The position numbers and the translations under genes were made by a program. Shown here one piece after another: positions 1 to 64,000 of a DNA stretch of 64,000 bases. Numbering within the stretch: position 1 is the first letter of the stretch; the number at the start of each line of letters is the position of its first letter. Under the pieces are notes generated by a model, which made no database searches, was not told the origin of the DNA, and worked only from the letters and a program-made list of their open reading frames with translations. Source of the DNA: Phaeosaccion multiseriatum. Taxonomy: Eukaryota > Protista > Ochrophyta, other classes. The stretch is from NCBI GenBank assembly GCA_965112735.1, contig CBCOSG010000001.1, positions 62,001 through 126,000 of the forward strand, in the 5' to 3' direction.

Positions 1-448
1 CTTTCATATACGAATCAAAAGAAAGACTTTCTTGATCTGCTCTCTGATTATAATCAGAGCATTCGTAACTCCAATACCACTGATGGCCAATAGCTTTTAC
101 GCTTAAACTAGGATCTAAGACCTCTTCTAAGGAATACAAAAGAGCAAAAGAAGGCAATCCGATAAAAATTAGAATTACTGCCGGAAACAAAGTCCAAATA
201 ATTTCTAAATTGGTAGAGTGAGACCAAGGCCCATCTTTGCCTATTTCCAATTTAGTTTTTGAAAAGTCCATTTCAAAACTGCAAGGATAAGAAAAGTTTG
301 TCGCGATAATTTGACCCTGGTAATGATCAAAAGAGCGATATAACATCCACAGAACTAAAGTACCCACTAGAATAAGATAAAACATGGTCAGATTGTGAAA
401 ATTAATCATTCCTTCCATGATTGGGGTGACCGGGTCTTGAAAAGTCAT
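1..448 (-). CDS. cox2: cytochrome c oxidase subunit 2, 5' part (runs off the window edge)
   Basis: Manual translation: MTFQDPVTPIMEGMINFH...LEIIWTLFPAVILIFIGLPSFALLY...KAIGHQWYWSYE. Confidence 0.95.
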   Translation of the reverse strand, partial: MTFQDPVTPIMEGMINFHNLTMFYLILVGTLVLWMLYRSFDHYQGQIIATNFSYPCSFEMDFSKTKLEIGKDGPWSHSTNLEIIWTLFPAVILIFIGLPSFALLYSLEEVLDPSLSVKAIGHQWYWSYECSDYNQRADQESLSFDSYMK

Positions 449-520
449 AGAGCAAAAAAACTTTAAAACACTTGTACAAAATAAAAATGTGTCGGTCTTA
501 AACTATTTAATACAAAGGAC

Positions 521-886
521 TTATTTAGTACCAGTTTTTAATTTTGTATCTTTGTTGCAAAGACAGAACTGAAACTTAAATTGTACTTGATCATCAAAAG
601 AAGTTTGTAACCAATTTAGATAACGTAGTATTGGATAAAGCTTCATGTGTGAAAAATATAAACAAGCCTTGTAAGTACGGCGTTCGTAAGTATTTCGAGA
701 CTTGGAATGCACATGGGAAGAGCGTAGCAAAGTCCAAGTTTTTTTTTGATAAGGGGTATTTTCTATTCTGTAGGTATGCCGTGCTGGAATTTCTTGTAAA
801 ACTAAAGCAAGAAGTCCTTTAGAATAGGTTCTAATGTTTATTTTTACGCTCGCAAGAGAAGTTGAATGGGGTGTAGCTAATTTCAT
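521..886 (-). CDS. rps10: ribosomal protein S10
   Basis: TLLRSSHVHSKSRNTYERRTYK matches the uS10 motif TVLRSPHVxKKSREQFE. Confidence 0.85.
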   Translation of the reverse strand: MKLATPHSTSLASVKINIRTYSKGLLALVLQEIPARHTYRIENTPYQKKTWTLLRSSHVHSKSRNTYERRTYKACLYFSHMKLYPILRYLNWLQTSFDDQVQFKFQFCLCNKDTKLKTGTK

Positions 887-944
887 ATATATATTTTGGT
901 TTTTATACTAAATCCCAGAAAATCAGGAAAGGGGATGTTGTAAT

Positions 945-1015
945 CAAAGGTAGAATCTAGATTTACGACTTTTGGATCATGAGCCTAACAAGCTGACCAA
1001 GTGTTTTAGTCCACC
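945..1015 (-). pseudogene. trnM: degenerate tRNA(CAU)
   Basis: Anticodon arm TTAGG-CTCATGA-TCCAA resembles the intact copy at 31909; T-arm and acceptor stem are destroyed. Confidence 0.75.
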
Positions 1016-1046
1016 AGTATATGAAAAAACTACGTGAATTTTAGAT

Positions 1047-1409
1047 TTAAAAAACTTCACAAATCAAACTACCTCCACTGCCTAAGCTTCGCGCAGTAGA
1101 CTCACTTATAATTCCATAAGGCGTACTTAAGATAACTAAGGAGGTTTGGCTACGTCGTGTCCATCGGTGGCAAGAAGTGGGGCGAGAGGAAAAAAAGATA
1201 GAGCCGATTACACTTCTGCCTTGTACGTACTTTAGTAAAATTTTGACTCGAGAACAGGTTTCTTGAGTATAACCCCGCAAAAATCCGTATTGCCACAGTA
1301 CGTCTAGGACTCGAAGACCGGCTTTAGTGGGTACGCAAACAACGCTAGATTTTTTATTTCGATAAGATTGATCTAAAATCTGTAGCATGGGTTGAATTCC
1401 TGCTTTCAT
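1047..1409 (-). CDS. rps8: ribosomal protein S8
   Basis: VLDVLWQYGFLRGY, ILLKY, ILSTPYGI...GGSLICEVF (uS8 pattern). Confidence 0.93.
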   Translation of the reverse strand: MKAGIQPMLQILDQSYRNKKSSVVCVPTKAGLRVLDVLWQYGFLRGYTQETCSRVKILLKYVQGRSVIGSIFFSSRPTSCHRWTRRSQTSLVILSTPYGIISESTARSLGSGGSLICEVF

Positions 1410-1430
1410 AAGGGTTTAGTAAACAAAATT

Positions 1431-2042
1431 TTAAGACAAAATAGAATTCTTAAAACTTCGACTCAGTTGTTCGCACAAAAACTGATTGGCTTGAACATCC
1501 TCTTTGGACCGTCCAAGACTTAAAAGAATTGCTCCCATCATACTTACAAGTAGCAACATTCCTGTAACTAACAAGTCCTCTATGTGATCCGTATATAAGC
1601 TAAGCCCTATATTTTGAGGACTCGTTATAGAATCTCCCTTTAGATAAGTGGAAAATATTTGAGTATACCAAACTTCTTCTAAACTCCAAAGAAAATCTCC
1701 TACTAAAAGTCCAAGTCCTAGAAGGCCTAAAATTAACAGAGTATTGGATGGATTGCTTTCATACTTAGACACTTTTAAATCAAGCATCATAACTACAAAT
1801 AGAAATAAAATAGAGATCGCCCCTACATAGACAATAAGACTAACGTAGGTAAGAAAGTCTGCATGAAAAAGTAAGCACAAACCTCCTACATTAAGAAACA
1901 CTCCAATTAACAGCAGTACAGCATATACCGGATTTTTCCCACTTACTAGGAAGTACGCCGAATTTAGGGCATTGAAAGAAAAGCCTAGTATCATAAGACT
2001 AGACCACATTTGAGTTCCTCCTAATATCCAGGATAATTTCAT
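1431..2042 (-). CDS. nad6: NADH dehydrogenase subunit 6
   Basis: KNPVYAVLLLI...LIVYVGAISILFLFVVMMLD. Confidence 0.96.
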   Translation of the reverse strand: MKLSWILGGTQMWSSLMILGFSFNALNSAYFLVSGKNPVYAVLLLIGVFLNVGGLCLLFHADFLTYVSLIVYVGAISILFLFVVMMLDLKVSKYESNPSNTLLILGLLGLGLLVGDFLWSLEEVWYTQIFSTYLKGDSITSPQNIGLSLYTDHIEDLLVTGMLLLVSMMGAILLSLGRSKEDVQANQFLCEQLSRSFKNSILS

Positions 2043-2140
2043 TGTTGGACAAGTACCACTTAATAAGATTTAGTTTAATAAGAAGCTAAGTACAAATTGT
2101 GAAACCTGATCTTTGACCTACTTGTCAAAAAGAAAAAACT

Positions 2141-2223
2141 TACCAAAGAAGGGACTCGAACCCTTATTCTTTAAAAGAACCGGAACCTAAACCCGGCGTG
2201 TCTACCAATTTCACCACTTTGGC
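2141..2223 (-). tRNA. trnL: tRNA-Leu(UAG)
   Basis: Cloverleaf with long variable arm, anticodon loop TT-TAG-GT. Confidence 0.93.
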
Positions 2224-2236
2224 TTTGCAAGTTTAC

Positions 2237-2989
2237 TTAATGAGCTTCATTTAAGACATCTCCTAAATAAATACAAGTTAAGATCGTAAAAACGTAAGTC
2301 TGAATCAGACTTACTCCCAATTCTAGTCCCATAAGTGCTACAAGCACAAATAAAGGAATGAAATGAGCCACAAACAAAGCTTTTCCTTTCCCCAACATAG
2401 CCCAAGCAAAACCAGCAATTACCTTTAACAAGGTGTGTCCTGCCATCATATTGGCAAATAGCCGTACTCCCAGACTAATAGGCTTAAAAATGTAAGAAAC
2501 AATTTCTATAGGCACCAAAAGCAAGCTTAAGCCTAAACTGGTTCCTCCGGGTAAAAATAAAGAAAACATTTCGCTCCCTTTTTTTAAAATCCCAATGATA
2601 TTGATTCCAATGAATAGAGTTAAGCTTAAATTTAGAGTAACGATAAGATGGCTGGTCATGGTAAAGCTATAAGGCACCAAACCAATAAGATTGGTGATTA
2701 AGATAAAGCAAAATAAGCTGAAGAGAAGTGGAAAATACACCTGGCCATTTTTTCCTAGTGTGTCTTGAATTAATTCTCCGATCATGACGTAAAATGTGTC
2801 TAACACATTATTCCAGGCAGTAGGAATAAGACTTTGTCTCCCTCTCAACACACAATTCAACATGAAAAAAAAACTTCCTAAACCAATGCTAAGAATACAA
2901 AGCGGTTTAGTAAGGGTTAAAGAAAAGCCTGCAAAGGAAAAACTAAAACAGGGAAGAATAGCGAACTGCTCTAACGGACTGTATACCAT
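2237..2989 (-). CDS. atp6: ATP synthase F0 subunit a
   Basis: SPLEQF, PISLGVRLFANMMAGHTLLK. Confidence 0.98.
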   Translation of the reverse strand: MVYSPLEQFAILPCFSFSFAGFSLTLTKPLCILSIGLGSFFFMLNCVLRGRQSLIPTAWNNVLDTFYVMIGELIQDTLGKNGQVYFPLLFSLFCFILITNLIGLVPYSFTMTSHLIVTLNLSLTLFIGINIIGILKKGSEMFSLFLPGGTSLGLSLLLVPIEIVSYIFKPISLGVRLFANMMAGHTLLKVIAGFAWAMLGKGKALFVAHFIPLFVLVALMGLELGVSLIQTYVFTILTCIYLGDVLNEAH

Positions 2990-3165
2990 GGGTCATAAAA
3001 AATACGCACTTTTATTTAGGCCTATATCTGTGTTGGAAAAATTTTAGTCTCTGCCTATAGAAAATAGGAGGGAAAAGTTTTCGGCTTCTTTTTAATGGAC
3101 CAGCCTATTTTGGATACTATCTCTTCTTTTCAGGAGCGCCTTTGATGCAAAATAGCATCTAAATT

Positions 3166-3238
3166 AGGGTCTAAGTAGACTTGAACTACTGACCTTACCC
3201 TTATCAGGGGTACGCTCTACCACCTGAGCTATAGACCC
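3166..3238 (-). tRNA. trnI: tRNA-Ile(GAU)
   Basis: Cloverleaf, CT-GAT-AA. Confidence 0.95.
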
Positions 3239-3318
3239 AGTTCTTGTGAAAGGCGAGTTTTTTATCTTTTCTAATGAAAAAAATAAAGCTTGTAGTTCAT
3301 AAAGAGCTAAACTTAGGT

Positions 3319-3390
3319 CGAGAAAGAAAGGACTTGAACCTTTAACCTTTGGCTTTGGAGACCAATACTCTACCATTGAGTTACCCTCTC
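3319..3390 (-). tRNA. trnW: tRNA-Trp(CCA)
   Basis: Cloverleaf, CT-CCA-AA. Confidence 0.93.
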
Positions 3391-3462
3391 AAAGACTTAA
3401 ATTTATTTATGAAAAGGACCTTCGGGGTTCTAAACTCAGGTTTAAAACCGATAGAACTCCAG

Positions 3463-5397
3463 CTAAGATTCCTTCCCAACCCCACATGGGTAAAAAAATC
3501 CCCATACACAACCTCCAAGAATAAGCAAACCTGCATGATACACTAAACCTGACTGATTTTGCTGAAGTTCGGTACTTAGGTGCTGGGTAAATTGAGCTAT
3601 TCCCTTAGGTCCGAGAATTTGAAACAATCCCCGGTCCAAAGCTTTATAAGTCAACTTATAAGCCCACTCCATTCCGCCTTGGCTCAGACTTTGATTATAA
3701 AGCTTGTCAAAGAACCATTTTCGGTTTAGAAAGGTATAGACGAAAATGTTTTTCATCTTCTGCTTATAGAGCATTGGACTGCAGTAAGCGTACAAATAAA
3801 AAGACAGACCAAAGCCGCTGAGGCTAAGGATTACCGGGAGAAGTTTGGGAAAAATGGGTAAAAATTCCCCGTCAATAACCGAGTAATTTTGAGGAAGATA
3901 AAATAGAGCATTACCAAAGAAGTCACTACCAATTCCAATTACACAATCCTTTGCGACAAAGCCTAGGAAAAGACTTGGAATAGCTAAAACTCCTAAAGGA
4001 AGGCTCATTTTCCAACCGGGCTCATGAGCTCCCATAAGAACTACTTTGGACCCCATAGGCTCTGCCAAAAAAGTTAAAAAAAGCAAGCGCATTGAGTAAA
4101 AAGCCGTACAAAAAGCGGCTCCACAGCCCAGTATGTAAGCAAAATATCCTTGAGCGTCACATCTGGCGTAAGCTACTTCTAAGATAACATCTTTAGAATA
4201 GAAACCCGTCAGATAAGGAAAACCCATTAGGGACAGTGACCCGATCAACATCATGGCGTAAGTGAAAGGCAGAAGGCGCCGAAGACCTCCCATCTTTCGC
4301 ATATCCTGCTCATTATTAATACCATGAATAACGGAACCAGCCCCTAAAAAAAGTAAAGCTTTAAAAAAGCCGTGATTAACCAAATGAAAAACGCCTACTC
4401 CGTAATTAGAAAGACCGCAAGCAAAAATCATATAGCCTAACTGGCTACAGGTGGAGTAAGCAATCACCCTCTTCATGTCATTTTGCACTAGAGCAGTGGT
4501 GGCGGCAAAAAAACTGGTGCTCGCTCCTGCAAAACTTATTAAACTTAAGGCTTGAGGAGCGTACTCTAATAAGCCAGAGCACCTGCTTAAAAGAAAAACT
4601 CCCGCCGTTACCATAGTAGCGGCGTGAATTAAGGCGGACACCGGAGTAGGTCCCTCCATGGCATCGGGCAACCAGGTATGGAGGCCTAATTGAGCCGATT
4701 TTCCCATAGCTCCTATAAAGAGAAGGACACCAATAAGATTGGTCTTTTGCACAGAAAATCCTAAAAACAAGGCAGTCTCTTCCCATTGGTAAGGTACGCT
4801 AGCAAAAAAGCTCGTATACTCCATTGTTTGAAAGTATAAGAAAGTTGCAAAGATTCCTAATCCTAAACCTAAGTCTCCAATGCGGTTAAGAACCATAGCT
4901 TTTATGGCGGCTTTATTAGCCTGAATTCTGGTATACCAGAAGTTGATTAGAAGATAAGAACAAAGCCCTACCCCCTCCCAACCCACGAACATCTGTAAGA
5001 AATTGTCTCCGGTAATTAAGATTACCATAAAAAAGGTAAACAGACTAAGATAGGCCATAAAACGAGAGAGATGAGGGTCGTTTTCCATATACTCTGTAGA
5101 ATACAAATGTACCAAGAAAGATACAAAACTTACCAATACTACCATAAGACAACTAAGGCTGTCAAAAGTTACGCACCAGTTGGCATGGAAAAGATCCGTG
5201 TGTACCCAAGATGCAACTTGAAGCACCAAAGGACTTCCTCCCATACCAACTTCATAAAAACATAATAAACTGAGAGCCATACTACCTCCCATGCAGACAG
5301 TGGTAATCCAGGAAGCACCTTTACCTCCTATAAAGTTTCCCAAACTTGAGCTGCTTAAGAAACCGAACCAAGGAAGACCGACTATATTTAGATACAC
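3463..5397 (-). CDS. nad5: NADH dehydrogenase subunit 5; probable GTG start at 5397 (the longer ORF-track start overlaps trnS)
   Basis: FVGWEGVGLCSYLLINFW, GKSAQLGLHTWLPDAMEGPTPVSALIHAATMV; (M)YLNIVGLP resembles the usual N-terminus. Confidence 0.97.
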   Translation of the reverse strand: MYLNIVGLPWFGFLSSSSLGNFIGGKGASWITTVCMGGSMALSLLCFYEVGMGGSPLVLQVASWVHTDLFHANWCVTFDSLSCLMVVLVSFVSFLVHLYSTEYMENDPHLSRFMAYLSLFTFFMVILITGDNFLQMFVGWEGVGLCSYLLINFWYTRIQANKAAIKAMVLNRIGDLGLGLGIFATFLYFQTMEYTSFFASVPYQWEETALFLGFSVQKTNLIGVLLFIGAMGKSAQLGLHTWLPDAMEGPTPVSALIHAATMVTAGVFLLSRCSGLLEYAPQALSLISFAGASTSFFAATTALVQNDMKRVIAYSTCSQLGYMIFACGLSNYGVGVFHLVNHGFFKALLFLGAGSVIHGINNEQDMRKMGGLRRLLPFTYAMMLIGSLSLMGFPYLTGFYSKDVILEVAYARCDAQGYFAYILGCGAAFCTAFYSMRLLFLTFLAEPMGSKVVLMGAHEPGWKMSLPLGVLAIPSLFLGFVAKDCVIGIGSDFFGNALFYLPQNYSVIDGEFLPIFPKLLPVILSLSGFGLSFYLYAYCSPMLYKQKMKNIFVYTFLNRKWFFDKLYNQSLSQGGMEWAYKLTYKALDRGLFQILGPKGIAQFTQHLSTELQQNQSGLVYHAGLLILGGCVWGFFYPCGVGKES

Positions 5398-5419
5398 GAC
5401 TAAAGATTTTTCCTTAATT

Positions 5420-5502
5420 AGGATAAGGTGGGATTCGAACCCACGGTACCTCGGTACTTCAGCTTTCAAAACTGACATCTTCAACCCCTCGATCACTTAT
5501 CC
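5420..5502 (-). tRNA. trnS: tRNA-Ser(UGA)
   Basis: Long variable arm, TT-TGA-AA. Confidence 0.93.
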
Positions 5503-5504
5503 AG

Positions 5505-5579
5505 GGCGAAGAACGGGACTTGAACCCGCGACATTCAGAACCACAAACTGATACTCTAACCAACTGAGCTATCCTCGCC
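5505..5579 (-). tRNA. trnH: tRNA-His(GUG) with encoded G-1
   Basis: TT-GTG-GT; G-1:C73 pair. Confidence 0.93.
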
Positions 5580-5582
5580 TTA

Positions 5583-5654
5583 TGGAGATAGAGGGATTCG
5601 AACCCACAGCCTTATGCTTGCAAAGCATACTGTCTACCATTGACATATACCCCC
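5583..5654 (-). tRNA. trnA: tRNA-Ala(UGC)
   Basis: TT-TGC-AA; G3:U70. Confidence 0.94.
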
Positions 5655-5656
5655 TT

Positions 5657-5728
5657 CGAGAAAGACGGGATTTGAACCCGCGACTTTCGGCGTGACAGGC
5701 TGACACTCTACCACTGAGTTACTTCCTC
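5657..5728 (-). tRNA. trnD: tRNA-Asp(GUC)
   Basis: CT-GTC-AC. Confidence 0.94.
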
Positions 5729-5740
5729 GATTTTTGAGCT

Positions 5741-5812
5741 TACCCTCTATGAGAATTGAACTCATATCTTCATCGTGAAAGGATGACGTCCTAACCATTA
5801 GACGAAGAGGGC
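5741..5812 (-). tRNA. trnE: tRNA-Glu(UUC)
   Basis: CT-TTC-AC. Confidence 0.94.
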
Positions 5813-5813
5813 T

Positions 5814-5885
5814 TGTCCAAAGATGGATTTGAACCACCGACACAAGGATTTTCAGTCCTATGCTCTACCCCTGAGCTATTTAGAC
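5814..5885 (-). tRNA. trnF: tRNA-Phe(GAA)
   Basis: CT-GAA-AA. Confidence 0.94.
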
Positions 5886-5886
5886 T

Positions 5887-5959
5887 TAGCGGAGAAGGGA
5901 TTTGAACCCCTGATCTGTGGATTATGAGTCCAATATTCTCACCCCTGAACTACTCCGCT
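5887..5959 (-). tRNA. trnM: tRNA with CAU anticodon (Met, or lysidine-Ile)
   Basis: AGCGGAG acceptor stem, CT-CAT-AA. Confidence 0.88.
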
Positions 5960-5962
5960 TTA

Positions 5963-6051
5963 TGAAGAGGATGGGATTCGAACCCATGATATAAAAATAT
6001 CTACATATTGATTTAGCAAACCAACGCTTTCAGCCCCTCAGCCACCTCTTC
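5963..6051 (-). tRNA. trnS: tRNA-Ser(GCU)
   Basis: Long variable arm, TT-GCT-AA. Confidence 0.93.
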
Positions 6052-6056
6052 TGGAA

Positions 6057-6128
6057 TGAGTAATGACGGATTCGAACCGCCAACCTCTTAGGTGTAAGCT
6101 AAGCAGTCTACCATTGACATAATCACTC
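6057..6128 (-). tRNA. trnV: tRNA-Val(UAC)
   Basis: CT-TAC-AC. Confidence 0.93.
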
Positions 6129-6143
6129 TTGATTTGATATATT

Positions 6144-6215
6144 TAGCGAAAAAGGGATTTGAACCCTTGGCCTTCGGATTATGAGTCCAACATTCTACCC
6201 CTGAACTATCTCGCC
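6144..6215 (-). tRNA. trnM: tRNA with CAU anticodon (Met, or lysidine-Ile); paralog of 5887-5959
   Basis: CT-CAT-AA; D and anticodon arms nearly identical to the 5887 copy. Confidence 0.85.
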
Positions 6216-6227
6216 TTCAAAATAGAA

Positions 6228-7682
6228 CTATGCAGAAAACCAGTAAGTGGTCAACTTATAGGTAGCTAGCAAGCCTAAATTTGGCCGGAGGAAGAAAAAG
6301 ACCAAAAGACTAAGACTGAGACTGAACACCCAAGCCTCCGCCTGATTTACATCTAAACAGCAAGATCGACTCTTTACTGCAAAACGGTTTTGGGTATCCA
6401 GAACCAAAAGTTTAATCATTCGTAAGTAGTAAAAGGCACTGGCAAGAGAAACAAAAACCAAACAAAGTGCGAAAATTACCATTTGTTGGTCGACTACTGC
6501 CTTTAGAACTAAAAATTTGGCAAAAAATCCTGCAAAAGGTGGAATGCCTGCTAAAGAAAACCATACTAGACTCAATCCTAAACCGAACAAGGGTTTTCCG
6601 AGACTAAGATCTACCATAGAAGATAGATCAAGTTGACGGTTTTCTTTTCGACTTCCCCACAGCATAAGACCTCCCCACATTAAAAGACTGCTTAGGATGT
6701 AAACTCCTAAATAAAATAGGCAGACGTAAGCGTTCTGTAATTCTAAACCTCCAAGAATACCTAAAAAAAGATAACCCCCATGCCCAATGCCACTAAATAC
6801 TAGCAAGCGTTTTAGGGACTTTTGCTTGTATCCACCAAAACCGCCAATGATGACGGACATTAAGGCGACCCAAGTTAAGAGAATGCCCCATTCGAAGCTC
6901 ATAGAATAAAAACTGGCGTAAAGTAGCTTAATAAGAAAAAGAAGAACTCCAAATTTTGGGACCGTAACGAAAAAAAGACTTACGCTTGCCGGACTTCCTT
7001 CATATACGTCCAAAGCCCACATATGAAAAGGAGCTACTCCTAATTTGAACAGGAGACCAAACAATACAAAATATAACCCCATTTGGCTAAAATTGGAAGC
7101 CCCAGCACTCAGACTCTGACCCAAATCTGCAAAGCACAAACTGCCAGCGGATCCATATAAGATACAGATTCCTAGAGCCAATAATCCAGAAGCAATTCCT
7201 CCCAAGATAAAATATTTTAAACCCGCTTCTGTGGAAAACACAGATTTTCGTCGAAAGCTTGCTAAAGCGTATAAACTCAAGCTCTGTAACTCAATTCCCA
7301 AGTAGAAGCTCAGGAAGTTTTCGGAAACAAGGATTAGGCACAGACCTAAGCAAGCAAGCAAACACAATAAATTGTATTCAAAAGCATGTATTTGACGTGC
7401 GTGTAGGTAAGTAGGAGCTAAAATGAAACATAGTGCACAGCAAAGAATTAAACCCATTTTAAGTAGGGATAAAGACTCTAAATCTACACTCGGACATAAG
7501 CTGTCTCCATGATTAAAACTAAGTTTTGCAGCCCAAGCCAAAACCAGTATACTTAAGTGTCGAAATTCCCACACCAGAGTATGAGAGGAACAAAGACCAC
7601 CACTAATTAATTGGTGACACCCGTAAATACTTAGGTACAGGACACAATTAGCCAAATAAATCTCAGTTATCCAAAAATGCAT
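6228..7682 (-). CDS. nad2: NADH dehydrogenase subunit 2
   Basis: IELQSLSLY, STEAGLKYFILG, FKLGVAPFHMW, SLAGIPPFAGFFAK. Confidence 0.97.
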   Translation of the reverse strand: MHFWITEIYLANCVLYLSIYGCHQLISGGLCSSHTLVWEFRHLSILVLAWAAKLSFNHGDSLCPSVDLESLSLLKMGLILCCALCFILAPTYLHARQIHAFEYNLLCLLACLGLCLILVSENFLSFYLGIELQSLSLYALASFRRKSVFSTEAGLKYFILGGIASGLLALGICILYGSAGSLCFADLGQSLSAGASNFSQMGLYFVLFGLLFKLGVAPFHMWALDVYEGSPASVSLFFVTVPKFGVLLFLIKLLYASFYSMSFEWGILLTWVALMSVIIGGFGGYKQKSLKRLLVFSGIGHGGYLFLGILGGLELQNAYVCLFYLGVYILSSLLMWGGLMLWGSRKENRQLDLSSMVDLSLGKPLFGLGLSLVWFSLAGIPPFAGFFAKFLVLKAVVDQQMVIFALCLVFVSLASAFYYLRMIKLLVLDTQNRFAVKSRSCCLDVNQAEAWVFSLSLSLLVFFFLRPNLGLLATYKLTTYWFSA

Positions 7683-7723
7683 AGAGTTTTTCTACCTGTT
7701 TTATCTACTGAAGAACTTCTTAA

Positions 7724-9262
<1,539 letters not shown>

Positions 9263-9314
9263 ATTTTTGGTCTAGGTCGTGCTAATAAAAAATGAATTTT
9301 TTAATATCCGGGAC

Positions 9315-10109
9315 TCAGGAACCCCACCAGTATACACAGACAAATAGAAATAACCACACTACATCTACAAAATGCCAATACCAACTGGCAGCTTCAAAAC
9401 CTAAGTGATGCTGGCGGCTAAAATGCCCCATGGCAAAGCGGAACAGGCAGATTGTAAGAAAAATACTCCCTATAATAACATGGAATCCATGGAAGCCTGT
9501 GCTTAAATAAAATACAGATCCAAAAATTCCATCGGACATAGCAAAGCCTAAATTCATATACTCAAAGGCTTGCAAGGCCGTAAAGATTACAGCCAATCCG
9601 ATACATGTACTTAATCCCCATAAGGCTGATCTTTGGCCTCCAAGAAGAAGACTATGGTGAGACCAAGTTAAAAAAAAACCAGAGGTTAAAAGAATAGCTG
9701 TGTTTAGCAAGGGTACCCCCCAAGGATTTATAACTTCTACACCTACAGGAGGCCAAACCCCGCCGATCTCCACTACTGGAGATAAACTCGAATGAAAGAA
9801 AGCCCAAAAAAAGGCTACGAAAAACATAAGCTCAGAAACAATAAAGAGTACAACACCCATTCGCAGATTTGCTTGAACTGCGGTGGTATGTCGGCCTTCT
9901 AAGCTTCCTTCCCGAACTACGTCTCCCCACCAAGCAAACACACAAAGAAGAAGGCTAAGAACTCCCACTTCAATTAAAAACCATCCACTTTCATACTGGT
10001 GCATGTACATTACCAGCCCAAAAGTCAAATTTAGGCTTCCAAAGGCTGTGGTTAGCGGCCAGGGACTCGGGTCAACTAAATGGAAAGGATGTCGATGATT
10101 TTGTATCAT
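9315..10109 (-). CDS. cox3: cytochrome c oxidase subunit 3 (TGA stop)
   Basis: HPFHLVDPSPWP, TGFHGFHV, WYWHFVDVVWLFLF. Confidence 0.99.
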   Translation of the reverse strand: MIQNHRHPFHLVDPSPWPLTTAFGSLNLTFGLVMYMHQYESGWFLIEVGVLSLLLCVFAWWGDVVREGSLEGRHTTAVQANLRMGVVLFIVSELMFFVAFFWAFFHSSLSPVVEIGGVWPPVGVEVINPWGVPLLNTAILLTSGFFLTWSHHSLLLGGQRSALWGLSTCIGLAVIFTALQAFEYMNLGFAMSDGIFGSVFYLSTGFHGFHVIIGSIFLTICLFRFAMGHFSRQHHLGFEAASWYWHFVDVVWLFLFVCVYWWGS

Positions 10110-10234
10110 AGATTAAAAAACAGGTAAAAAAGTTTACATAGAATAAAATAAGTTTTAAACTTATAAAAAAATTGTATACAATTTTCAATACAAACTTATT
10201 AGGTTTTTGGCTATTTTCTTCGAAAGTTTTAGGT

Positions 10235-10642
10235 CTAAAGATCACGTCGACGCCTCTTACGGCGAATTTGCTTTTTAGTTCGGCAACCATTATGAGGATA
10301 ATTAGTTTTTTCCCAGCCCACCTCAAAGGTTTTAGTCTTTTTTCCTTTTCGCAAAAGTTGTAACACTTTCTTACGACTTTTATTAAAACCCTCTACATGA
10401 AGACGTAGTTTACAAACCTTTCTTTGTTGTAAGATTTGTAAAAAATGTTTGGTATGTATTTCACTGGCATATGAAGTCCTTCGGGTAGCTTTGGTAAAGC
10501 CTACACATCCATTGGAGGTGGCACAAACAAGAGATTTTGATTTGTTATAAAAGGTGAATAGAGTATTACGACGACCTAAGCTGAGGTGAAGGATACCTGC
10601 TTCAGTAAAGATTTTTGTAGGAGTTTGCATCAAAAGGCTCAA
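10235..10642 (-). CDS. rps11: ribosomal protein S11
   Basis: RNTLFT, SNGCVGF, PHNGCR. Confidence 0.92.
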   Translation of the reverse strand: MSLLMQTPTKIFTEAGILHLSLGRRNTLFTFYNKSKSLVCATSNGCVGFTKATRRTSYASEIHTKHFLQILQQRKVCKLRLHVEGFNKSRKKVLQLLRKGKKTKTFEVGWEKTNYPHNGCRTKKQIRRKRRRRDL

Positions 10643-10995
10643 GTCTTCGATTTATGACTTTTTGCTGTTCTAGCGTTGGCGTGAGTTCTTTGACCTCGTG
10701 TTGGCAGAGACTGCCCGTGACGTATTCCTCTATAGCAACGAATTTCTTTTAAACTTGTAAGTTTCTCAAATCTTTGCTGACGTAAAAAACTATTAGTTTT
10801 CCAAAATACAATCTTCATCATATGTTGAAGTTTGGTTTGATGTAGCGGACTAAGAAAAGTGCAAAAGGTAGTAGGCTTCATACCTAAATATTTACCTATT
10901 AAGTCCGCTCTAAATTTTCCCAAACCGTAAACCTGAGTGAGAGCCTGGCGAAAATTGAGAGAAGGTTCGGCGTAGATTCCCCATAGGTAAAGCAT
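10639..10995 (-). CDS. rps13: ribosomal protein S13
   Basis: ALTQVYGLG, CYRGIRHGQSLPTRGQRTHANARTA. Confidence 0.96.
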   Translation of the reverse strand: MLYLWGIYAEPSLNFRQALTQVYGLGKFRADLIGKYLGMKPTTFCTFLSPLHQTKLQHMMKIVFWKTNSFLRQQRFEKLTSLKEIRCYRGIRHGQSLPTRGQRTHANARTAKSHKSKT

Positions 10996-11016
10996 AAAGA
11001 ATTAATTTTTACTATT

Positions 11017-11427
11017 TTGACTTTGTCTTTGTATAAAAGTTCTATGTATTCTACCAAATTTCTTAAACCCCACAAGCCTAAACTTCCTTCTCTTTCTATC
11101 TTTCGAGGGCAAAAAGGAAGATTTGCACTACAATCTTTAAGCACGGGAACAATTAGTACCAGACAGATGGAAGCTTGCAGACAAAATATAAATCGGCGCT
11201 TGAGACGTAAAGGGCAAATTGTGATTCATGGTTTCGCCGATCGTGGGCGAAGCCAAAAACCTTGTGAAGTTCGTATGGGTAAGGGTAAAGGAAAAATAGA
11301 TCATTATGAAATGATGGTGTCTCCCGGAAAACTTATCCTTGAAATTGTGGGAATTTCTGAAAATTTAAGCCGGTATGCTCTTCAAGGAGGAGCTACTAAG
11401 CTTGGGGTTGCCACCAAAATTGTTTAA
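11017..11427 (+). CDS. rpl16: ribosomal protein L16 (ATG at 11044 is an alternative start)
   Basis: RQMEACR, KPCEVRMGKGKG. Confidence 0.96.
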   Translation: MTLSLYKSSMYSTKFLKPHKPKLPSLSIFRGQKGRFALQSLSTGTISTRQMEACRQNINRRLRRKGQIVIHGFADRGRSQKPCEVRMGKGKGKIDHYEMMVSPGKLILEIVGISENLSRYALQGGATKLGVATKIV

Positions 11428-11430
11428 TCC

Positions 11431-12042
11431 ATGAAAAAACATTCTACCTATTTTGATTTCTCTCAGATGAAAGAAAACCATCAGTGCGGCCAATCTTTGA
11501 TTTTTTATCCTCTTCCTAGTAAAAATTTGGATCTTGGATGGGTAAACAAAGTTTTGTTCGGTGCGAAATTCTTAGGACGTGGAAAATTTTGGGTGTACAC
11601 TTTTCTTTCTAATCCATTATTTTATTTTGGACATACTTCTTGTGTCAGTCTATCTGAAATTTGTAAGGATAGCCGCCAAAATACAAATTTTTTTGGGTAT
11701 AGATCAAAAGTAAAAAGTGAAAAAGATTTCTCTTGGGACTATTATATTTACCAAGGACGACTTCTTTATTTTTGTACTATGAAAAAAAAGAAAAAATATT
11801 ATTTTCAGCCTGATTTAGAAGTGAGATTATGCTCCTCTATTTTTCGAAAAGAAAAACTTTGGAGGTATGGAGCCATCAATACAAATTTACATGTTTTAGG
11901 TGTAAAAAAAAGGAAGTCTAAGACCAAGCTTAGTATGTTTACCAAAGTCAAAGTTCGGGGAATTCACAACAATTATCGATTTTTGCCTGGTAATTCGAGG
12001 TTCAAAGTTGTATTGGGTTTAAAACAATTTTCGAAGCTATAA
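11431..12042 (+). CDS. orf203, basic protein, possibly a divergent rps1
   Basis: Open 203-codon frame 3 nt after rpl16; S1-like fragments VSLSEI and KVKVRGI...VVLGLKQ. Confidence 0.6.
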   Translation: MKKHSTYFDFSQMKENHQCGQSLIFYPLPSKNLDLGWVNKVLFGAKFLGRGKFWVYTFLSNPLFYFGHTSCVSLSEICKDSRQNTNFFGYRSKVKSEKDFSWDYYIYQGRLLYFCTMKKKKKYYFQPDLEVRLCSSIFRKEKLWRYGAINTNLHVLGVKKRKSKTKLSMFTKVKVRGIHNNYRFLPGNSRFKVVLGLKQFSKL

Positions 12043-12160
12043 ATAGTACTAAAACTTAAATAGGGTTAGTACGGAAGAAACTTAGGTCTTTTTAACTTTA
12101 TATGCAGTAACGAAAGTCGACTTTTCAAAGTTTTTTATTGATATAGTTTACTATTTTAAT

Positions 12161-12637
12161 ATGAAAAAAGAATCGATGGAATTAGTTCTTCGTATCCACA
12201 AAATATTGCAACAACAAAATTCCTTCGCTTTTTATCAACCTTGGGTAGGGGTACAAAGACATTGTTTAGTCGAACTAAAAAATCGGGGCTTAGAGTATTA
12301 TCGCACTAAGGACGAGTTAGATCTGAAAATTCCTGGACTGAATCTAGTTATCTATGGAAAAAAGGAGCAAAGTTTCGAAGTGTTTTTAACCAAACTTCAA
12401 AGCCTTTCAACTGCGAAGGGCTTTGTCCTTCTCGGAATTCACCAAAAAGGAAATATTTACTCCCCTCATATACTGAAATACCTTCCGGTAGAAAAGAGGA
12501 TTTTTTTCAAAGACTTACAAAAGCTTAATTTAATAATAGGACGAAATTTTCGGCTTTTTGAAGTGAAACCTTTTTTTTATTTTTCTCATTCGTGGAGATC
12601 TTCAATCAATCTTTTTTTATTGAGTAAAGCTTGTTAG
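12161..12637 (+). CDS. orf158, possibly a divergent rpl10
   Basis: ATG start; size and N-terminal helix pattern compatible with uL10; no diagnostic motif. Confidence 0.6.
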   Translation: MKKESMELVLRIHKILQQQNSFAFYQPWVGVQRHCLVELKNRGLEYYRTKDELDLKIPGLNLVIYGKKEQSFEVFLTKLQSLSTAKGFVLLGIHQKGNIYSPHILKYLPVEKRIFFKDLQKLNLIIGRNFRLFEVKPFFYFSHSWRSSINLFLLSKAC

Positions 12638-12705
12638 GCTCACGACTCGATCAAATAAGCTTTTGCGCCTGAAATTAAAACTTTAACAAATTTTAGCTGT
12701 TCAAA

Positions 12706-13008
12706 CTAACCCCGTAGAAGATAAGCTTTTCGAATGCTAATGTGGCCCCGAACACGGTAATAGGCCACGAGAATTCCTAGACCAAGGGCTGATTCCCCTG
12801 TGGAAACCGCAATGATAAAAAGAGAGAAAACTTGACCTAGGCTATCATCAAGACTGGCGGAGAATAAAATAAAATTAAGATTTACACAAAGTAAAATCAT
12901 CTCAATACACATAAGAAGAATAAGAATGTTAGTGCGATTCACTAAAATTCCCAAAAGACCCAAACTAAAGAGTAAAGTACTTAAAACAAATACGGGGGAA
13001 ATCCACAC
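12706..13008 (-). CDS. nad4L: NADH dehydrogenase subunit 4L (GTG start)
   Basis: [38 protein letters not shown]. Confidence 0.96.
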
Positions 13009-13060
13009 GTTAACTAATAAAATACAAAAGTCTTATAAAAAACTCGATTTCCAAAAAAGT

Positions 13061-14257
13061 ATGAATTTAAAAAAAAGTGAGCTAGGACGTAAAGTAATGA
13101 ACTTTAGCATTAATTTTGGGCCCCAGCACCCGGCTGCCCACGGAGTACTTCGTTTAGTTTTAGAGCTGAAAGGAGAAAGCCTTCAGCACGCTGATCCTCA
13201 TATTGGGCTCCTTCACCGAGGCACAGAAAAGCTTATTGAGTATAAAACTTATCTGCAAGCTTTGCCTTATTTGGATCGTCTGGATTATGTTTCGATGATG
13301 TGCCAAGAGCATACCTATTCTTTAGCCGTAGAAAACTTATTTCATACGCAGGTTCCTTCTAGGGCTCAGTATATCCGAGTTCTATTTGGAGAAATTACCC
13401 GTATTCTTAATCATCTTTTGGCCGTAGGCTGTCACGCAATGGATGTAGGGGCAATGACCCCTTTTCTTTGGGGATTCGAAGAACGAGAAAAACTTATGGA
13501 ATTTTATGATCGGGTTTGCGGAGCCCGTATGCATGCAGCTTACGTTCGGCCCGGAGGCGTAAGCCAAGACCTACCTCAAGGACTTTTAGATGACATCTAT
13601 GTTTTTGCTCAGCAGTTCAGTCTTCGTATCGATGAGATGGAGGAAATGTTGACCACGAACCGGATTTGGAAACAACGTTTAGTGAACGTAGGACGAATCT
13701 CCGCTCAAGAAGCGGAAACTTGGGGATACTCGGGAGTTATGCTTCGAGGATGTGGGGTCGATTGGGATTTACGTAAGACTCAACCTTATGAGGTTTACAA
13801 TGACTTAAGTTTTGAAGTTCCGCTAGGAAAAAACGGTGACTGTTATGACCGGTACCTTTTACGTATGGAAGAAATGCGTCAGAGCTTAAGTCTTATTTAT
13901 CAGTGCTTAAATAGATTGCCTGCTGGACCGGTAAAGACCCAAGATGGAAAAATGAATCTTCCTAGCCGTGCTGATTTAAAGCATTCTATGGAGGCGGTTA
14001 TTCACCATTTTAAACTATGTACAGAGGGTTTTGAAGTGCCTTTAGGTCAAACTTATACGGCTACTGAAGCCCCTAAAGGCGAATTTGGTGTCTATTTGAT
14101 TTCAGATGGAAGTAGTAAGCCTTACCGCTGCAAAATCAAGGCACCAGGGTTTGCTCATCTGCAAAGTTTGGATTTTATGTGCAAAAATCATATGATTGCA
14201 GACGTGGTTACAGTAATCGGTACTCAGGATATTGTATTTGGTGAGATTGATCGATAA
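13061..14257 (+). CDS. nad7: NADH dehydrogenase subunit 7 (start moved to the ATG at 13061 to avoid overlapping nad4L)
   Basis: [38 protein letters not shown]. Confidence 0.98.
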
Positions 14258-14272
14258 AAAACTAGAATTCCT

Positions 14273-15118
14273 ATGATAAAATCGAAGTGGAACACATCTG
14301 GTGGAAGACAATGGCGACCTGCGCATGTCCTTCCCTTGTCAAAACAAAAAAGTATTAAAGGCTTGTCTAAAGGTGTTCACGCTTCAACAGGACGAAATCA
14401 TCAAGGAAGAGTCTGTAATTGGCACCGAGGAGGAGGACATAAAAGGAAGCTCCGATCTTTAAGTTTCATAAGTCGAGGTATAGGCTTATGTTTGGATCGG
14501 GAGCATCTACCGAGACATTCTTCTTTTGGGCATCGGGTTTTTATACCGGACTTGAATGAAGGCCACACCAAGATAAGTAAAGGGTGCTCTCATACCTATA
14601 TCCTCGGAGTAGAAGGTCTATCTCAGGGACACTCTATCTATGGGCCAAATTTAGGAGAAACTCAAATGGGGAATCATTTTCCCCTTTATCAAATTCCTCA
14701 GGGATTTAGTATACACAATTTGTGTGTCCGTACTGGTAAACCAAGTCAATATCTTAAGGCAGCTGGAGCTTACGGACTGTTGATACAGAAAAACGCAAAA
14801 CAAACCCTAGTGAAACTCAAATCTGGAAAATATGAAGTATTTTCTTCGGTTAAAGCTTCTGCCTCCTTAGGAAAAGTAGGAAATCAGACCTGGTTTTTGA
14901 GAGTGTTAGGGAAAGCAGGACGAAACCGGTATGTAGGCATACGTCCTACGGTGCGGGGTGTAGCTATGAATCCTGTAGATCATCCCCATGGGGGTGGAGA
15001 AGGAAAGACTTCAGGAGGGCGACCCTCTGTAACTCCTTGGGGGAAACCTACCAAAGGTCAGCCTACCCTAAGCCGACAAAAAAAGCGTAATAGGAAGTTA
15101 CATATTTACAATGAGTAA
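14273..15118 (+). CDS. rpl2: ribosomal protein L2
   Basis: GRNHQGR, RPTVRGVAMNPVDHPHGGGEGKT. Confidence 0.97.
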   Translation: MIKSKWNTSGGRQWRPAHVLPLSKQKSIKGLSKGVHASTGRNHQGRVCNWHRGGGHKRKLRSLSFISRGIGLCLDREHLPRHSSFGHRVFIPDLNEGHTKISKGCSHTYILGVEGLSQGHSIYGPNLGETQMGNHFPLYQIPQGFSIHNLCVRTGKPSQYLKAAGAYGLLIQKNAKQTLVKLKSGKYEVFSSVKASASLGKVGNQTWFLRVLGKAGRNRYVGIRPTVRGVAMNPVDHPHGGGEGKTSGGRPSVTPWGKPTKGQPTLSRQKKRNRKLHIYNE

Positions 15119-15383
15119 GAGATCAAAATGGAAATTACCTTACGTAGACTTTAATATTTTGCGGCGTTTACCCTTATATAAAACCCAAGAAAAAATTTCT
15201 ACTACTTCACGCTCATCCACAGTTCTTCCTAATTTCGTACATAAAATGTTTCTTATATATAACGGGAAAAAGTTTCAACGTCTTAAGATCGAGGCAAAAA
15301 TGATTGGCCATAAGCTAGGGGAATTTTCGGTAACTCGGGCAAAGTATGAGTTTAAAAAAAAAAGAAAGAAGTCTAAAAAGTAA
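15111..15383 (+). CDS. rps19: ribosomal protein S19
   Basis: RSKWKLPY, SRSSTVLP, MIGHKLGEFSVTR. Confidence 0.97.
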   Translation: MSKRSKWKLPYVDFNILRRLPLYKTQEKISTTSRSSTVLPNFVHKMFLIYNGKKFQRLKIEAKMIGHKLGEFSVTRAKYEFKKKRKKSKK

Positions 15384-15438
15384 AAAAAACTGTCTGTGCA
15401 TGTTTAAAAACCCATATCTGTAAAAAATCAAGTTTTTT

Positions 15439-16560
15439 ATGTTATCTACGATGTCATCTTCGCGGCCTCCCTGTACCTGGAGTTCAGCCTCCTCATCTTT
15501 AGCTTACGAAGATACTCAAATTCAAACTGCACTTCAGGCTCTGATAGCGGACCGGCATTTTTGTCTTCAAACTTCAGATCTTCGTCGACAGGGAAATCAA
15601 CTTTATTGGAAAGCCCACGTTATCATATGGTTTACTAGAGCAAATTGGCAAAAAAAACGAGTGAAGACTTGGGTCTTCAATTCCGGTCGAAGACGAGTCC
15701 TGAAGGATACTTTTTCTGACAACAAATATTTTCGATTCCCGCCAATGGCTGGACTTAGTAAAATTGATTACACTCAGTGGGTCAGCCCTCAGTGCAAATC
15801 TATTACCCAGTATTGGCGTTTAATTCGTCGACGGGCGATGTATACCTCATCTTATGTGTATAGACGAACGGTCAATGTTCAGCAGGGGATTCTTCCTGCT
15901 TTCGGTGCTAATCTTTTGCCTCTTTTAGCAGAGTATGCTAAAACAAAATACGTAACTTTACGTCTTTCTTATTCCTGTTTGCCTCTCCGAAGGGGTGGTC
16001 AAGGGGGGCGGAAACGCTTTCCCTACTACAAACGTGCCTCTTTTTTTCGATCCAGTATTCAAGTTTTTTCTTTTTTGTTTCGTGCGCCGGGGAAGCCTTC
16101 GCTTCTTTCTCATTTTATTAAGCATCAAGTTCAGACGAACTATCGAGACCGCAGAAAAATGAAATGGTTTCTAAATTTCCTTACAGAAATTCTAAATTTT
16201 TATTGGGAAAAGTCTTCTCGATTGGTAGCGGGTTTATGTATACAGATCAACGGACGTTTAAATCGACGTGATCGTAAGTTTAACTTAAAAAGGGTTTATT
16301 CAGTGGGCAAGTTGGGACTTACAAGTACTCGAGCTAATATACTTTATGACAATAGTATAGCCTTTACCAAAAATGGTCAAGTAGAAGTGAGAGTATGGAT
16401 TAACTACGTCTCTCGGACAACGCCGCGTTTTTCTTTCTCAGGTTTTGAAAAATCAGTTTGGAAACCTAAGAAGGATACTACTCGTATGCATAAGTATTCC
16501 CAGTGGAGAGAAAAAATGCCAAAGTCGAGAAGTCAAAATAGGTGGGTATCCCGAAAATAG
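15439..16560 (+). CDS. rps3: ribosomal protein S3, divergent
   Basis: Follows rps19; C-terminal GLCIQINGRLN and AFTKNGQVEVRVWI. Confidence 0.85.
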   Translation: MLSTMSSSRPPCTWSSASSSLAYEDTQIQTALQALIADRHFCLQTSDLRRQGNQLYWKAHVIIWFTRANWQKKRVKTWVFNSGRRRVLKDTFSDNKYFRFPPMAGLSKIDYTQWVSPQCKSITQYWRLIRRRAMYTSSYVYRRTVNVQQGILPAFGANLLPLLAEYAKTKYVTLRLSYSCLPLRRGGQGGRKRFPYYKRASFFRSSIQVFSFLFRAPGKPSLLSHFIKHQVQTNYRDRRKMKWFLNFLTEILNFYWEKSSRLVAGLCIQINGRLNRRDRKFNLKRVYSVGKLGLTSTRANILYDNSIAFTKNGQVEVRVWINYVSRTTPRFSFSGFEKSVWKPKKDTTRMHKYSQWREKMPKSRSQNRWVSRK

Positions 16561-16575
16561 AGAAAATCTTTTACT

Positions 16576-17313
16576 TTGATGCGACTAGCAGACACCTCGG
16601 TAAAAAATATGGAAGTATGTAGAGCTTTCCTTCATTGGAAAATGTATCTTAGTTTTTATGCGTCCAAAGGAAATTGGGCAAAAACCTTCTTATACGGTCG
16701 TCGAAATGCTTTATGGGTGCTAAATTTAAAACATAGTTTAGATCGACTCTCTCATCATTTTAGCTTCATAGACCATATTCTTCGAGCAAGAGGCCGCATC
16801 CTTTTTGTAGAATGCCCTTCAGGCTTTGAAAATTATTGGGAACGTTTAGTATCCTTATACGGCCACGACTACGTAGACAAAGATACTTGGTTACATGGAA
16901 GCATTAATGCTCATTTTTCGGCCCGTTCCCATACTTATTCTTTAGTAGTTCTGCATGACGCCGACCCGGATTTAGGCATTCTTCAAGAATGTTTGAAAGC
17001 AGATATCCCTTTACTCCAATTTATGGATATTCGACAGGAAAGTTTAGGTGTTGATTATTCAATCCCTTATACTTTTAGCACAGGTCCTCAAGTTTGCTGG
17101 TACATTGAAGCTTGGCGGTCTTTACTTATACGAAAGAAAAGAGAAAAAAATTGGCGAAGATCTGCCATTTATTCTTTCTTTCAGTGGAAAACAAATACCC
17201 CCCAAAGAAGAGGGGCCCGAAAACTTCTTTCCCCAAGAGCTTATCCTTCTTTATCTAGTGCTAAAATAAAACTAGTAAAAATACTAATCAGGAGAGAAAA
17301 AAAAAATAAGTGA
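16576..17313 (+). CDS. rps2: ribosomal protein S2, divergent
   Basis: FLYGRRNALWVLNL, GRILFV, WLHGSI, ECLKADIP, DYSIP. Confidence 0.85.
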   Translation: MMRLADTSVKNMEVCRAFLHWKMYLSFYASKGNWAKTFLYGRRNALWVLNLKHSLDRLSHHFSFIDHILRARGRILFVECPSGFENYWERLVSLYGHDYVDKDTWLHGSINAHFSARSHTYSLVVLHDADPDLGILQECLKADIPLLQFMDIRQESLGVDYSIPYTFSTGPQVCWYIEAWRSLLIRKKREKNWRRSAIYSFFQWKTNTPQRRGARKLLSPRAYPSLSSAKIKLVKILIRREKKNK

Positions 17314-17461
17314 AGATAAAACAAAAATTGATGAAGACTCCGAAAAAGGGACTGAAGACCAAAAACTTTTCCTGCCTTTGGCTTAAACTAAATACCTTCA
17401 CAATTTTTCTTCCTATTCCTACTATTAATCTTTTGAATTCGCAAAACTTTTTTTAACCTTT

Positions 17462-18196
17462 ATGAAATACCAATCTCGACCTTTATACAAGCAAATGTTA
17501 CGCTTACGTACTCTTTTTGGTTCAGATACCAAAATTCTACAAAAAAAAACTTGGAGAGATTGGCGCCAACCCTGGAAACCCCGAAAACCAAGACATCGAT
17601 TTTTTCAGTGTGCCTCTTTAAAATTGTCTTTCTCTGCCTACAAATTTAAAAAGGCACAGTATCGAGAAAGATTACATCTCAAACAAAATTTAGGTTTTTT
17701 TTATGGAGGTCTGTCTCATGCTTGGATGAAAAAAGCCATGAGTTCCTTGAAAATTTATGGTTTAGAAAATGCCACTCAAGCTTGTTTGTACCGTTGGGGT
17801 TTAGGCCGCCAATGCCGGAGCATTCAAGGATGGATTCGTCACAAGAAAGTGACCAATCTGGGATTTGACTTTCCTGTCTATTATGCTCGGAAGGCAACTC
17901 ATAAAACTTCTACAGCATTAGGGCAGGTCATACAAATTGAGGGAAGAGCTTATCAAGTCTACTTGTGTACCTCTAAAGAAGCAAAGCACATAGAAATTTT
18001 AACCTGGTTGATGCCGTCAAAAACTTATCCTTTGGCTTATCGATTGGGGAATAGTAAACAAAATGAAGAAATTACCAAACCTCAGTTTTCTCTCTATTAC
18101 CGACATCTCCATTTGTGTGATGATCGTCTTCATGTAGTCTATCCCTTTCCTGTAGATTTTCACAAGTTAAAGAAATTCTATCGACACTTACACTAG
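17462..18196 (+). CDS. rps4: ribosomal protein S4, divergent
   Basis: RPLYKQ, YRERLHLKQNLGFFYGGL, WIRHKKV. Confidence 0.85.
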   Translation: MKYQSRPLYKQMLRLRTLFGSDTKILQKKTWRDWRQPWKPRKPRHRFFQCASLKLSFSAYKFKKAQYRERLHLKQNLGFFYGGLSHAWMKKAMSSLKIYGLENATQACLYRWGLGRQCRSIQGWIRHKKVTNLGFDFPVYYARKATHKTSTALGQVIQIEGRAYQVYLCTSKEAKHIEILTWLMPSKTYPLAYRLGNSKQNEEITKPQFSLYYRHLHLCDDRLHVVYPFPVDFHKLKKFYRHLH

Positions 18197-18229
18197 ATAA
18201 AATTTATAATAGAATTTGCCTGCCACTAA

Positions 18230-18300
18230 GCGGCTATAGATTAATGGTAAATCCTCTGCCTTCCAAGCAGGAGCTAGGAGTTCAAATCTCCTTGGCCGCA
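18230..18300 (+). tRNA. trnG: tRNA-Gly(UCC)
   Basis: CT-TCC-AA cloverleaf. Confidence 0.93.
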
Positions 18301-18347
18301 ATGAAAATAAGCTAGTCTTGGTGTTAAAAACTATAAAAAATTAAAAC

Positions 18348-19520
18348 GTGAATCTAATTAGACAATGGAGTGTTGCCTGGAGACGGCAAAATATAGTACA
18401 AATAATAAATTCTCATATCGTGGATTATCCTACTCCGGTTAATCTAACCTATGCCTGGAGTTTTGGTGTAAGTGCAGGAATTTGCCTTGGAATTCAAATG
18501 ATTACAGGTATTTTTCTGGCCATGCATTATACTCCTAATGTAGATTTGGCCTTTTCTAGCATTGAATTCTTCATGAGAAGTATCTCCAATGGGTGGTTGG
18601 TGCGTTATATGCACGCTAATGGCGCATCTTTTTTCTTTATTGTAGTATACCTCCACATTTTTCGAGGTCTATATTATACTTCATATACTCGACCTCGAAA
18701 AGCCTTATGGTTTTCAGGTTTGGCCATCTTTATTTTAATGATGGCCACTGCATTCATGGGTTATGTATTACCTTGGGGTCAGATGAGCTTTTGGGGAGTA
18801 ACTGTGATTACAAGTATGTTTTCCGCCGTACCTTTTTTTGGAAAGACTATTGTAAAGTGGCTGTGGGGAGGCTACTCTATTGGTAATGCCACCCTTGTGC
18901 GTTTTTTTAGTCTGCACTTTGTGCTGCCTTTTTTAATTGCCGCAGCAGTATTCGTACATTTAAGCTTTCTACATCAAAATGGGTCAAATAATCCTTTGGG
19001 AGTATCTAGTAAGGTAGACGGTATCCGTTTTTATCCTTACTTTTACACCAAAGATCTATTCAGTATTTCTGTGTTTTTGTTTGTTTTTGCCCTTTTCGTG
19101 TTTTTTTTTCCCAATCTTCTAGGCCATCCTGATAATTATATTATGGCGGATTCTATCAAAACTCCTCTCCATCTTGTACCGGAATGGTACTTTTTGCCCT
19201 TTTATGCAGTTCTTCGCTCTATTCCTCATAAAGTAGGTGGAATTTTAGCAATGGGTGCAAGTATTGGTGTTTTGTTTCTTCTTCCTTCTTTTCACCAGGG
19301 ACGAATTCGAAGTGGGAGTTTTCAGCCCCTGCATCAACTTGTATTCTTCTGGACGGTAATTCTTTTTCTTCTTTTAGGTTGGGAAGGACAGGAAACCTTA
19401 GACGATATTTCTAAATACGTAGGTCCTTTTTTACTAATTGCTTACTTTGTGGTAGTTCTGCTAGGTTTCGGTTTAAGTTCTTACTTGCAAAATCAACTGC
19501 TTGATAAAAATCTAAGATAG
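18348..19520 (+). CDS. cob: apocytochrome b (GTG start)
   Basis: [29 protein letters not shown]. Confidence 0.99.
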   Translation: MNLIRQWSVAWRRQNIVQIINSHIVDYPTPVNLTYAWSFGVSAGICLGIQMITGIFLAMHYTPNVDLAFSSIEFFMRSISNGWLVRYMHANGASFFFIVVYLHIFRGLYYTSYTRPRKALWFSGLAIFILMMATAFMGYVLPWGQMSFWGVTVITSMFSAVPFFGKTIVKWLWGGYSIGNATLVRFFSLHFVLPFLIAAAVFVHLSFLHQNGSNNPLGVSSKVDGIRFYPYFYTKDLFSISVFLFVFALFVFFFPNLLGHPDNYIMADSIKTPLHLVPEWYFLPFYAVLRSIPHKVGGILAMGASIGVLFLLPSFHQGRIRSGSFQPLHQLVFFWTVILFLLLGWEGQETLDDISKYVGPFLLIAYFVVVLLGFGLSSYLQNQLLDKNLR

Positions 19521-19590
19521 GTTAAATTAATAATGAGAACCTTTACGCGATTTAGCGTACTGTTCAAATCATTCAATTACGAAAGTAAAT

Positions 19591-19680
19591 AGGGAAAGTA
19601 AGCAAAAAGAAAAAGAATACCTCCCGAGTCAAAATAGAGAAAATTTATACGTCCTATGGGCACTAAAAAAAAATTTATTA
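19591..19680 (+). repeat. copy of the nad11 5' leader and first ~8 codons (27148-27235)
   Basis: GGGAAAGTAAGCAAAAAGA...GAATACCTCCCrAGTCAAAATAGAGAAAATTTATACnTCCTATG shared by both loci. Confidence 0.93.
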
Positions 19681-20186
19681 GACCCTTCTTTAAGAATAGA
19701 AGCTTCTTAGAAAAGGTGGACCTATTCCTTTTTGCTTATTTCACTTGTATTCTATTTACGATGGCAGTATTATCATCCCTTCTTGAAGTGGGATCCTTAC
19801 TAAACTTTTTAAAGGGAAAGAAAAGTTTTCCCTCGCCGATAATCGGGGGAGTTACCGGTCTTATCGTGCTTTGCGCTATAGGACTCTTCTTTTTTGACCA
19901 CAGGGTCAAACAAGATTCCGGGGTAACAGTAAACTTTGGAAAGTTTCAGGGATTAAGCCCCCTTTCCAAAGTAACATTTTCCCTCTTTTGGTTCACACAC
20001 TATATTTTAGTGTACTTATTTGGAGAGGTTTGCGCCTATTATGGATGCAAGCAATTTTCTCATGTCTACCACCTCATACCAATCTCGGAGATGTACCCCT
20101 ATGAACCCTATCTTGGGGCTTTGGGTATCTTGGGATTGTTGGCTGTATGCTTCTACATTGACCCTCCACGGGAGAGGAAAGAGTAA
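19656..20186 (+). CDS. orf176, hydrophobic ORFan (~4 TM) with a nad11-derived start
   Basis: Open 176-codon frame with hydrophobic segments; MGTKKKFI versus nad11 MTTKKIFI. Confidence 0.7.
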   Translation: MGTKKKFIRPFFKNRSFLEKVDLFLFAYFTCILFTMAVLSSLLEVGSLLNFLKGKKSFPSPIIGGVTGLIVLCAIGLFFFDHRVKQDSGVTVNFGKFQGLSPLSKVTFSLFWFTHYILVYLFGEVCAYYGCKQFSHVYHLIPISEMYPYEPYLGALGILGLLAVCFYIDPPRERKE

Positions 20187-20284
20187 GAGTCCTGTAGACT
20201 TTTTATAAATTTTACTAAAGAAGAAGGACTAGTAAGAGCTTATGTTTCCCAATCTGCCTACTGCTTAAATAAAACAAAAACCTT

Positions 20285-20665
20285 ATGATTCAAACCCAAA
20301 CCATGTTTCGCCTCGGAGATAATTCCGGGGTCCAAAGGCTTCGAAGTATCAAAATAAAACCTTATCCACGAGGAGGTCAAGCTAAATTCGGTCAAGATCT
20401 TCTTGTGTCAATTCGCCGACTCAAGTCAAAGGCTACTCAGCGTTATGGCTTACGGAAGGGAGATAAACTTCGAGGATTTATTTTACACACTCGTGCTATT
20501 CAAAGACGTAAAAATGGATTGAACCTGCGTTTTGGTCACAATCGGGTACTGTGCTTTACCAAAAATCAGAAAGTACTAGGTAGTAGAGTGTTTTATCCAC
20601 TTCCAATAGAACTAAGAAAGCGTAAATTTATGAAGGTGGCCAGTATGGCTCCTATATGGGTGTAA
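20285..20665 (+). CDS. rpl14: ribosomal protein L14
   Basis: MIQTQT..DNSG, LGSRVFYPLPIELR. Confidence 0.96.
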   Translation: MIQTQTMFRLGDNSGVQRLRSIKIKPYPRGGQAKFGQDLLVSIRRLKSKATQRYGLRKGDKLRGFILHTRAIQRRKNGLNLRFGHNRVLCFTKNQKVLGSRVFYPLPIELRKRKFMKVASMAPIWV

Positions 20666-21102
20666 TGCAATTGATTTCTTTAAGAAAAGACGTTCACTGC
20701 CAATTATTGACCCAGAGTATTGACCTAGCTAGTGTAAATAAGAAAAACACTCACCTTCCTTTACCTAGGCTTGTAGGAGGGAGCCCTTGCGGAGAAAACT
20801 CGCCTAGCCTTTGTTCATTGGTATTTATGGATGTGGTGCATGGAACTAAGCCGAAGATTTTGGGTCCTAGATCCGTTAATCCAGGTAGATGTCATTTAGG
20901 AGGTTGGGTTAACAAAAAGGAGGGCTACGGATTTTGGGTACTTATGCAGGTGGATATTCTTCCTCAGGTGGAAACTAAAATTGAATCTCGTTTAAGTCTA
21001 CCTTCTGAGAAAAGCCTTTTGAATTTTGCGTCATTGTATTCCATGGTCTATAACCAACCTAAAATTCACATCTGGTGGCAATTCAAAAGTAGTTTTTGGT
21101 AG
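20656..21102 (+). CDS. rpl5: ribosomal protein L5, highly divergent (ATG at 20665 likely)
   Basis: Directly after rpl14 as in the spc order; LPRL and GTKP remnants. Confidence 0.65.
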   Translation: MGVMQLISLRKDVHCQLLTQSIDLASVNKKNTHLPLPRLVGGSPCGENSPSLCSLVFMDVVHGTKPKILGPRSVNPGRCHLGGWVNKKEGYGFWVLMQVDILPQVETKIESRLSLPSEKSLLNFASLYSMVYNQPKIHIWWQFKSSFW

Positions 21103-21280
21103 TTCATAACATCTTAGTAAGTTGGTAGTCCTGATTTTAGAGATAAACTTAGTTCTACGGCTCTTCATGTGGCCATTTTCATAGTTTTCATAGGTAGATG
21201 ACTAATTGTAAATATTATAAGTAAGACTTTATAAAAGCCATGTTGTTCTGTATTGGCCCCTTTATAGGGGCCACAAAACA

Positions 21281-21313
21281 GGTGATGCCTGCCTGAAAAG
21301 AGTCCGTGGCATT
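21281..21313. promoter_or_regulatory. motif GGTGATGCC-N14-CCGTGGCATT, copy 1; function unknown
   Basis: 19 identical nt with identical spacing recur at 32218-32250. Confidence 0.6.
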
Positions 21314-21369
21314 TAGGAGGAAACTACAATACACTATGTTGTGTTGTGATTTCCACCTAGAGGCCCCCC

Positions 21370-21443
21370 AGATTTGTAGCTCAATTGGATAGAGTGTCGG
21401 ATTTCGGTCCCGAGGGATGTAAGTTCAAGTCTTACCAAATCTA
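21370..21443 (+). tRNA. trnR: tRNA-Arg(UCG)
   Basis: TT-TCG-GT. Confidence 0.92.
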
Positions 21444-21451
21444 AGTTTAAA

Positions 21452-21533
21452 GGAGAGGTGACCGAGTGGTTAATGGTGTCAGACTGTAAATCTGATGGAA
21501 CTTCCTTCATAGGTTCGAATCCTATCCCCTCCT
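21452..21533 (+). tRNA. trnY: tRNA-Tyr(GUA)
   Basis: CT-GTA-AA, long variable arm. Confidence 0.94.
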
Positions 21534-21740
21534 GTGTGTAGGTTTTTTTCTGTCTTTTTGTCATTGTTGCATGGGTATTTTTGGATTTCAGTTCTCGTCT
21601 TTCCTTTGGTGACAACCCAGTTTTTGCTTTTGAACAAAGAAAAAAAAAGTTTTGGCGGGAAACTAAAACAAAAGTTCTGAGAAAAGTCTTTGATCTAAAA
21701 AATTAAAGAAAGTTTTGGTTGTCCGTTGATAATAAAAAAA

Positions 21741-23075
21741 ATGAATACCACAAAAAAAATCTATTCTAGAATTCCCTTGTCTGGGTGGCTAAAACGCTTT
21801 AAATATAAGACAAAACATATCGATTAGAAAGATTCTTCCCACTACAAGCACAAAGGCAGATATTTGGCTTCAGAAGGCTTGTCCACAGCCAAGAAGAAAA
21901 TTCTATTTAAGCTTTCTATATAAAATCAAAAGATGAATTAAAATGTCTTTGTCAGTTTCGTCGATTTACAGGCTAAATTTAAGGAGAAAAGACAGGAGAG
22001 CTTTTGATCAACAAACTGTTCCCATAGAAACCAAAAGTCGACTTCGATGCAAAATAGACACCGAAAGTACAAAAGCTTCAAAACTTTAATTCTTTACTAA
22101 AAAACCTAATTTTTTGATCTACACGATCCTAAAAAAAAATAAAAACTATGTTTGTTAGTCTTGCCAAAGTTTAAGTATATTGGTGTACTTCTTGATTCCT
22201 ACTGACCTATTGTATTATCACCCAGAAGCCTAATGCAAGGATAGGAAGGACTTATTTGATCAAAATGCCTCACTTATTAAGTTTTAGCATTAATCTACTC
22301 TAACTCAAGTTTTGACCCCTTATTTAAGCTTTTTACAGCCCTTAAAACCGTCACTCAAATGCGGATAAATAAAGCTTTACCAATAGACAAGCTAAAGTTC
22401 TTTTAAGTTTTCATCAAATACAGGAAAATAAACAAAGTATTTCATCAACACAGTTTAGAACTATTTGGTCTGTTCTTTTTTTGTAAGCTCAAGTCTTTTC
22501 TTAGTTAGTCAGCTTCTGGCCGAAGCTTAGCTTAATTTAACCCCTAAAGATACTTGAGAAATAATAATTTTCCCTAAATTAGTAGAATAAGATTGCCTGC
22601 AAGACTTAGACCACACCATAGAATCAAGTCAGACTTGGAGTGAAGTCTAGTTAAGAAAGAGGGGACTCTTAAGATAGCAGACTTGGTCGAAATTGAGATA
22701 AATAGAAGTGTGGAAGACCAAAGATTGAGAAAGAAAACTATGTCTTTCGTCAATTAGAAACCGATTGTTTAAAAAATCCTTTGCAGTGTTTGATTTTCAT
22801 TGAGCCTTAACCCCATTTTACGCCTAGAGACTAAATATTTTTTAAAAGGCACCGAAGAGAAGGTTAGATTGACAGTGAAACATTTAGTGGACGGAAGGTT
22901 TATTCTCTGGACCAAAGATATAAGAGAACCTTTTCTATCGGTTCCATAAAATAAAGTTTATTAGTTCTAAAAGTATAAAGCACTTTACTTCATCTCAAAT
23001 GGAGGCTATAATGTTGGTTATTAGGCAGCTGAGACTTTGGTAACTAGACTCAGCATCCCAATCATGCGCTAGTTA
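21741..23075 (+). pseudogene. possible decayed nad11 C-terminal half (nad11b)
   Basis: SILEFPCLGG*NALNIRQNISIRKILP resembles the start of Nad11b; length fits; many stops; 3' limit uncertain. Confidence 0.35.
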
Positions 23076-23577
23076 AAGTATAAAATTTCCTTGATTTGGT
23101 TATGATCTCTTAGTTAAATATGAGGAAAAATTGCTCTTTCCGTCTAATAGAAATGAGTTAACAAACTCATTGATGGACATCTTTAATCAATCTTTTCTTT
23201 TTGATTAAGTTTTTAGGGAACAGACCCGAACAAAAAAGAGGAAAAAAAGAGGTACACTTAAAAAAGCCAAAAGTCTGCTCTCGTAATTAAACCAATCCTT
23301 TGTACTGAACCAAAACTCTGTAAGTGCTCGAAAAAACCTGTTCCTTACATTAGATTGTGTTTTCTCATATGAGAGGGCTACCAAATGCGAGTCCCATCTT
23401 TAGCACGAAACCCCAACCCTGTAGGATCTGGAGTGTAATTTGCAAATGGGCCCTACATACTGGCTGGTCCGGGAACCGGGGAAATTTATTTATCCACAAG
23501 AATCTAAATCATAAAATTAAAATAAAGCTTTATAGACCACATCCCCCTTGTTTATTTCTTGGAAATAAAAAAGATCA

Positions 23578-24886
23578 AAGACTTGAGTTTGATCCTGGCT
23601 CAGGATGAAGGCTAGGAGTATGCCTAACACATGCGAGTGTTGCCTTCTCTTAGAAGAAGAAAGCGCGAACGGGTGAGTAATACTTGGAAATCTGCCCTTT
23701 CTGAAGAAAGTAAGTAGGGAGTCTTCCCCACTTTTGCCTAATTTAGACAAAAAAGAAAGGAAGAATCCTCGAAGGATTAAGGAAGTAGGAAGGATGACAG
23801 CCTTCCTATTCAAAGATCCTTAGTTGGTCTGTGAGGTCGACCAGCCACATTGGAACTGAGACAAGGTCCAAGCCCCTGTAAGGGGCCAGCAGTGAGGAAT
23901 CTTGGACAATGAGCGGAAGCTTGATCCAGCAATATTCCAAGGGGGAAGAAGGCTAAACTGGTTGTAAACCCCTCTCCCGTGGAAAGATTCAGACGCCATT
24001 CACAGGGGTAGTCCCGGCCAATTCTCGTGCCAGCAGTCGCGGTAATACGAGGGGGCAAGCCTTATCCAGAATGATTGGGCATAAAGGGTTCGTAGAGGGC
24101 ATTTTCCTAGATCGTAAGATAAATTCTACCCCCCAAGGGTATGACTTTTGACAAAACCGGGATGCTAGAGTCGAAGAGAAGATAACAGAATCACTTATTT
24201 AGGGATAAAATCCGTAGACATAAGTGGGAATACCAGAGGCGAAGGCGGTTATCTAGATTCGCACTGACCTTCAGGGACTAAAGTGTGGGGAGCAAACAGG
24301 ACTTGACCCCCTGGTAGTCCACACCCTAAAATATCAGCCTAGCTGTTTAGACTGAGAAGTTTAAGCATCTTCCCTGCTAAGGCTAAGGCTGCGCCTGAGA
24401 AGTACAGCATTCAGATCTGAAATTCAAAGGAATTGGCGGGGGCTTATACAAGTGGTGGAGCATGTGGTTTAATGCGATGCTACGCGCCAAACCTTACCAG
24501 TTCTGGAATACTTCTTTCCCTTTTCGGCCTCGGAGATAAGACCAAAGACAGGAAGTACAGGTATTGCATGGCTGTCGTCAGTCCGTGTCTTAGGATGTTA
24601 AGTTCACTCTTATAACGGACGCAACCCTCTTGTGGCAGATAAAGCTCTTACCAAAGTTTTAATTGGTGAGTCCAACTTTGTCCATACTCCACATACTGCT
24701 TAGACTACGGTTTAAGAGGAAGGCGAGGATGAAGACAAGTCCTTATGGTCCTTATGAACTGGGCTACACACGTGCTACAATGGAAAGGACAATGAGTAGG
24801 AAAGATAAAATCAGTCTTTGCCAAACTTGAACACTTTCTTTGGTTCAGACTGAGGCCTGCAACTCGGCTTCACGAAGGCGGAATCA

Positions 24887-24919
<33 letters not shown>

Positions 24920-25085
24920 CTGTACCTAGGCTCTGTACAAACCGCCCGTCACATGTTGGAAGCCGGGCTTGCTCGAAGAATGTCAATGAAATGCTTTGTC
25001 TATTCTCTTGGATTTGAAAGTAGGCTTGGTAACTGAGATGAAGTCGTAACAAGGTAGTCGTAGAGGAATCTGCGGCTGAATTCAA
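23578..25085 (+). rRNA. rns: mitochondrial SSU rRNA
   Basis: GAGTTTGATCCTGGCTCAG, GTGCCAGCAGtCGCGGTAA, AAGTCGTAACAAGGTAG; ends approximate. Confidence 0.98.
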
Positions 25086-25329
25086 AGAAATAAGGTCTTG
25101 AACCTCAGGCGGTATAGAATTTAAGAATGAAAGTTTTCTTTATAAAGGTGAAACATAAGCTTCTGGAACCTATGTCAGTCTTAAAACACAATATAGGGTT
25201 TTGGTATTTTTTAGGCATCAGCATCACTGAGATTTTGAAGCTCTTGGTGAGTATGCTTATTTTTTTTTGGTTTTGTGTACTAATGAACTTCTTTAATTTG
25301 ATAAAAAATTAAACTAATGAGCTCTCTAC

Positions 25330-26172
25330 TTGTACTTGCAGTTTTTAGTCAATTCTCCTGCAAAATCTTGGTTTAAAATTTTAAGCCCTGCTTTCATTTT
25401 GACTTTAGGAATTCAAACTCTTTTACTGCCGCTACCGTATATGTACCCAAATTCGGCCTCGTTCATTTTTAAAGCGAGTCTTTGTGTGGTTTGGGTGTTT
25501 CAATATCAAAAATGGTCGATGATACTAAAATTTGAAAATGCCAAAACTCGGTCTAAAGAGGGCCTTTATGTAGTCTCTCTTTACGCGGACAGTCTTACCC
25601 ATCCAATCTTTGGCAAACTTCAGACATATCTGTATTGGTCTTTTGTATTGGGGATTCTTCTGCCGCGGCAGTATTCAAATATGGCCTACTTTGTAGGTGT
25701 AATTTTCGTATTAATGTCCATTTACTTCTTGCCAGGATATCTGCGGGCAACGCGGCGGCTTTTTAATGAATGTTTTTTGGACCCCCGTGTACTCTATGAG
25801 AGAGGGTTCACGAAAAAGAGGTTAGTGTGGGAGCTAACTGTGGAACACTTAAAGAGGGCCGGAATTTTCATTATAGGGGGCCTACTTGTCGACGTGGGGA
25901 TCGGAAAGTACCTTTATGGCCCAGACGGGAGGTCGTCGATGCAAAACTTATTTTCTTCGACGTTTGCTAACTTCACTGCGGACACTCACGAAAGTGTCAC
26001 AAAATTCCGATTCCTCGAGAGAAGAGGAGTCCCCTCAGAGCTATTGAAGACGGCGTCCGGGAAAGTAGATGTAGGGGCAGTAAATTGGTTCCTTCAGGAC
26101 TATAATACCGTTCTTGATTATGTAGGAGAAGAGTATAGAGCCCAACTAGAGGATACAATCGAAAAACCTTAA
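25330..26172 (+). CDS. orf280, membrane ORFan; paralog of 30863-31729
   Basis: Intact 280-codon frame (TTG start); C-terminal GRSSxQNxxSSTFxNFTADTxESVTKFR...EKP shared with the paralog. Confidence 0.8.
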   Translation: MYLQFLVNSPAKSWFKILSPAFILTLGIQTLLLPLPYMYPNSASFIFKASLCVVWVFQYQKWSMILKFENAKTRSKEGLYVVSLYADSLTHPIFGKLQTYLYWSFVLGILLPRQYSNMAYFVGVIFVLMSIYFLPGYLRATRRLFNECFLDPRVLYERGFTKKRLVWELTVEHLKRAGIFIIGGLLVDVGIGKYLYGPDGRSSMQNLFSSTFANFTADTHESVTKFRFLERRGVPSELLKTASGKVDVGAVNWFLQDYNTVLDYVGEEYRAQLEDTIEKP

Positions 26173-26244
26173 TGGGTAGATTACAATACTAGAAAAGTAG
26201 AATAATCCTAAGTAAATTATCTTGTGTTCTACGCTATTAAGCTA

Positions 26245-26515
26245 TAGAATTATAAGTGAGTCTACTGCGCGAAGCTTAGGCAGTGGAGGTAGTTTGATTT
26301 GTGAAGTTTTTTAAATCTAAGATTCACGTAGTTTTTTCATATACTGGTGGACTAAAGCACTTGGCCAGCTTGTTAGGCTCATGATCTAAAAGTCGTAGGT
26401 ATAAGTTCTACCTTTGCCCGCAATATCCTGTTTCCTGACTTTCTGGGATTTAAGATGAAGACCAAAAAATATATATTAAATTAGCTACACCCCACTCCAC
26501 TTCTCTTGTGAGGGA
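26245..26515 (+). pseudogene. duplicated rps8 3' end + pseudo-trnM + rps10 5' end (inverted copy of ~850-1118)
   Basis: GAATTATAAGTGAGTCTACTGCGCGAAGCTTAGGCAGTGGAGGTAGTTTGATTTGTGAAG identical to rps8; AAATTAGCTACACCCCA is the rps10 start with the ATG lost. Confidence 0.92.
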
Positions 26516-26608
26516 AAAAATAAGGAAAAAAGAAGCAAACAGTAATTTATAGAACCTAGATTTGTTTCAGAGGAGCAAATACGGACTTCGTGATATTTAG
26601 GAAGAACC

Positions 26609-26761
26609 ATGCCACAATTTGATCAAATCACCTTTTTTACTCAAATTCTTAATTTGGGTTTGTGTTTTTTTGGATTTTATTTTTTCTTTGTTTTCTACTA
26701 CCTGCCCAGTCTTAGTGCCTCTTTAAAATTACGCAAGATTTTTAAGGATCTTCCCCGTTAA
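26609..26761 (+). CDS. atp8: ATP synthase subunit 8 (50 aa)
   Basis: MPQFDQITFFTQ...LPSLSASLKLRK; below the ORF-track cutoff. Confidence 0.95.
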   Translation: MPQFDQITFFTQILNLGLCFFGFYFFFVFYYLPSLSASLKLRKIFKDLPR

Positions 26762-26784
26762 GTATCTGATGTTCGAAGCCCAGT

Positions 26785-26858
26785 CGGGAAATGGCGCAGC
26801 TTGGTAGCGCATCTGTTTTGGGAACAGAAGGTCATGTGTTCAAATCACATTTTCCCGA
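26785..26858 (+). tRNA. trnP: tRNA-Pro(UGG)
   Basis: TT-TGG-GA. Confidence 0.94.
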
Positions 26859-26957
26859 ATACTTAGGTATTTGCCTACGAACTTCAGGAGCCTAATAGAA
26901 AACCTCAAGGTATCTCTTGCATCACATATTTTGGTAATTTTAGTGAATGCGATGGGA

Positions 26958-27028
26958 GACCGGATAGCATAAGGGCAATGCCTTGGATTGCAAATCCAAT
27001 TATGGGAATTCGACTTTCCCTCCGGTCT
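26958..27028 (+). tRNA. trnC: tRNA-Cys(GCA)
   Basis: TT-GCA-AA; acceptor GACCGGA/TCCGGTC. Confidence 0.9.
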
Positions 27029-27050
27029 AATACTTGTAAAAAAGTAGAAA

Positions 27051-27145
27051 CCAAGATCGTACTGATATTTGTATGAAATTATACCATAGGTATTTATAAC
27101 CTAATATGGAAGCCATTCGTCTGAATCAGGTAGGGGTAAAAAACC
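27051..27145 (+). pseudogene. duplicated nad9 leader and 5' fragment
   Basis: CCAAGATCGTACTGATATTTGTATGAAATT matches 33215-33309; a CAA codon has become TAA. Confidence 0.9.
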
Positions 27146-27211
27146 TTGGGAAAGTAAGCAAAAAGAGAAAGAATACCTCCCAAGTCAAAATAGAGAAAAT
27201 TTATACTTCCT

Positions 27212-28108
27212 ATGACCACTAAAAAAATATTTATCAACCATCAGCTTGTTTTTGTTGAAGAATTTTCCTCAGTATTACAAGCATGTAGTAGTTTAGGCAT
27301 AGAACTTCCTCGATTTTGTTATCATCCCTTATTAAATATCGCGGGAAATTGTCGTTCCTGTCTAGTAGAAGTTAGCCAAGGTCCAAAACCTCAGATGAGT
27401 TGTGCCTTCCCTATTTTAGGAGGCGGACGATTTTTTCTTCATAGTCCTTTGGTACGAAAAGCCCGAGAAACAGTTTTAGAGTTCAATCTAGTAAACCACC
27501 CTCTAGATTGCCCTATTTGTGACCAAGGAGGGGAATGCGATCTCCAAAATCAAAGCTTTCACTTCGGCAGTGACAAAACACGGTACGCTGAAGTAAAGCG
27601 TACGGTCAAAGAGACTTTTCTAGGTCTAGGTATAAAAAGTTTGATGACTCGTTGCATACATTGCACTCGCTGTGTGCGGTATTCTAAGGAATGGTTGGGA
27701 GACAGTAATTTGACTGCCAATGGCAGAGGCTCTCACATGATAGTCGAAGCTTACTCCTCAACTCCCTTAACCACTTTAGCCTCAGGCAACGTAATAGATC
27801 TATGCCCCGTAGGGGCAGGTCTAAAAAAGGTGGTTAAAATTCTTGGGGAGAGTTGGGATTTTGTCGTCCGCTTGTGGCGAGACCTTCCTTTGGTATTGGC
27901 TTATCTTTCACTTATAATCTTATACACCTGCATTGGACTCCTCGGAGTCCGCCATATGTATGTGTATCTTGGCTGGGTCTATGCTACTTTTTTAGTAGTG
28001 TGGGGACTGTCACTTTACAAACTATGGCGGTGGGAGCCGTATAAAATAATAGGACCATATTTGGTCCTTGTTTTGTACGTCACTTTTAAGATTTGGGTTT
28101 CCTCTTAG
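27212..28108 (+). CDS. nad11: NADH dehydrogenase subunit 11 N-terminal Fe-S half with a ~96-aa hydrophobic C-terminal extension
   Basis: PRFCYH, AGNCRSCLVE, NHPLDCPICDQGGECDLQ, RCIHCTRCVR, DLCPVGA. Confidence 0.95.
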   Translation: MTTKKIFINHQLVFVEEFSSVLQACSSLGIELPRFCYHPLLNIAGNCRSCLVEVSQGPKPQMSCAFPILGGGRFFLHSPLVRKARETVLEFNLVNHPLDCPICDQGGECDLQNQSFHFGSDKTRYAEVKRTVKETFLGLGIKSLMTRCIHCTRCVRYSKEWLGDSNLTANGRGSHMIVEAYSSTPLTTLASGNVIDLCPVGAGLKKVVKILGESWDFVVRLWRDLPLVLAYLSLIILYTCIGLLGVRHMYVYLGWVYATFLVVWGLSLYKLWRWEPYKIIGPYLVLVLYVTFKIWVSS

Positions 28109-28159
28109 GAGCTGACAAGATTTTTCTTCCATTTGTGAAGTTTGTGACAAGCTTCAAGC

Positions 28160-29854
28160 AAAATAAAGAAAATCTTCACAAAGGGCATGGAGGGAATGCC
28201 TAGGGGCCCAGCCTCTGTAGACGTAGACAACAACGAAAGCTCGGAGGAAGGTCTTCGACCTGTGCACTTCGACCTTCTACCTTGGAAAACCATTCCGTTT
28301 GAGGAAAAACAGGCCAGTAAAGCCTGCAAAGAAGAGGGCAGACAAACTGAAACATCTAAGTAATCTGCTTAAGAGAAATCAACCGAGATACCGTAAGTAG
28401 CGGTGAGCGAAAACGGTGTAGGCTCTCTCCTAGACGACCTTGAAAGATCCAAATTAAAAAACGACTCCAGCTCAATAAAACATTGGATGGAGAAGAAAAC
28501 CATAGAAGGTACAAGTCCCGTAGGGGAAGAAAAGGAGAGGATTCAAGTACTTTTCTGGCGATAGACAAGGAATATTGGGGAGCCATCCTCAAAGCCTAAA
28601 TAGACTGGGCCACCCATAGTGAACAAGTATCGTGAGAGAAAGGTGAAACAGAGATTTCTGCTGTGAAATGTCCTGAAACTCCCTGCCTTTTAGGTGTTGA
28701 AGCTTTGTGGAAGTGACAGCCTACCTTTTGTATAATGGGTCAGTGAGTAAAAGATTAGGGGCAAGCTTAAGTTTAGGAAGGCAAAGGTCAATCGAGGAGT
28801 AAAACTTCGTGGAGTCCCAATTTTTTTTACCCGAAACCGACTGAGCTAAGATTGAACAGGTTGAAAAAGACAAGGCAACTTTCTTTGGAGGACCGAACCC
28901 GTGTATGTGGCAAAATACTGGGATGATTTGATCTTAGGGGTGAAAGGCCAATCAAAGTCGGAGATAGCTGGTTTTCTGCGAAATCTATTGAAGTAGAGCG
29001 TCTTAATGGGAAATCCGGGGTAGAGCACTGTCGTAGGAAAGGGGAGGCAAAATCTTACTGACTTATGGCAAACTGCGAATACAGGATACGTCTTCAATCA
29101 AGGCAGACAGACCATGGGTGCGAAGGTCCTTGGTCAAAAGGGAAACAGCCCAGATTGATGGTTAAGGTCCCCAAAGGAAAGGAAGTGAAGAAGGAGGTGA
29201 CGAGCTAAAGACAGCCAGGAGGTAGGCTTGGTAGCAGTCATCCTTTAAAGAATGCGTAACAGCTCACTGGTCGAAGTTTTTTGCGCCCACAATGTTTGGG
29301 ACTAATCTTTCCTACCGAAGCCTCAAACCCTACAGGGTGGTAGCAGAACCTTCCGTAGGTCGAGGAAGATGAGGGGCAACCTTCATTGGAGATATCGGAA
29401 TCGAGAATACTGACATGAGTAGCAACAAACCAGGAGGATCCTGGTGGCCTTAAATTCAAGGGTTTCCACGACAGATTTCTTCTTCGTGGGGGCTTGAGCT
29501 AATCTCAAGCCATAAAGACGGTCCCTAAGACTGCTGACGAAAGCCAGGGTTGATGGGAGATCTTAGACAGGACGAAGCTGGCAGAGGAAGTAGAGGAGTA
29601 TAGCTGGTCTCCTCTGCTTTAGCTCAGCTTCCAGGAAATACTTCTAGGAGCGGCACCGTATCGTAAACCGACACAGGTGAATGGGTGGAGTACACTCAGG
29701 CCTTTTACACTCAGAGCCTTTTGAGAACCGTGTTGAAGGAACTCGGCAAAATGACTCCGTGGCTTCGGTAGAAGGAGGAAGCCTTTGTAGGCTTGGCACT
29801 AAAGTGGGAGCGGCGACTGTTTAGTAAAAACACAGGACTCTGCGAAGTTGTAAA

Positions 29855-29892
<38 letters not shown>

Positions 29893-29978
29893 CGGAAGAC
29901 CCGAAAGTGGAAGCTTTTAGGGAGAATGCCCAGTAAACGGCGGCTGTAACTCTGACGGTCCTAAGGTAGCAAAACTGA

Positions 29979-30009
<31 letters not shown>

Positions 30010-30085
30010 TGTAACGACTGCTCCGCTGTCTCCAACACGGACTCAGTGAAATTCCCATGGTCGTGAAGAGGCGACCTCGCTGCAG

Positions 30086-30119
<34 letters not shown>

Positions 30120-30424
30120 TTTGAGCTGGGAAGCATGACATAGGTTGCGTAGTAGTAGGTGGGAGGTTATGCCGCAGATGAAAGACCACCCTCCTTCAGT
30201 CTAGCTTTCTTCACCTGACTTGGGACAGGCTCAGACGGGTAGTTTGGCTGGGACGGCAGCCTCCTAAAGAGTAACGGGGGTACGCAAAGGTACACCCTTC
30301 CATGAAGGAAGAAAAGGCGGAATGGCTTGATGTGTGCCTGACTGTAAGACTCACAAGTCGAACAGAGACGAAAGTCGGCCATACAGATCCGGTGGATGTG
30401 CATATGGGCACTTCACCGCTCATA

Positions 30425-30460
<36 letters not shown>

Positions 30461-30862
30461 TCTCGAGAGCTCCTATCGACGGAAGGGTTTGGCACCTCGA
30501 TGTCGACTCATCACATCCTGGAGGAGAAAAAGCTTCCAAGGGTTGGGCTGTTCGCCCATGAAAGTGGTACGTGAGTTGGGTTTAGAACGTCGTGAGACAG
30601 TTTGGTCCCTATCTACTGTGGACAACAATCTAAGGGAAGAAATTCTAGTACGAGAGGACCGAATTTCGGGGATCCATGGTGTACCGGTTGTGTGAGCACA
30701 TGCAGTGTCGGGTAGCTACATCTCTAGAAGAGAATGGCTGAAAGCATCTAAGCCAGAAACTTGTCCTCAAGCATTGTCTAGGCCTCGTTTTAGACGAAAA
30801 CGTGAATAGGAGGGTAGTGAAAGTCGTGTAAGCGGTGTAGCTGATCCTTACTAATTAGGCTT
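28160..30862 (+). rRNA. rnl: mitochondrial LSU rRNA; no introns seen
   Basis: ACTGAAACATCTAAGTA, GACGGAAAGACCCC, GGCACCTCGATGTCG, AGTACGAGAGGAC (sarcin-ricin loop); ends approximate. Confidence 0.98.
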
Positions 30863-31729
30863 ATGATGTTTAAATACATGCTGCGTCGTATGTGGAAACG
30901 AATAACAGATTTGGATACAGAGGTTTGGTTTGTAATACTGTTTGTAGCCTACTTTTTAACCTTTGTCATTTCCTCCCTTGGACTGTTTGAGGGTAGGTTT
31001 GATATCGTGTGTTCACTAGTGCAATTCAGCGTCCATCTGGGGTGGATTTTTTACTACCATAAAGAGGTAATTTTACCCAAGTTTAGAAAGGATAAAACCC
31101 GGTGTAGAGAGGGCAGTTATGTCGCATCTCTTTACCAGGATAGTCTGGGACACGAAGGTTTGGCAAAAGTACAAACTCTCTTGTATTCGTCATTTATCCT
31201 CGGAATCGGTCTACCACCAAAATACTCTATTTTGTTTTATCTCATAGGTTTACTCTCCTTATTGGCCTGTCTCTATTTACTGCCGGCGTATGTGCGATCA
31301 ACCACACGACTGTTTCAGGAGTGTTTTTTGAATCCTGGAGTACTCCACGCTAAAGGGTTTACAAAAAAAAGAATAGTGTGGGAAGTGGCTGTAGAACACG
31401 GCAAAAGAATTCAAATAATTGTAGCGGGGGGCTAGTGGCAGATGTGTGGGTCGGAAAGTTCTTTTACGGTCTAGATGGAAGGTCGTCGCTGCAAAATTTC
31501 TATTCTTCGACGTTCGATAACTTCACTGCGGACACTCAAGAGAGTGTCACGAAATTCCGGGCCCCGGGCCCTCGAAAGCAGGAGAGTCCCCTCAGACCTG
31601 ATGAAGACGGCGTCGGGGAAACTGGATATAGGAGCAATAGATTGGCTTCTTCAAGAGTATAACGCGGCTCTTGATCATTACGGAGAACTATATAAGGCTC
31701 AACTTGAAGATCGAGTCGAAAAACCTTAA
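30863..31729 (+). CDS. ~orf287, membrane ORFan and paralog of orf280; frameshifted as assembled (G6 run at ~31426; 7-nt duplication at ~31561)
   Basis: Collinear with orf280: KTRcrEGsYVaSLYqDSL, FqECFLnPgVL, GFTKKRiVWE, ...LEDrVEKP. Confidence 0.75.
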
Positions 31730-31806
31730 TAGTGTAGAGATAGGTAAGTTGCTAAAGGGGTATAATACCCCTAAGTAAATTATTTTGTCTTCTATGCTAT
31801 TAAGCT

Positions 31807-31880
31807 ATGGAATTATAAGTGAGTCTACTGCGCGAAGCTTAGGCAGTGGAGGTAGTTTGATTGGTAAAGTTTTTTAGACC
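31807..31880 (+). pseudogene. second duplicated rps8 3' fragment
   Basis: TATGGAATTATAAGTGAGTCTACTGCGCGAAGCTTAGGCAGTGGAGGTAGTTTGATT identical to the rps8 3' end. Confidence 0.92.
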
Positions 31881-31908
31881 TAGGACTCACATAGTCTTTT
31901 CATACCAT

Positions 31909-31982
31909 GGTGGAGTAGAGCAGTTGGCCAGCTTGTTAGGCTCATGATCTAAAAGTCGTAGGTTCGAATCCTACCTCCGCCC
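31909..31982 (+). tRNA. trnM: tRNA-Met(CAU), initiator-like, intact copy
   Basis: Full cloverleaf GGTGGAG/CTCCGCC with GTAGG-TTCGAAT-CCTAC. Confidence 0.88.
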
Positions 31983-32217
31983 GTATGCATGAACGAATAA
32001 ATCCCCAGTCTAACGAGGAAATCCTCGGTTTAAAGTCTTACATCTGCTACATTAGTCCCAGGTCCGGATCTGGGCCATCTACCTATATTCCCATTATAGC
32101 CAATATTGGCCATATAGGCCGATACTAGCTAAAATAAAGAGGATAGATAAATGGGTTTCTCTTGCAAGCTTCCGCCGAAGATACCTCTTTCGAGGAAGGG
32201 GTTAGAAGGCGGAAAAG

Positions 32218-32250
32218 GGTGATGCCAACCCCCAAGGAAGCCGTGGCATT
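32218..32250. promoter_or_regulatory. motif GGTGATGCC-N14-CCGTGGCATT, copy 2; function unknown
   Basis: Matches 21281-21313. Confidence 0.6.
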
Positions 32251-32318
32251 CAGTAAGCAACCTTGGCATTTAAGCATCAGTCTGATCCATTGGTGCTTAG
32301 AAAGGTTCCTGGATTTGT

Positions 32319-32747
32319 ATGGATAGGCCGTCAGATTTCTGTCCCGGCGGTGGTAAGTTCAAATCTTACCAAATCCAAATTTGCGGCTTACATCAGCTTG
32401 TTCGTTATCCCCGTATACCTCAGTCCTCTCGTAGCAAATCTCCCGCTTTAAAGTCTTGCCCTCAAAAAAAGGGCCTTTGTTTAAAAATTTACTTACGAAA
32501 ACCCAAAAAGCCTAACTCTGCCCTACGAAAGTTATGCCGAGTACGCCTAAGTACAGGCCGTCGAATCAGCGCCTACATTCCTGGCGAGGGCCACAACCTT
32601 CAGGAATTTAATTCTGTTTTGATTCGAGGAGGTCGAGCTAAAGATCTTCCTGGTGTCCGTTACCACGTCATTCGGGGCAAGTATGACTGTTTGGGTTTAA
32701 TAAAGCGTACCACTTCTCGGTCCAAATATGGGGCCAGAAAACCATAA
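32319..32747 (+). CDS. rps12: ribosomal protein S12 (start uncertain)
   Basis: [30 protein letters not shown]. Confidence 0.98.
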
Positions 32748-32750
32748 AAA

Positions 32751-33184
32751 ATGAGATTGAGCCAAAGTTCTGAAGGAAGTATTTTTTGTAAGCATCTCAT
32801 TCGCCGCGGGGGTCGACTTCGAGCTCACAGCCTCGTAGGTAGCAGTCTGCGCTACCTCTACGAGCATCAACCGAAAAAGGCGGCTTATGTGTTTTTTCAT
32901 GCTCTTCAACAGACTGAACCTATGGCTCAGGGAAAAACTTTTCCTGGCCGAAGAAAAAGCAAGCCAAAGTACGATGGATTTCTTTCCCTCTCTGGAAAAA
33001 ACGTCGTCAATACCTTAGTCTCCACTGGATTCTTCGTACGACTCCGAAGGGTCCACTATCTAAAAATCTAGGTTCTTCCTTGTGTAAAGCCAGTCAGTCG
33101 ACTGGCGAAGCCACTTTTCTAAAGCAGGCTTATCATCAACAAAGTTTAGAAGGTCGGCCTTATGCCAACTATCGCTGGCACTAA
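32751..33184 (+). CDS. rps7: ribosomal protein S7 (1-nt A-run frameshift in this arm; intact in the mirror copy)
   Basis: Follows rps12; mirror ORF 36722-37156 ends RPYANYRW. Confidence 0.88.
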
Positions 33185-33236
33185 AAACTGAATCGGCTTT
33201 TGTGTATTAGAGGGCCAAGATCGTACTGATATTTGT

Positions 33237-33764
33237 ATGAAATTGTACCATAGGTATTTACAACCTAATATGGAAATTATTCCTCTGAGCCAGGTGCGGG
33301 TAAAAAACCAGGAGGTGTGCGCTTATCTGCCTTTTCCTCCTCAGTGTTTTTCAACTTTGGTTTATCTAAAGTATCATACAAACACTGGGTATAAAATTTT
33401 ATCTTGTATCTCCGGAGTGGATTACCCTTGCCGACAAAGTCGGTTGGAAGTGGTCTACGAAGTATTAAGTATCAAGTATAACCAACGCCTCCGTTTGCGA
33501 ACTCTGTTTCAACCTAAAACCTTTAGATTTTTAGGTCTAGATTCAGTAACTAATATTTATATGGGCGCCAATTGGTGGGAAAGAGAAGTTTGGGATATGT
33601 TTGGTATCCTTTTTGAAAATCACCCCAGTTTACGGCGAATCTTAACGGATTACGGCTTTCAAGGCCATCCTTTACGAAAAGATTTCCCATTGACAGGCTA
33701 CGAAGAACTTAGGTACGACGATAGTGTGAAGAGAGTGGTAGGTAATCTTATCCAAAATTTATAG
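33237..33764 (+). CDS. nad9: NADH dehydrogenase subunit 9
   Basis: GVDYP, WWEREVWDMFG, RRILTDYGFQGHPLRKDFPLTGY. Confidence 0.98.
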   Translation: MKLYHRYLQPNMEIIPLSQVRVKNQEVCAYLPFPPQCFSTLVYLKYHTNTGYKILSCISGVDYPCRQSRLEVVYEVLSIKYNQRLRLRTLFQPKTFRFLGLDSVTNIYMGANWWEREVWDMFGILFENHPSLRRILTDYGFQGHPLRKDFPLTGYEELRYDDSVKRVVGNLIQNL

Positions 33765-33831
33765 AGGGAAAATATATTGGTTGTTGTGGACATTAGTGGG
33801 CCTGTATCATAAAGTTAAGCCAAACTTTGGT

Positions 33832-33902
33832 TGGAGTATAGCCAAGTGGAAAGGCAGCCGTTTTTGGCGCGGCCATCCAAGGTTCAAATCCTTGTACTCC
33901 AT
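33832..33902 (+). tRNA. trnQ: tRNA-Gln(UUG)
   Basis: TT-TTG-GC. Confidence 0.92.
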
Positions 33903-33914
33903 AAAAGAATGCAC

Positions 33915-33986
33915 AATTGAATACTATAGAGTCAATGCCTTGGATTGCAAATTCTATCAGGAGGATTTTATTTGGTTTCCAGCCTA
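33915..33986 (+). pseudogene. trnC: degenerate tRNA-Cys
   Basis: CAATGCCTTGGATTGCAAAT shared with the trnC at 26958; other arms lost. Confidence 0.75.
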
Positions 33987-34000
33987 GTTAGTAGATAAAT

Positions 34001-34072
34001 GCAGAAGTAACTCAAAGGTAGAGTGCAAGCTTGCCAAGTTTGAAGCTGAGGGTTCAAATCCCTTCTTTTGCT
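34001..34072 (+). tRNA. trnG: tRNA-Gly(GCC)
   Basis: TT-GCC-AA. Confidence 0.92.
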
Positions 34073-34145
34073 GGGTCCATAGCTCAGTTGGAAGAGCATT
34101 GGCCTTCTAAGCCAAACGTCATAGGTTCGAGTCCTATTGGACCCT
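34073..34145 (+). tRNA. trnR: tRNA-Arg(UCU)
   Basis: CT-TCT-AA. Confidence 0.94.
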
Positions 34146-34375
34146 GATCAGCCACTCCCGGAGGTTTGTCTTCATCATAGGCTGACAAGCCTTTTCTAAA
34201 TAGGGAAAACTAACTCCAATAAAATTAGTTGGATTATTTTCCTCCTTGATCTCAGTATTTCTAATTATCATTCTACTTATGTGTACAGGGGCTCAAATTT
34301 ATATTCTTCTTATAGAGTTGAAGATTGAAGAGATATTTTTAGAAAGACCCAGCTGAATGTATTGTATCAAATCTT

Positions 34376-34891
34376 ATGCGCAAAAGACGACTTTATATAT
34401 CCGACAAAGTTTGTTGTGTTATTGAAAACCAAATTTTACGAATCGAAGGACCTTTGGGGGAAAAATCCTTAGTTCTTCCTCGTGGTTTAGGCCTCCGTTG
34501 GAGTCAAGGCCGTTTAGATTATCTACCAAATTGGCGACTGCGAAAACTAGAAGCTAGTTTCTACGACGTTTTAAAAAAAACCATCCAAGGAGTGCATCAA
34601 GGTTTTGTCTTACATTTAGATATTTTAGGTGTGGGATATAAAGCGGAGGTCCAAGATAAGGATTTACGCCTAAAATTGGGCAAAAGCAAAATAGATGTCA
34701 TGGATTTAGGCTATGGTATTGATGTTAAATGCCTAAAACCTCGACATATGTTTTTGCAAGCCGCAGAAGGAAATTTTCTCCGTCAAACTGCTGCTAATAT
34801 CCGTAGTCTTCACCCTCCGGAAGTTTATAAGCAAAAGGGCATTTTTTATCGAGGAGAAAAATCTGTGACCAAACAAGGGAAAGTAAATTAA
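34376..34891 (+). CDS. rpl6: ribosomal protein L6
   Basis: EGPLG, LDILGVGYKA, PPEVYKQKGI. Confidence 0.96.
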   Translation: MRKRRLYISDKVCCVIENQILRIEGPLGEKSLVLPRGLGLRWSQGRLDYLPNWRLRKLEASFYDVLKKTIQGVHQGFVLHLDILGVGYKAEVQDKDLRLKLGKSKIDVMDLGYGIDVKCLKPRHMFLQAAEGNFLRQTAANIRSLHPPEVYKQKGIFYRGEKSVTKQGKVN

Positions 34892-34935
34892 AGAATTACG
34901 CCTCTACATATGCTAAAGAAAAAAGATAGGGGGTC

Positions 34936-34970
34936 TAGCTCTTTTAGTAGTACCGTCTTTACTAATCCTT
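34936..34970. other. 35-nt non-palindromic apex; candidate hairpin telomere loop
   Basis: TAGCTCTTTTAGTAGTACCGTCTTTACTAATCCTT between GATAGGGGGTC and GACCCCCTATC; inner stem TTAGTA/TACTAA. Confidence 0.7.
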
Positions 34971-35014
34971 GACCCCCTATCTTTTTTCTTTAGCATATGT
35001 AGAGGCGTAATTCT

Positions 35015-35530
35015 TTAATTTACTTTCCCTTGTTTGGTCACAGATTTTTCTCCTCGATAAAAAATGCCCTTTTGCTTATAAACTTCCGGAGGGTGAAGAC
35101 TACGGATATTAGCAGCAGTTTGACGGAGAAAATTTCCTTCTGCGGCTTGCAAAAACATATGTCGAGGTTTTAGGCATTTAACATCAATACCATAGCCTAA
35201 ATCCATGACATCTATTTTGCTTTTGCCCAATTTTAGGCGTAAATCCTTATCTTGGACCTCCGCTTTATATCCCACACCTAAAATATCTAAATGTAAGACA
35301 AAACCTTGATGCACTCCTTGGATGGTTTTTTTTAAAACGTCGTAGAAACTAGCTTCTAGTTTTCGCAGTCGCCAATTTGGTAGATAATCTAAACGGCCTT
35401 GACTCCAACGGAGGCCTAAACCACGAGGAAGAACTAAGGATTTTTCCCCCAAAGGTCCTTCGATTCGTAAAATTTGGTTTTCAATAACACAACAAACTTT
35501 GTCGGATATATAAAGTCGTCTTTTGCGCAT
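35015..35530 (-). CDS. rpl6: rpl6, mirror copy
   Basis: Identical protein to 34376-34891. Confidence 0.95.
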   Translation of the reverse strand: MRKRRLYISDKVCCVIENQILRIEGPLGEKSLVLPRGLGLRWSQGRLDYLPNWRLRKLEASFYDVLKKTIQGVHQGFVLHLDILGVGYKAEVQDKDLRLKLGKSKIDVMDLGYGIDVKCLKPRHMFLQAAEGNFLRQTAANIRSLHPPEVYKQKGIFYRGEKSVTKQGKVN

Positions 35531-35760
35531 AAGATTTGATACAATACATTCAGCTGGGTCTTTCTAAAAATATCTCTTCAATCTTCAACTCTATAAGAAG
35601 AATATAAATTTGAGCCCCTGTACACATAAGTAGAATGATAATTAGAAATACTGAGATCAAGGAGGAAAATAATCCAACTAATTTTATTGGAGTTAGTTTT
35701 CCCTATTTAGAAAAGGCTTGTCAGCCTATGATGAAGACAAACCTCCGGGAGTGGCTGATC

Positions 35761-35833
35761 AGGGTCCAATAGGACTCGAACCTATGACGTTTGGCTTAGA
35801 AGGCCAATGCTCTTCCAACTGAGCTATGGACCC
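35761..35833 (-). tRNA. trnR: tRNA-Arg(UCU), mirror copy
   Basis: Reverse complement of 34073-34145. Confidence 0.92.
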
Positions 35834-35905
35834 AGCAAAAGAAGGGATTTGAACCCTCAGCTTCAAACTTGGCAAGCTTGCACTCTACCTTTGAGTTACT
35901 TCTGC
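35834..35905 (-). tRNA. trnG: tRNA-Gly(GCC), mirror copy
   Basis: Reverse complement of 34001-34072. Confidence 0.9.
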
Positions 35906-36003
35906 ATTTATCTACTAACTAGGCTGGAAACCAAATAAAATCCTCCTGATAGAATTTGCAATCCAAGGCATTGACTCTATAGTATTCAATTGTGCATTCT
36001 TTT

Positions 36004-36074
36004 ATGGAGTACAAGGATTTGAACCTTGGATGGCCGCGCCAAAAACGGCTGCCTTTCCACTTGGCTATACTCCA
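36004..36074 (-). tRNA. trnQ: tRNA-Gln(UUG), mirror copy
   Basis: Reverse complement of 33832-33902. Confidence 0.9.
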
Positions 36075-36141
36075 ACCAAAGTTTGGCTTAACTTTATGAT
36101 ACAGGCCCACTAATGTCCACAACAACCAATATATTTTCCCT

Positions 36142-36669
36142 CTATAAATTTTGGATAAGATTACCTACCACTCTCTTCACACTATCGTCGTACCTAAGTT
36201 CTTCGTAGCCTGTCAATGGGAAATCTTTTCGTAAAGGATGGCCTTGAAAGCCGTAATCCGTTAAGATTCGCCGTAAACTGGGGTGATTTTCAAAAAGGAT
36301 ACCAAACATATCCCAAACTTCTCTTTCCCACCAATTGGCGCCCATATAAATATTAGTTACTGAATCTAGACCTAAAAATCTAAAGGTTTTAGGTTGAAAC
36401 AGAGTTCGCAAACGGAGGCGTTGGTTATACTTGATACTTAATACTTCGTAGACCACTTCCAACCGACTTTGTCGGCAAGGGTAATCCACTCCGGAGATAC
36501 AAGATAAAATTTTATACCCAGTGTTTGTATGATACTTTAGATAAACCAAAGTTGAAAAACACTGAGGAGGAAAAGGCAGATAAGCGCACACCTCCTGGTT
36601 TTTTACCCGCACCTGGCTCAGAGGAATAATTTCCATATTAGGTTGTAAATACCTATGGTACAATTTCAT
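36142..36669 (-). CDS. nad9: nad9, mirror copy
   Basis: Identical protein. Confidence 0.96.
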   Translation of the reverse strand: MKLYHRYLQPNMEIIPLSQVRVKNQEVCAYLPFPPQCFSTLVYLKYHTNTGYKILSCISGVDYPCRQSRLEVVYEVLSIKYNQRLRLRTLFQPKTFRFLGLDSVTNIYMGANWWEREVWDMFGILFENHPSLRRILTDYGFQGHPLRKDFPLTGYEELRYDDSVKRVVGNLIQNL

Positions 36670-36721
36670 ACAAATATCAGTACGATCTTGGCCCTCTAAT
36701 ACACAAAAGCCGATTCAGTTT

Positions 36722-37156
36722 TTAGTGCCAGCGATAGTTGGCATAAGGCCGACCTTCTAAACTTTGTTGATGATAAGCCTGCTTTAGAAAAGTGGCTTCG
36801 CCAGTCGACTGACTGGCTTTACACAAGGAAGAACCTAGATTTTTAGATAGTGGACCCTTCGGAGTCGTACGAAGAATCCAGTGGAGACTAAGGTATTGAC
36901 GACGTTTTTTCCAGAGAGGGAAAGAAATCCATCGTACTTTGGCTTGCTTTTTTCTTCGGCCAGGAAAAGTTTTTCCCTGAGCCATAGGTTCAGTCTGTTG
37001 AAGAGCATGAAAAAACACATAAGCCGCCTTTTTCGGTTGATGCTCGTAGAGGTAGCGCAGACTGCTACCTACGAGGCTGTGAGCTCGAAGTCGACCCCCG
37101 CGGCGAATGAGATGCTTACAAAAAATACTTCCTTCAGAACTTTGGCTCAATCTCAT
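36722..37156 (-). CDS. rps7: ribosomal protein S7, intact
   Basis: 144 aa; position after rps12; uS7-like C-terminus. Confidence 0.9.
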   Translation of the reverse strand: MRLSQSSEGSIFCKHLIRRGGRLRAHSLVGSSLRYLYEHQPKKAAYVFFHALQQTEPMAQGKTFPGRRKKQAKVRWISFPLWKKRRQYLSLHWILRTTPKGPLSKNLGSSLCKASQSTGEATFLKQAYHQQSLEGRPYANYRWH

Positions 37157-37159
37157 TTT

Positions 37160-37588
37160 TTATGGTTTTCTGGCCCCATATTTGGACCGAGAAGTGGTAC
37201 GCTTTATTAAACCCAAACAGTCATACTTGCCCCGAATGACGTGGTAACGGACACCAGGAAGATCTTTAGCTCGACCTCCTCGAATCAAAACAGAATTAAA
37301 TTCCTGAAGGTTGTGGCCCTCGCCAGGAATGTAGGCGCTGATTCGACGGCCTGTACTTAGGCGTACTCGGCATAACTTTCGTAGGGCAGAGTTAGGCTTT
37401 TTGGGTTTTCGTAAGTAAATTTTTAAACAAAGGCCCTTTTTTTGAGGGCAAGACTTTAAAGCGGGAGATTTGCTACGAGAGGACTGAGGTATACGGGGAT
37501 AACGAACAAGCTGATGTAAGCCGCAAATTTGGATTTGGTAAGATTTGAACTTACCACCGCCGGGACAGAAATCTGACGGCCTATCCAT
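37160..37588 (-). CDS. rps12: rps12, mirror copy
   Basis: Identical protein. Confidence 0.96.
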
Positions 37589-37924
37589 ACAAATCCAGGA
37601 ACCTTTCTAAGCACCAATGGATCAGACTGATGCTTAAATGCCAAGGTTGCTTACTGAATGCCACGGCTTCCTTGGGGGTTGGCATCACCCTTTTCCGCCT
37701 TCTAACCCCTTCCTCGAAAGAGGTATCTTCGGCGGAAGCTTGCAAGAGAAACCCATTTATCTATCCTCTTTATTTTAGCTAGTATCGGCCTATATGGCCA
37801 ATATTGGCTATAATGGGAATATAGGTAGATGGCCCAGATCCGGACCTGGGACTAATGTAGCAGATGTAAGACTTTAAACCGAGGATTTCCTCGTTAGACT
37901 GGGGATTTATTCGTTCATGCATAC

Positions 37925-37998
37925 GGGCGGAGGTAGGATTCGAACCTACGACTTTTAGATCATGAGCCTAACAAGCTGGCCAACTGCTCTACTCCACC
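37925..37998 (-). tRNA. trnM: tRNA-Met(CAU), mirror copy
   Basis: Reverse complement of 31909-31982. Confidence 0.86.
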
Positions 37999-38177
37999 AT
38001 GGTATGAAAAGACTATGTGAGTCCTAGGTCTAAAAAACTTTACCAATCAAACTACCTCCACTGCCTAAGCTTCGCGCAGTAGACTCACTTATAATTCCAT
38101 AGCTTAATAGCATAGAAGACAAAATAATTTACTTAGGGGTATTATACCCCTTTAGCAACTTACCTATCTCTACACTA

Positions 38178-39037
38178 TTAAGGTTTTTCGACTCGATCTT
38201 CAAGTTGAGCCTTATATAGTTCTCCGTAATGATCAAGAGCCGCGTTATACTCTTGAAGAAGCCAATCTATTGCTCCTATATCCAGTTTCCCCGACGCCGT
38301 CTTCATCAGGTCTGAGGGGACTCTCCTGCTTTCGAGGGCCCGGAATTTCGTGACACTCTCTTGAGTGTCCGCAGTGAAGTTATCGAACGTCGAAGAATAG
38401 AAATTTTGCAGCGACGACCTTCCATCTAGACCGTAAAAGAACTTTCCGACCCACACATCTGCCACTAGCCCCCCGCTACAATTATTTGAATTCTTTTGCC
38501 GTGTTCTACAGCCACTTCCCACACTATTCTTTTTTTTGTAAACCCTTTAGCGTGGAGTACTCCAGGATTCAAAAAACACTCCTGAAACAGTCGTGTGGTT
38601 GATCGCACATACGCCGGCAGTAAATAGAGACAGGCCAATAAGGAGAGTAAACCTATGAGATAAAACAAAATAGAGTATTTTGGTGGTAGACCGATTCCGA
38701 GGATAAATGACGAATACAAGAGAGTTTGTACTTTTGCCAAACCTTCGTGTCCCAGACTATCCTGGTAAAGAGATGCGACATAACTGCCCTCTCTACACCG
38801 GGTTTTATCCTTTCTAAACTTGGGTAAAATTACCTCTTTATGGTAGTAAAAAATCCACCCCAGATGGACGCTGAATTGCACTAGTGAACACACGATATCA
38901 AACCTACCCTCAAACAGTCCAAGGGAGGAAATGACAAAGGTTAAAAAGTAGGCTACAAACAGTATTACAAACCAAACCTCTGTATCCAAATCTGTTATTC
39001 GTTTCCACATACGACGCAGCATGTATTTAAACATCAT
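38178..39037 (-). CDS. ~orf287, mirror copy (only the G6 frameshift)
   Basis: The 190-aa and 114-aa ORFs join at IVAGG/LVADV. Confidence 0.75.
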
Positions 39038-39439
39038 AAGCCTAATTAGTAAGGATCAGCTACACCGCTTACACGACTTTCACTACCCTCCTATTCACGT
39101 TTTCGTCTAAAACGAGGCCTAGACAATGCTTGAGGACAAGTTTCTGGCTTAGATGCTTTCAGCCATTCTCTTCTAGAGATGTAGCTACCCGACACTGCAT
39201 GTGCTCACACAACCGGTACACCATGGATCCCCGAAATTCGGTCCTCTCGTACTAGAATTTCTTCCCTTAGATTGTTGTCCACAGTAGATAGGGACCAAAC
39301 TGTCTCACGACGTTCTAAACCCAACTCACGTACCACTTTCATGGGCGAACAGCCCAACCCTTGGAAGCTTTTTCTCCTCCAGGATGTGATGAGTCGACAT
39401 CGAGGTGCCAAACCCTTCCGTCGATAGGAGCTCTCGAGA

Positions 39440-39475
<36 letters not shown>

Positions 39476-39780
39476 TATGAGCGGTGAAGTGCCCATATGC
39501 ACATCCACCGGATCTGTATGGCCGACTTTCGTCTCTGTTCGACTTGTGAGTCTTACAGTCAGGCACACATCAAGCCATTCCGCCTTTTCTTCCTTCATGG
39601 AAGGGTGTACCTTTGCGTACCCCCGTTACTCTTTAGGAGGCTGCCGTCCCAGCCAAACTACCCGTCTGAGCCTGTCCCAAGTCAGGTGAAGAAAGCTAGA
39701 CTGAAGGAGGGTGGTCTTTCATCTGCGGCATAACCTCCCACCTACTACTACGCAACCTATGTCATGCTTCCCAGCTCAAA

Positions 39781-39814
<34 letters not shown>

Positions 39815-39890
39815 CTGCAGCGAGGTCGCCTCTTCACGACCATGGGAATTTCACTGAGTCCGTGTTGGAGACAGCGGAGCAGTCGTTACA

Positions 39891-39921
<31 letters not shown>

Positions 39922-40007
39922 TCAGTTTTGCTACCTTAGGACCGTCAGAGTTACAGCCGCCGTTTACTGGGCATTCTCCCTAAAAGCTTCCACTTTCGGG
40001 TCTTCCG

Positions 40008-40045
<38 letters not shown>

Positions 40046-41724
40046 TTTACAACTTCGCAGAGTCCTGTGTTTTTACTAAACAGTCGCCGCTCCCACTTTA
40101 GTGCCAAGCCTACAAAGGCTTCCTCCTTCTACCGAAGCCACGGAGTCATTTTGCCGAGTTCCTTCAACACGGTTCTCTCAAAAGGCCTGAGTGTACTCCA
40201 CCCATTCACCTGTGTCGGTTTACGATACGGTGCCGCTCCTAGAAGTATTTCCTGGAAGCTGAGCTAAAGCAGAGGAGACCAGCTATACTCCTCTACTTCC
40301 TCTGCCAGCTTCGTCCTGTCTAAGATCTCCCATCAACCCTGGCTTTCGTCAGCAGTCTTAGGGACCGTCTTTATGGCTTGAGATTAGCTCAAGCCCCCAC
40401 GAAGAAGAAATCTGTCGTGGAAACCCTTGAATTTAAGGCCACCAGGATCCTCCTGGTTTGTTGCTACTCATGTCAGTATTCTCGATTCCGATATCTCCAA
40501 TGAAGGTTGCCCCTCATCTTCCTCGACCTACGGAAGGTTCTGCTACCACCCTGTAGGGTTTGAGGCTTCGGTAGGAAAGATTAGTCCCAAACATTGTGGG
40601 CGCAAAAAACTTCGACCAGTGAGCTGTTACGCATTCTTTAAAGGATGACTGCTACCAAGCCTACCTCCTGGCTGTCTTTAGCTCGTCACCTCCTTCTTCA
40701 CTTCCTTTCCTTTGGGGACCTTAACCATCAATCTGGGCTGTTTCCCTTTTGACCAAGGACCTTCGCACCCATGGTCTGTCTGCCTTGATTGAAGACGTAT
40801 CCTGTATTCGCAGTTTGCCATAAGTCAGTAAGATTTTGCCTCCCCTTTCCTACGACAGTGCTCTACCCCGGATTTCCCATTAAGACGCTCTACTTCAATA
40901 GATTTCGCAGAAAACCAGCTATCTCCGACTTTGATTGGCCTTTCACCCCTAAGATCAAATCATCCCAGTATTTTGCCACATACACGGGTTCGGTCCTCCA
41001 AAGAAAGTTGCCTTGTCTTTTTCAACCTGTTCAATCTTAGCTCAGTCGGTTTCGGGTAAAAAAATTGGGACTCCACGAAGTTTTACTCCTCGATTGACCT
41101 TTGCCTTCCTAAACTTAAGCTTGCCCCTAATCTTTTACTCACTGACCCATTATACAAAAGGTAGGCTGTCACTTCCACAAAGCTTCAACACCTAAAAGGC
41201 AGGGAGTTTCAGGACATTTCACAGCAGAAATCTCTGTTTCACCTTTCTCTCACGATACTTGTTCACTATGGGTGGCCCAGTCTATTTAGGCTTTGAGGAT
41301 GGCTCCCCAATATTCCTTGTCTATCGCCAGAAAAGTACTTGAATCCTCTCCTTTTCTTCCCTACGGGACTTGTACCTTCTATGGTTTTCTTCTCCATCCA
41401 ATGTTTTATTGAGCTGGAGTCGTTTTTTAATTTGGATCTTTCAAGGTCGTCTAGGAGAGAGCCTACACCGTTTTCGCTCACCGCTACTTACGGTATCTCG
41501 GTTGATTTCTCTTAAGCAGATTACTTAGATGTTTCAGTTTGTCTGCCCTCTTCTTTGCAGGCTTTACTGGCCTGTTTTTCCTCAAACGGAATGGTTTTCC
41601 AAGGTAGAAGGTCGAAGTGCACAGGTCGAAGACCTTCCTCCGAGCTTTCGTTGTTGTCTACGTCTACAGAGGCTGGGCCCCTAGGCATTCCCTCCATGCC
41701 CTTTGTGAAGATTTTCTTTATTTT
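39038..41724 (-). rRNA. rnl: LSU rRNA, mirror copy
   Basis: Reverse complement of 28160-30862. Confidence 0.96.
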
Positions 41725-41775
41725 GCTTGAAGCTTGTCACAAACTTCACAAATGGAAGAAAAATCTTGTCAGCTC

Positions 41776-42672
41776 CTAAGAGGAAACCCAAATCTTAAAA
41801 GTGACGTACAAAACAAGGACCAAATATGGTCCTATTATTTTATACGGCTCCCACCGCCATAGTTTGTAAAGTGACAGTCCCCACACTACTAAAAAAGTAG
41901 CATAGACCCAGCCAAGATACACATACATATGGCGGACTCCGAGGAGTCCAATGCAGGTGTATAAGATTATAAGTGAAAGATAAGCCAATACCAAAGGAAG
42001 GTCTCGCCACAAGCGGACGACAAAATCCCAACTCTCCCCAAGAATTTTAACCACCTTTTTTAGACCTGCCCCTACGGGGCATAGATCTATTACGTTGCCT
42101 GAGGCTAAAGTGGTTAAGGGAGTTGAGGAGTAAGCTTCGACTATCATGTGAGAGCCTCTGCCATTGGCAGTCAAATTACTGTCTCCCAACCATTCCTTAG
42201 AATACCGCACACAGCGAGTGCAATGTATGCAACGAGTCATCAAACTTTTTATACCTAGACCTAGAAAAGTCTCTTTGACCGTACGCTTTACTTCAGCGTA
42301 CCGTGTTTTGTCACTGCCGAAGTGAAAGCTTTGATTTTGGAGATCGCATTCCCCTCCTTGGTCACAAATAGGGCAATCTAGAGGGTGGTTTACTAGATTG
42401 AACTCTAAAACTGTTTCTCGGGCTTTTCGTACCAAAGGACTATGAAGAAAAAATCGTCCGCCTCCTAAAATAGGGAAGGCACAACTCATCTGAGGTTTTG
42501 GACCTTGGCTAACTTCTACTAGACAGGAACGACAATTTCCCGCGATATTTAATAAGGGATGATAACAAAATCGAGGAAGTTCTATGCCTAAACTACTACA
42601 TGCTTGTAATACTGAGGAAAATTCTTCAACAAAAACAAGCTGATGGTTGATAAATATTTTTTTAGTGGTCAT
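41776..42672 (-). CDS. nad11: nad11 Fe-S half with tail, mirror copy
   Basis: Identical protein. Confidence 0.93.
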   Translation of the reverse strand: MTTKKIFINHQLVFVEEFSSVLQACSSLGIELPRFCYHPLLNIAGNCRSCLVEVSQGPKPQMSCAFPILGGGRFFLHSPLVRKARETVLEFNLVNHPLDCPICDQGGECDLQNQSFHFGSDKTRYAEVKRTVKETFLGLGIKSLMTRCIHCTRCVRYSKEWLGDSNLTANGRGSHMIVEAYSSTPLTTLASGNVIDLCPVGAGLKKVVKILGESWDFVVRLWRDLPLVLAYLSLIILYTCIGLLGVRHMYVYLGWVYATFLVVWGLSLYKLWRWEPYKIIGPYLVLVLYVTFKIWVSS

Positions 42673-42855
42673 AGGAAGTATAAATTTTCTCTATTTTGAC
42701 TTGGGAGGTATTCTTTCTCTTTTTGCTTACTTTCCCAAGGTTTTTTACCCCTACCTGATTCAGACGAATGGCTTCCATATTAGGTTATAAATACCTATGG
42801 TATAATTTCATACAAATATCAGTACGATCTTGGTTTCTACTTTTTTACAAGTATT

Positions 42856-42926
42856 AGACCGGAGGGAAAGTCGAATTCCCATAATTGGATTTGCAATCCA
42901 AGGCATTGCCCTTATGCTATCCGGTC
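42856..42926 (-). tRNA. trnC: tRNA-Cys(GCA), mirror copy
   Basis: Reverse complement of 26958-27028. Confidence 0.88.
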
Positions 42927-43025
42927 TCCCATCGCATTCACTAAAATTACCAAAATATGTGATGCAAGAGATACCTTGAGGTTTTCTATTAGGCTCCTGA
43001 AGTTCGTAGGCAAATACCTAAGTAT

Positions 43026-43099
43026 TCGGGAAAATGTGATTTGAACACATGACCTTCTGTTCCCAAAACAGATGCGCTACCAAGCTGCGCCATTTCCCG
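43026..43099 (-). tRNA. trnP: tRNA-Pro(UGG), mirror copy
   Basis: Reverse complement of 26785-26858. Confidence 0.92.
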
Positions 43100-43122
43100 A
43101 CTGGGCTTCGAACATCAGATAC

Positions 43123-43275
43123 TTAACGGGGAAGATCCTTAAAAATCTTGCGTAATTTTAAAGAGGCACTAAGACTGGGCAGGTAGTAGAAAACAAAGAA
43201 AAAATAAAATCCAAAAAAACACAAACCCAAATTAAGAATTTGAGTAAAAAAGGTGATTTGATCAAATTGTGGCAT
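43123..43275 (-). CDS. atp8: atp8, mirror copy
   Basis: Reverse complement of 26609-26761. Confidence 0.92.
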   Translation of the reverse strand: MPQFDQITFFTQILNLGLCFFGFYFFFVFYYLPSLSASLKLRKIFKDLPR

Positions 43276-43711
43276 GGTTCTTCCTAAATATCACGAAGTC
43301 CGTATTTGCTCCTCTGAAACAAATCTAGGTTCTATAAATTACTGTTTGCTTCTTTTTTCCTTATTTTTTCCCTCACAAGAGAAGTGGAGTGGGGTGTAGC
43401 TAATTTAATATATATTTTTTGGTCTTCATCTTAAATCCCAGAAAGTCAGGAAACAGGATATTGCGGGCAAAGGTAGAACTTATACCTACGACTTTTAGAT
43501 CATGAGCCTAACAAGCTGGCCAAGTGCTTTAGTCCACCAGTATATGAAAAAACTACGTGAATCTTAGATTTAAAAAACTTCACAAATCAAACTACCTCCA
43601 CTGCCTAAGCTTCGCGCAGTAGACTCACTTATAATTCTATAGCTTAATAGCGTAGAACACAAGATAATTTACTTAGGATTATTCTACTTTTCTAGTATTG
43701 TAATCTACCCA

Positions 43712-44553
43712 TTAAGGTTTTTCGATTGTATCCTCTAGTTGGGCTCTATACTCTTCTCCTACATAATCAAGAACGGTATTATAGTCCTGAAGGAACCAAT
43801 TTACTGCCCCTACATCTACTTTCCCGGACGCCGTCTTCAATAGCTCTGAGGGGACTCCTCTTCTCTCGAGGAATCGGAATTTTGTGACACTTTCGTGAGT
43901 GTCCGCAGTGAAGTTAGCAAACGTCGAAGAAAATAAGTTTTGCATCGACGACCTCCCGTCTGGGCCATAAAGGTACTTTCCGATCCCCACGTCGACAAGT
44001 AGGCCCCCTATAATGAAAATTCCGGCCCTCTTTAAGTGTTCCACAGTTAGCTCCCACACTAACCTCTTTTTCGTGAACCCTCTCTCATAGAGTACACGGG
44101 GGTCCAAAAAACATTCATTAAAAGCCGCCGCGTTGCCCGCAGATATCCTGGCAAGAAGTAAATGGACATTAATACGAAAATTACACCTACAAAGTAGGCC
44201 ATATTTGAATACTGCCGCGGCAGAAGAATCCCCAATACAAAAGACCAATACAGATATGTCTGAAGTTTGCCAAAGATTGGATGGGTAAGACTGTCCGCGT
44301 AAAGAGAGACTACATAAAGGCCCTCTTTAGACCGAGTTTTGGCATTTTCAAATTTTAGTATCATCGACCATTTTTGATATTGAAACACCCAAACCACACA
44401 AAGACTCGCTTTAAAAATGAACGAGGCCGAATTTGGGTACATATACGGTAGCGGCAGTAAAAGAGTTTGAATTCCTAAAGTCAAAATGAAAGCAGGGCTT
44501 AAAATTTTAAACCAAGATTTTGCAGGAGAATTGACTAAAAACTGCAAGTACAA
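43712..44553 (-). CDS. orf280, mirror copy (T-run frameshift)
   Basis: The 164-aa and 178-aa pieces reproduce orf280. Confidence 0.75.
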
Positions 44554-44797
44554 GTAGAGAGCTCATTAGTTTAATTTTTTATCAAATTAAAGAAGTTCAT
44601 TAGTACACAAAACCAAAAAAAAATAAGCATACTCACCAAGAGCTTCAAAATCTCAGTGATGCTGATGCCTAAAAAATACCAAAACCCTATATTGTGTTTT
44701 AAGACTGACATAGGTTCCAGAAGCTTATGTTTCACCTTTATAAAGAAAACTTTCATTCTTAAATTCTATACCGCCTGAGGTTCAAGACCTTATTTCT

Positions 44798-44963
44798 TTG
44801 AATTCAGCCGCAGATTCCTCTACGACTACCTTGTTACGACTTCATCTCAGTTACCAAGCCTACTTTCAAATCCAAGAGAATAGACAAAGCATTTCATTGA
44901 CATTCTTCGAGCAAGCCCGGCTTCCAACATGTGACGGGCGGTTTGTACAGAGCCTAGGTACAG

Positions 44964-44996
<33 letters not shown>

Positions 44997-46304
44997 TGAT
45001 TCCGCCTTCGTGAAGCCGAGTTGCAGGCCTCAGTCTGAACCAAAGAAAGTGTTCAAGTTTGGCAAAGACTGATTTTATCTTTCCTACTCATTGTCCTTTC
45101 CATTGTAGCACGTGTGTAGCCCAGTTCATAAGGACCATAAGGACTTGTCTTCATCCTCGCCTTCCTCTTAAACCGTAGTCTAAGCAGTATGTGGAGTATG
45201 GACAAAGTTGGACTCACCAATTAAAACTTTGGTAAGAGCTTTATCTGCCACAAGAGGGTTGCGTCCGTTATAAGAGTGAACTTAACATCCTAAGACACGG
45301 ACTGACGACAGCCATGCAATACCTGTACTTCCTGTCTTTGGTCTTATCTCCGAGGCCGAAAAGGGAAAGAAGTATTCCAGAACTGGTAAGGTTTGGCGCG
45401 TAGCATCGCATTAAACCACATGCTCCACCACTTGTATAAGCCCCCGCCAATTCCTTTGAATTTCAGATCTGAATGCTGTACTTCTCAGGCGCAGCCTTAG
45501 CCTTAGCAGGGAAGATGCTTAAACTTCTCAGTCTAAACAGCTAGGCTGATATTTTAGGGTGTGGACTACCAGGGGGTCAAGTCCTGTTTGCTCCCCACAC
45601 TTTAGTCCCTGAAGGTCAGTGCGAATCTAGATAACCGCCTTCGCCTCTGGTATTCCCACTTATGTCTACGGATTTTATCCCTAAATAAGTGATTCTGTTA
45701 TCTTCTCTTCGACTCTAGCATCCCGGTTTTGTCAAAAGTCATACCCTTGGGGGTAGAATTTATCTTACGATCTAGGAAAATGCCCTCTACGAACCCTTTA
45801 TGCCCAATCATTCTGGATAAGGCTTGCCCCCTCGTATTACCGCGACTGCTGGCACGAGAATTGGCCGGGACTACCCCTGTGAATGGCGTCTGAATCTTTC
45901 CACGGGAGAGGGGTTTACAACCAGTTTAGCCTTCTTCCCCCTTGGAATATTGCTGGATCAAGCTTCCGCTCATTGTCCAAGATTCCTCACTGCTGGCCCC
46001 TTACAGGGGCTTGGACCTTGTCTCAGTTCCAATGTGGCTGGTCGACCTCACAGACCAACTAAGGATCTTTGAATAGGAAGGCTGTCATCCTTCCTACTTC
46101 CTTAATCCTTCGAGGATTCTTCCTTTCTTTTTTGTCTAAATTAGGCAAAAGTGGGGAAGACTCCCTACTTACTTTCTTCAGAAAGGGCAGATTTCCAAGT
46201 ATTACTCACCCGTTCGCGCTTTCTTCTTCTAAGAGAAGGCAACACTCGCATGTGTTAGGCATACTCCTAGCCTTCATCCTGAGCCAGGATCAAACTCAAG
46301 TCTT
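44798..46304 (-). rRNA. rns: SSU rRNA, mirror copy
   Basis: Reverse complement of 23578-25085. Confidence 0.96.
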
Positions 46305-48355
46305 TGATCTTTTTTATTTCCAAGAAATAAACAAGGGGGATGTGGTCTATAAAGCTTTATTTTAATTTTATGATTTAGATTCTTGTGGATAAATAAATTT
46401 CCCCGGTTCCCGGACCAGCCAGTATGTAGGGCCCATTTGCAAATTACACTCCAGATCCTACAGGGTTGGGGTTTCGTGCTAAAGATGGGACTCGCATTTG
46501 GTAGCCCTCTCATATGAGAAAACACAATCTAATGTAAGGAACAGGTTTTTTCGAGCACTTACAGAGTTTTGGTTCAGTACAAAGGATTGGTTTAATTACG
46601 AGAGCAGACTTTTGGCTTTTTTAAGTGTACCTCTTTTTTTCCTCTTTTTTGTTCGGGTCTGTTCCCTAAAAACTTAATCAAAAAGAAAAAGATTGATTAA
46701 AGATGTCCATCAATGAGTTTGTTAACTCATTTCTATTAGACGGAAAGAGCAATTTTTCCTCATATTTAACTAAGAGATCATAACCAAATCAAGGAAATTT
46801 TATACTTTAACTAGCGCATGATTGGGATGCTGAGTCTAGTTACCAAAGTCTCAGCTGCCTAATAACCAACATTATAGCCTCCATTTGAGATGAAGTAAAG
46901 TGCTTTATACTTTTAGAACTAATAAACTTTATTTTATGGAACCGATAGAAAAGGTTCTCTTATATCTTTGGTCCAGAGAATAAACCTTCCGTCCACTAAA
47001 TGTTTCACTGTCAATCTAACCTTCTCTTCGGTGCCTTTTAAAAAATATTTAGTCTCTAGGCGTAAAATGGGGTTAAGGCTCAATGAAAATCAAACACTGC
47101 AAAGGATTTTTTAAACAATCGGTTTCTAATTGACGAAAGACATAGTTTTCTTTCTCAATCTTTGGTCTTCCACACTTCTATTTATCTCAATTTCGACCAA
47201 GTCTGCTATCTTAAGAGTCCCCTCTTTCTTAACTAGACTTCACTCCAAGTCTGACTTGATTCTATGGTGTGGTCTAAGTCTTGCAGGCAATCTTATTCTA
47301 CTAATTTAGGGAAAATTATTATTTCTCAAGTATCTTTAGGGGTTAAATTAAGCTAAGCTTCGGCCAGAAGCTGACTAACTAAGAAAAGACTTGAGCTTAC
47401 AAAAAAAGAACAGACCAAATAGTTCTAAACTGTGTTGATGAAATACTTTGTTTATTTTCCTGTATTTGATGAAAACTTAAAAGAACTTTAGCTTGTCTAT
47501 TGGTAAAGCTTTATTTATCCGCATTTGAGTGACGGTTTTAAGGGCTGTAAAAAGCTTAAATAAGGGGTCAAAACTTGAGTTAGAGTAGATTAATGCTAAA
47601 ACTTAATAAGTGAGGCATTTTGATCAAATAAGTCCTTCCTATCCTTGCATTAGGCTTCTGGGTGATAATACAATAGGTCAGTAGGAATCAAGAAGTACAC
47701 CAATATACTTAAACTTTGGCAAGACTAACAAACATAGTTTTTATTTTTTTTTTTTTAGGATCGTGTAGATCAAAAAAATTAGGTTTTTTAGTAAAGAATT
47801 AAAGTTTTGAAGCTTTTGTACTTTCGGTGTCTATTTTGCATCGAAGTCGACTTTTGGTTTCTATGGGAACAGTTTGTTGATCAAAAGCTCTCCTGTCTTT
47901 TCTCCTTAAATTTAGCCTGTAAATCGACGAAACTGACAAAGACATTTTAATTCATCTTTTGATTTTATATAGAAAGCTTAAATAGAATTTTCTTCTTGGC
48001 TGTGGACAAGCCTTCTGAAGCCAAATATCTGCCTTTGTGCTTGTAGTGGGAAGAATCTTTCTAATCGATATGTTTTGTCTTATATTTAAAGCGTTTTAGC
48101 CACCCAGACAAGGGAATTCTAGAATAGATTTTTTTTGTGGTATTCATTTTTTTTATTATCAACGGACAACCAAAACTTTCTTTAATTTTTTAGATCAAAG
48201 ACTTTTCTCAGAACTTTTGTTTTAGTTTCCCGCCAAAACTTTTTTTTTCTTTGTTCAAAAGCAAAAAACTGGGTTGTCACCAAAGGAAAGACGAGAACTG
48301 AAATCCAAAAATACCCATGCAACAATGACAAAAAGACAGAAAAAAACCTACACAC

Positions 48356-48437
48356 AGGAGGGGATAGGATTCGAACCTATGAAGGAAGTTCCATCAGATT
48401 TACAGTCTGACACCATTAACCACTCGGTCACCTCTCC
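48356..48437 (-). tRNA. trnY: tRNA-Tyr(GUA), mirror copy
   Basis: Reverse complement of 21452-21533. Confidence 0.92.
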
Positions 48438-48445
48438 TTTAAACT

Positions 48446-48519
48446 TAGATTTGGTAAGACTTGAACTTACATCCCTCGGGACCGAAATCCGACACTCTAT
48501 CCAATTGAGCTACAAATCT
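48446..48519 (-). tRNA. trnR: tRNA-Arg(UCG), mirror copy
   Basis: Reverse complement of 21370-21443. Confidence 0.9.
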
Positions 48520-48786
48520 GGGGGGCCTCTAGGTGGAAATCACAACACAACATAGTGTATTGTAGTTTCCTCCTAAATGCCACGGACTCTTTTCAGGCAG
48601 GCATCACCTGTTTTGTGGCCCCTATAAAGGGGCCAATACAGAACAACATGGCTTTTATAAAGTCTTACTTATAATATTTACAATTAGTCATCTACCTATG
48701 AAAACTATGAAAATGGCCACATGAAGAGCCGTAGAACTAAGTTTATCTCTAAAATCAGGACTACCAACTTACTAAGATGTTATGAA

Positions 48787-49236
48787 CTACCAAAAACTAC
48801 TTTTGAATTGCCACCAGATGTGAATTTTAGGTTGGTTATAGACCATGGAATACAATGACGCAAAATTCAAAAGGCTTTTCTCAGAAGGTAGACTTAAACG
48901 AGATTCAATTTTAGTTTCCACCTGAGGAAGAATATCCACCTGCATAAGTACCCAAAATCCGTAGCCCTCCTTTTTGTTAACCCAACCTCCTAAATGACAT
49001 CTACCTGGATTAACGGATCTAGGACCCAAAATCTTCGGCTTAGTTCCATGCACCACATCCATAAATACCAATGAACAAAGGCTAGGCGAGTTTTCTCCGC
49101 AAGGGCTCCTCCCTCCTACAAGCCTAGGTAAAGGAAGGTGAGTGTTTTTCTTATTTACACTAGCTAGGTCAATACTCTGGGTCAATAATTGGCAGTGAAC
49201 GTCTTTTCTTAAAGAAATCAATTGCATTACACCCAT
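48787..49236 (-). CDS. rpl5: rpl5, mirror copy (3-nt insertion)
   Basis: Mirror of 20656-21102. Confidence 0.63.
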   Translation of the reverse strand: MGVMQLISLRKDVHCQLLTQSIDLASVNKKNTHLPLPRLVGGRSPCGENSPSLCSLVFMDVVHGTKPKILGPRSVNPGRCHLGGWVNKKEGYGFWVLMQVDILPQVETKIESRLSLPSEKSLLNFASLYSMVYNQPKIHIWWQFKSSFW

Positions 49237-49607
49237 ATAGGAGCCATACTGGCCACCTTCATAAATTTACGCTTTCTTAGTTCTATTGGAAGTGGATAAA
49301 ACACTCTACTACCTAGTACTTTCTGATTTTTGGTAAAGCACAGTACCCGATTGTGACCAAAACGCAGGTTCAATCCATTTTTACGTCTTTGAATAGCACG
49401 AGTGTGTAAAATAAATCCTCGAAGTTTATCTCCCTTCCGTAAGCCATAACGCTGAGTAGCCTTTGACTTGAGTCGGCGAATTGACACAAGAAGATCTTGA
49501 CCGAATTTAGCTTGACCTCCTCGTGGATAAGGTTTTATTTTGATACTTCGAAGCCTTTGGACCCCGGAATTATCTCCGAGGCGAAACATGGTTTGGGTTT
49601 GAATCAT
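49227..49607 (-). CDS. rpl14: rpl14, mirror copy
   Basis: Identical protein. Confidence 0.95.
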   Translation of the reverse strand: MIQTQTMFRLGDNSGVQRLRSIKIKPYPRGGQAKFGQDLLVSIRRLKSKATQRYGLRKGDKLRGFILHTRAIQRRKNGLNLRFGHNRVLCFTKNQKVLGSRVFYPLPIELRKRKFMKVASMAPIWV

Positions 49608-49705
49608 AAGGTTTTTGTTTTATTTAAGCAGTAGGCAGATTGGGAAACATAAGCTCTTACTAGTCCTTCTTCTTTAGTAAAATTTATAAAAAGTCTACAG
49701 GACTC

Positions 49706-50240
49706 TTACTCTTTCCTCTCCCGTGGAGGGTCAATGTAGAAGCATACAGCCAACAATCCCAAGATACCCAAAGCCCCAAGATAGGGTTCATAGGGGTACA
49801 TCTCCGAGATTGGTATGAGGTGGTAGACATGAGAAAAATTGCTTGCATCCATAATAGGCGCAAACCTCTCCAAATAAGTACACTAAAATATAGTGTGTGA
49901 ACCAAAAGAGGGAAAATGTTACTTTGGAAAGGGGGGCTTAATCCCTGAAACTTTCCAAAGTTTACTGTTACCCCGGAATCTTGTTTGACCCTGTGGTCAA
50001 AAAAGAAGAGTCCTATAGCGCAAAGCACGATAAGACCGGTAACTCCCCCGATTATCGGCGAGGGAAAAACTTTTCTTTCCCTTTAAAAAAGTTTAGTAAG
50101 GATCCCACTTCAAGAAGGGATGATAATACTGCCATCGTAAATAGAATACAAGTGAAATAAGCAAAAAGGAATAGGTCCACCTTTTCTAAGAAGCTTCTAT
50201 TCTTAAAGAAGGGTCTAATAAATTTTTTTTTAGTGCCCAT
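49706..50240 (-). CDS. orf176, mirror copy (several homopolymer frameshifts)
   Basis: Mirror of 19656-20186. Confidence 0.6.
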
Positions 50241-50376
50241 AGGACGTATAAATTTTCTCTATTTTGACTCGGGGAGGTATTCTTTTTCTTTTTGCTTACT
50301 TTCCCTATTTACTTTCGTAATTGAATGATTTGAACAGTACGCTAAATCGCGTAAAGGTTCTCATTATTAATTTAAC

Positions 50377-51552
50377 CTATCTTAGATTTTTATCAAGCAG
50401 TTGATTTTGCAAGTAAGAACTTAAACCGAAACCTAGCAGAACTACCACAAAGTAAGCAATTAGTAAAAAAGGACCTACGTATTTAGAAATATCGTCTAAG
50501 GTTTCCTGTCCTTCCCAACCTAAAAGAAGAAAAAGAATTACCGTCCAGAAGAATACAAGTTGATGCAGGGGCTGAAAACTCCCACTTCGAATTCGTCCCT
50601 GGTGAAAAGAAGGAAGAAGAAACAAAACACCAATACTTGCACCCATTGCTAAAATTCCACCTACTTTATGAGGAATAGAGCGAAGAACTGCATAAAAGGG
50701 CAAAAAGTACCATTCCGGTACAAGATGGAGAGGAGTTTTGATAGAATCCGCCATAATATAATTATCAGGATGGCCTAGAAAGATTGGGAAAAAAAACACG
50801 AAAAGGGCAAAAACAAACAAAAACACAGAAATACTGAATAGATCTTTGGTGTAAAAAGTAAGGATAAAAACGGATACCGTCTACCTTACTAGATACTCCC
50901 AAAGGATTATTTGACCCATTTTGATGTAGAAAGCTTAAATGTACGAATACTGCTGCGGCAATTAAAAAAGGCAGCACAAAGTGCAGACTAAAAAAACGCA
51001 CAAGGGTGGCATTACCAATAGAGTAGCCTCCCCCACAGCCACTTTACAATAGTCTTTCCAAAAAAAGGTACGGCGGAAAAACATACTTGTAATCACAGTT
51101 ACTCCCCAAAAGCTCATCTGACCCCAAGGTAATACATAACCCATGAATGCAGTGGCCATCATTAAAATAAAGATGGCCAAACCTGAAAACCATAAGGCTT
51201 TTCGAGGTCGAGTATATGAAGTATAATATAGACCTCGAAAAATGTGGAGGTATACTACAATAAAGAAAAAAGATGCGCCATTAGCGTGCATATAACGCAC
51301 CAACCACCCATTGGAGATACTTCTCATGAAGAATTCAATGCTAGAAAAGGCCAAATCTACATTAGGAGTATAATGCATGGCCAGAAAAATACCTGTAATC
51401 ATTTGAATTCCAAGGCAAATTCCTGCACTTACACCAAAACTCCAGGCATAGGTTAGATTAACCGGAGTAGGATAATCCACGATATGAGAATTTATTATTT
51501 GTACTATATTTTGCCGTCTCCAGGCAACACTCCATTGTCTAATTAGATTCAC
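50377..51552 (-). CDS. cob: cob, mirror copy (homopolymer frameshifts)
   Basis: Three ORF pieces tile cob. Confidence 0.93.
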
Positions 51553-51599
51553 GTTTTAATTTTTTATAGTTTTTAACACCAAGACTAGCTTATTTTCAT

Positions 51600-51670
51600 T
51601 GCGGCCAAGGAGATTTGAACTCCTAGCTCCTGCTTGGAAGGCAGAGGATTTACCATTAATCTATAGCCGC
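51600..51670 (-). tRNA. trnG: tRNA-Gly(UCC), mirror copy
   Basis: Reverse complement of 18230-18300. Confidence 0.91.
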
Positions 51671-51703
51671 TTAGTGGCAGGCAAATTCTATTATAAATTT
51701 TAT

Positions 51704-52438
51704 CTAGTGTAAGTGTCGATAGAATTTCTTTAACTTGTGAAAATCTACAGGAAAGGGATAGACTACATGAAGACGATCATCACACAAATGGAGATGTCGG
51801 TAATAGAGAGAAAACTGAGGTTTGGTAATTTCTTCATTTTGTTTACTATTCCCCAATCGATAAGCCAAAGGATAAGTTTTTGACGGCATCAACCAGGTTA
51901 AAATTTCTATGTGCTTTGCTTCTTTAGAGGTACACAAGTAGACTTGATAAGCTCTTCCCTCAATTTGTATGACCTGCCCTAATGCTGTAGAAGTTTTATG
52001 AGTTGCCTTCCGAGCATAATAGACAGGAAAGTCAAATCCCAGATTGGTCACTTTCTTGTGACGAATCCATCCTTGAATGCTCCGGCATTGGCGGCCTAAA
52101 CCCCAACGGTACAAACAAGCTTGAGTGGCATTTTCTAAACCATAAATTTTCAAGGAACTCATGGCTTTTTTCATCCAAGCATGAGACAGACCTCCATAAA
52201 AAAAACCTAAATTTTGTTTGAGATGTAATCTTTCTCGATACTGTGCCTTTTTAAATTTGTAGGCAGAGAAAGACAATTTTAAAGAGGCACACTGAAAAAA
52301 TCGATGTCTTGGTTTTCGGGGTTTCCAGGGTTGGCGCCAATCTCTCCAAGTTTTTTTTTGTAGAATTTTGGTATCTGAACCAAAAAGAGTACGTAAGCGT
52401 AACATTTGCTTGTATAAAGGTCGAGATTGGTATTTCAT
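51704..52438 (-). CDS. rps4: rps4, mirror copy
   Basis: Identical protein. Confidence 0.84.
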   Translation of the reverse strand: MKYQSRPLYKQMLRLRTLFGSDTKILQKKTWRDWRQPWKPRKPRHRFFQCASLKLSFSAYKFKKAQYRERLHLKQNLGFFYGGLSHAWMKKAMSSLKIYGLENATQACLYRWGLGRQCRSIQGWIRHKKVTNLGFDFPVYYARKATHKTSTALGQVIQIEGRAYQVYLCTSKEAKHIEILTWLMPSKTYPLAYRLGNSKQNEEITKPQFSLYYRHLHLCDDRLHVVYPFPVDFHKLKKFYRHLH

Positions 52439-52586
52439 AAAGGTTAAAAAAAGTTTTGCGAATTCAAAAGATTAATAGTAGGAATAGGAAGAAAAATTGT
52501 GAAGGTATTTAGTTTAAGCCAAAGGCAGGAAAAGTTTTTGGTCTTCAGTCCCTTTTTCGGAGTCTTCATCAATTTTTGTTTTATCT

Positions 52587-53324
52587 TCACTTATTTTTTT
52601 TTTCTCTCCTGATTAGTATTTTTACTAGTTTTATTTTAGCACTAGATAAAGAAGGATAAGCTCTTTGGGGAAAGAAGTTTTCGGGCCCCTCTTCTTTGGG
52701 GGGTATTTGTTTTCCACTGAAAGAAAGAATAAATGGCAGATCTTCGCCAATTTTTTCTCTTTTCTTTCGTATAAGTAAAGACCGCCAAGCTTCAATGTAC
52801 CAGCAAACTTGAGGACCTGTGCTAAAAGTATAAGGGATTGAATAATCAACACCTAAACTTTCCTGTCGAATATCCATAAATTGGAGTAAAGGGATATCTG
52901 CTTTCAAACATTCTTGAAGAATGCCTAAATCCGGGTCGGCGTCATGCAGAACTACTAAAGAATAAGTATGGGAACGGGCCGAAAAATGAGCATTAATGCT
53001 TCCATGTAACCAAGTATCTTTGTCTACGTAGTCGTGGCCGTATAAGGATACTAAACGTTCCCAATAATTTTCAAAGCCTGAAGGGCATTCTACAAAAAGG
53101 ATGCGGCCTCTTGCTCGAAGAATATGGTCTATGAAGCTAAAATGATGAGAGAGTCGATCTAAACTATGTTTTAAATTTAGCACCCATAAAGCATTTCGAC
53201 GACCGTATAAGAAGGTTTTTGCCCAATTTCCTTTGGACGCATAAAAACTAAGATACATTTTCCAATGAAGGAAAGCTCTACATACTTCCATATTTTTTAC
53301 CGAGGTGTCTGCTAGTCGCATCAA
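52587..53324 (-). CDS. rps2: rps2, mirror copy (compensating indels near the C-terminus)
   Basis: Mirror of 16576-17313. Confidence 0.83.
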   Translation of the reverse strand: MMRLADTSVKNMEVCRAFLHWKMYLSFYASKGNWAKTFLYGRRNALWVLNLKHSLDRLSHHFSFIDHILRARGRILFVECPSGFENYWERLVSLYGHDYVDKDTWLHGSINAHFSARSHTYSLVVLHDADPDLGILQECLKADIPLLQFMDIRQESLGVDYSIPYTFSTGPQVCWYIEAWRSLLIRKKREKIGEDLPFILSFSGKQIPPKEEGPENFFPQRAYPSLSSAKIKLVKILIRREKKNK

Positions 53325-53339
53325 AGTAAAAGATTTTCT

Positions 53340-54461
53340 CTATTTTCGGGATACCCACCTATTTTGACTTCTCGACTTTGGCATTTTTTCTCTCCACTGG
53401 GAATACTTATGCATACGAGTAGTATCCTTCTTAGGTTTCCAAACTGATTTTTCAAAACCTGAGAAAGAAAAACGCGGCGTTGTCCGAGAGACGTAGTTAA
53501 TCCATACTCTCACTTCTACTTGACCATTTTTGGTAAAGGCTATACTATTGTCATAAAGTATATTAGCTCGAGTACTTGTAAGTCCCAACTTGCCCACTGA
53601 ATAAACCCTTTTTTAAGTTAAACTTACGATCACGTCGATTTAAACGTCCGTTGATCTGTATACATAAACCCGCTACCAATCGAGAAGACTTTTCCCAATA
53701 AAAATTTAGAATTTCTGTAAGGAAATTTAGAAACCATTTCATTTTTCTGCGGTCTCGATAGTTCGTCTGAACTTGATGCTTAATAAAATGAGAAAGAAGC
53801 GAAGGCTTCCCCGGCGCACGAAACAAAAAAGAAAAAACTTGAATACTGGATCGAAAAAAGAGGCACGTTTGTAGTAGGGAAAGCGTTTCCGCCCCCCTTG
53901 ACCACCCCTTCGGAGAGGCAAACAGGAATAAGAAAGACGTAAAGTTACGTATTTTGTTTTAGCATACTCTGCTAAAAGAGGCAAAAGATTAGCACCGAAA
54001 GCAGGAAGAATCCCCTGCTGAACATTGACCGTTCGTCTATACACATAAGATGAGGTATACATCGCCCGTCGACGAATTAAACGCCAATACTGGGTAATAG
54101 ATTTGCACTGAGGGCTGACCCACTGAGTGTAATCAATTTTACTAAGTCCAGCCATTGGCGGGAATCGAAAATATTTGTTGTCAGAAAAAGTATCCTTCAG
54201 GACTCGTCTTCGACCGGAATTGAAGACCCAAGTCTTCACTCGTTTTTTTTGCCAATTTGCTCTAGTAAACCATATGATAACGTGGGCTTTCCAATAAAGT
54301 TGATTTCCCTGTCGACGAAGATCTGAAGTTTGAAGACAAAAATGCCGGTCCGCTATCAGAGCCTGAAGTGCAGTTTGAATTTGAGTATCTTCGTAAGCTA
54401 AAGATGAGGAGGCTGAACTCCAGGTACAGGGAGGCCGCGAAGATGACATCGTAGATAACAT
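53340..54461 (-). CDS. rps3: rps3, mirror copy (frameshifted)
   Basis: Three pieces tile the 373-aa ORF. Confidence 0.82.
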
Positions 54462-54516
54462 AAAAAACTTGATTTTTTACAGATATGGGTTTTTAAACAT
54501 GCACAGACAGTTTTTT

Positions 54517-54789
54517 TTACTTTTTAGACTTCTTTCTTTTTTTTTTAAACTCATACTTTGCCCGAGTTACCGAAAATTCCCCTAGCTTATGGCCAATCAT
54601 TTTTGCCTCGATCTTAAGACGTTGAAACTTTTTCCCGTTATATATAAGAAACATTTTATGTACGAAATTAGGAAGAACTGTGGATGAGCGTGAAGTAGTA
54701 GAAATTTTTTCTTGGGTTTTATATAAGGGTAAACGCCGCAAAATATTAAAGTCTACGTAAGGTAATTTCCATTTTGATCTCTTACTCAT
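54517..54789 (-). CDS. rps19: rps19, mirror copy
   Basis: Identical protein. Confidence 0.95.
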   Translation of the reverse strand: MSKRSKWKLPYVDFNILRRLPLYKTQEKISTTSRSSTVLPNFVHKMFLIYNGKKFQRLKIEAKMIGHKLGEFSVTRAKYEFKKKRKKSKK

Positions 54790-55626
54790 TGTAAATATGT
54801 AACTTCCTATTACGCTTTTTTTGTCGGCTTAGGGTAGGCTGACCTTTGGTAGGTTTCCCCAAGGAGTTACAGAGGGTCGCCCTCCTGAAGTCTTTCCTTC
54901 TCCACCCCCATGGGGATGATCTACAGGATTCATAGCTACACCCCGCACCGTAGGACGTATGCCTACATACCGGTTTCGTCCTGCTTTCCCTAACACTCTC
55001 AAAAACCAGGTCTGATTTCCTACTTTTCCTAAGGAGGCAGAAGCTTTAACCGAAGAAAATACTTCATATTTTCCAGATTTGAGTTTCACTAGGGTTTGTT
55101 TTGCGTTTTTCTGTATCAACAGTCCGTAAGCTCCAGCTGCCTTAAGATATTGACTTGGTTTACCAGTACGGACACACAAATTGTGTATACTAAATCCCTG
55201 AGGAATTTGATAAAGGGGAAAATGATTCCCCATTTGAGTTTCTCCTAAATTTGGCCCATAGATAGAGTGTCCCTGAGATAGACCTTCTACTCCGAGGATA
55301 TAGGTATGAGAGCACCCTTTACTTATCTTGGTGTGGCCTTCATTCAAGTCCGGTATAAAAACCCGATGCCCAAAAGAAGAATGTCTCGGTAGATGCTCCC
55401 GATCCAAACATAAGCCTATACCTCGACTTATGAAACTTAAAGATCGGAGCTTCCTTTTATGTCCTCCTCCTCGGTGCCAATTACAGACTCTTCCTTGATG
55501 ATTTCGTCCTGTTGAAGCGTGAACACCTTTAGACAAGCCTTTAATACTTTTTTGTTTTGACAAGGGAAGGACATGCGCAGGTCGCCATTGTCTTCCACCA
55601 GATGTGTTCCACTTCGATTTTATCAT
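54782..55626 (-). CDS. rpl2: rpl2, mirror copy (G-run frameshift near the 3' end)
   Basis: Mirror of 14273-15118. Confidence 0.94.
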
Positions 55627-55641
55627 AGGAATTCTAGTTTT

Positions 55642-56838
55642 TTATCGATCAATCTCACCAAATACAATATCCTGAGTACCGATTACTGTAACCACGTCTG
55701 CAATCATATGATTTTTGCACATAAAATCCAAACTTTGCAGATGAGCAAACCCTGGTGCCTTGATTTTGCAGCGGTAAGGCTTACTACTTCCATCTGAAAT
55801 CAAATAGACACCAAATTCGCCTTTAGGGGCTTCAGTAGCCGTATAAGTTTGACCTAAAGGCACTTCAAAACCCTCTGTACATAGTTTAAAATGGTGAATA
55901 ACCGCCTCCATAGAATGCTTTAAATCAGCACGGCTAGGAAGATTCATTTTTCCATCTTGGGTCTTTACCGGTCCAGCAGGCAATCTATTTAAGCACTGAT
56001 AAATAAGACTTAAGCTCTGACGCATTTCTTCCATACGTAAAAGGTACCGGTCATAACAGTCACCGTTTTTTCCTAGCGGAACTTCAAAACTTAAGTCATT
56101 GTAAACCTCATAAGGTTGAGTCTTACGTAAATCCCAATCGACCCCACATCCTCGAAGCATAACTCCCGAGTATCCCCAAGTTTCCGCTTCTTGAGCGGAG
56201 ATTCGTCCTACGTTCACTAAACGTTGTTTCCAAATCCGGTTCGTGGTCAACATTTCCTCCATCTCATCGATACGAAGACTGAACTGCTGAGCAAAAACAT
56301 AGATGTCATCTAAAAGTCCTTGAGGTAGGTCTTGGCTTACGCCTCCGGGCCGAACGTAAGCTGCATGCATACGGGCTCCGCAAACCCGATCATAAAATTC
56401 CATAAGTTTTTCTCGTTCTTCGAATCCCCAAAGAAAAGGGGTCATTGCCCCTACATCCATTGCGTGACAGCCTACGGCCAAAAGATGATTAAGAATACGG
56501 GTAATTTCTCCAAATAGAACTCGGATATACTGAGCCCTAGAAGGAACCTGCGTATGAAATAAGTTTTCTACGGCTAAAGAATAGGTATGCTCTTGGCACA
56601 TCATCGAAACATAATCCAGACGATCCAAATAAGGCAAAGCTTGCAGATAAGTTTTATACTCAATAAGCTTTTCTGTGCCTCGGTGAAGGAGCCCAATATG
56701 AGGATCAGCGTGCTGAAGGCTTTCTCCTTTCAGCTCTAAAACTAAACGAAGTACTCCGTGGGCAGCCGGGTGCTGGGGCCCAAAATTAATGCTAAAGTTC
56801 ATTACTTTACGTCCTAGCTCACTTTTTTTTAAATTCAT
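55642..56838 (-). CDS. nad7: nad7, mirror copy
   Basis: Identical protein. Confidence 0.96.
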
Positions 56839-56890
56839 ACTTTTTTGGAAATCGAGTTTTTTATAAGACTTTTGTATTTTATTAGTTAAC

Positions 56891-57193
56891 GTGTGGATTT
56901 CCCCCGTATTTGTTTTAAGTACTTTACTCTTTAGTTTGGGTCTTTTGGGAATTTTAGTGAATCGCACTAACATTCTTATTCTTCTTATGTGTATTGAGAT
57001 GATTTTACTTTGTGTAAATCTTAATTTTATTTTATTCTCCGCCAGTCTTGATGATAGCCTAGGTCAAGTTTTCTCTCTTTTTATCATTGCGGTTTCCACA
57101 GGGGAATCAGCCCTTGGTCTAGGAATTCTCGTGGCCTATTACCGTGTTCGGGGCCACATTAGCATTCGAAAAGCTTATCTTCTACGGGGTTAG
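56891..57193 (+). CDS. nad4L: nad4L, mirror copy
   Basis: Identical protein. Confidence 0.95.
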
Positions 57194-57261
57194 TTTGAAC
57201 AGCTAAAATTTGTTAAAGTTTTAATTTCAGGCGCAAAAGCTTATTTGATCGAGTCGTGAGC

Positions 57262-57737
57262 CTAACAAGCTTTACTCAATAAAAAAAGATTGATTGAAGA
57301 TCTCCACGAATGAGAAAAATAAAAAAAGGTTTCACTTCAAAAAGCCGAAAATTTCGTCCTATTATTAAATTAAGCTTTTGTAAGTCTTTGAAAAAAATCC
57401 TCTTTTCTACCGGAAGGTATTTCAGTATATGAGGGGAGTAAATATTTCCTTTTTGGTGAATTCCGAGAAGGACAAAGCCCTTCGCAGTTGAAAGGCTTTG
57501 AAGTTTGGTTAAAAACACTTCGAAACTTTGCTCCTTTTTTCCATAGATAACTAGATTCAGTCCAGGAATTTTCAGATCTAACTCGTCCTTAGTGCGATAA
57601 TACTCTAAGCCCCGATTTTTTAGTTCGACTAAACAATGTCTTTGTACCCCTACCCAAGGTTGATAAAAAGCGAAGGAATTTTGTTGTTGCAATATTTTGT
57701 GGATACGAAGAACTAATTCCATCGATTCTTTTTTCAT
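57262..57737 (-). CDS. orf158, mirror copy (T-run frameshift)
   Basis: Mirror of 12161-12637. Confidence 0.55.
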
Positions 57738-57855
57738 ATTAAAATAGTAAACTATATCAATAAAAAACTTTGAAAAGTCGACTTTCGTTACTGCATATAA
57801 AGTTAAAAAGACCTAAGTTTCTTCCGTACTAACCCTATTTAAGTTTTAGTACTAT

Positions 57856-58467
57856 TTATAGCTTCGAAAATTGTTTTAAACCCAATACAACTTTGAACCT
57901 CGAATTACCAGGCAAAAATCGATAATTGTTGTGAATTCCCCGAACTTTGACTTTGGTAAACATACTAAGCTTGGTCTTAGACTTCCTTTTTTTACACCTA
58001 AAACATGTAAATTTGTATTGATGGCTCCATACCTCCAAAGTTTTTCTTTTCGAAAAATAGAGGAGCATAATCTCACTTCTAAATCAGGCTGAAAATAATA
58101 TTTTTTCTTTTTTTTTCATAGTACAAAAATAAAGAAGTCGTCCTTGGTAAATATAATAGTCCCAAGAGAAATCTTTTTCACTTTTTACTTTTGATCTATA
58201 CCCAAAAAAATTTGTATTTTGGCGGCTATCCTTACAAATTTCAGATAGACTGACACAAGAAGTATGTCCAAAATAAAATAATGGATTAGAAAGAAAAGTG
58301 TACACCCAAAATTTTCCACGTCCTAAGAATTTCGCACCGAACAAAACTTTGTTTACCCATCCAAGATCCAAATTTTTACTAGGAAGAGGATAAAAAATCA
58401 AAGATTGGCCGCACTGATGGTTTTCTTTCATCTGAGAGAAATCAAAATAGGTAGAATGTTTTTTCAT
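57856..58467 (-). CDS. orf203, mirror copy (A-run frameshifts)
   Basis: Mirror of 11431-12042. Confidence 0.55.
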
Positions 58468-58470
58468 GGA

Positions 58471-58881
58471 TTAAACAATTTTGGTGGCAACCCCAAGCTT
58501 AGTAGCTCCTCCTTGAAGAGCATACCGGCTTAAATTTTCAGAAATTCCCACAATTTCAAGGATAAGTTTTCCGGGAGACACCATCATTTCATAATGATCT
58601 ATTTTTCCTTTACCCTTACCCATACGAACTTCACAAGGTTTTTGGCTTCGCCCACGATCGGCGAAACCATGAATCACAATTTGCCCTTTACGTCTCAAGC
58701 GCCGATTTATATTTTGTCTGCAAGCTTCCATCTGTCTGGTACTAATTGTTCCCGTGCTTAAAGATTGTAGTGCAAATCTTCCTTTTTGCCCTCGAAAGAT
58801 AGAAAGAGAAGGAAGTTTAGGCTTGTGGGGTTTAAGAAATTTGGTAGAATACATAGAACTTTTATACAAAGACAAAGTCAA
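58471..58881 (-). CDS. rpl16: rpl16, mirror copy
   Basis: Identical protein. Confidence 0.95.
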   Translation of the reverse strand: MTLSLYKSSMYSTKFLKPHKPKLPSLSIFRGQKGRFALQSLSTGTISTRQMEACRQNINRRLRRKGQIVIHGFADRGRSQKPCEVRMGKGKGKIDHYEMMVSPGKLILEIVGISENLSRYALQGGATKLGVATKIV

Positions 58882-58902
58882 AATAGTAAAAATTAATTCT
58901 TT

Positions 58903-59259
58903 ATGCTTTACCTATGGGGAATCTACGCCGAACCTTCTCTCAATTTTCGCCAGGCTCTCACTCAGGTTTACGGTTTGGGAAAATTTAGAGCGGACTTAAT
59001 AGGTAAATATTTAGGTATGAAGCCTACTACCTTTTGCACTTTTCTTAGTCCGCTACATCAAACCAAACTTCAACATATGATGAAGATTGTATTTTGGAAA
59101 ACTAATAGTTTTTTACGTCAGCAAAGATTTGAGAAACTTACAAGTTTAAAAGAAATTCGTTGCTATAGAGGAATACGTCACGGGCAGTCTCTGCCAACAC
59201 GAGGTCAAAGAACTCACGCCAACGCTAGAACAGCAAAAAGTCATAAATCGAAGACTTGA
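58903..59259 (+). CDS. rps13: rps13, mirror copy
   Basis: Identical protein. Confidence 0.95.
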   Translation: MLYLWGIYAEPSLNFRQALTQVYGLGKFRADLIGKYLGMKPTTFCTFLSPLHQTKLQHMMKIVFWKTNSFLRQQRFEKLTSLKEIRCYRGIRHGQSLPTRGQRTHANARTAKSHKSKT

Positions 59260-59663
59260 GCCTTTTGATGCAAACTCCTACAAAAATCTTTACTGAAGCA
59301 GGTATCCTTCACCTCAGCTTAGGTCGTCGTAATACTCTATTCACCTTTTATAACAAATCAAAATCTCTTGTTTGTGCCACCTCCAATGGATGTGTAGGCT
59401 TTACCAAAGCTACCCGAAGGACTTCATATGCCAGTGAAATACATACCAAACATTTTTTACAAATCTTACAACAAAGAAAGGTTTGTAAACTACGTCTTCA
59501 TGTAGAGGGTTTTAATAAAAGTCGTAAGAAAGTGTTACAACTTTTGCGAAAAGGAAAAAAGACTAAAACCTTTGAGGTGGGCTGGGAAAAAACTAATTAT
59601 CCTCATAATGGTTGCCGAACTAAAAAGCAAATTCGCCGTAAGAGGCGTCGACGTGATCTTTAG
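59256..59663 (+). CDS. rps11: rps11, mirror copy
   Basis: Identical protein. Confidence 0.91.
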   Translation: MSLLMQTPTKIFTEAGILHLSLGRRNTLFTFYNKSKSLVCATSNGCVGFTKATRRTSYASEIHTKHFLQILQQRKVCKLRLHVEGFNKSRKKVLQLLRKGKKTKTFEVGWEKTNYPHNGCRTKKQIRRKRRRRDL

Positions 59664-59789
59664 ACCTAAAACTTTCGAAGAAAATAGCCAAAAACCTAAT
59701 AAGTTTGTATTGAAAATTGTATACAATTTTTTTATAAGTTTAAAACTTATTTTATTCTATGTAAACTTTTTTACCCTGTTTTTTAATCT

Positions 59790-60584
59790 ATGATACAAAA
59801 TCATCGACATCCTTTCCATTTAGTTGACCCGAGTCCCTGGCCGCTAACCACAGCCTTTGGAAGCCTAAATTTGACTTTTGGGCTGGTAATGTACATGCAC
59901 CAGTATGAAAGTGGATGGTTTTTAATTGAAGTGGGAGTTCTTAGCCTTCTTCTTTGTGTGTTTGCTTGGTGGGGAGACGTAGTTCGGGAAGGAAGCTTAG
60001 AAGGCCGACATACCACCGCAGTTCAAGCAAATCTGCGAATGGGTGTTGTACTCTTTATTGTTTCTGAGCTTATGTTTTTCGTAGCCTTTTTTTGGGCTTT
60101 CTTTCATTCGAGTTTATCTCCAGTAGTGGAGATCGGCGGGGTTTGGCCTCCTGTAGGTGTAGAAGTTATAAATCCTTGGGGGGTACCCTTGCTAAACACA
60201 GCTATTCTTTTAACCTCTGGTTTTTTTTTAACTTGGTCTCACCATAGTCTTCTTCTTGGAGGCCAAAGATCAGCCTTATGGGGATTAAGTACATGTATCG
60301 GATTGGCTGTAATCTTTACGGCCTTGCAAGCCTTTGAGTATATGAATTTAGGCTTTGCTATGTCCGATGGAATTTTTGGATCTGTATTTTATTTAAGCAC
60401 AGGCTTCCATGGATTCCATGTTATTATAGGGAGTATTTTTCTTACAATCTGCCTGTTCCGCTTTGCCATGGGGCATTTTAGCCGCCAGCATCACTTAGGT
60501 TTTGAAGCTGCCAGTTGGTATTGGCATTTTGTAGATGTAGTGTGGTTATTTCTATTTGTCTGTGTATACTGGTGGGGTTCCTGA
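59790..60584 (+). CDS. cox3: cox3, mirror copy
   Basis: Identical protein. Confidence 0.97.
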   Translation: MIQNHRHPFHLVDPSPWPLTTAFGSLNLTFGLVMYMHQYESGWFLIEVGVLSLLLCVFAWWGDVVREGSLEGRHTTAVQANLRMGVVLFIVSELMFFVAFFWAFFHSSLSPVVEIGGVWPPVGVEVINPWGVPLLNTAILLTSGFFLTWSHHSLLLGGQRSALWGLSTCIGLAVIFTALQAFEYMNLGFAMSDGIFGSVFYLSTGFHGFHVIIGSIFLTICLFRFAMGHFSRQHHLGFEAASWYWHFVDVVWLFLFVCVYWWGS

Positions 60585-60636
60585 GTCCCGGATATTAAAA
60601 AATTCATTTTTTATTAGCACGACCTAGACCAAAAAT

Positions 60637-62175
<1,539 letters not shown>

Positions 62176-62216
62176 TTAAGAAGTTCTTCAGTAGATAAAA
62201 CAGGTAGAAAAACTCT

Positions 62217-63673
62217 ATGCATTTTTGGATAACTGAGATTTATTTGGCTAATTGTGTCCTGTACCTAAGTATTTACGGGTGTCACCAATTAATTAGTGGT
62301 GGTCTTTGTTCCTCTCATACTCTGGTGTGGGGAATTTCGACACTTAAGTATACTGGTTTTGGCTTGGGCTGCAAAACTTAGTTTTAATCATGGAGACAGC
62401 TTATGTCCGAGTGTAGATTTAGAGTCTTTATCCCTACTTAAAATGGGTTTAATTCTTTGCTGTGCACTATGTTTCATTTTAGCTCCTACTTACCTACACG
62501 CACGTCAAATACATGCTTTTGAATACAATTTATTGTGTTTGCTTGCTTGCTTAGGTCTGTGCCTAATCCTTGTTTCCGAAAACTTCCTGAGCTTCTACTT
62601 GGGAATTGAGTTACAGAGCTTGAGTTTATACGCTTTAGCAAGCTTTCGACGAAAATCTGTGTTTTCCACAGAAGCGGGTTTAAAATATTTTATCTTGGGA
62701 GGAATTGCTTCTGGATTATTGGCTCTAGGAATCTGTATCTTATATGGATCCGCTGGCAGTTTGTGCTTTGCAGATTTGGGTCAGAGTCTGAGTGCTGGGG
62801 CTTCCAATTTTAGCCAAATGGGGTTATATTTTGTATTGTTTGGTCTCCTGTTCAAATTAGGGAGTAGCTCCTTTTCATATGTGGGCTTTGGACGTATATG
62901 AAGGAAGTCCGGCAAGCGTAAGTCTTTTTTTCGTTACGGTCCCAAAATTTGGAGTTCTTCTTTTTCTTATTAAGCTACTTTACGCCAGTTTTTATTCTAT
63001 GAGCTTCGAATGGGGCATTCTCTTAACTTGGGTCGCCTTAATGTCCGTCATCATTGGCGGTTTTGGTGGATACAAGCAAAAGTCCCTAAAACGCTTGCTA
63101 GTATTTAGTGGCATTGGGCATGGGGGTTATCTTTTTTTAGGTATTCTTGGAGGTTTAGAATTACAGAACGCTTACGTCTGCCTATTTTATTTAGGAGTTT
63201 ACATCCTAAGCAGTCTTTTAATGTGGGGAGGTCTTATGCTGTGGGGAAGTCGAAAAGAAAACCGTCAACTTGATCTATCTTCTATGGTAGATCTTAGTCT
63301 CGGAAAACCCTTGTTCGGTTTAGGATTGAGTCTAGTATGGTTTTCTTTAGCAGGCATTCCACCTTTTGCAGGATTTTTTGCCAAATTTTTAGTTCTAAAG
63401 GCAGTAGTCGACCAACAAATGGTAATTTTCGCACTTTGTTTGGTTTTTGTTTCTCTTGCCAGTGCCTTTTACTACTTACGAATGATTAAACTTTTGGTTC
63501 TGGATACCCAAAACCGTTTTGCAGTAAAGAGTCGATCTTGCTGTTTAGATGTAAATCAGGCGGAGGCTTGGGTGTTCAGTCTCAGTCTTAGTCTTTTGGT
63601 CTTTTTCTTCCTCCGGCCAAATTTAGGCTTGCTAGCTACCTATAAGTTGACCACTTACTGGTTTTCTGCATAG
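62217..63673 (+). CDS. nad2: nad2, mirror copy (two G-run frameshifts)
   Basis: Pieces 62296-62901 and 62879-63673 tile nad2. Confidence 0.93.
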
Positions 63674-63685
63674 TTCTATTTTGAA

Positions 63686-63757
63686 GGCGAGATAGTTCAG
63701 GGGTAGAATGTTGGACTCATAATCCGAAGGCCAAGGGTTCAAATCCCTTTTTCGCTA
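63686..63757 (+). tRNA. trnM: tRNA(CAU), mirror copy
   Basis: Reverse complement of 6144-6215. Confidence 0.84.
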
Positions 63758-63772
63758 AATATATCAAATCAA

Positions 63773-63844
63773 GAGTGATTATGTCAATGGTAGACTGCTT
63801 AGCTTACACCTAAGAGGTTGGCGGTTCGAATCCGTCATTACTCA
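63773..63844 (+). tRNA. trnV: tRNA-Val(UAC), mirror copy
   Basis: Reverse complement of 6057-6128. Confidence 0.92.
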
Positions 63845-63849
63845 TTCCA

Positions 63850-63938
63850 GAAGAGGTGGCTGAGGGGCTGAAAGCGTTGGTTTGCTAAATCAATATGTAG
63901 ATATTTTTATATCATGGGTTCGAATCCCATCCTCTTCA
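63850..63938 (+). tRNA. trnS: tRNA-Ser(GCU), mirror copy
   Basis: Reverse complement of 5963-6051. Confidence 0.92.
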
Positions 63939-63941
63939 TAA

Positions 63942-64000
63942 AGCGGAGTAGTTCAGGGGTGAGAATATTGGACTCATAATCCACAGATCAGGGGTTCAAA
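63942..64000 (+). tRNA. trnM: tRNA(CAU), mirror copy, truncated by the window edge
   Basis: Reverse complement of 5901-5959. Confidence 0.82.

Follow-up and report, generated by a model that had tools for sequence, protein, structure and literature searches.

A probable orphan membrane-protein gene and its frame-broken paralog behind the rRNA genes of an algal mitochondrial genome

Mitochondrial gene sets are regarded as almost closed. A group of accessory mitochondrial ORFs, OrfR to OrfW, has nevertheless been described from eustigmatophyte algae (PMC13060386; published version PMC13449250). Their products exceed 200 residues and comprise 3–5 N-terminal membrane helices followed by a longer, presumably soluble C-terminal domain; the genes evolve fast and often occur at least twice in a genome, with some copies being frameshift pseudogenes or fragments (PMC13060386). 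HHpred and Foldseek gave no homolog for any of them, and the orthogroups mostly lack detectable similarity even to each other, the sole link being that between orfU and orfV (PMC13060386). A second precedent comes from the mitochondrial genomes of Microchloropsis, which carry duplicated cox1-orfO blocks, OrfO being a protein of less than 100 residues with two helices (PMC13060386).

Here we describe orf280 and its paralog, copy B, in a window of 64,000 nucleotides (the whole stretch of DNA that was analysed, to which all positions refer). Like OrfR to OrfW, orf280 is mitochondrially encoded, lies outside the standard gene set and has no recognisable family. On balance we favour the reading, drawn from the sequence, that orf280 is a genuine mitochondrial gene without detectable relatives that was duplicated by internal recombination, and that copy B is most likely a pseudogene.

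The two paralogs and their conservation

The two loci and their mirror copies comprise the following features.

23577–25091, forward strand: rns, small-subunit rRNA gene, directly 5′ of orf280 (Rfam RF00177, 961.6 bits)
25330–26172, forward strand: orf280, or copy A (ORF list)
28169–30872, forward strand: rnl, large-subunit rRNA gene (Rfam RF02541, 1744.7 bits)
30863–31435, forward strand: N-terminal part of copy B, 190 aa with four hydrophobic segments, ending in TAG (ORF list)
31426–31431, forward strand: G6 run of copy B, one base fewer than in the orf280 frame (alignment)
31432–31556, forward strand: middle part of copy B in the −1 frame, with hydrophobic segment five and the motif DGRSS...TKFR
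31557–31563, forward strand: 7-nt tandem duplication CCGGGCC in copy B (comparison of both arms)
31565–31729, forward strand: C-terminal part of copy B, 54 aa, ending LEDRVEKP and then a stop
38178–39037, reverse strand: mirror copy of copy B, without the 7-nt duplication and with the G-run break only
43712–44553, reverse strand: orf280 mirror copy, on the opposite arm of the inverted repeat, frameshifted where a homopolymer goes from T5 to T4

The orf280 gene is held in a 15.5-kb inverted repeat whose boundary lies at about 19425. Its reading frame is unbroken in seven of the eight assembled copies, and the T5-to-T4 frameshift in the mirror copy is assembly noise. The open frame noticed in the earlier, sequence-only reading stands, and its distance from rns, given there as 245 nt, is about 239 nt when measured from the Rfam end of the rRNA gene at 25091. 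The start codon is uncertain because the frame, which is already open from 25321, has no in-frame ATG before codon 38; TTG at 25330 or 25336 are candidates.

That the two loci are collinear paralogs, as had been proposed, is clear from BLASTP comparisons. The N-terminal part of copy B matches residues 14–184 of orf280 with 48% identity over 171 aa (1e-44), and the C-terminal part matches with 68% identity over 98 aa (2e-49). The motifs read off earlier, GFTKKRxVWE, DGRSSxQNxxSSTFxNFTADTxESVTKFRxLExRxVPSxLxKTASGKxDxGA and LEDxxEKP, are the exact consensus of the alignment. The suggestion of purifying selection also gains support from the ratio of nonsynonymous to synonymous change between the paralogs, computed over codons 65–280: omega is 0.20 (95% CI 0.11–0.29), a value that derives from two sequences with no outgroup, so that the selection cannot be pinned on either copy. 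In the off-frames of the same alignment omega rises to 1.35 and 1.74 and stops are present, and the differences between the paralogs are distributed over the three codon positions as 58:40:101. Given the low omega, we conclude that orf280 and copy B represent a protein-coding family under purifying selection.

Five hydropathy peaks lie within residues 13–195 of orf280, at matching positions in both paralogs, the membrane segments being called from hydropathy only. Each paralog ends in an acidic tail of ∼85 residues, predicted to be helical, and both show the same charges, +2, +3 and +3 in the loops and −4 in the tail. Positive charge falls on the N-terminus and on two loops of orf280, which under the positive-inside rule would put the tail on the intermembrane-space side. 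AlphaFold2, run on a three-row alignment, predicts an all-helical protein, although the model is poor (pLDDT 48.5). The product may act in the inner membrane as an accessory protein, with its tail serving to bind a partner.

The frame break in copy B

Copy B begins within the rRNA gene itself, the final 10 nt of rnl overlapping its ATG ATG start at 30863. The sequence-only reading had recognised a counterpart of some 287 codons at the 3′ end of rnl, and the paralog is indeed found at 30863–31729, but as three frame segments rather than a single ORF. In the 0 frame the G run reads G GGG GGC TAG, which terminates the N-terminal part. The CCGGGCC duplication returns copy B to the original frame; it is found in only one of the eight assembled copies. 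Across these eight copies the run is G6 in six, G5 in two and G7 in none. To speak of two cassettes, as had been done, was an overstatement, since the second is probably broken at this run.

The most likely interpretation, which we consider quite probable, is that copy B is a recent pseudogene. A less likely alternative, though one to be taken seriously, is that both copies are intact and functional, with one paralog behind each rRNA gene, that the true run is G7, and that the frame break is an artefact of undercalling in a long-read assembly that is noisy at homopolymers. Several features of the assembly are consistent with this. Between the arms of the palindrome there are 34 indels and no substitutions, nearly all of the indels being in homopolymers; the minority variants among clean copies are all 1-nt homopolymer deletions; and the G run of copy B itself varies, as noted above. 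Moreover, omega past the frame break is still 0.28 (CI 0.14–0.52), and the addition of one G to the run gives a frame that reads ...AGGLVADVWVGK..., as in orf280. Set against these points is the absence of G7 from all eight assembled copies. G6 and C6 runs within cox1, cox3, rps3 and rps2 keep the reading frame and are called alike in both arms. The core genes examined in the arm that carries copy B are all intact, with cox2 intact in all four copies, which indicates that consistent frameshift errors are not the rule.

The G GGG GGC heptamer stands just before the TAG, and from its sequence there is a possibility that copy B is still expressed through a −1 slip at this site. RNA folding 3′ of the heptamer gave no stimulatory hairpin (z −1.0 and +1.8).

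Origin of the duplication

The 3′ flanks of the two ORFs, and the locus that they resemble, are organised as follows.

26207–26245, forward strand: 39-nt 3′ tract after copy A (pattern search)
26243–26314, forward strand: duplicate of the final 72 nt of rps8, after copy A (three-way alignment; inverted repeat I24)
26346–26419, forward strand: degenerate trnM(cat) relic after copy A (tRNA model 28.0 bits, cut-off 29; no call by ARAGORN)
26475–26523, forward strand: rps10 start in decayed form, first 49 nt, ATG changed to ATT (alignment with 838–886, reverse strand)
31770–31808, forward strand: 39-nt 3′ tract after copy B (pattern search)
31806–31877, forward strand: rps8 3′ end repeated after copy B, with 2 differences from the real rps8 end (repeat D4; alignment)
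31909–31982, forward strand: intact trnM(cat) after copy B (ARAGORN; Rfam 59.6 bits)
838–1118, reverse strand: source-like locus in the single-copy region, with the rps8 3′ end, a decayed trnM-like spacer and the rps10 start (Pfam S8 and S10; alignment)

The common tract that had been noticed behind both ORFs, CCTAAGTAAATTAT...GCTATTAAGCTAT, gave four matches in a pattern search against none expected, and these lie only after the two ORFs and their mirror copies. It had been described as joining the end of rps8 plus trnM; the joint is the same in both flanks and takes in 72 nt of rps8, but trnM is intact after copy B only. The rps8 end behind orf280 is identical to the real one (1047–1118, reverse strand), and a tRNA search 3′ of the real rps8 found no tRNA-like match. 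The flank of orf280 continues beyond the trnM relic into the decayed rps10 start, and in a three-way alignment the relic has a mosaic sequence, agreeing in part with each of the two other versions. Neither the common tract nor the rps8-end copies show significant RNA structure (z −0.2 to −1.9).

Because the flank is built from the genome's own rps8-trnM-rps10 region, the arrangement points to internal recombination and not to an incoming element. We suggest that orf280 was duplicated long ago through recombination within the genome rather than by transposition, and that the duplicated unit would include its joint with a copied rps8-end/trnM/rps10-start region native to this genome. This region is a dispersed repeat of roughly 220–280 nt, of which there are three per single-copy equivalent. 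In tblastn and BLASTP comparisons of both paralogs with the whole genome unit, each finds only the other, and there is no copy of orf280 or copy B outside the mitochondrial contig.

The identity between the paralogs, taken per 90 nt, climbs from 0.49 at the 5′ end to 0.88 in the flank; dS, which is saturated across the 5′ two-thirds, drops to about 0.5–0.65 toward the 3′ end. On the strength of these gradients, the repeat may seed gene conversion, making the 3′ halves of the copies partly uniform; from two sequences, gene conversion and stronger constraint on the C-terminal half are indistinguishable as causes of the identity gradient. The location of both ORFs directly behind rRNA genes is real, would have a low chance if placement were random, and is not accounted for by the recombination explanation. 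It may simply put the ORFs into abundant polycistronic transcripts.

The same location, the hydrophobic products and the lack of detected relatives speak for the earlier idea of a cassette, selfish, CMS-like or foreign (from a plasmid, or toxin-like), that spread into the strongest transcription units. The genome does contain several chimeric junctions made of gene ends (repeats D9 and D11), and the ORFs are indeed richer in G-ending codons, as first remarked, with G3 of 0.257 compared with 0.169 in 23 core genes (p = 1.5e-7). Such codon ends do not single out a foreign origin, however, as another orphan ORF, orf176, is likewise atypical (GC3 0.455), and the GC content of the orf280 ORFs is ordinary for the neighbouring DNA. 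There are only two loci, and the saturated dS marks them as old. Pfam and NCBIfam find no polymerase, endonuclease, transposase or toxin domain in either; the two units have no common ends, terminal inverted repeats or target duplications; and the flank that follows both is the genome's own sequence. Purifying selection, though sustained, is equally compatible with a host function and a selfish one. We therefore regard a mobile or foreign cassette, for which neither mobility features nor an extra-mitochondrial copy were found, as improbable.

The comparison with plant CMS fares no better. CMS ORFs of plants are young, and what defines them is the presence of pieces of standard genes inside their coding sequence. 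By analogy there is some likeness, in that orf280 is a hydrophobic mitochondrial ORF beside recombination-derived junctions and is probably co-transcribed with its neighbours. Unlike CMS ORFs, it is old and under purifying selection, and its coding region contains no fragment of any standard mitochondrial gene, the rps8 fragment sitting in the 3′ flank, outside the ORF.

Relationship to known proteins and systems

The family was not recognised at the outset, and neither tatC nor another standard gene was matched in the searches made here. For orf280 there was no match in Pfam, either at E ≤ 1 or at E ≤ 10, in NCBIfam, among PDB sequences or in a word-index protein search, and a profile search of 1.84 billion protein representatives returned 0 matches. 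Nothing turned up in metagenomes, whether scanned with the protein or with the back-translated NFTADTxESVTKFR pattern, or in the ESM Atlas for the whole protein or the tail alone. The other orphan sequences of this genome (orf176/orf190, the nad11 tail and orf61) show no similarity to orf280. This blank result is weak evidence, since the surroundings of the alga are poorly sampled: the best match to the Cox3 of this genome reaches only 70% identity, and its own Rps3 as query in the word search gave nothing. An exact look-up of its Cox3 also came up empty. The contigs reached through Cox3, L022 and L023, carry a full-length nad11 and atp4 respectively, and so are not close relatives.

It is very unlikely that orf280 is an extremely diverged standard membrane-protein gene, with tatC the obvious candidate: orf280 is about the size of TatC and has several membrane segments, and TatC (PF00902) is absent from the mitochondrial contig C17, with matches on C18 and C19 only, but the Pfam TatC model does not match orf280 even at E ≤ 10, hhalign puts the probability of a match between orf280 and the alga's own TatC encoded on C19, probably the plastid copy, at 0.4%, the five segments and long tail contrast with TatC, whose membrane helices number six and which lacks an 85-residue tail, and duplication with partial decay would be unusual in a core gene. 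Precedent for such divergence exists in eustigmatophyte orfX and orfY, which are diverged rps4 and rps1 (PMC13060386).

The closest known kind, by analogy, is the OrfR to OrfW set. Both exceed 200 residues and combine N-terminal membrane helices, called in orf280 by hydropathy, with a C-terminal tail, and both are multicopy with some copies broken; here there are two paralogs per repeat arm, of which copy B is frame-broken. In sequence no similarity came to light, the profile search of protein representatives having given no matches. The hosts differ: OrfR to OrfW belong to eustigmatophytes, whereas in the present genome nad11 encodes the N-terminal Fe-S part and no atp1 was seen. Mitochondrial nad11 with this part is known from brown algae and their relatives (PMC4824035), and the host is a stramenopile, probably near the brown-alga/yellow-green-alga lineage. 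Peculiar to this genome are the place of the ORFs behind rns and rnl and their rps8/trnM flank.

The practical weight of the finding is modest at present. Ochrophyte algae repeatedly yield constrained mitochondrial membrane-protein genes, and orf280, from outside the eustigmatophytes but with like architecture and copy-number behaviour, suggests that the phenomenon is wider than one class and offers a second system for asking what such proteins do. A bolder proposal, for which we see only a small chance, is that orf280 and its paralog are the first non-eustigmatophyte members of a single ancient class of accessory inner-membrane proteins that evolves very fast and combines N-terminal helices with a tail on the intermembrane-space side; if true, the common ancestor of several ochrophyte classes would already have had such genes in its mitochondrial DNA. 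The locus also illustrates how, in the mitochondrial genome of a protist, a short dispersed repeat of gene ends may lead to duplication and make the copies partly uniform. In this it recalls the cox1-orfO blocks, where an orphan membrane ORF was likewise duplicated with adjoining sequence and the paralogs have diverged; there a core gene was duplicated too, whereas the duplication of orf280 comprises only the ORF and its 3′ flank.

The mitochondrial genome and its assembly

The window DNA is a mitochondrial genome, as follows from its gene content: rRNA genes of bacterial type (rns and rnl), a mitochondrial 5S rRNA in permuted form, 34 tRNA genes and the customary genes for respiratory and ribosomal proteins. 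It is part of the 224-kb contig C17 in an assembly (G000) of 67 Mb in 22 contigs. On each strand of C17 the open reading frame orf280 recurs at intervals of ~56 kb, and the genome has therefore been assembled approximately four times over. Its unit contains two 15.5-kb inverted repeats, which meet head to head near window position 34953 and whose outer boundary we place at ~19425. Both orf280 and its second copy lie within the repeat and are thus each present twice per genome. A stretch of ~1.7 kb (21620-23350; GC 0.32-0.35) immediately 5' of the permuted 5S rRNA gene and rns contains no ORF of at least 60 aa and is a possible control region.

Between the palindrome arms there are 34 indels, nearly all in homopolymers, and no substitutions. 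Over a 4.3-kb stretch in seven clean copies, the minority variant is in every case a 1-nt homopolymer deletion. The last ~12 kb of C17 (from ~211800 to its end at 224089) contain many multi-base insertions and much more noise than the other copies, and are no basis for judging whether a gene is intact. Core genes are intact despite the assembly noise. Within rnl, 14 nt at 29707-29722, an imperfect local duplication of CTCAGxGCCTTTT, are present in the window arm and missing in the other; they are probably an assembly artefact.

In the mitochondrial genome of the host, a stramenopile alga, nad11 codes for the N-terminal Fe-S part only, as has been reported of brown algae and their relatives, the opposite being true of eustigmatophytes (PMC4824035). 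The top match to the host's Cox3 among 5.8 billion proteins is only 70% identical; brown algae, Schizocladia and the pelagophyte Aureoumbra are among the named matches, at 60-66%.

orf280 and its second copy

The ORFs considered here are as follows.

25330-26172, plus strand: orf280 (copy A), after rns
30863-31729, plus strand: copy B, the paralog at the rnl 3' end
19656-20186, plus strand: orf176, an orphan hydrophobic ORF
G000:C17 ~58805-59377 (6806-7378 of L017, a piece adjoining the window), minus strand: orf190, an orphan hydrophobic ORF

orf280 has no ATG start and is open in seven of the eight assembled copies, the remaining one differing by T4 in place of T5. The ATG ATG with which copy B begins lies in the final 10 nt of rnl, and the copy is collinear with orf280. 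The motifs listed in the sequence-only reading are the consensus of this alignment, and the collinear paralog it described is present; what does not stand is its treatment as one frame of about 287 codons, since the frame is broken and copy B comprises more than one ORF. Both copies do lie directly behind the two rRNA genes. The rns-orf280 spacer is filled by a 61-codon hydrophobic ORF (25127-25312), possibly spurious, to which nothing corresponds at the copy B locus.

At 31426-31431 copy B is one base short relative to orf280, reading G GGG GGC followed by an in-frame TAG, so that its first frame stops after 190 codons. The G run measures 6, 6, 6, 6, 5, 5, 6 and 6 in the eight assembled copies. 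A tandem duplication of CCGGGCC (31557-31563) puts the frame back, but is confined to the window arm and to one assembled copy in eight, and we regard it as either an error of assembly or a rare variant. The G6 frame break is probably real, because G7 is read in none of the eight copies and the G6 or C6 runs within cox1, cox3, rps3 and rps2 are stable and preserve the reading frame. The same two observations count against an undercalled G7, which is a possible alternative in that homopolymer noise is biased to deletions. Slippage by -1 on G GGG GGC would bring copy B exactly back into frame, an appearance expected of any shortened G run, and RNA folding gave no supporting structure downstream.

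Selection, protein features and the shared flank

Between the two copies, dN/dS (ω) is 0.20 over codons 65-280 (95% bootstrap interval 0.11-0.29), with differences distributed 58:40:101 over the three codon positions. This is well below the values for the alternative frames (1.35 and 1.74, both with stops) and bears out the purifying selection that had been suggested from collinearity; the substitution pattern argues that the orf280 family is a real gene. On the 3' side of the copy B break ω is 0.28 (0.14-0.52), and this portion has been under coding constraint during the greater part of its history as a duplicate. Identity rises along the unit, from ~0.5 at the 5' end through 0.63-0.68 in the middle and 0.73-0.83 in the C-terminal third to 0.88 in the rps8/trnM repeat, and dS, saturated over the first two-thirds, is 0.53-0.65 in the final 90 codons. 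Younger coalescence thus accounts in part for the strong conservation of the C-terminal half, and we would ascribe it to gene conversion starting from the dispersed repeat.

Five hydrophobic peaks occupy matching positions in both copies. Net charge is +2 at the N-terminus, +3 in each of the loops 60-97 and 141-175, and -4 in the 85-residue tail; by the positive-inside rule the N-terminus would lie in the matrix and the tail in the intermembrane space. The AlphaFold2 model is all-helical, but its pLDDT is only 48.5.

The common 3' flank, also described earlier, begins with a 39-nt tract found after both ORFs and nowhere else; behind it lie a duplicate of the final 72 nt of rps8 and a sequence resembling trnM(cat). 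Downstream of the genuine rps8 (1047-1409, minus strand), a decayed trnM-like spacer precedes rps10. The trnM after copy B is intact; that after orf280, which scores 28.0 bits where the cut-off is 29, is a relic and a mosaic of the versions at the copy B flank and the rps8 locus. Homology of the orf280 flank to the rps8 locus extends over the initial 49 nt of rps10, where the start codon has been lost. Given these matches, the flank was built from the genome's own rps8-trnM-rps10 region. A 95-nt repeat (89%) linking the nad11 upstream region (27051-27145) to the nad9 5' end (33215-33309) is another gene-end-built junction in this recombination-prone genome.

Origin and comparison with known systems

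The reported richness in G-ending codons is confirmed (G3 0.257 against 0.169 in 23 core genes, p = 1.5e-7; GC3 0.442 against 0.343, p = 1e-6). Regional GC content is ordinary, and orf176 also has a GC3 of 0.455; weak codon adaptation and foreign origin fit the bias equally well. orf176 and orf190 form a second orphan hydrophobic paralog pair (58% identical over 173 aa), with no Pfam or NCBIfam match and no resemblance to orf280. The 87-nt leader of orf176 (19592-19678) recurs at the nad11 start (27148-27234, 93%). The nad11 Fe-S part itself continues into a hydrophobic tail of ~90 aa (27827-28108) that is similar neither to orf280 or orf176 nor to anything else in the genome.

The family, unrecognised at first reading, has no relative in Pfam, NCBIfam, PDB sequences, the ESM Atlas, a word-index search, a profile search of 1.84 billion representatives or two metagenome scans, and no copy in the assembly outside C17. 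These negative results say little on whether the family is a true orphan, because the genome's own Rps3 likewise has no word-search match and its nearest Cox3 is so distant. A match to a standard mitochondrial gene such as tatC was also sought, and orf280 is not a hidden tatC: it has no TatC profile match at E <= 10, and hhalign gave 0.4% against the TatC encoded on contig C19, probably the plastid copy. C17 carries no recognisable tatC; TatC profile matches are limited to C19:60001-60615 (intact) and C18:56869-57482 (with stops), on two other contigs, and both loci look plastid-derived.

The proposed analogies to a mobile cassette or to CMS ORFs each fail a tested defining feature; for a mobile element, the two units have no terminal inverted repeats, target duplications or 5' flank in common. 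The closest known kind is OrfR-OrfW, described in 2026 from more than 50 eustigmatophyte organellar genomes (PMC13060386). These mitochondrial proteins are longer than 200 residues; their N-terminal region contains three to five membrane helices, and an extended C-terminal domain, presumably soluble, follows. They are fast-evolving, are often present in two to four copies, at times fragmentary or reduced to frameshift pseudogenes, and gave no homolog with HHpred or Foldseek (PMC13060386). Compared by description, orf280 and its paralog, in a host of a different algal class, are alike in size, predicted architecture, copy number, a frame-broken copy and the lack of recognised relatives. Short of proven orthogroup membership, we would file the orf280 locus, by its architecture and behaviour, as one of the OrfR-OrfW kind.

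Follow-up and report, generated by a model that had tools for sequence, protein, structure and literature searches.

A 31-kb near-perfect palindrome with a 35-nt centre in an ochrophyte mitochondrial genome, probably circular-mapping or concatemeric with orientation isomers

The stretch of DNA analyzed here (64,000 nucleotides, hereafter the window; C17:62001–126000 of the 224,089-bp contig C17, in an assembly of 67 Mb and 22 contigs) is mirrored over tens of kilobases around a single point, which raises the question of whether a linear mitochondrial chromosome is closed by a hairpin at this site, whether two inverted repeats of a circular-mapping genome meet there, or whether the mirror was created on the way from molecule to assembly. 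The first-pass annotation of the sequence had preferred the first of these possibilities, a genome folding back on itself at a chromosome end, and had named, among its alternatives, a circular genome whose very large inverted repeat leaves a single-copy region of only 35 nt. It is this alternative that we now find to fit the data best. The layout of the whole contig, the gene content and public short reads all bear on the question and are considered below.

At the level of individual bases, the turn-around is where it had been placed. The left arm closes with ...GATAGGGGGTC at 34935 and the right arm opens with GACCCCCTATC at 34971; the symmetry point is thus window position 34953, with an exact mirror up to 34935 and again from 34971. 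Complementarity was complete (900/900) in a single register, defined by paired coordinates that sum to 69906, compared with about 25–33% in neighbouring registers. Between the arms, at the centre of the palindrome, lies a 35-nt spacer (34936–34970; TAGCTCTTTTAGTAGTACCGTCTTTACTAATCCTT), delimited from the window letters and the junction sequences as well as by an exact 95-nt short-read unitig, which takes the role of a ‘small single-copy region’. With an edit distance of 19 to its own reverse complement the spacer is asymmetric and non-palindromic, yet it can fold, both as previously described: for the segment 34916–34990, treated as single-stranded DNA, a structure of −21.3 kcal/mol (z = −7.8) is predicted that combines a 20-bp perfect stem with a partly paired 35-nt tip, the latter including a helix of TTAGTA (34944–34949) and TACTAA (34960–34965) over a 10-nt loop. 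According to this prediction, the core of the palindrome would be able to extrude as a hairpin or cruciform. The exact spacer sequence found no match in the JGI metagenomes and does not resemble the common ONT and PacBio adapter sequences.

Away from the centre, BLAST aligned positions 5901–34935 to 64000–34971; the 29,061 columns of the alignment contain 0 mismatches and 34 gap openings, 30 of them length differences of 1–4 bases in base runs or short repeats and the remaining four 7-base gaps; this arm-to-arm gap pattern is that of long-read consensus errors. In the window the mirror stops only at the window edge, and in the full contig it extends for ~71 kb in each direction (C17 25477–168330). 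The 29 kb or more that had been described as mirrored around 34953 do not represent the arm of one repeat; on each side, the mirror combines an inverted repeat of 15.5 kb with a unique region, one copy of which is flipped. This became evident from the contig as a whole, which is made up of exactly four copies of a ~55.9-kb mitochondrial unit. Self-comparison and junction sequences gave the order within the unit as unique region U (24.9 kb), repeat R (15.5 kb), 35-nt spacer and repeat R' (15.5 kb). The 536 bp to the left of the spacer recur as four plus-strand copies, each followed by a minus-strand copy, at a spacing of ~55.9 kb, and the blocks of R, spacer and R' occupy C17 25477–56496, 81425–112472, 137407–168330 and 193271–224089, with the same base-exact turn-around in all four. 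Every unit has the same R'|U and U|R junctions, both ends of U adjoin the outer end of the repeat, and the two single-copy regions (U with 24.9 kb and the spacer with 35 nt) separate the repeats such that each repeat joins both. As the last base of the contig (224089) runs on into its first base in unit coordinates, C17 represents an exact four-unit circular permutation. The unique regions follow each other as x, x, x', x. Around the first centre, flanks of the unmirrored type x...x are found and the self-palindrome (C17 25477–56496) ends at 15.5 kb, which identifies window positions 19425–34935 and 34971–50472 as the true arms; mirrored flanks reaching ~71 kb are found at two of the three internal centres, and the mirror in the window exceeds the 15.5-kb repeat because the next copy of the unique region, U3, is flipped.

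Accordingly delimited, the window starts with the right-hand 19.4 kb of the unique region copy U2 (1–19424, plus strand; based on self-comparison and gene matches), the whole of which spans C17 56497–81424 (24.9 kb). It is followed by arm R with 15,511 nt (19425–34935, plus strand; based on whole-contig self-comparison and junction sequences), the spacer, and arm R' with 15,502 nt (34971–50472, minus strand), mirroring R according to BLAST, self-comparison and junction sequences. The beginning of U3 (50473–64000, minus strand), inverted relative to U1, U2 and U4 as judged from the R'|U3 versus R'|U2 junctions, completes the window. In both BLAST and contig self-comparison, R and R' were 15.4–15.5 kb long, inverted, and different by indels only. 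We also considered a second symmetry centre, which would place a hairpin at the far end of a genome of ~28 kb, and rejected it: the midpoint between the centres falls into the nad4 gene of U (window ~6970), and U does not form a palindrome with itself. Consensus quality declines toward the right end of C17, unit 4 being 98.2–99.4% identical to the others, whereas units 1 and 2 share 99.9–100% identity. Unit 1 alone carries a 124-nt insertion in U (C17:7575–7698), consisting in part of new sequence and in part of an imperfect duplication of its flank and absent in the other three units; it represents either a heteroplasmic variant or a consensus error.

The spacer itself occurs in both orientations. 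The copy in the window, here termed flip, is followed by its exact reverse complement, flop, at C17 152808–152842, and the four copies along the contig read flip, flip, flop, flop, in agreement with the expectation of the first-pass annotation that both isoforms may appear. Reverse-complementing copy 2 gives copy 3 exactly. Copy 1 resembles flip and copy 4 resembles flop, each with 7 edits, an error density far higher than the roughly 1 indel per kb found elsewhere and one that points to reads of mixed orientation or to low base-calling quality at the turn. It should be noted that the orientation of the spacer has a meaning only relative to U, because R-flip-R' read on the opposite strand is R-flop-R'.

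The genes identify the type of replicon. Rfam and ARAGORN detected 34 tRNA genes, SSU and LSU rRNAs of bacterial type and a 5S rRNA of the permuted mitochondrial type. Mitochondrial ORFs encode cox1, cox3, cob, atp6, nad5, nad6, nad7, nad9, nad11 and ribosomal proteins; another ORF encodes a further NADH dehydrogenase subunit, which we call nad4 from its match to Proton_antipo_M. The cox1 protein is 79–80% identical to its counterparts in Schizocladia and brown algae and 83% identical to a metagenome protein, which makes the host an ochrophyte alga without a close sequenced relative. Judged from these rRNA, tRNA, gene and cox1 matches, the replicon is the mitochondrial genome of an ochrophyte (stramenopile) alga, in accord with the earlier reading as the mtDNA of a diatom-like alga. 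The repeats carry both rRNA genes, rrn5, 9 tRNAs, nad9, nad11, rps12, rpl14 and rpl6. Arm R comprises orf176, rpl14, an ORF, trnR, trnY, rrn5, rns, orf280, trnP, trnC, nad11, rnl, orf190, trnM, rps12, an ORF, nad9, trnQ, trnG, trnR and rpl6, with all genes transcribed toward the spacer. The last gene ahead of the centre, rpl6 (34376–34891, plus strand; gene match), ends 44 nt short of the spacer and has its mirror copy, likewise identified by a gene match, at 35015–35530 on the minus strand. The part of U2 in the window harbours rps10, rps8, nad6, atp6, nad5, a tRNA cluster, nad4, cox1, cox3, nad7, rps3 and cob, and transcription in U diverges from a point near window 7700. The outer boundary of R (window 19425, C17 81425) lies inside cob (18348–19520, plus strand; ORF and gene matches, junctions), 96 nt before the end of the gene; beside the opposite end of the unique region, the other repeat copy bears a 32-codon cob tail.

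The left copies of cob, rps3 and nad4 are intact (18348–19520, 15439–16560 and 6228–7682, respectively), whereas the right copies are split into fragments (50377–51552, 53739–54461 and 62296–63673), owing to homopolymer indels in the right-hand copy. The split right-hand genes are assembly errors and not pseudogenes. Several further features of the sequence deserve mention. The Rfam matches to mtPerm-5S, the permuted mitochondrial 5S rRNA (23374–23485 and 46397–46508), are located directly upstream of rns in each repeat copy and score 40.4 bits versus a threshold of 39 bits. Behind rns and rnl, the inverted repeat contains a pair of ~520-nt direct repeats with 81% identity (25876–26400 versus 31426–31963), and a 281-nt segment of U (838–1118) is 90% identical, in inverted orientation, to a piece of the repeat (26243–26523). 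Elsewhere in the assembly, rbcL was found with identical scores on C18:88102–89019 and C21:22185–23102; the plastid genome appears to be included twice, perhaps in the form of two isomers.

Support for the junction that is independent of the contig came from public short reads. Part of the stretch is contained in 12 public runs, and X9–X12, which derive from one sample, contain 97% of its words. We placed the unitigs or contigs of X9, X10, X1 and X2 on window positions 33500–36400. X9 and X10 are without a library record and probably stem from the same project as the assembly. Both contain a 1,182-nt unitig that breaks off precisely at 34935, where a palindrome boundary forces a de Bruijn graph to branch, and a 95-nt unitig that covers 34906–35000 (30 + 35 + 30 nt) with zero differences from the window. 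The depth of this spacer unitig was 58.8 and 108.2 in X9 and X10, that of the collapsed arms 170 and 263.2, corresponding to ratios of 0.35 and 0.41 where 0.5 is expected for one duplex junction per genome. The spacer is thus present at ~0.7–0.8 copy per genome, or 18–31% below expectation, a depth compatible with most genome copies carrying the junction in double-stranded form. The shortfall could be due to a bias of library preparation against palindromes, or to a fraction of genomes being broken or hairpin-resolved at the centre. Neighbouring arm unitigs were equally deep (172/170 and 272/263), and a nuclear locus with 47 nt of nad9 had depths of about 90 and 54; the flat arm depth together with the depth of this locus suggests that X9 and X10 are whole-genome DNA libraries. 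The nuclear locus is an insert of mitochondrial DNA (C4:4782288–4782380) in which a piece of 47 nt, identical to window 33737–33783 at the 3' end of nad9, is joined to ~47 nt with 91% identity to a piece of the unique region, and it was visible as a branch of nuclear-like depth in the short-read unitig graph. No third branch leading from 34935 into other sequence was present in the X9 and X10 unitigs, whereas reads passing this position into unique sequence had been named beforehand as an observation that would speak against a turn at this site. Run X1, from another study of the same organism, was too shallow (depth 2–6) and gave no contig over the centre, and X2 contributed tRNA-sized or diverged pieces only.

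These data allow us to weigh explanations in which the palindrome would be spurious or confined to particular intermediates. One might argue that a long read chimerized by fold-back, with the second strand read after the first or with a missed adapter, created a false palindrome from a genome with a single R; the arms indeed differ only by homopolymer indels typical of long-read error, reading frames are broken in the right arm, and the contig is a multi-unit concatemer. We nevertheless regard this explanation as highly improbable, because the short-read unitigs carry the exact spacer at near genome-level depth. The 95-nt spanning unitig recurs without differences in two short-read runs (depth 59 and 108), the junction returns at the same base four times in the contig, and the arm unitig stops exactly at 34935, as demanded by a true palindrome boundary. 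In its simple form, a fold-back is ruled out by the centre that has the same U orientation on both sides. The turn-around at a fixed asymmetric spacer, put forward in the first-pass annotation, is thus real and not a library chimera. In another scenario, the junction would exist mainly in head-to-head/tail-to-tail multimers arising by replication or recombination (inverted dimers, akin to the replication intermediates of Paramecium or poxviruses) instead of in monomeric circles. Such multimers would account for the mirrored x...x' flanks at two contig centres and for a duplex junction at near-stoichiometric depth. However, flip-flop recombination in ordinary concatemers yields mirrored units equally well, and U lacks a second symmetry centre and joins R at both ends, which is at odds with a Paramecium-type cycle with one hairpin. 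We therefore consider this scenario improbable.

More weight is due to the possibility that the main in vivo form is a linear ~56-kb chromosome of the structure R'-U-R, with 15.5-kb terminal inverted repeats and 35-nt covalent hairpin loops, and that the mirrored concatemer resulted from the assembler chaining long reads that passed through the loops. Linear mtDNA of this type 1 is known from Williopsis, Pichia and Candida viswanathii, and closed ends of the kind have been hypothesized for Proteromonas and Palpitomonas. The spacer has the size of a loop and is predicted to fold, flip and flop spacers are both represented in the contig, and two of the three internal centres are mirrored for ~71 kb. 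In addition, the genes of the repeat are all directed outward, toward the loop, and transcription diverges within U, as in the linear genome of Proteromonas (PMC2997541); the spacer unitig is under-represented by 18–31% and errors cluster at spacer copies 1 and 4; and palindromes of yeast mitochondria are resolved into t-hairpins (PMC3105423, PMC11100356). Against this stands the one centre whose flanks have the same orientation, which is impossible for a read through a hairpin although it could reflect a choice of the assembler, and the presence of the spacer at 0.7–0.8 copy per genome, since a loop in a snap-back insert would, as we infer, be expected rarely in standard short-insert libraries. 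Resolvases of the ResT/TelK and Ydc2/Cce1 types were not detected in the 67-Mb assembly, both being weak negatives: the search for the ResT/TelK family (PF16684; the kind of Borrelia ResT and phage N15 TelN) covered exons piecewise and its control matched one reference genome, and the control for the Ydc2/Cce1 family matched nowhere, making that search uninformative. Taken together, we judge a hairpin-capped linear chromosome unlikely to be the main form. A related notion takes the 35-nt centre for the place at which dimers of a linear chromosome, with hairpin caps and gene-rich terminal inverted repeats of 15.5 kb, are joined and resolved; this is possible, though less likely than not. A chromosome end at which the genome folds back, as originally put forward, is not supported, given that R' always runs on into the unique region, that the four-unit permutation is closed, that one centre is of the x...x type and that the spacer depth fits a duplex. 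The hairpin-telomere reading as a whole has partial support at best.

In our preferred interpretation, which we consider probably correct, the replicon is a circular-mapping or concatemeric ochrophyte mitogenome with a 31-kb palindrome and orientation isomers. Its ~55.9-kb unit consists of a 24.9-kb unique region and two identical gene-rich 15.5-kb inverted repeats that meet head to head across the 35-nt non-palindromic spacer, thereby forming the near-perfect palindrome. Recombination between the repeats (flip-flop, as known for plastid and oomycete inverted repeats) would generate both relative orientations of U and spacer; the assembler delivered a closed four-unit concatemer of this genome, in which the one flipped U copy among the four extends what looks like a single mirror in the window beyond 29 kb. 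The x...x centre, the short-read depth of the spacer and the recurrence of inverted-repeat layouts among mitogenomes favour a duplex junction. That the molecules are circular-mapping or concatemeric is what we infer from these features, and the mixed orientations would then stem from flip-flop recombination rather than from an arbitrary path choice of the assembler. The way in which the units are ordered and oriented in the contig may, for its part, go back to an arbitrary walk of the assembler instead of to existing molecules; the contig alone cannot settle the topology, because an assembler may take either U orientation after each repeat. A minority linear form produced by resolution of the palindrome, by analogy with some yeast mitochondria, would be plausible.

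The closest analogues are two yeast mitogenomes of the ‘large palindrome / type 1’ kind. That of Candida viswanathii has 4,162-bp repeats and a 798-bp spacer in a palindromic layout (PMC3105423), and that of Lodderomyces beijingensis (56.5 kb) combines repeats of 8,521 bp with a spacer of 335 bp, both orientations being represented among nanopore reads (PMC11100356). Physical mapping in these yeasts indicated circular-mapping forms beside a linear form presumed to be hairpin-ended (PMC3105423, PMC11100356); evidence for the linear hairpin-capped isomer came from nuclease tests and Southern blotting in C. viswanathii (PMC3105423) and from the restriction-fragment pattern in L. beijingensis (PMC11100356). 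Common to both yeasts and the present genome are adjoining, identical large inverted repeats that constitute a large palindrome in a mitogenome of ~40–56 kb, an intervening short region in both orientations, and a duplex palindrome in bulk DNA. The differences lie in the spacer (35 nt versus 798 and 335 bp), in the arms (15.5 kb versus 4.2 kb in C. viswanathii and 8.5 kb in L. beijingensis), in their content (rRNAs, tRNAs, nad and ribosomal-protein genes here, whereas the L. beijingensis palindrome is non-coding) and in the host, a photosynthetic stramenopile instead of a yeast. The linear mtDNAs of Williopsis/Pichia, as summarized in a later account, possess terminal inverted repeats with a single-stranded end loop (Dinouel et al. 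1993, cited in PMC3105423), and co-existing circular monomers and dimers are described there as carrying two repeats joined as a palindrome (PMC3105423). Compared with the closed loops described for these yeasts, our sequence data favour a duplex junction in most copies.

Among protists, Proteromonas lacertae, Palpitomonas bilix and Acavomonas have linear mitogenomes with large gene-rich terminal inverted repeats whose extreme ends were not sequenced, the linearity of P. bilix having been established by PFGE and Southern blots (PMC2997541, PMC5174734). The present genome resembles them in its succession of repeat, unique centre and repeat, in the rRNAs among the repeat genes and in outward transcription, and Proteromonas is a stramenopile as well. 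Unlike in these genomes, which were shown or argued to be linear, the repeats are joined here through a sequenced 35-nt spacer. In the quadripartite genomes of oomycetes, hyphochytrids, ancyromonads and plastids, the small single-copy region typically comprises hundreds to thousands of bases and carries genes, whereas it is reduced to 35 non-coding bases in our case. Otherwise these genomes, including those of the oomycetes Achlya, Pythium and Saprolegnia, share with it the location of rRNA genes in the inverted repeats (PMC6609731, PMC12086354) and a repeat boundary inside a gene; their two recombination isomers may have a counterpart here in the two orientations present within one contig. 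The circular mitogenomes of ancyromonads have inverted repeats of 7–29 kb (PMC12086354), and inverted-repeat mitogenomes in general are a known, recurrent layout (PMC6609731, PMC12086354). In the literature we found no description of an inverted-repeat mitogenome with a spacer as short as 35 nt, which is the size of a hairpin loop, nor of an ochrophyte-alga mitogenome with large inverted repeats or such an architecture. Likewise, 80 metagenome loci whose proteins are related to nad9 (≤59% identity across most of its length), none of them from a close relative, contained no large or terminal palindrome.

For users of the assembly, the immediate consequence concerns annotation, as the deposited contig repeats the mitochondrial genome four times, with one unit flipped and with frame-breaking homopolymer indels; the true genome size is ~56 kb rather than 224 kb. 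A 31-kb near-perfect palindrome with a 35-nt centre is also the most extreme palindromic inverted-repeat layout that we found described. Were the hairpin-capped linear reading to be true, photosynthetic stramenopiles would gain their first linear mtDNA of type 1 (t-hairpin) and the Proteromonas/Palpitomonas class its first terminal-loop sequence, and the 18–31% shortfall of the spacer in short reads would be a measure of the resolved fraction. In yeasts, the palindromic inverted-repeat layout is the mark of genomes that can alternate between a circular-mapping form and a linear one capped by hairpins. Should such a switch exist in the present case, the alga would offer a tractable non-fungal system for studying the origin of linear mitochondrial chromosomes, and a model for the unsequenced genome ends of Proteromonas and Palpitomonas.
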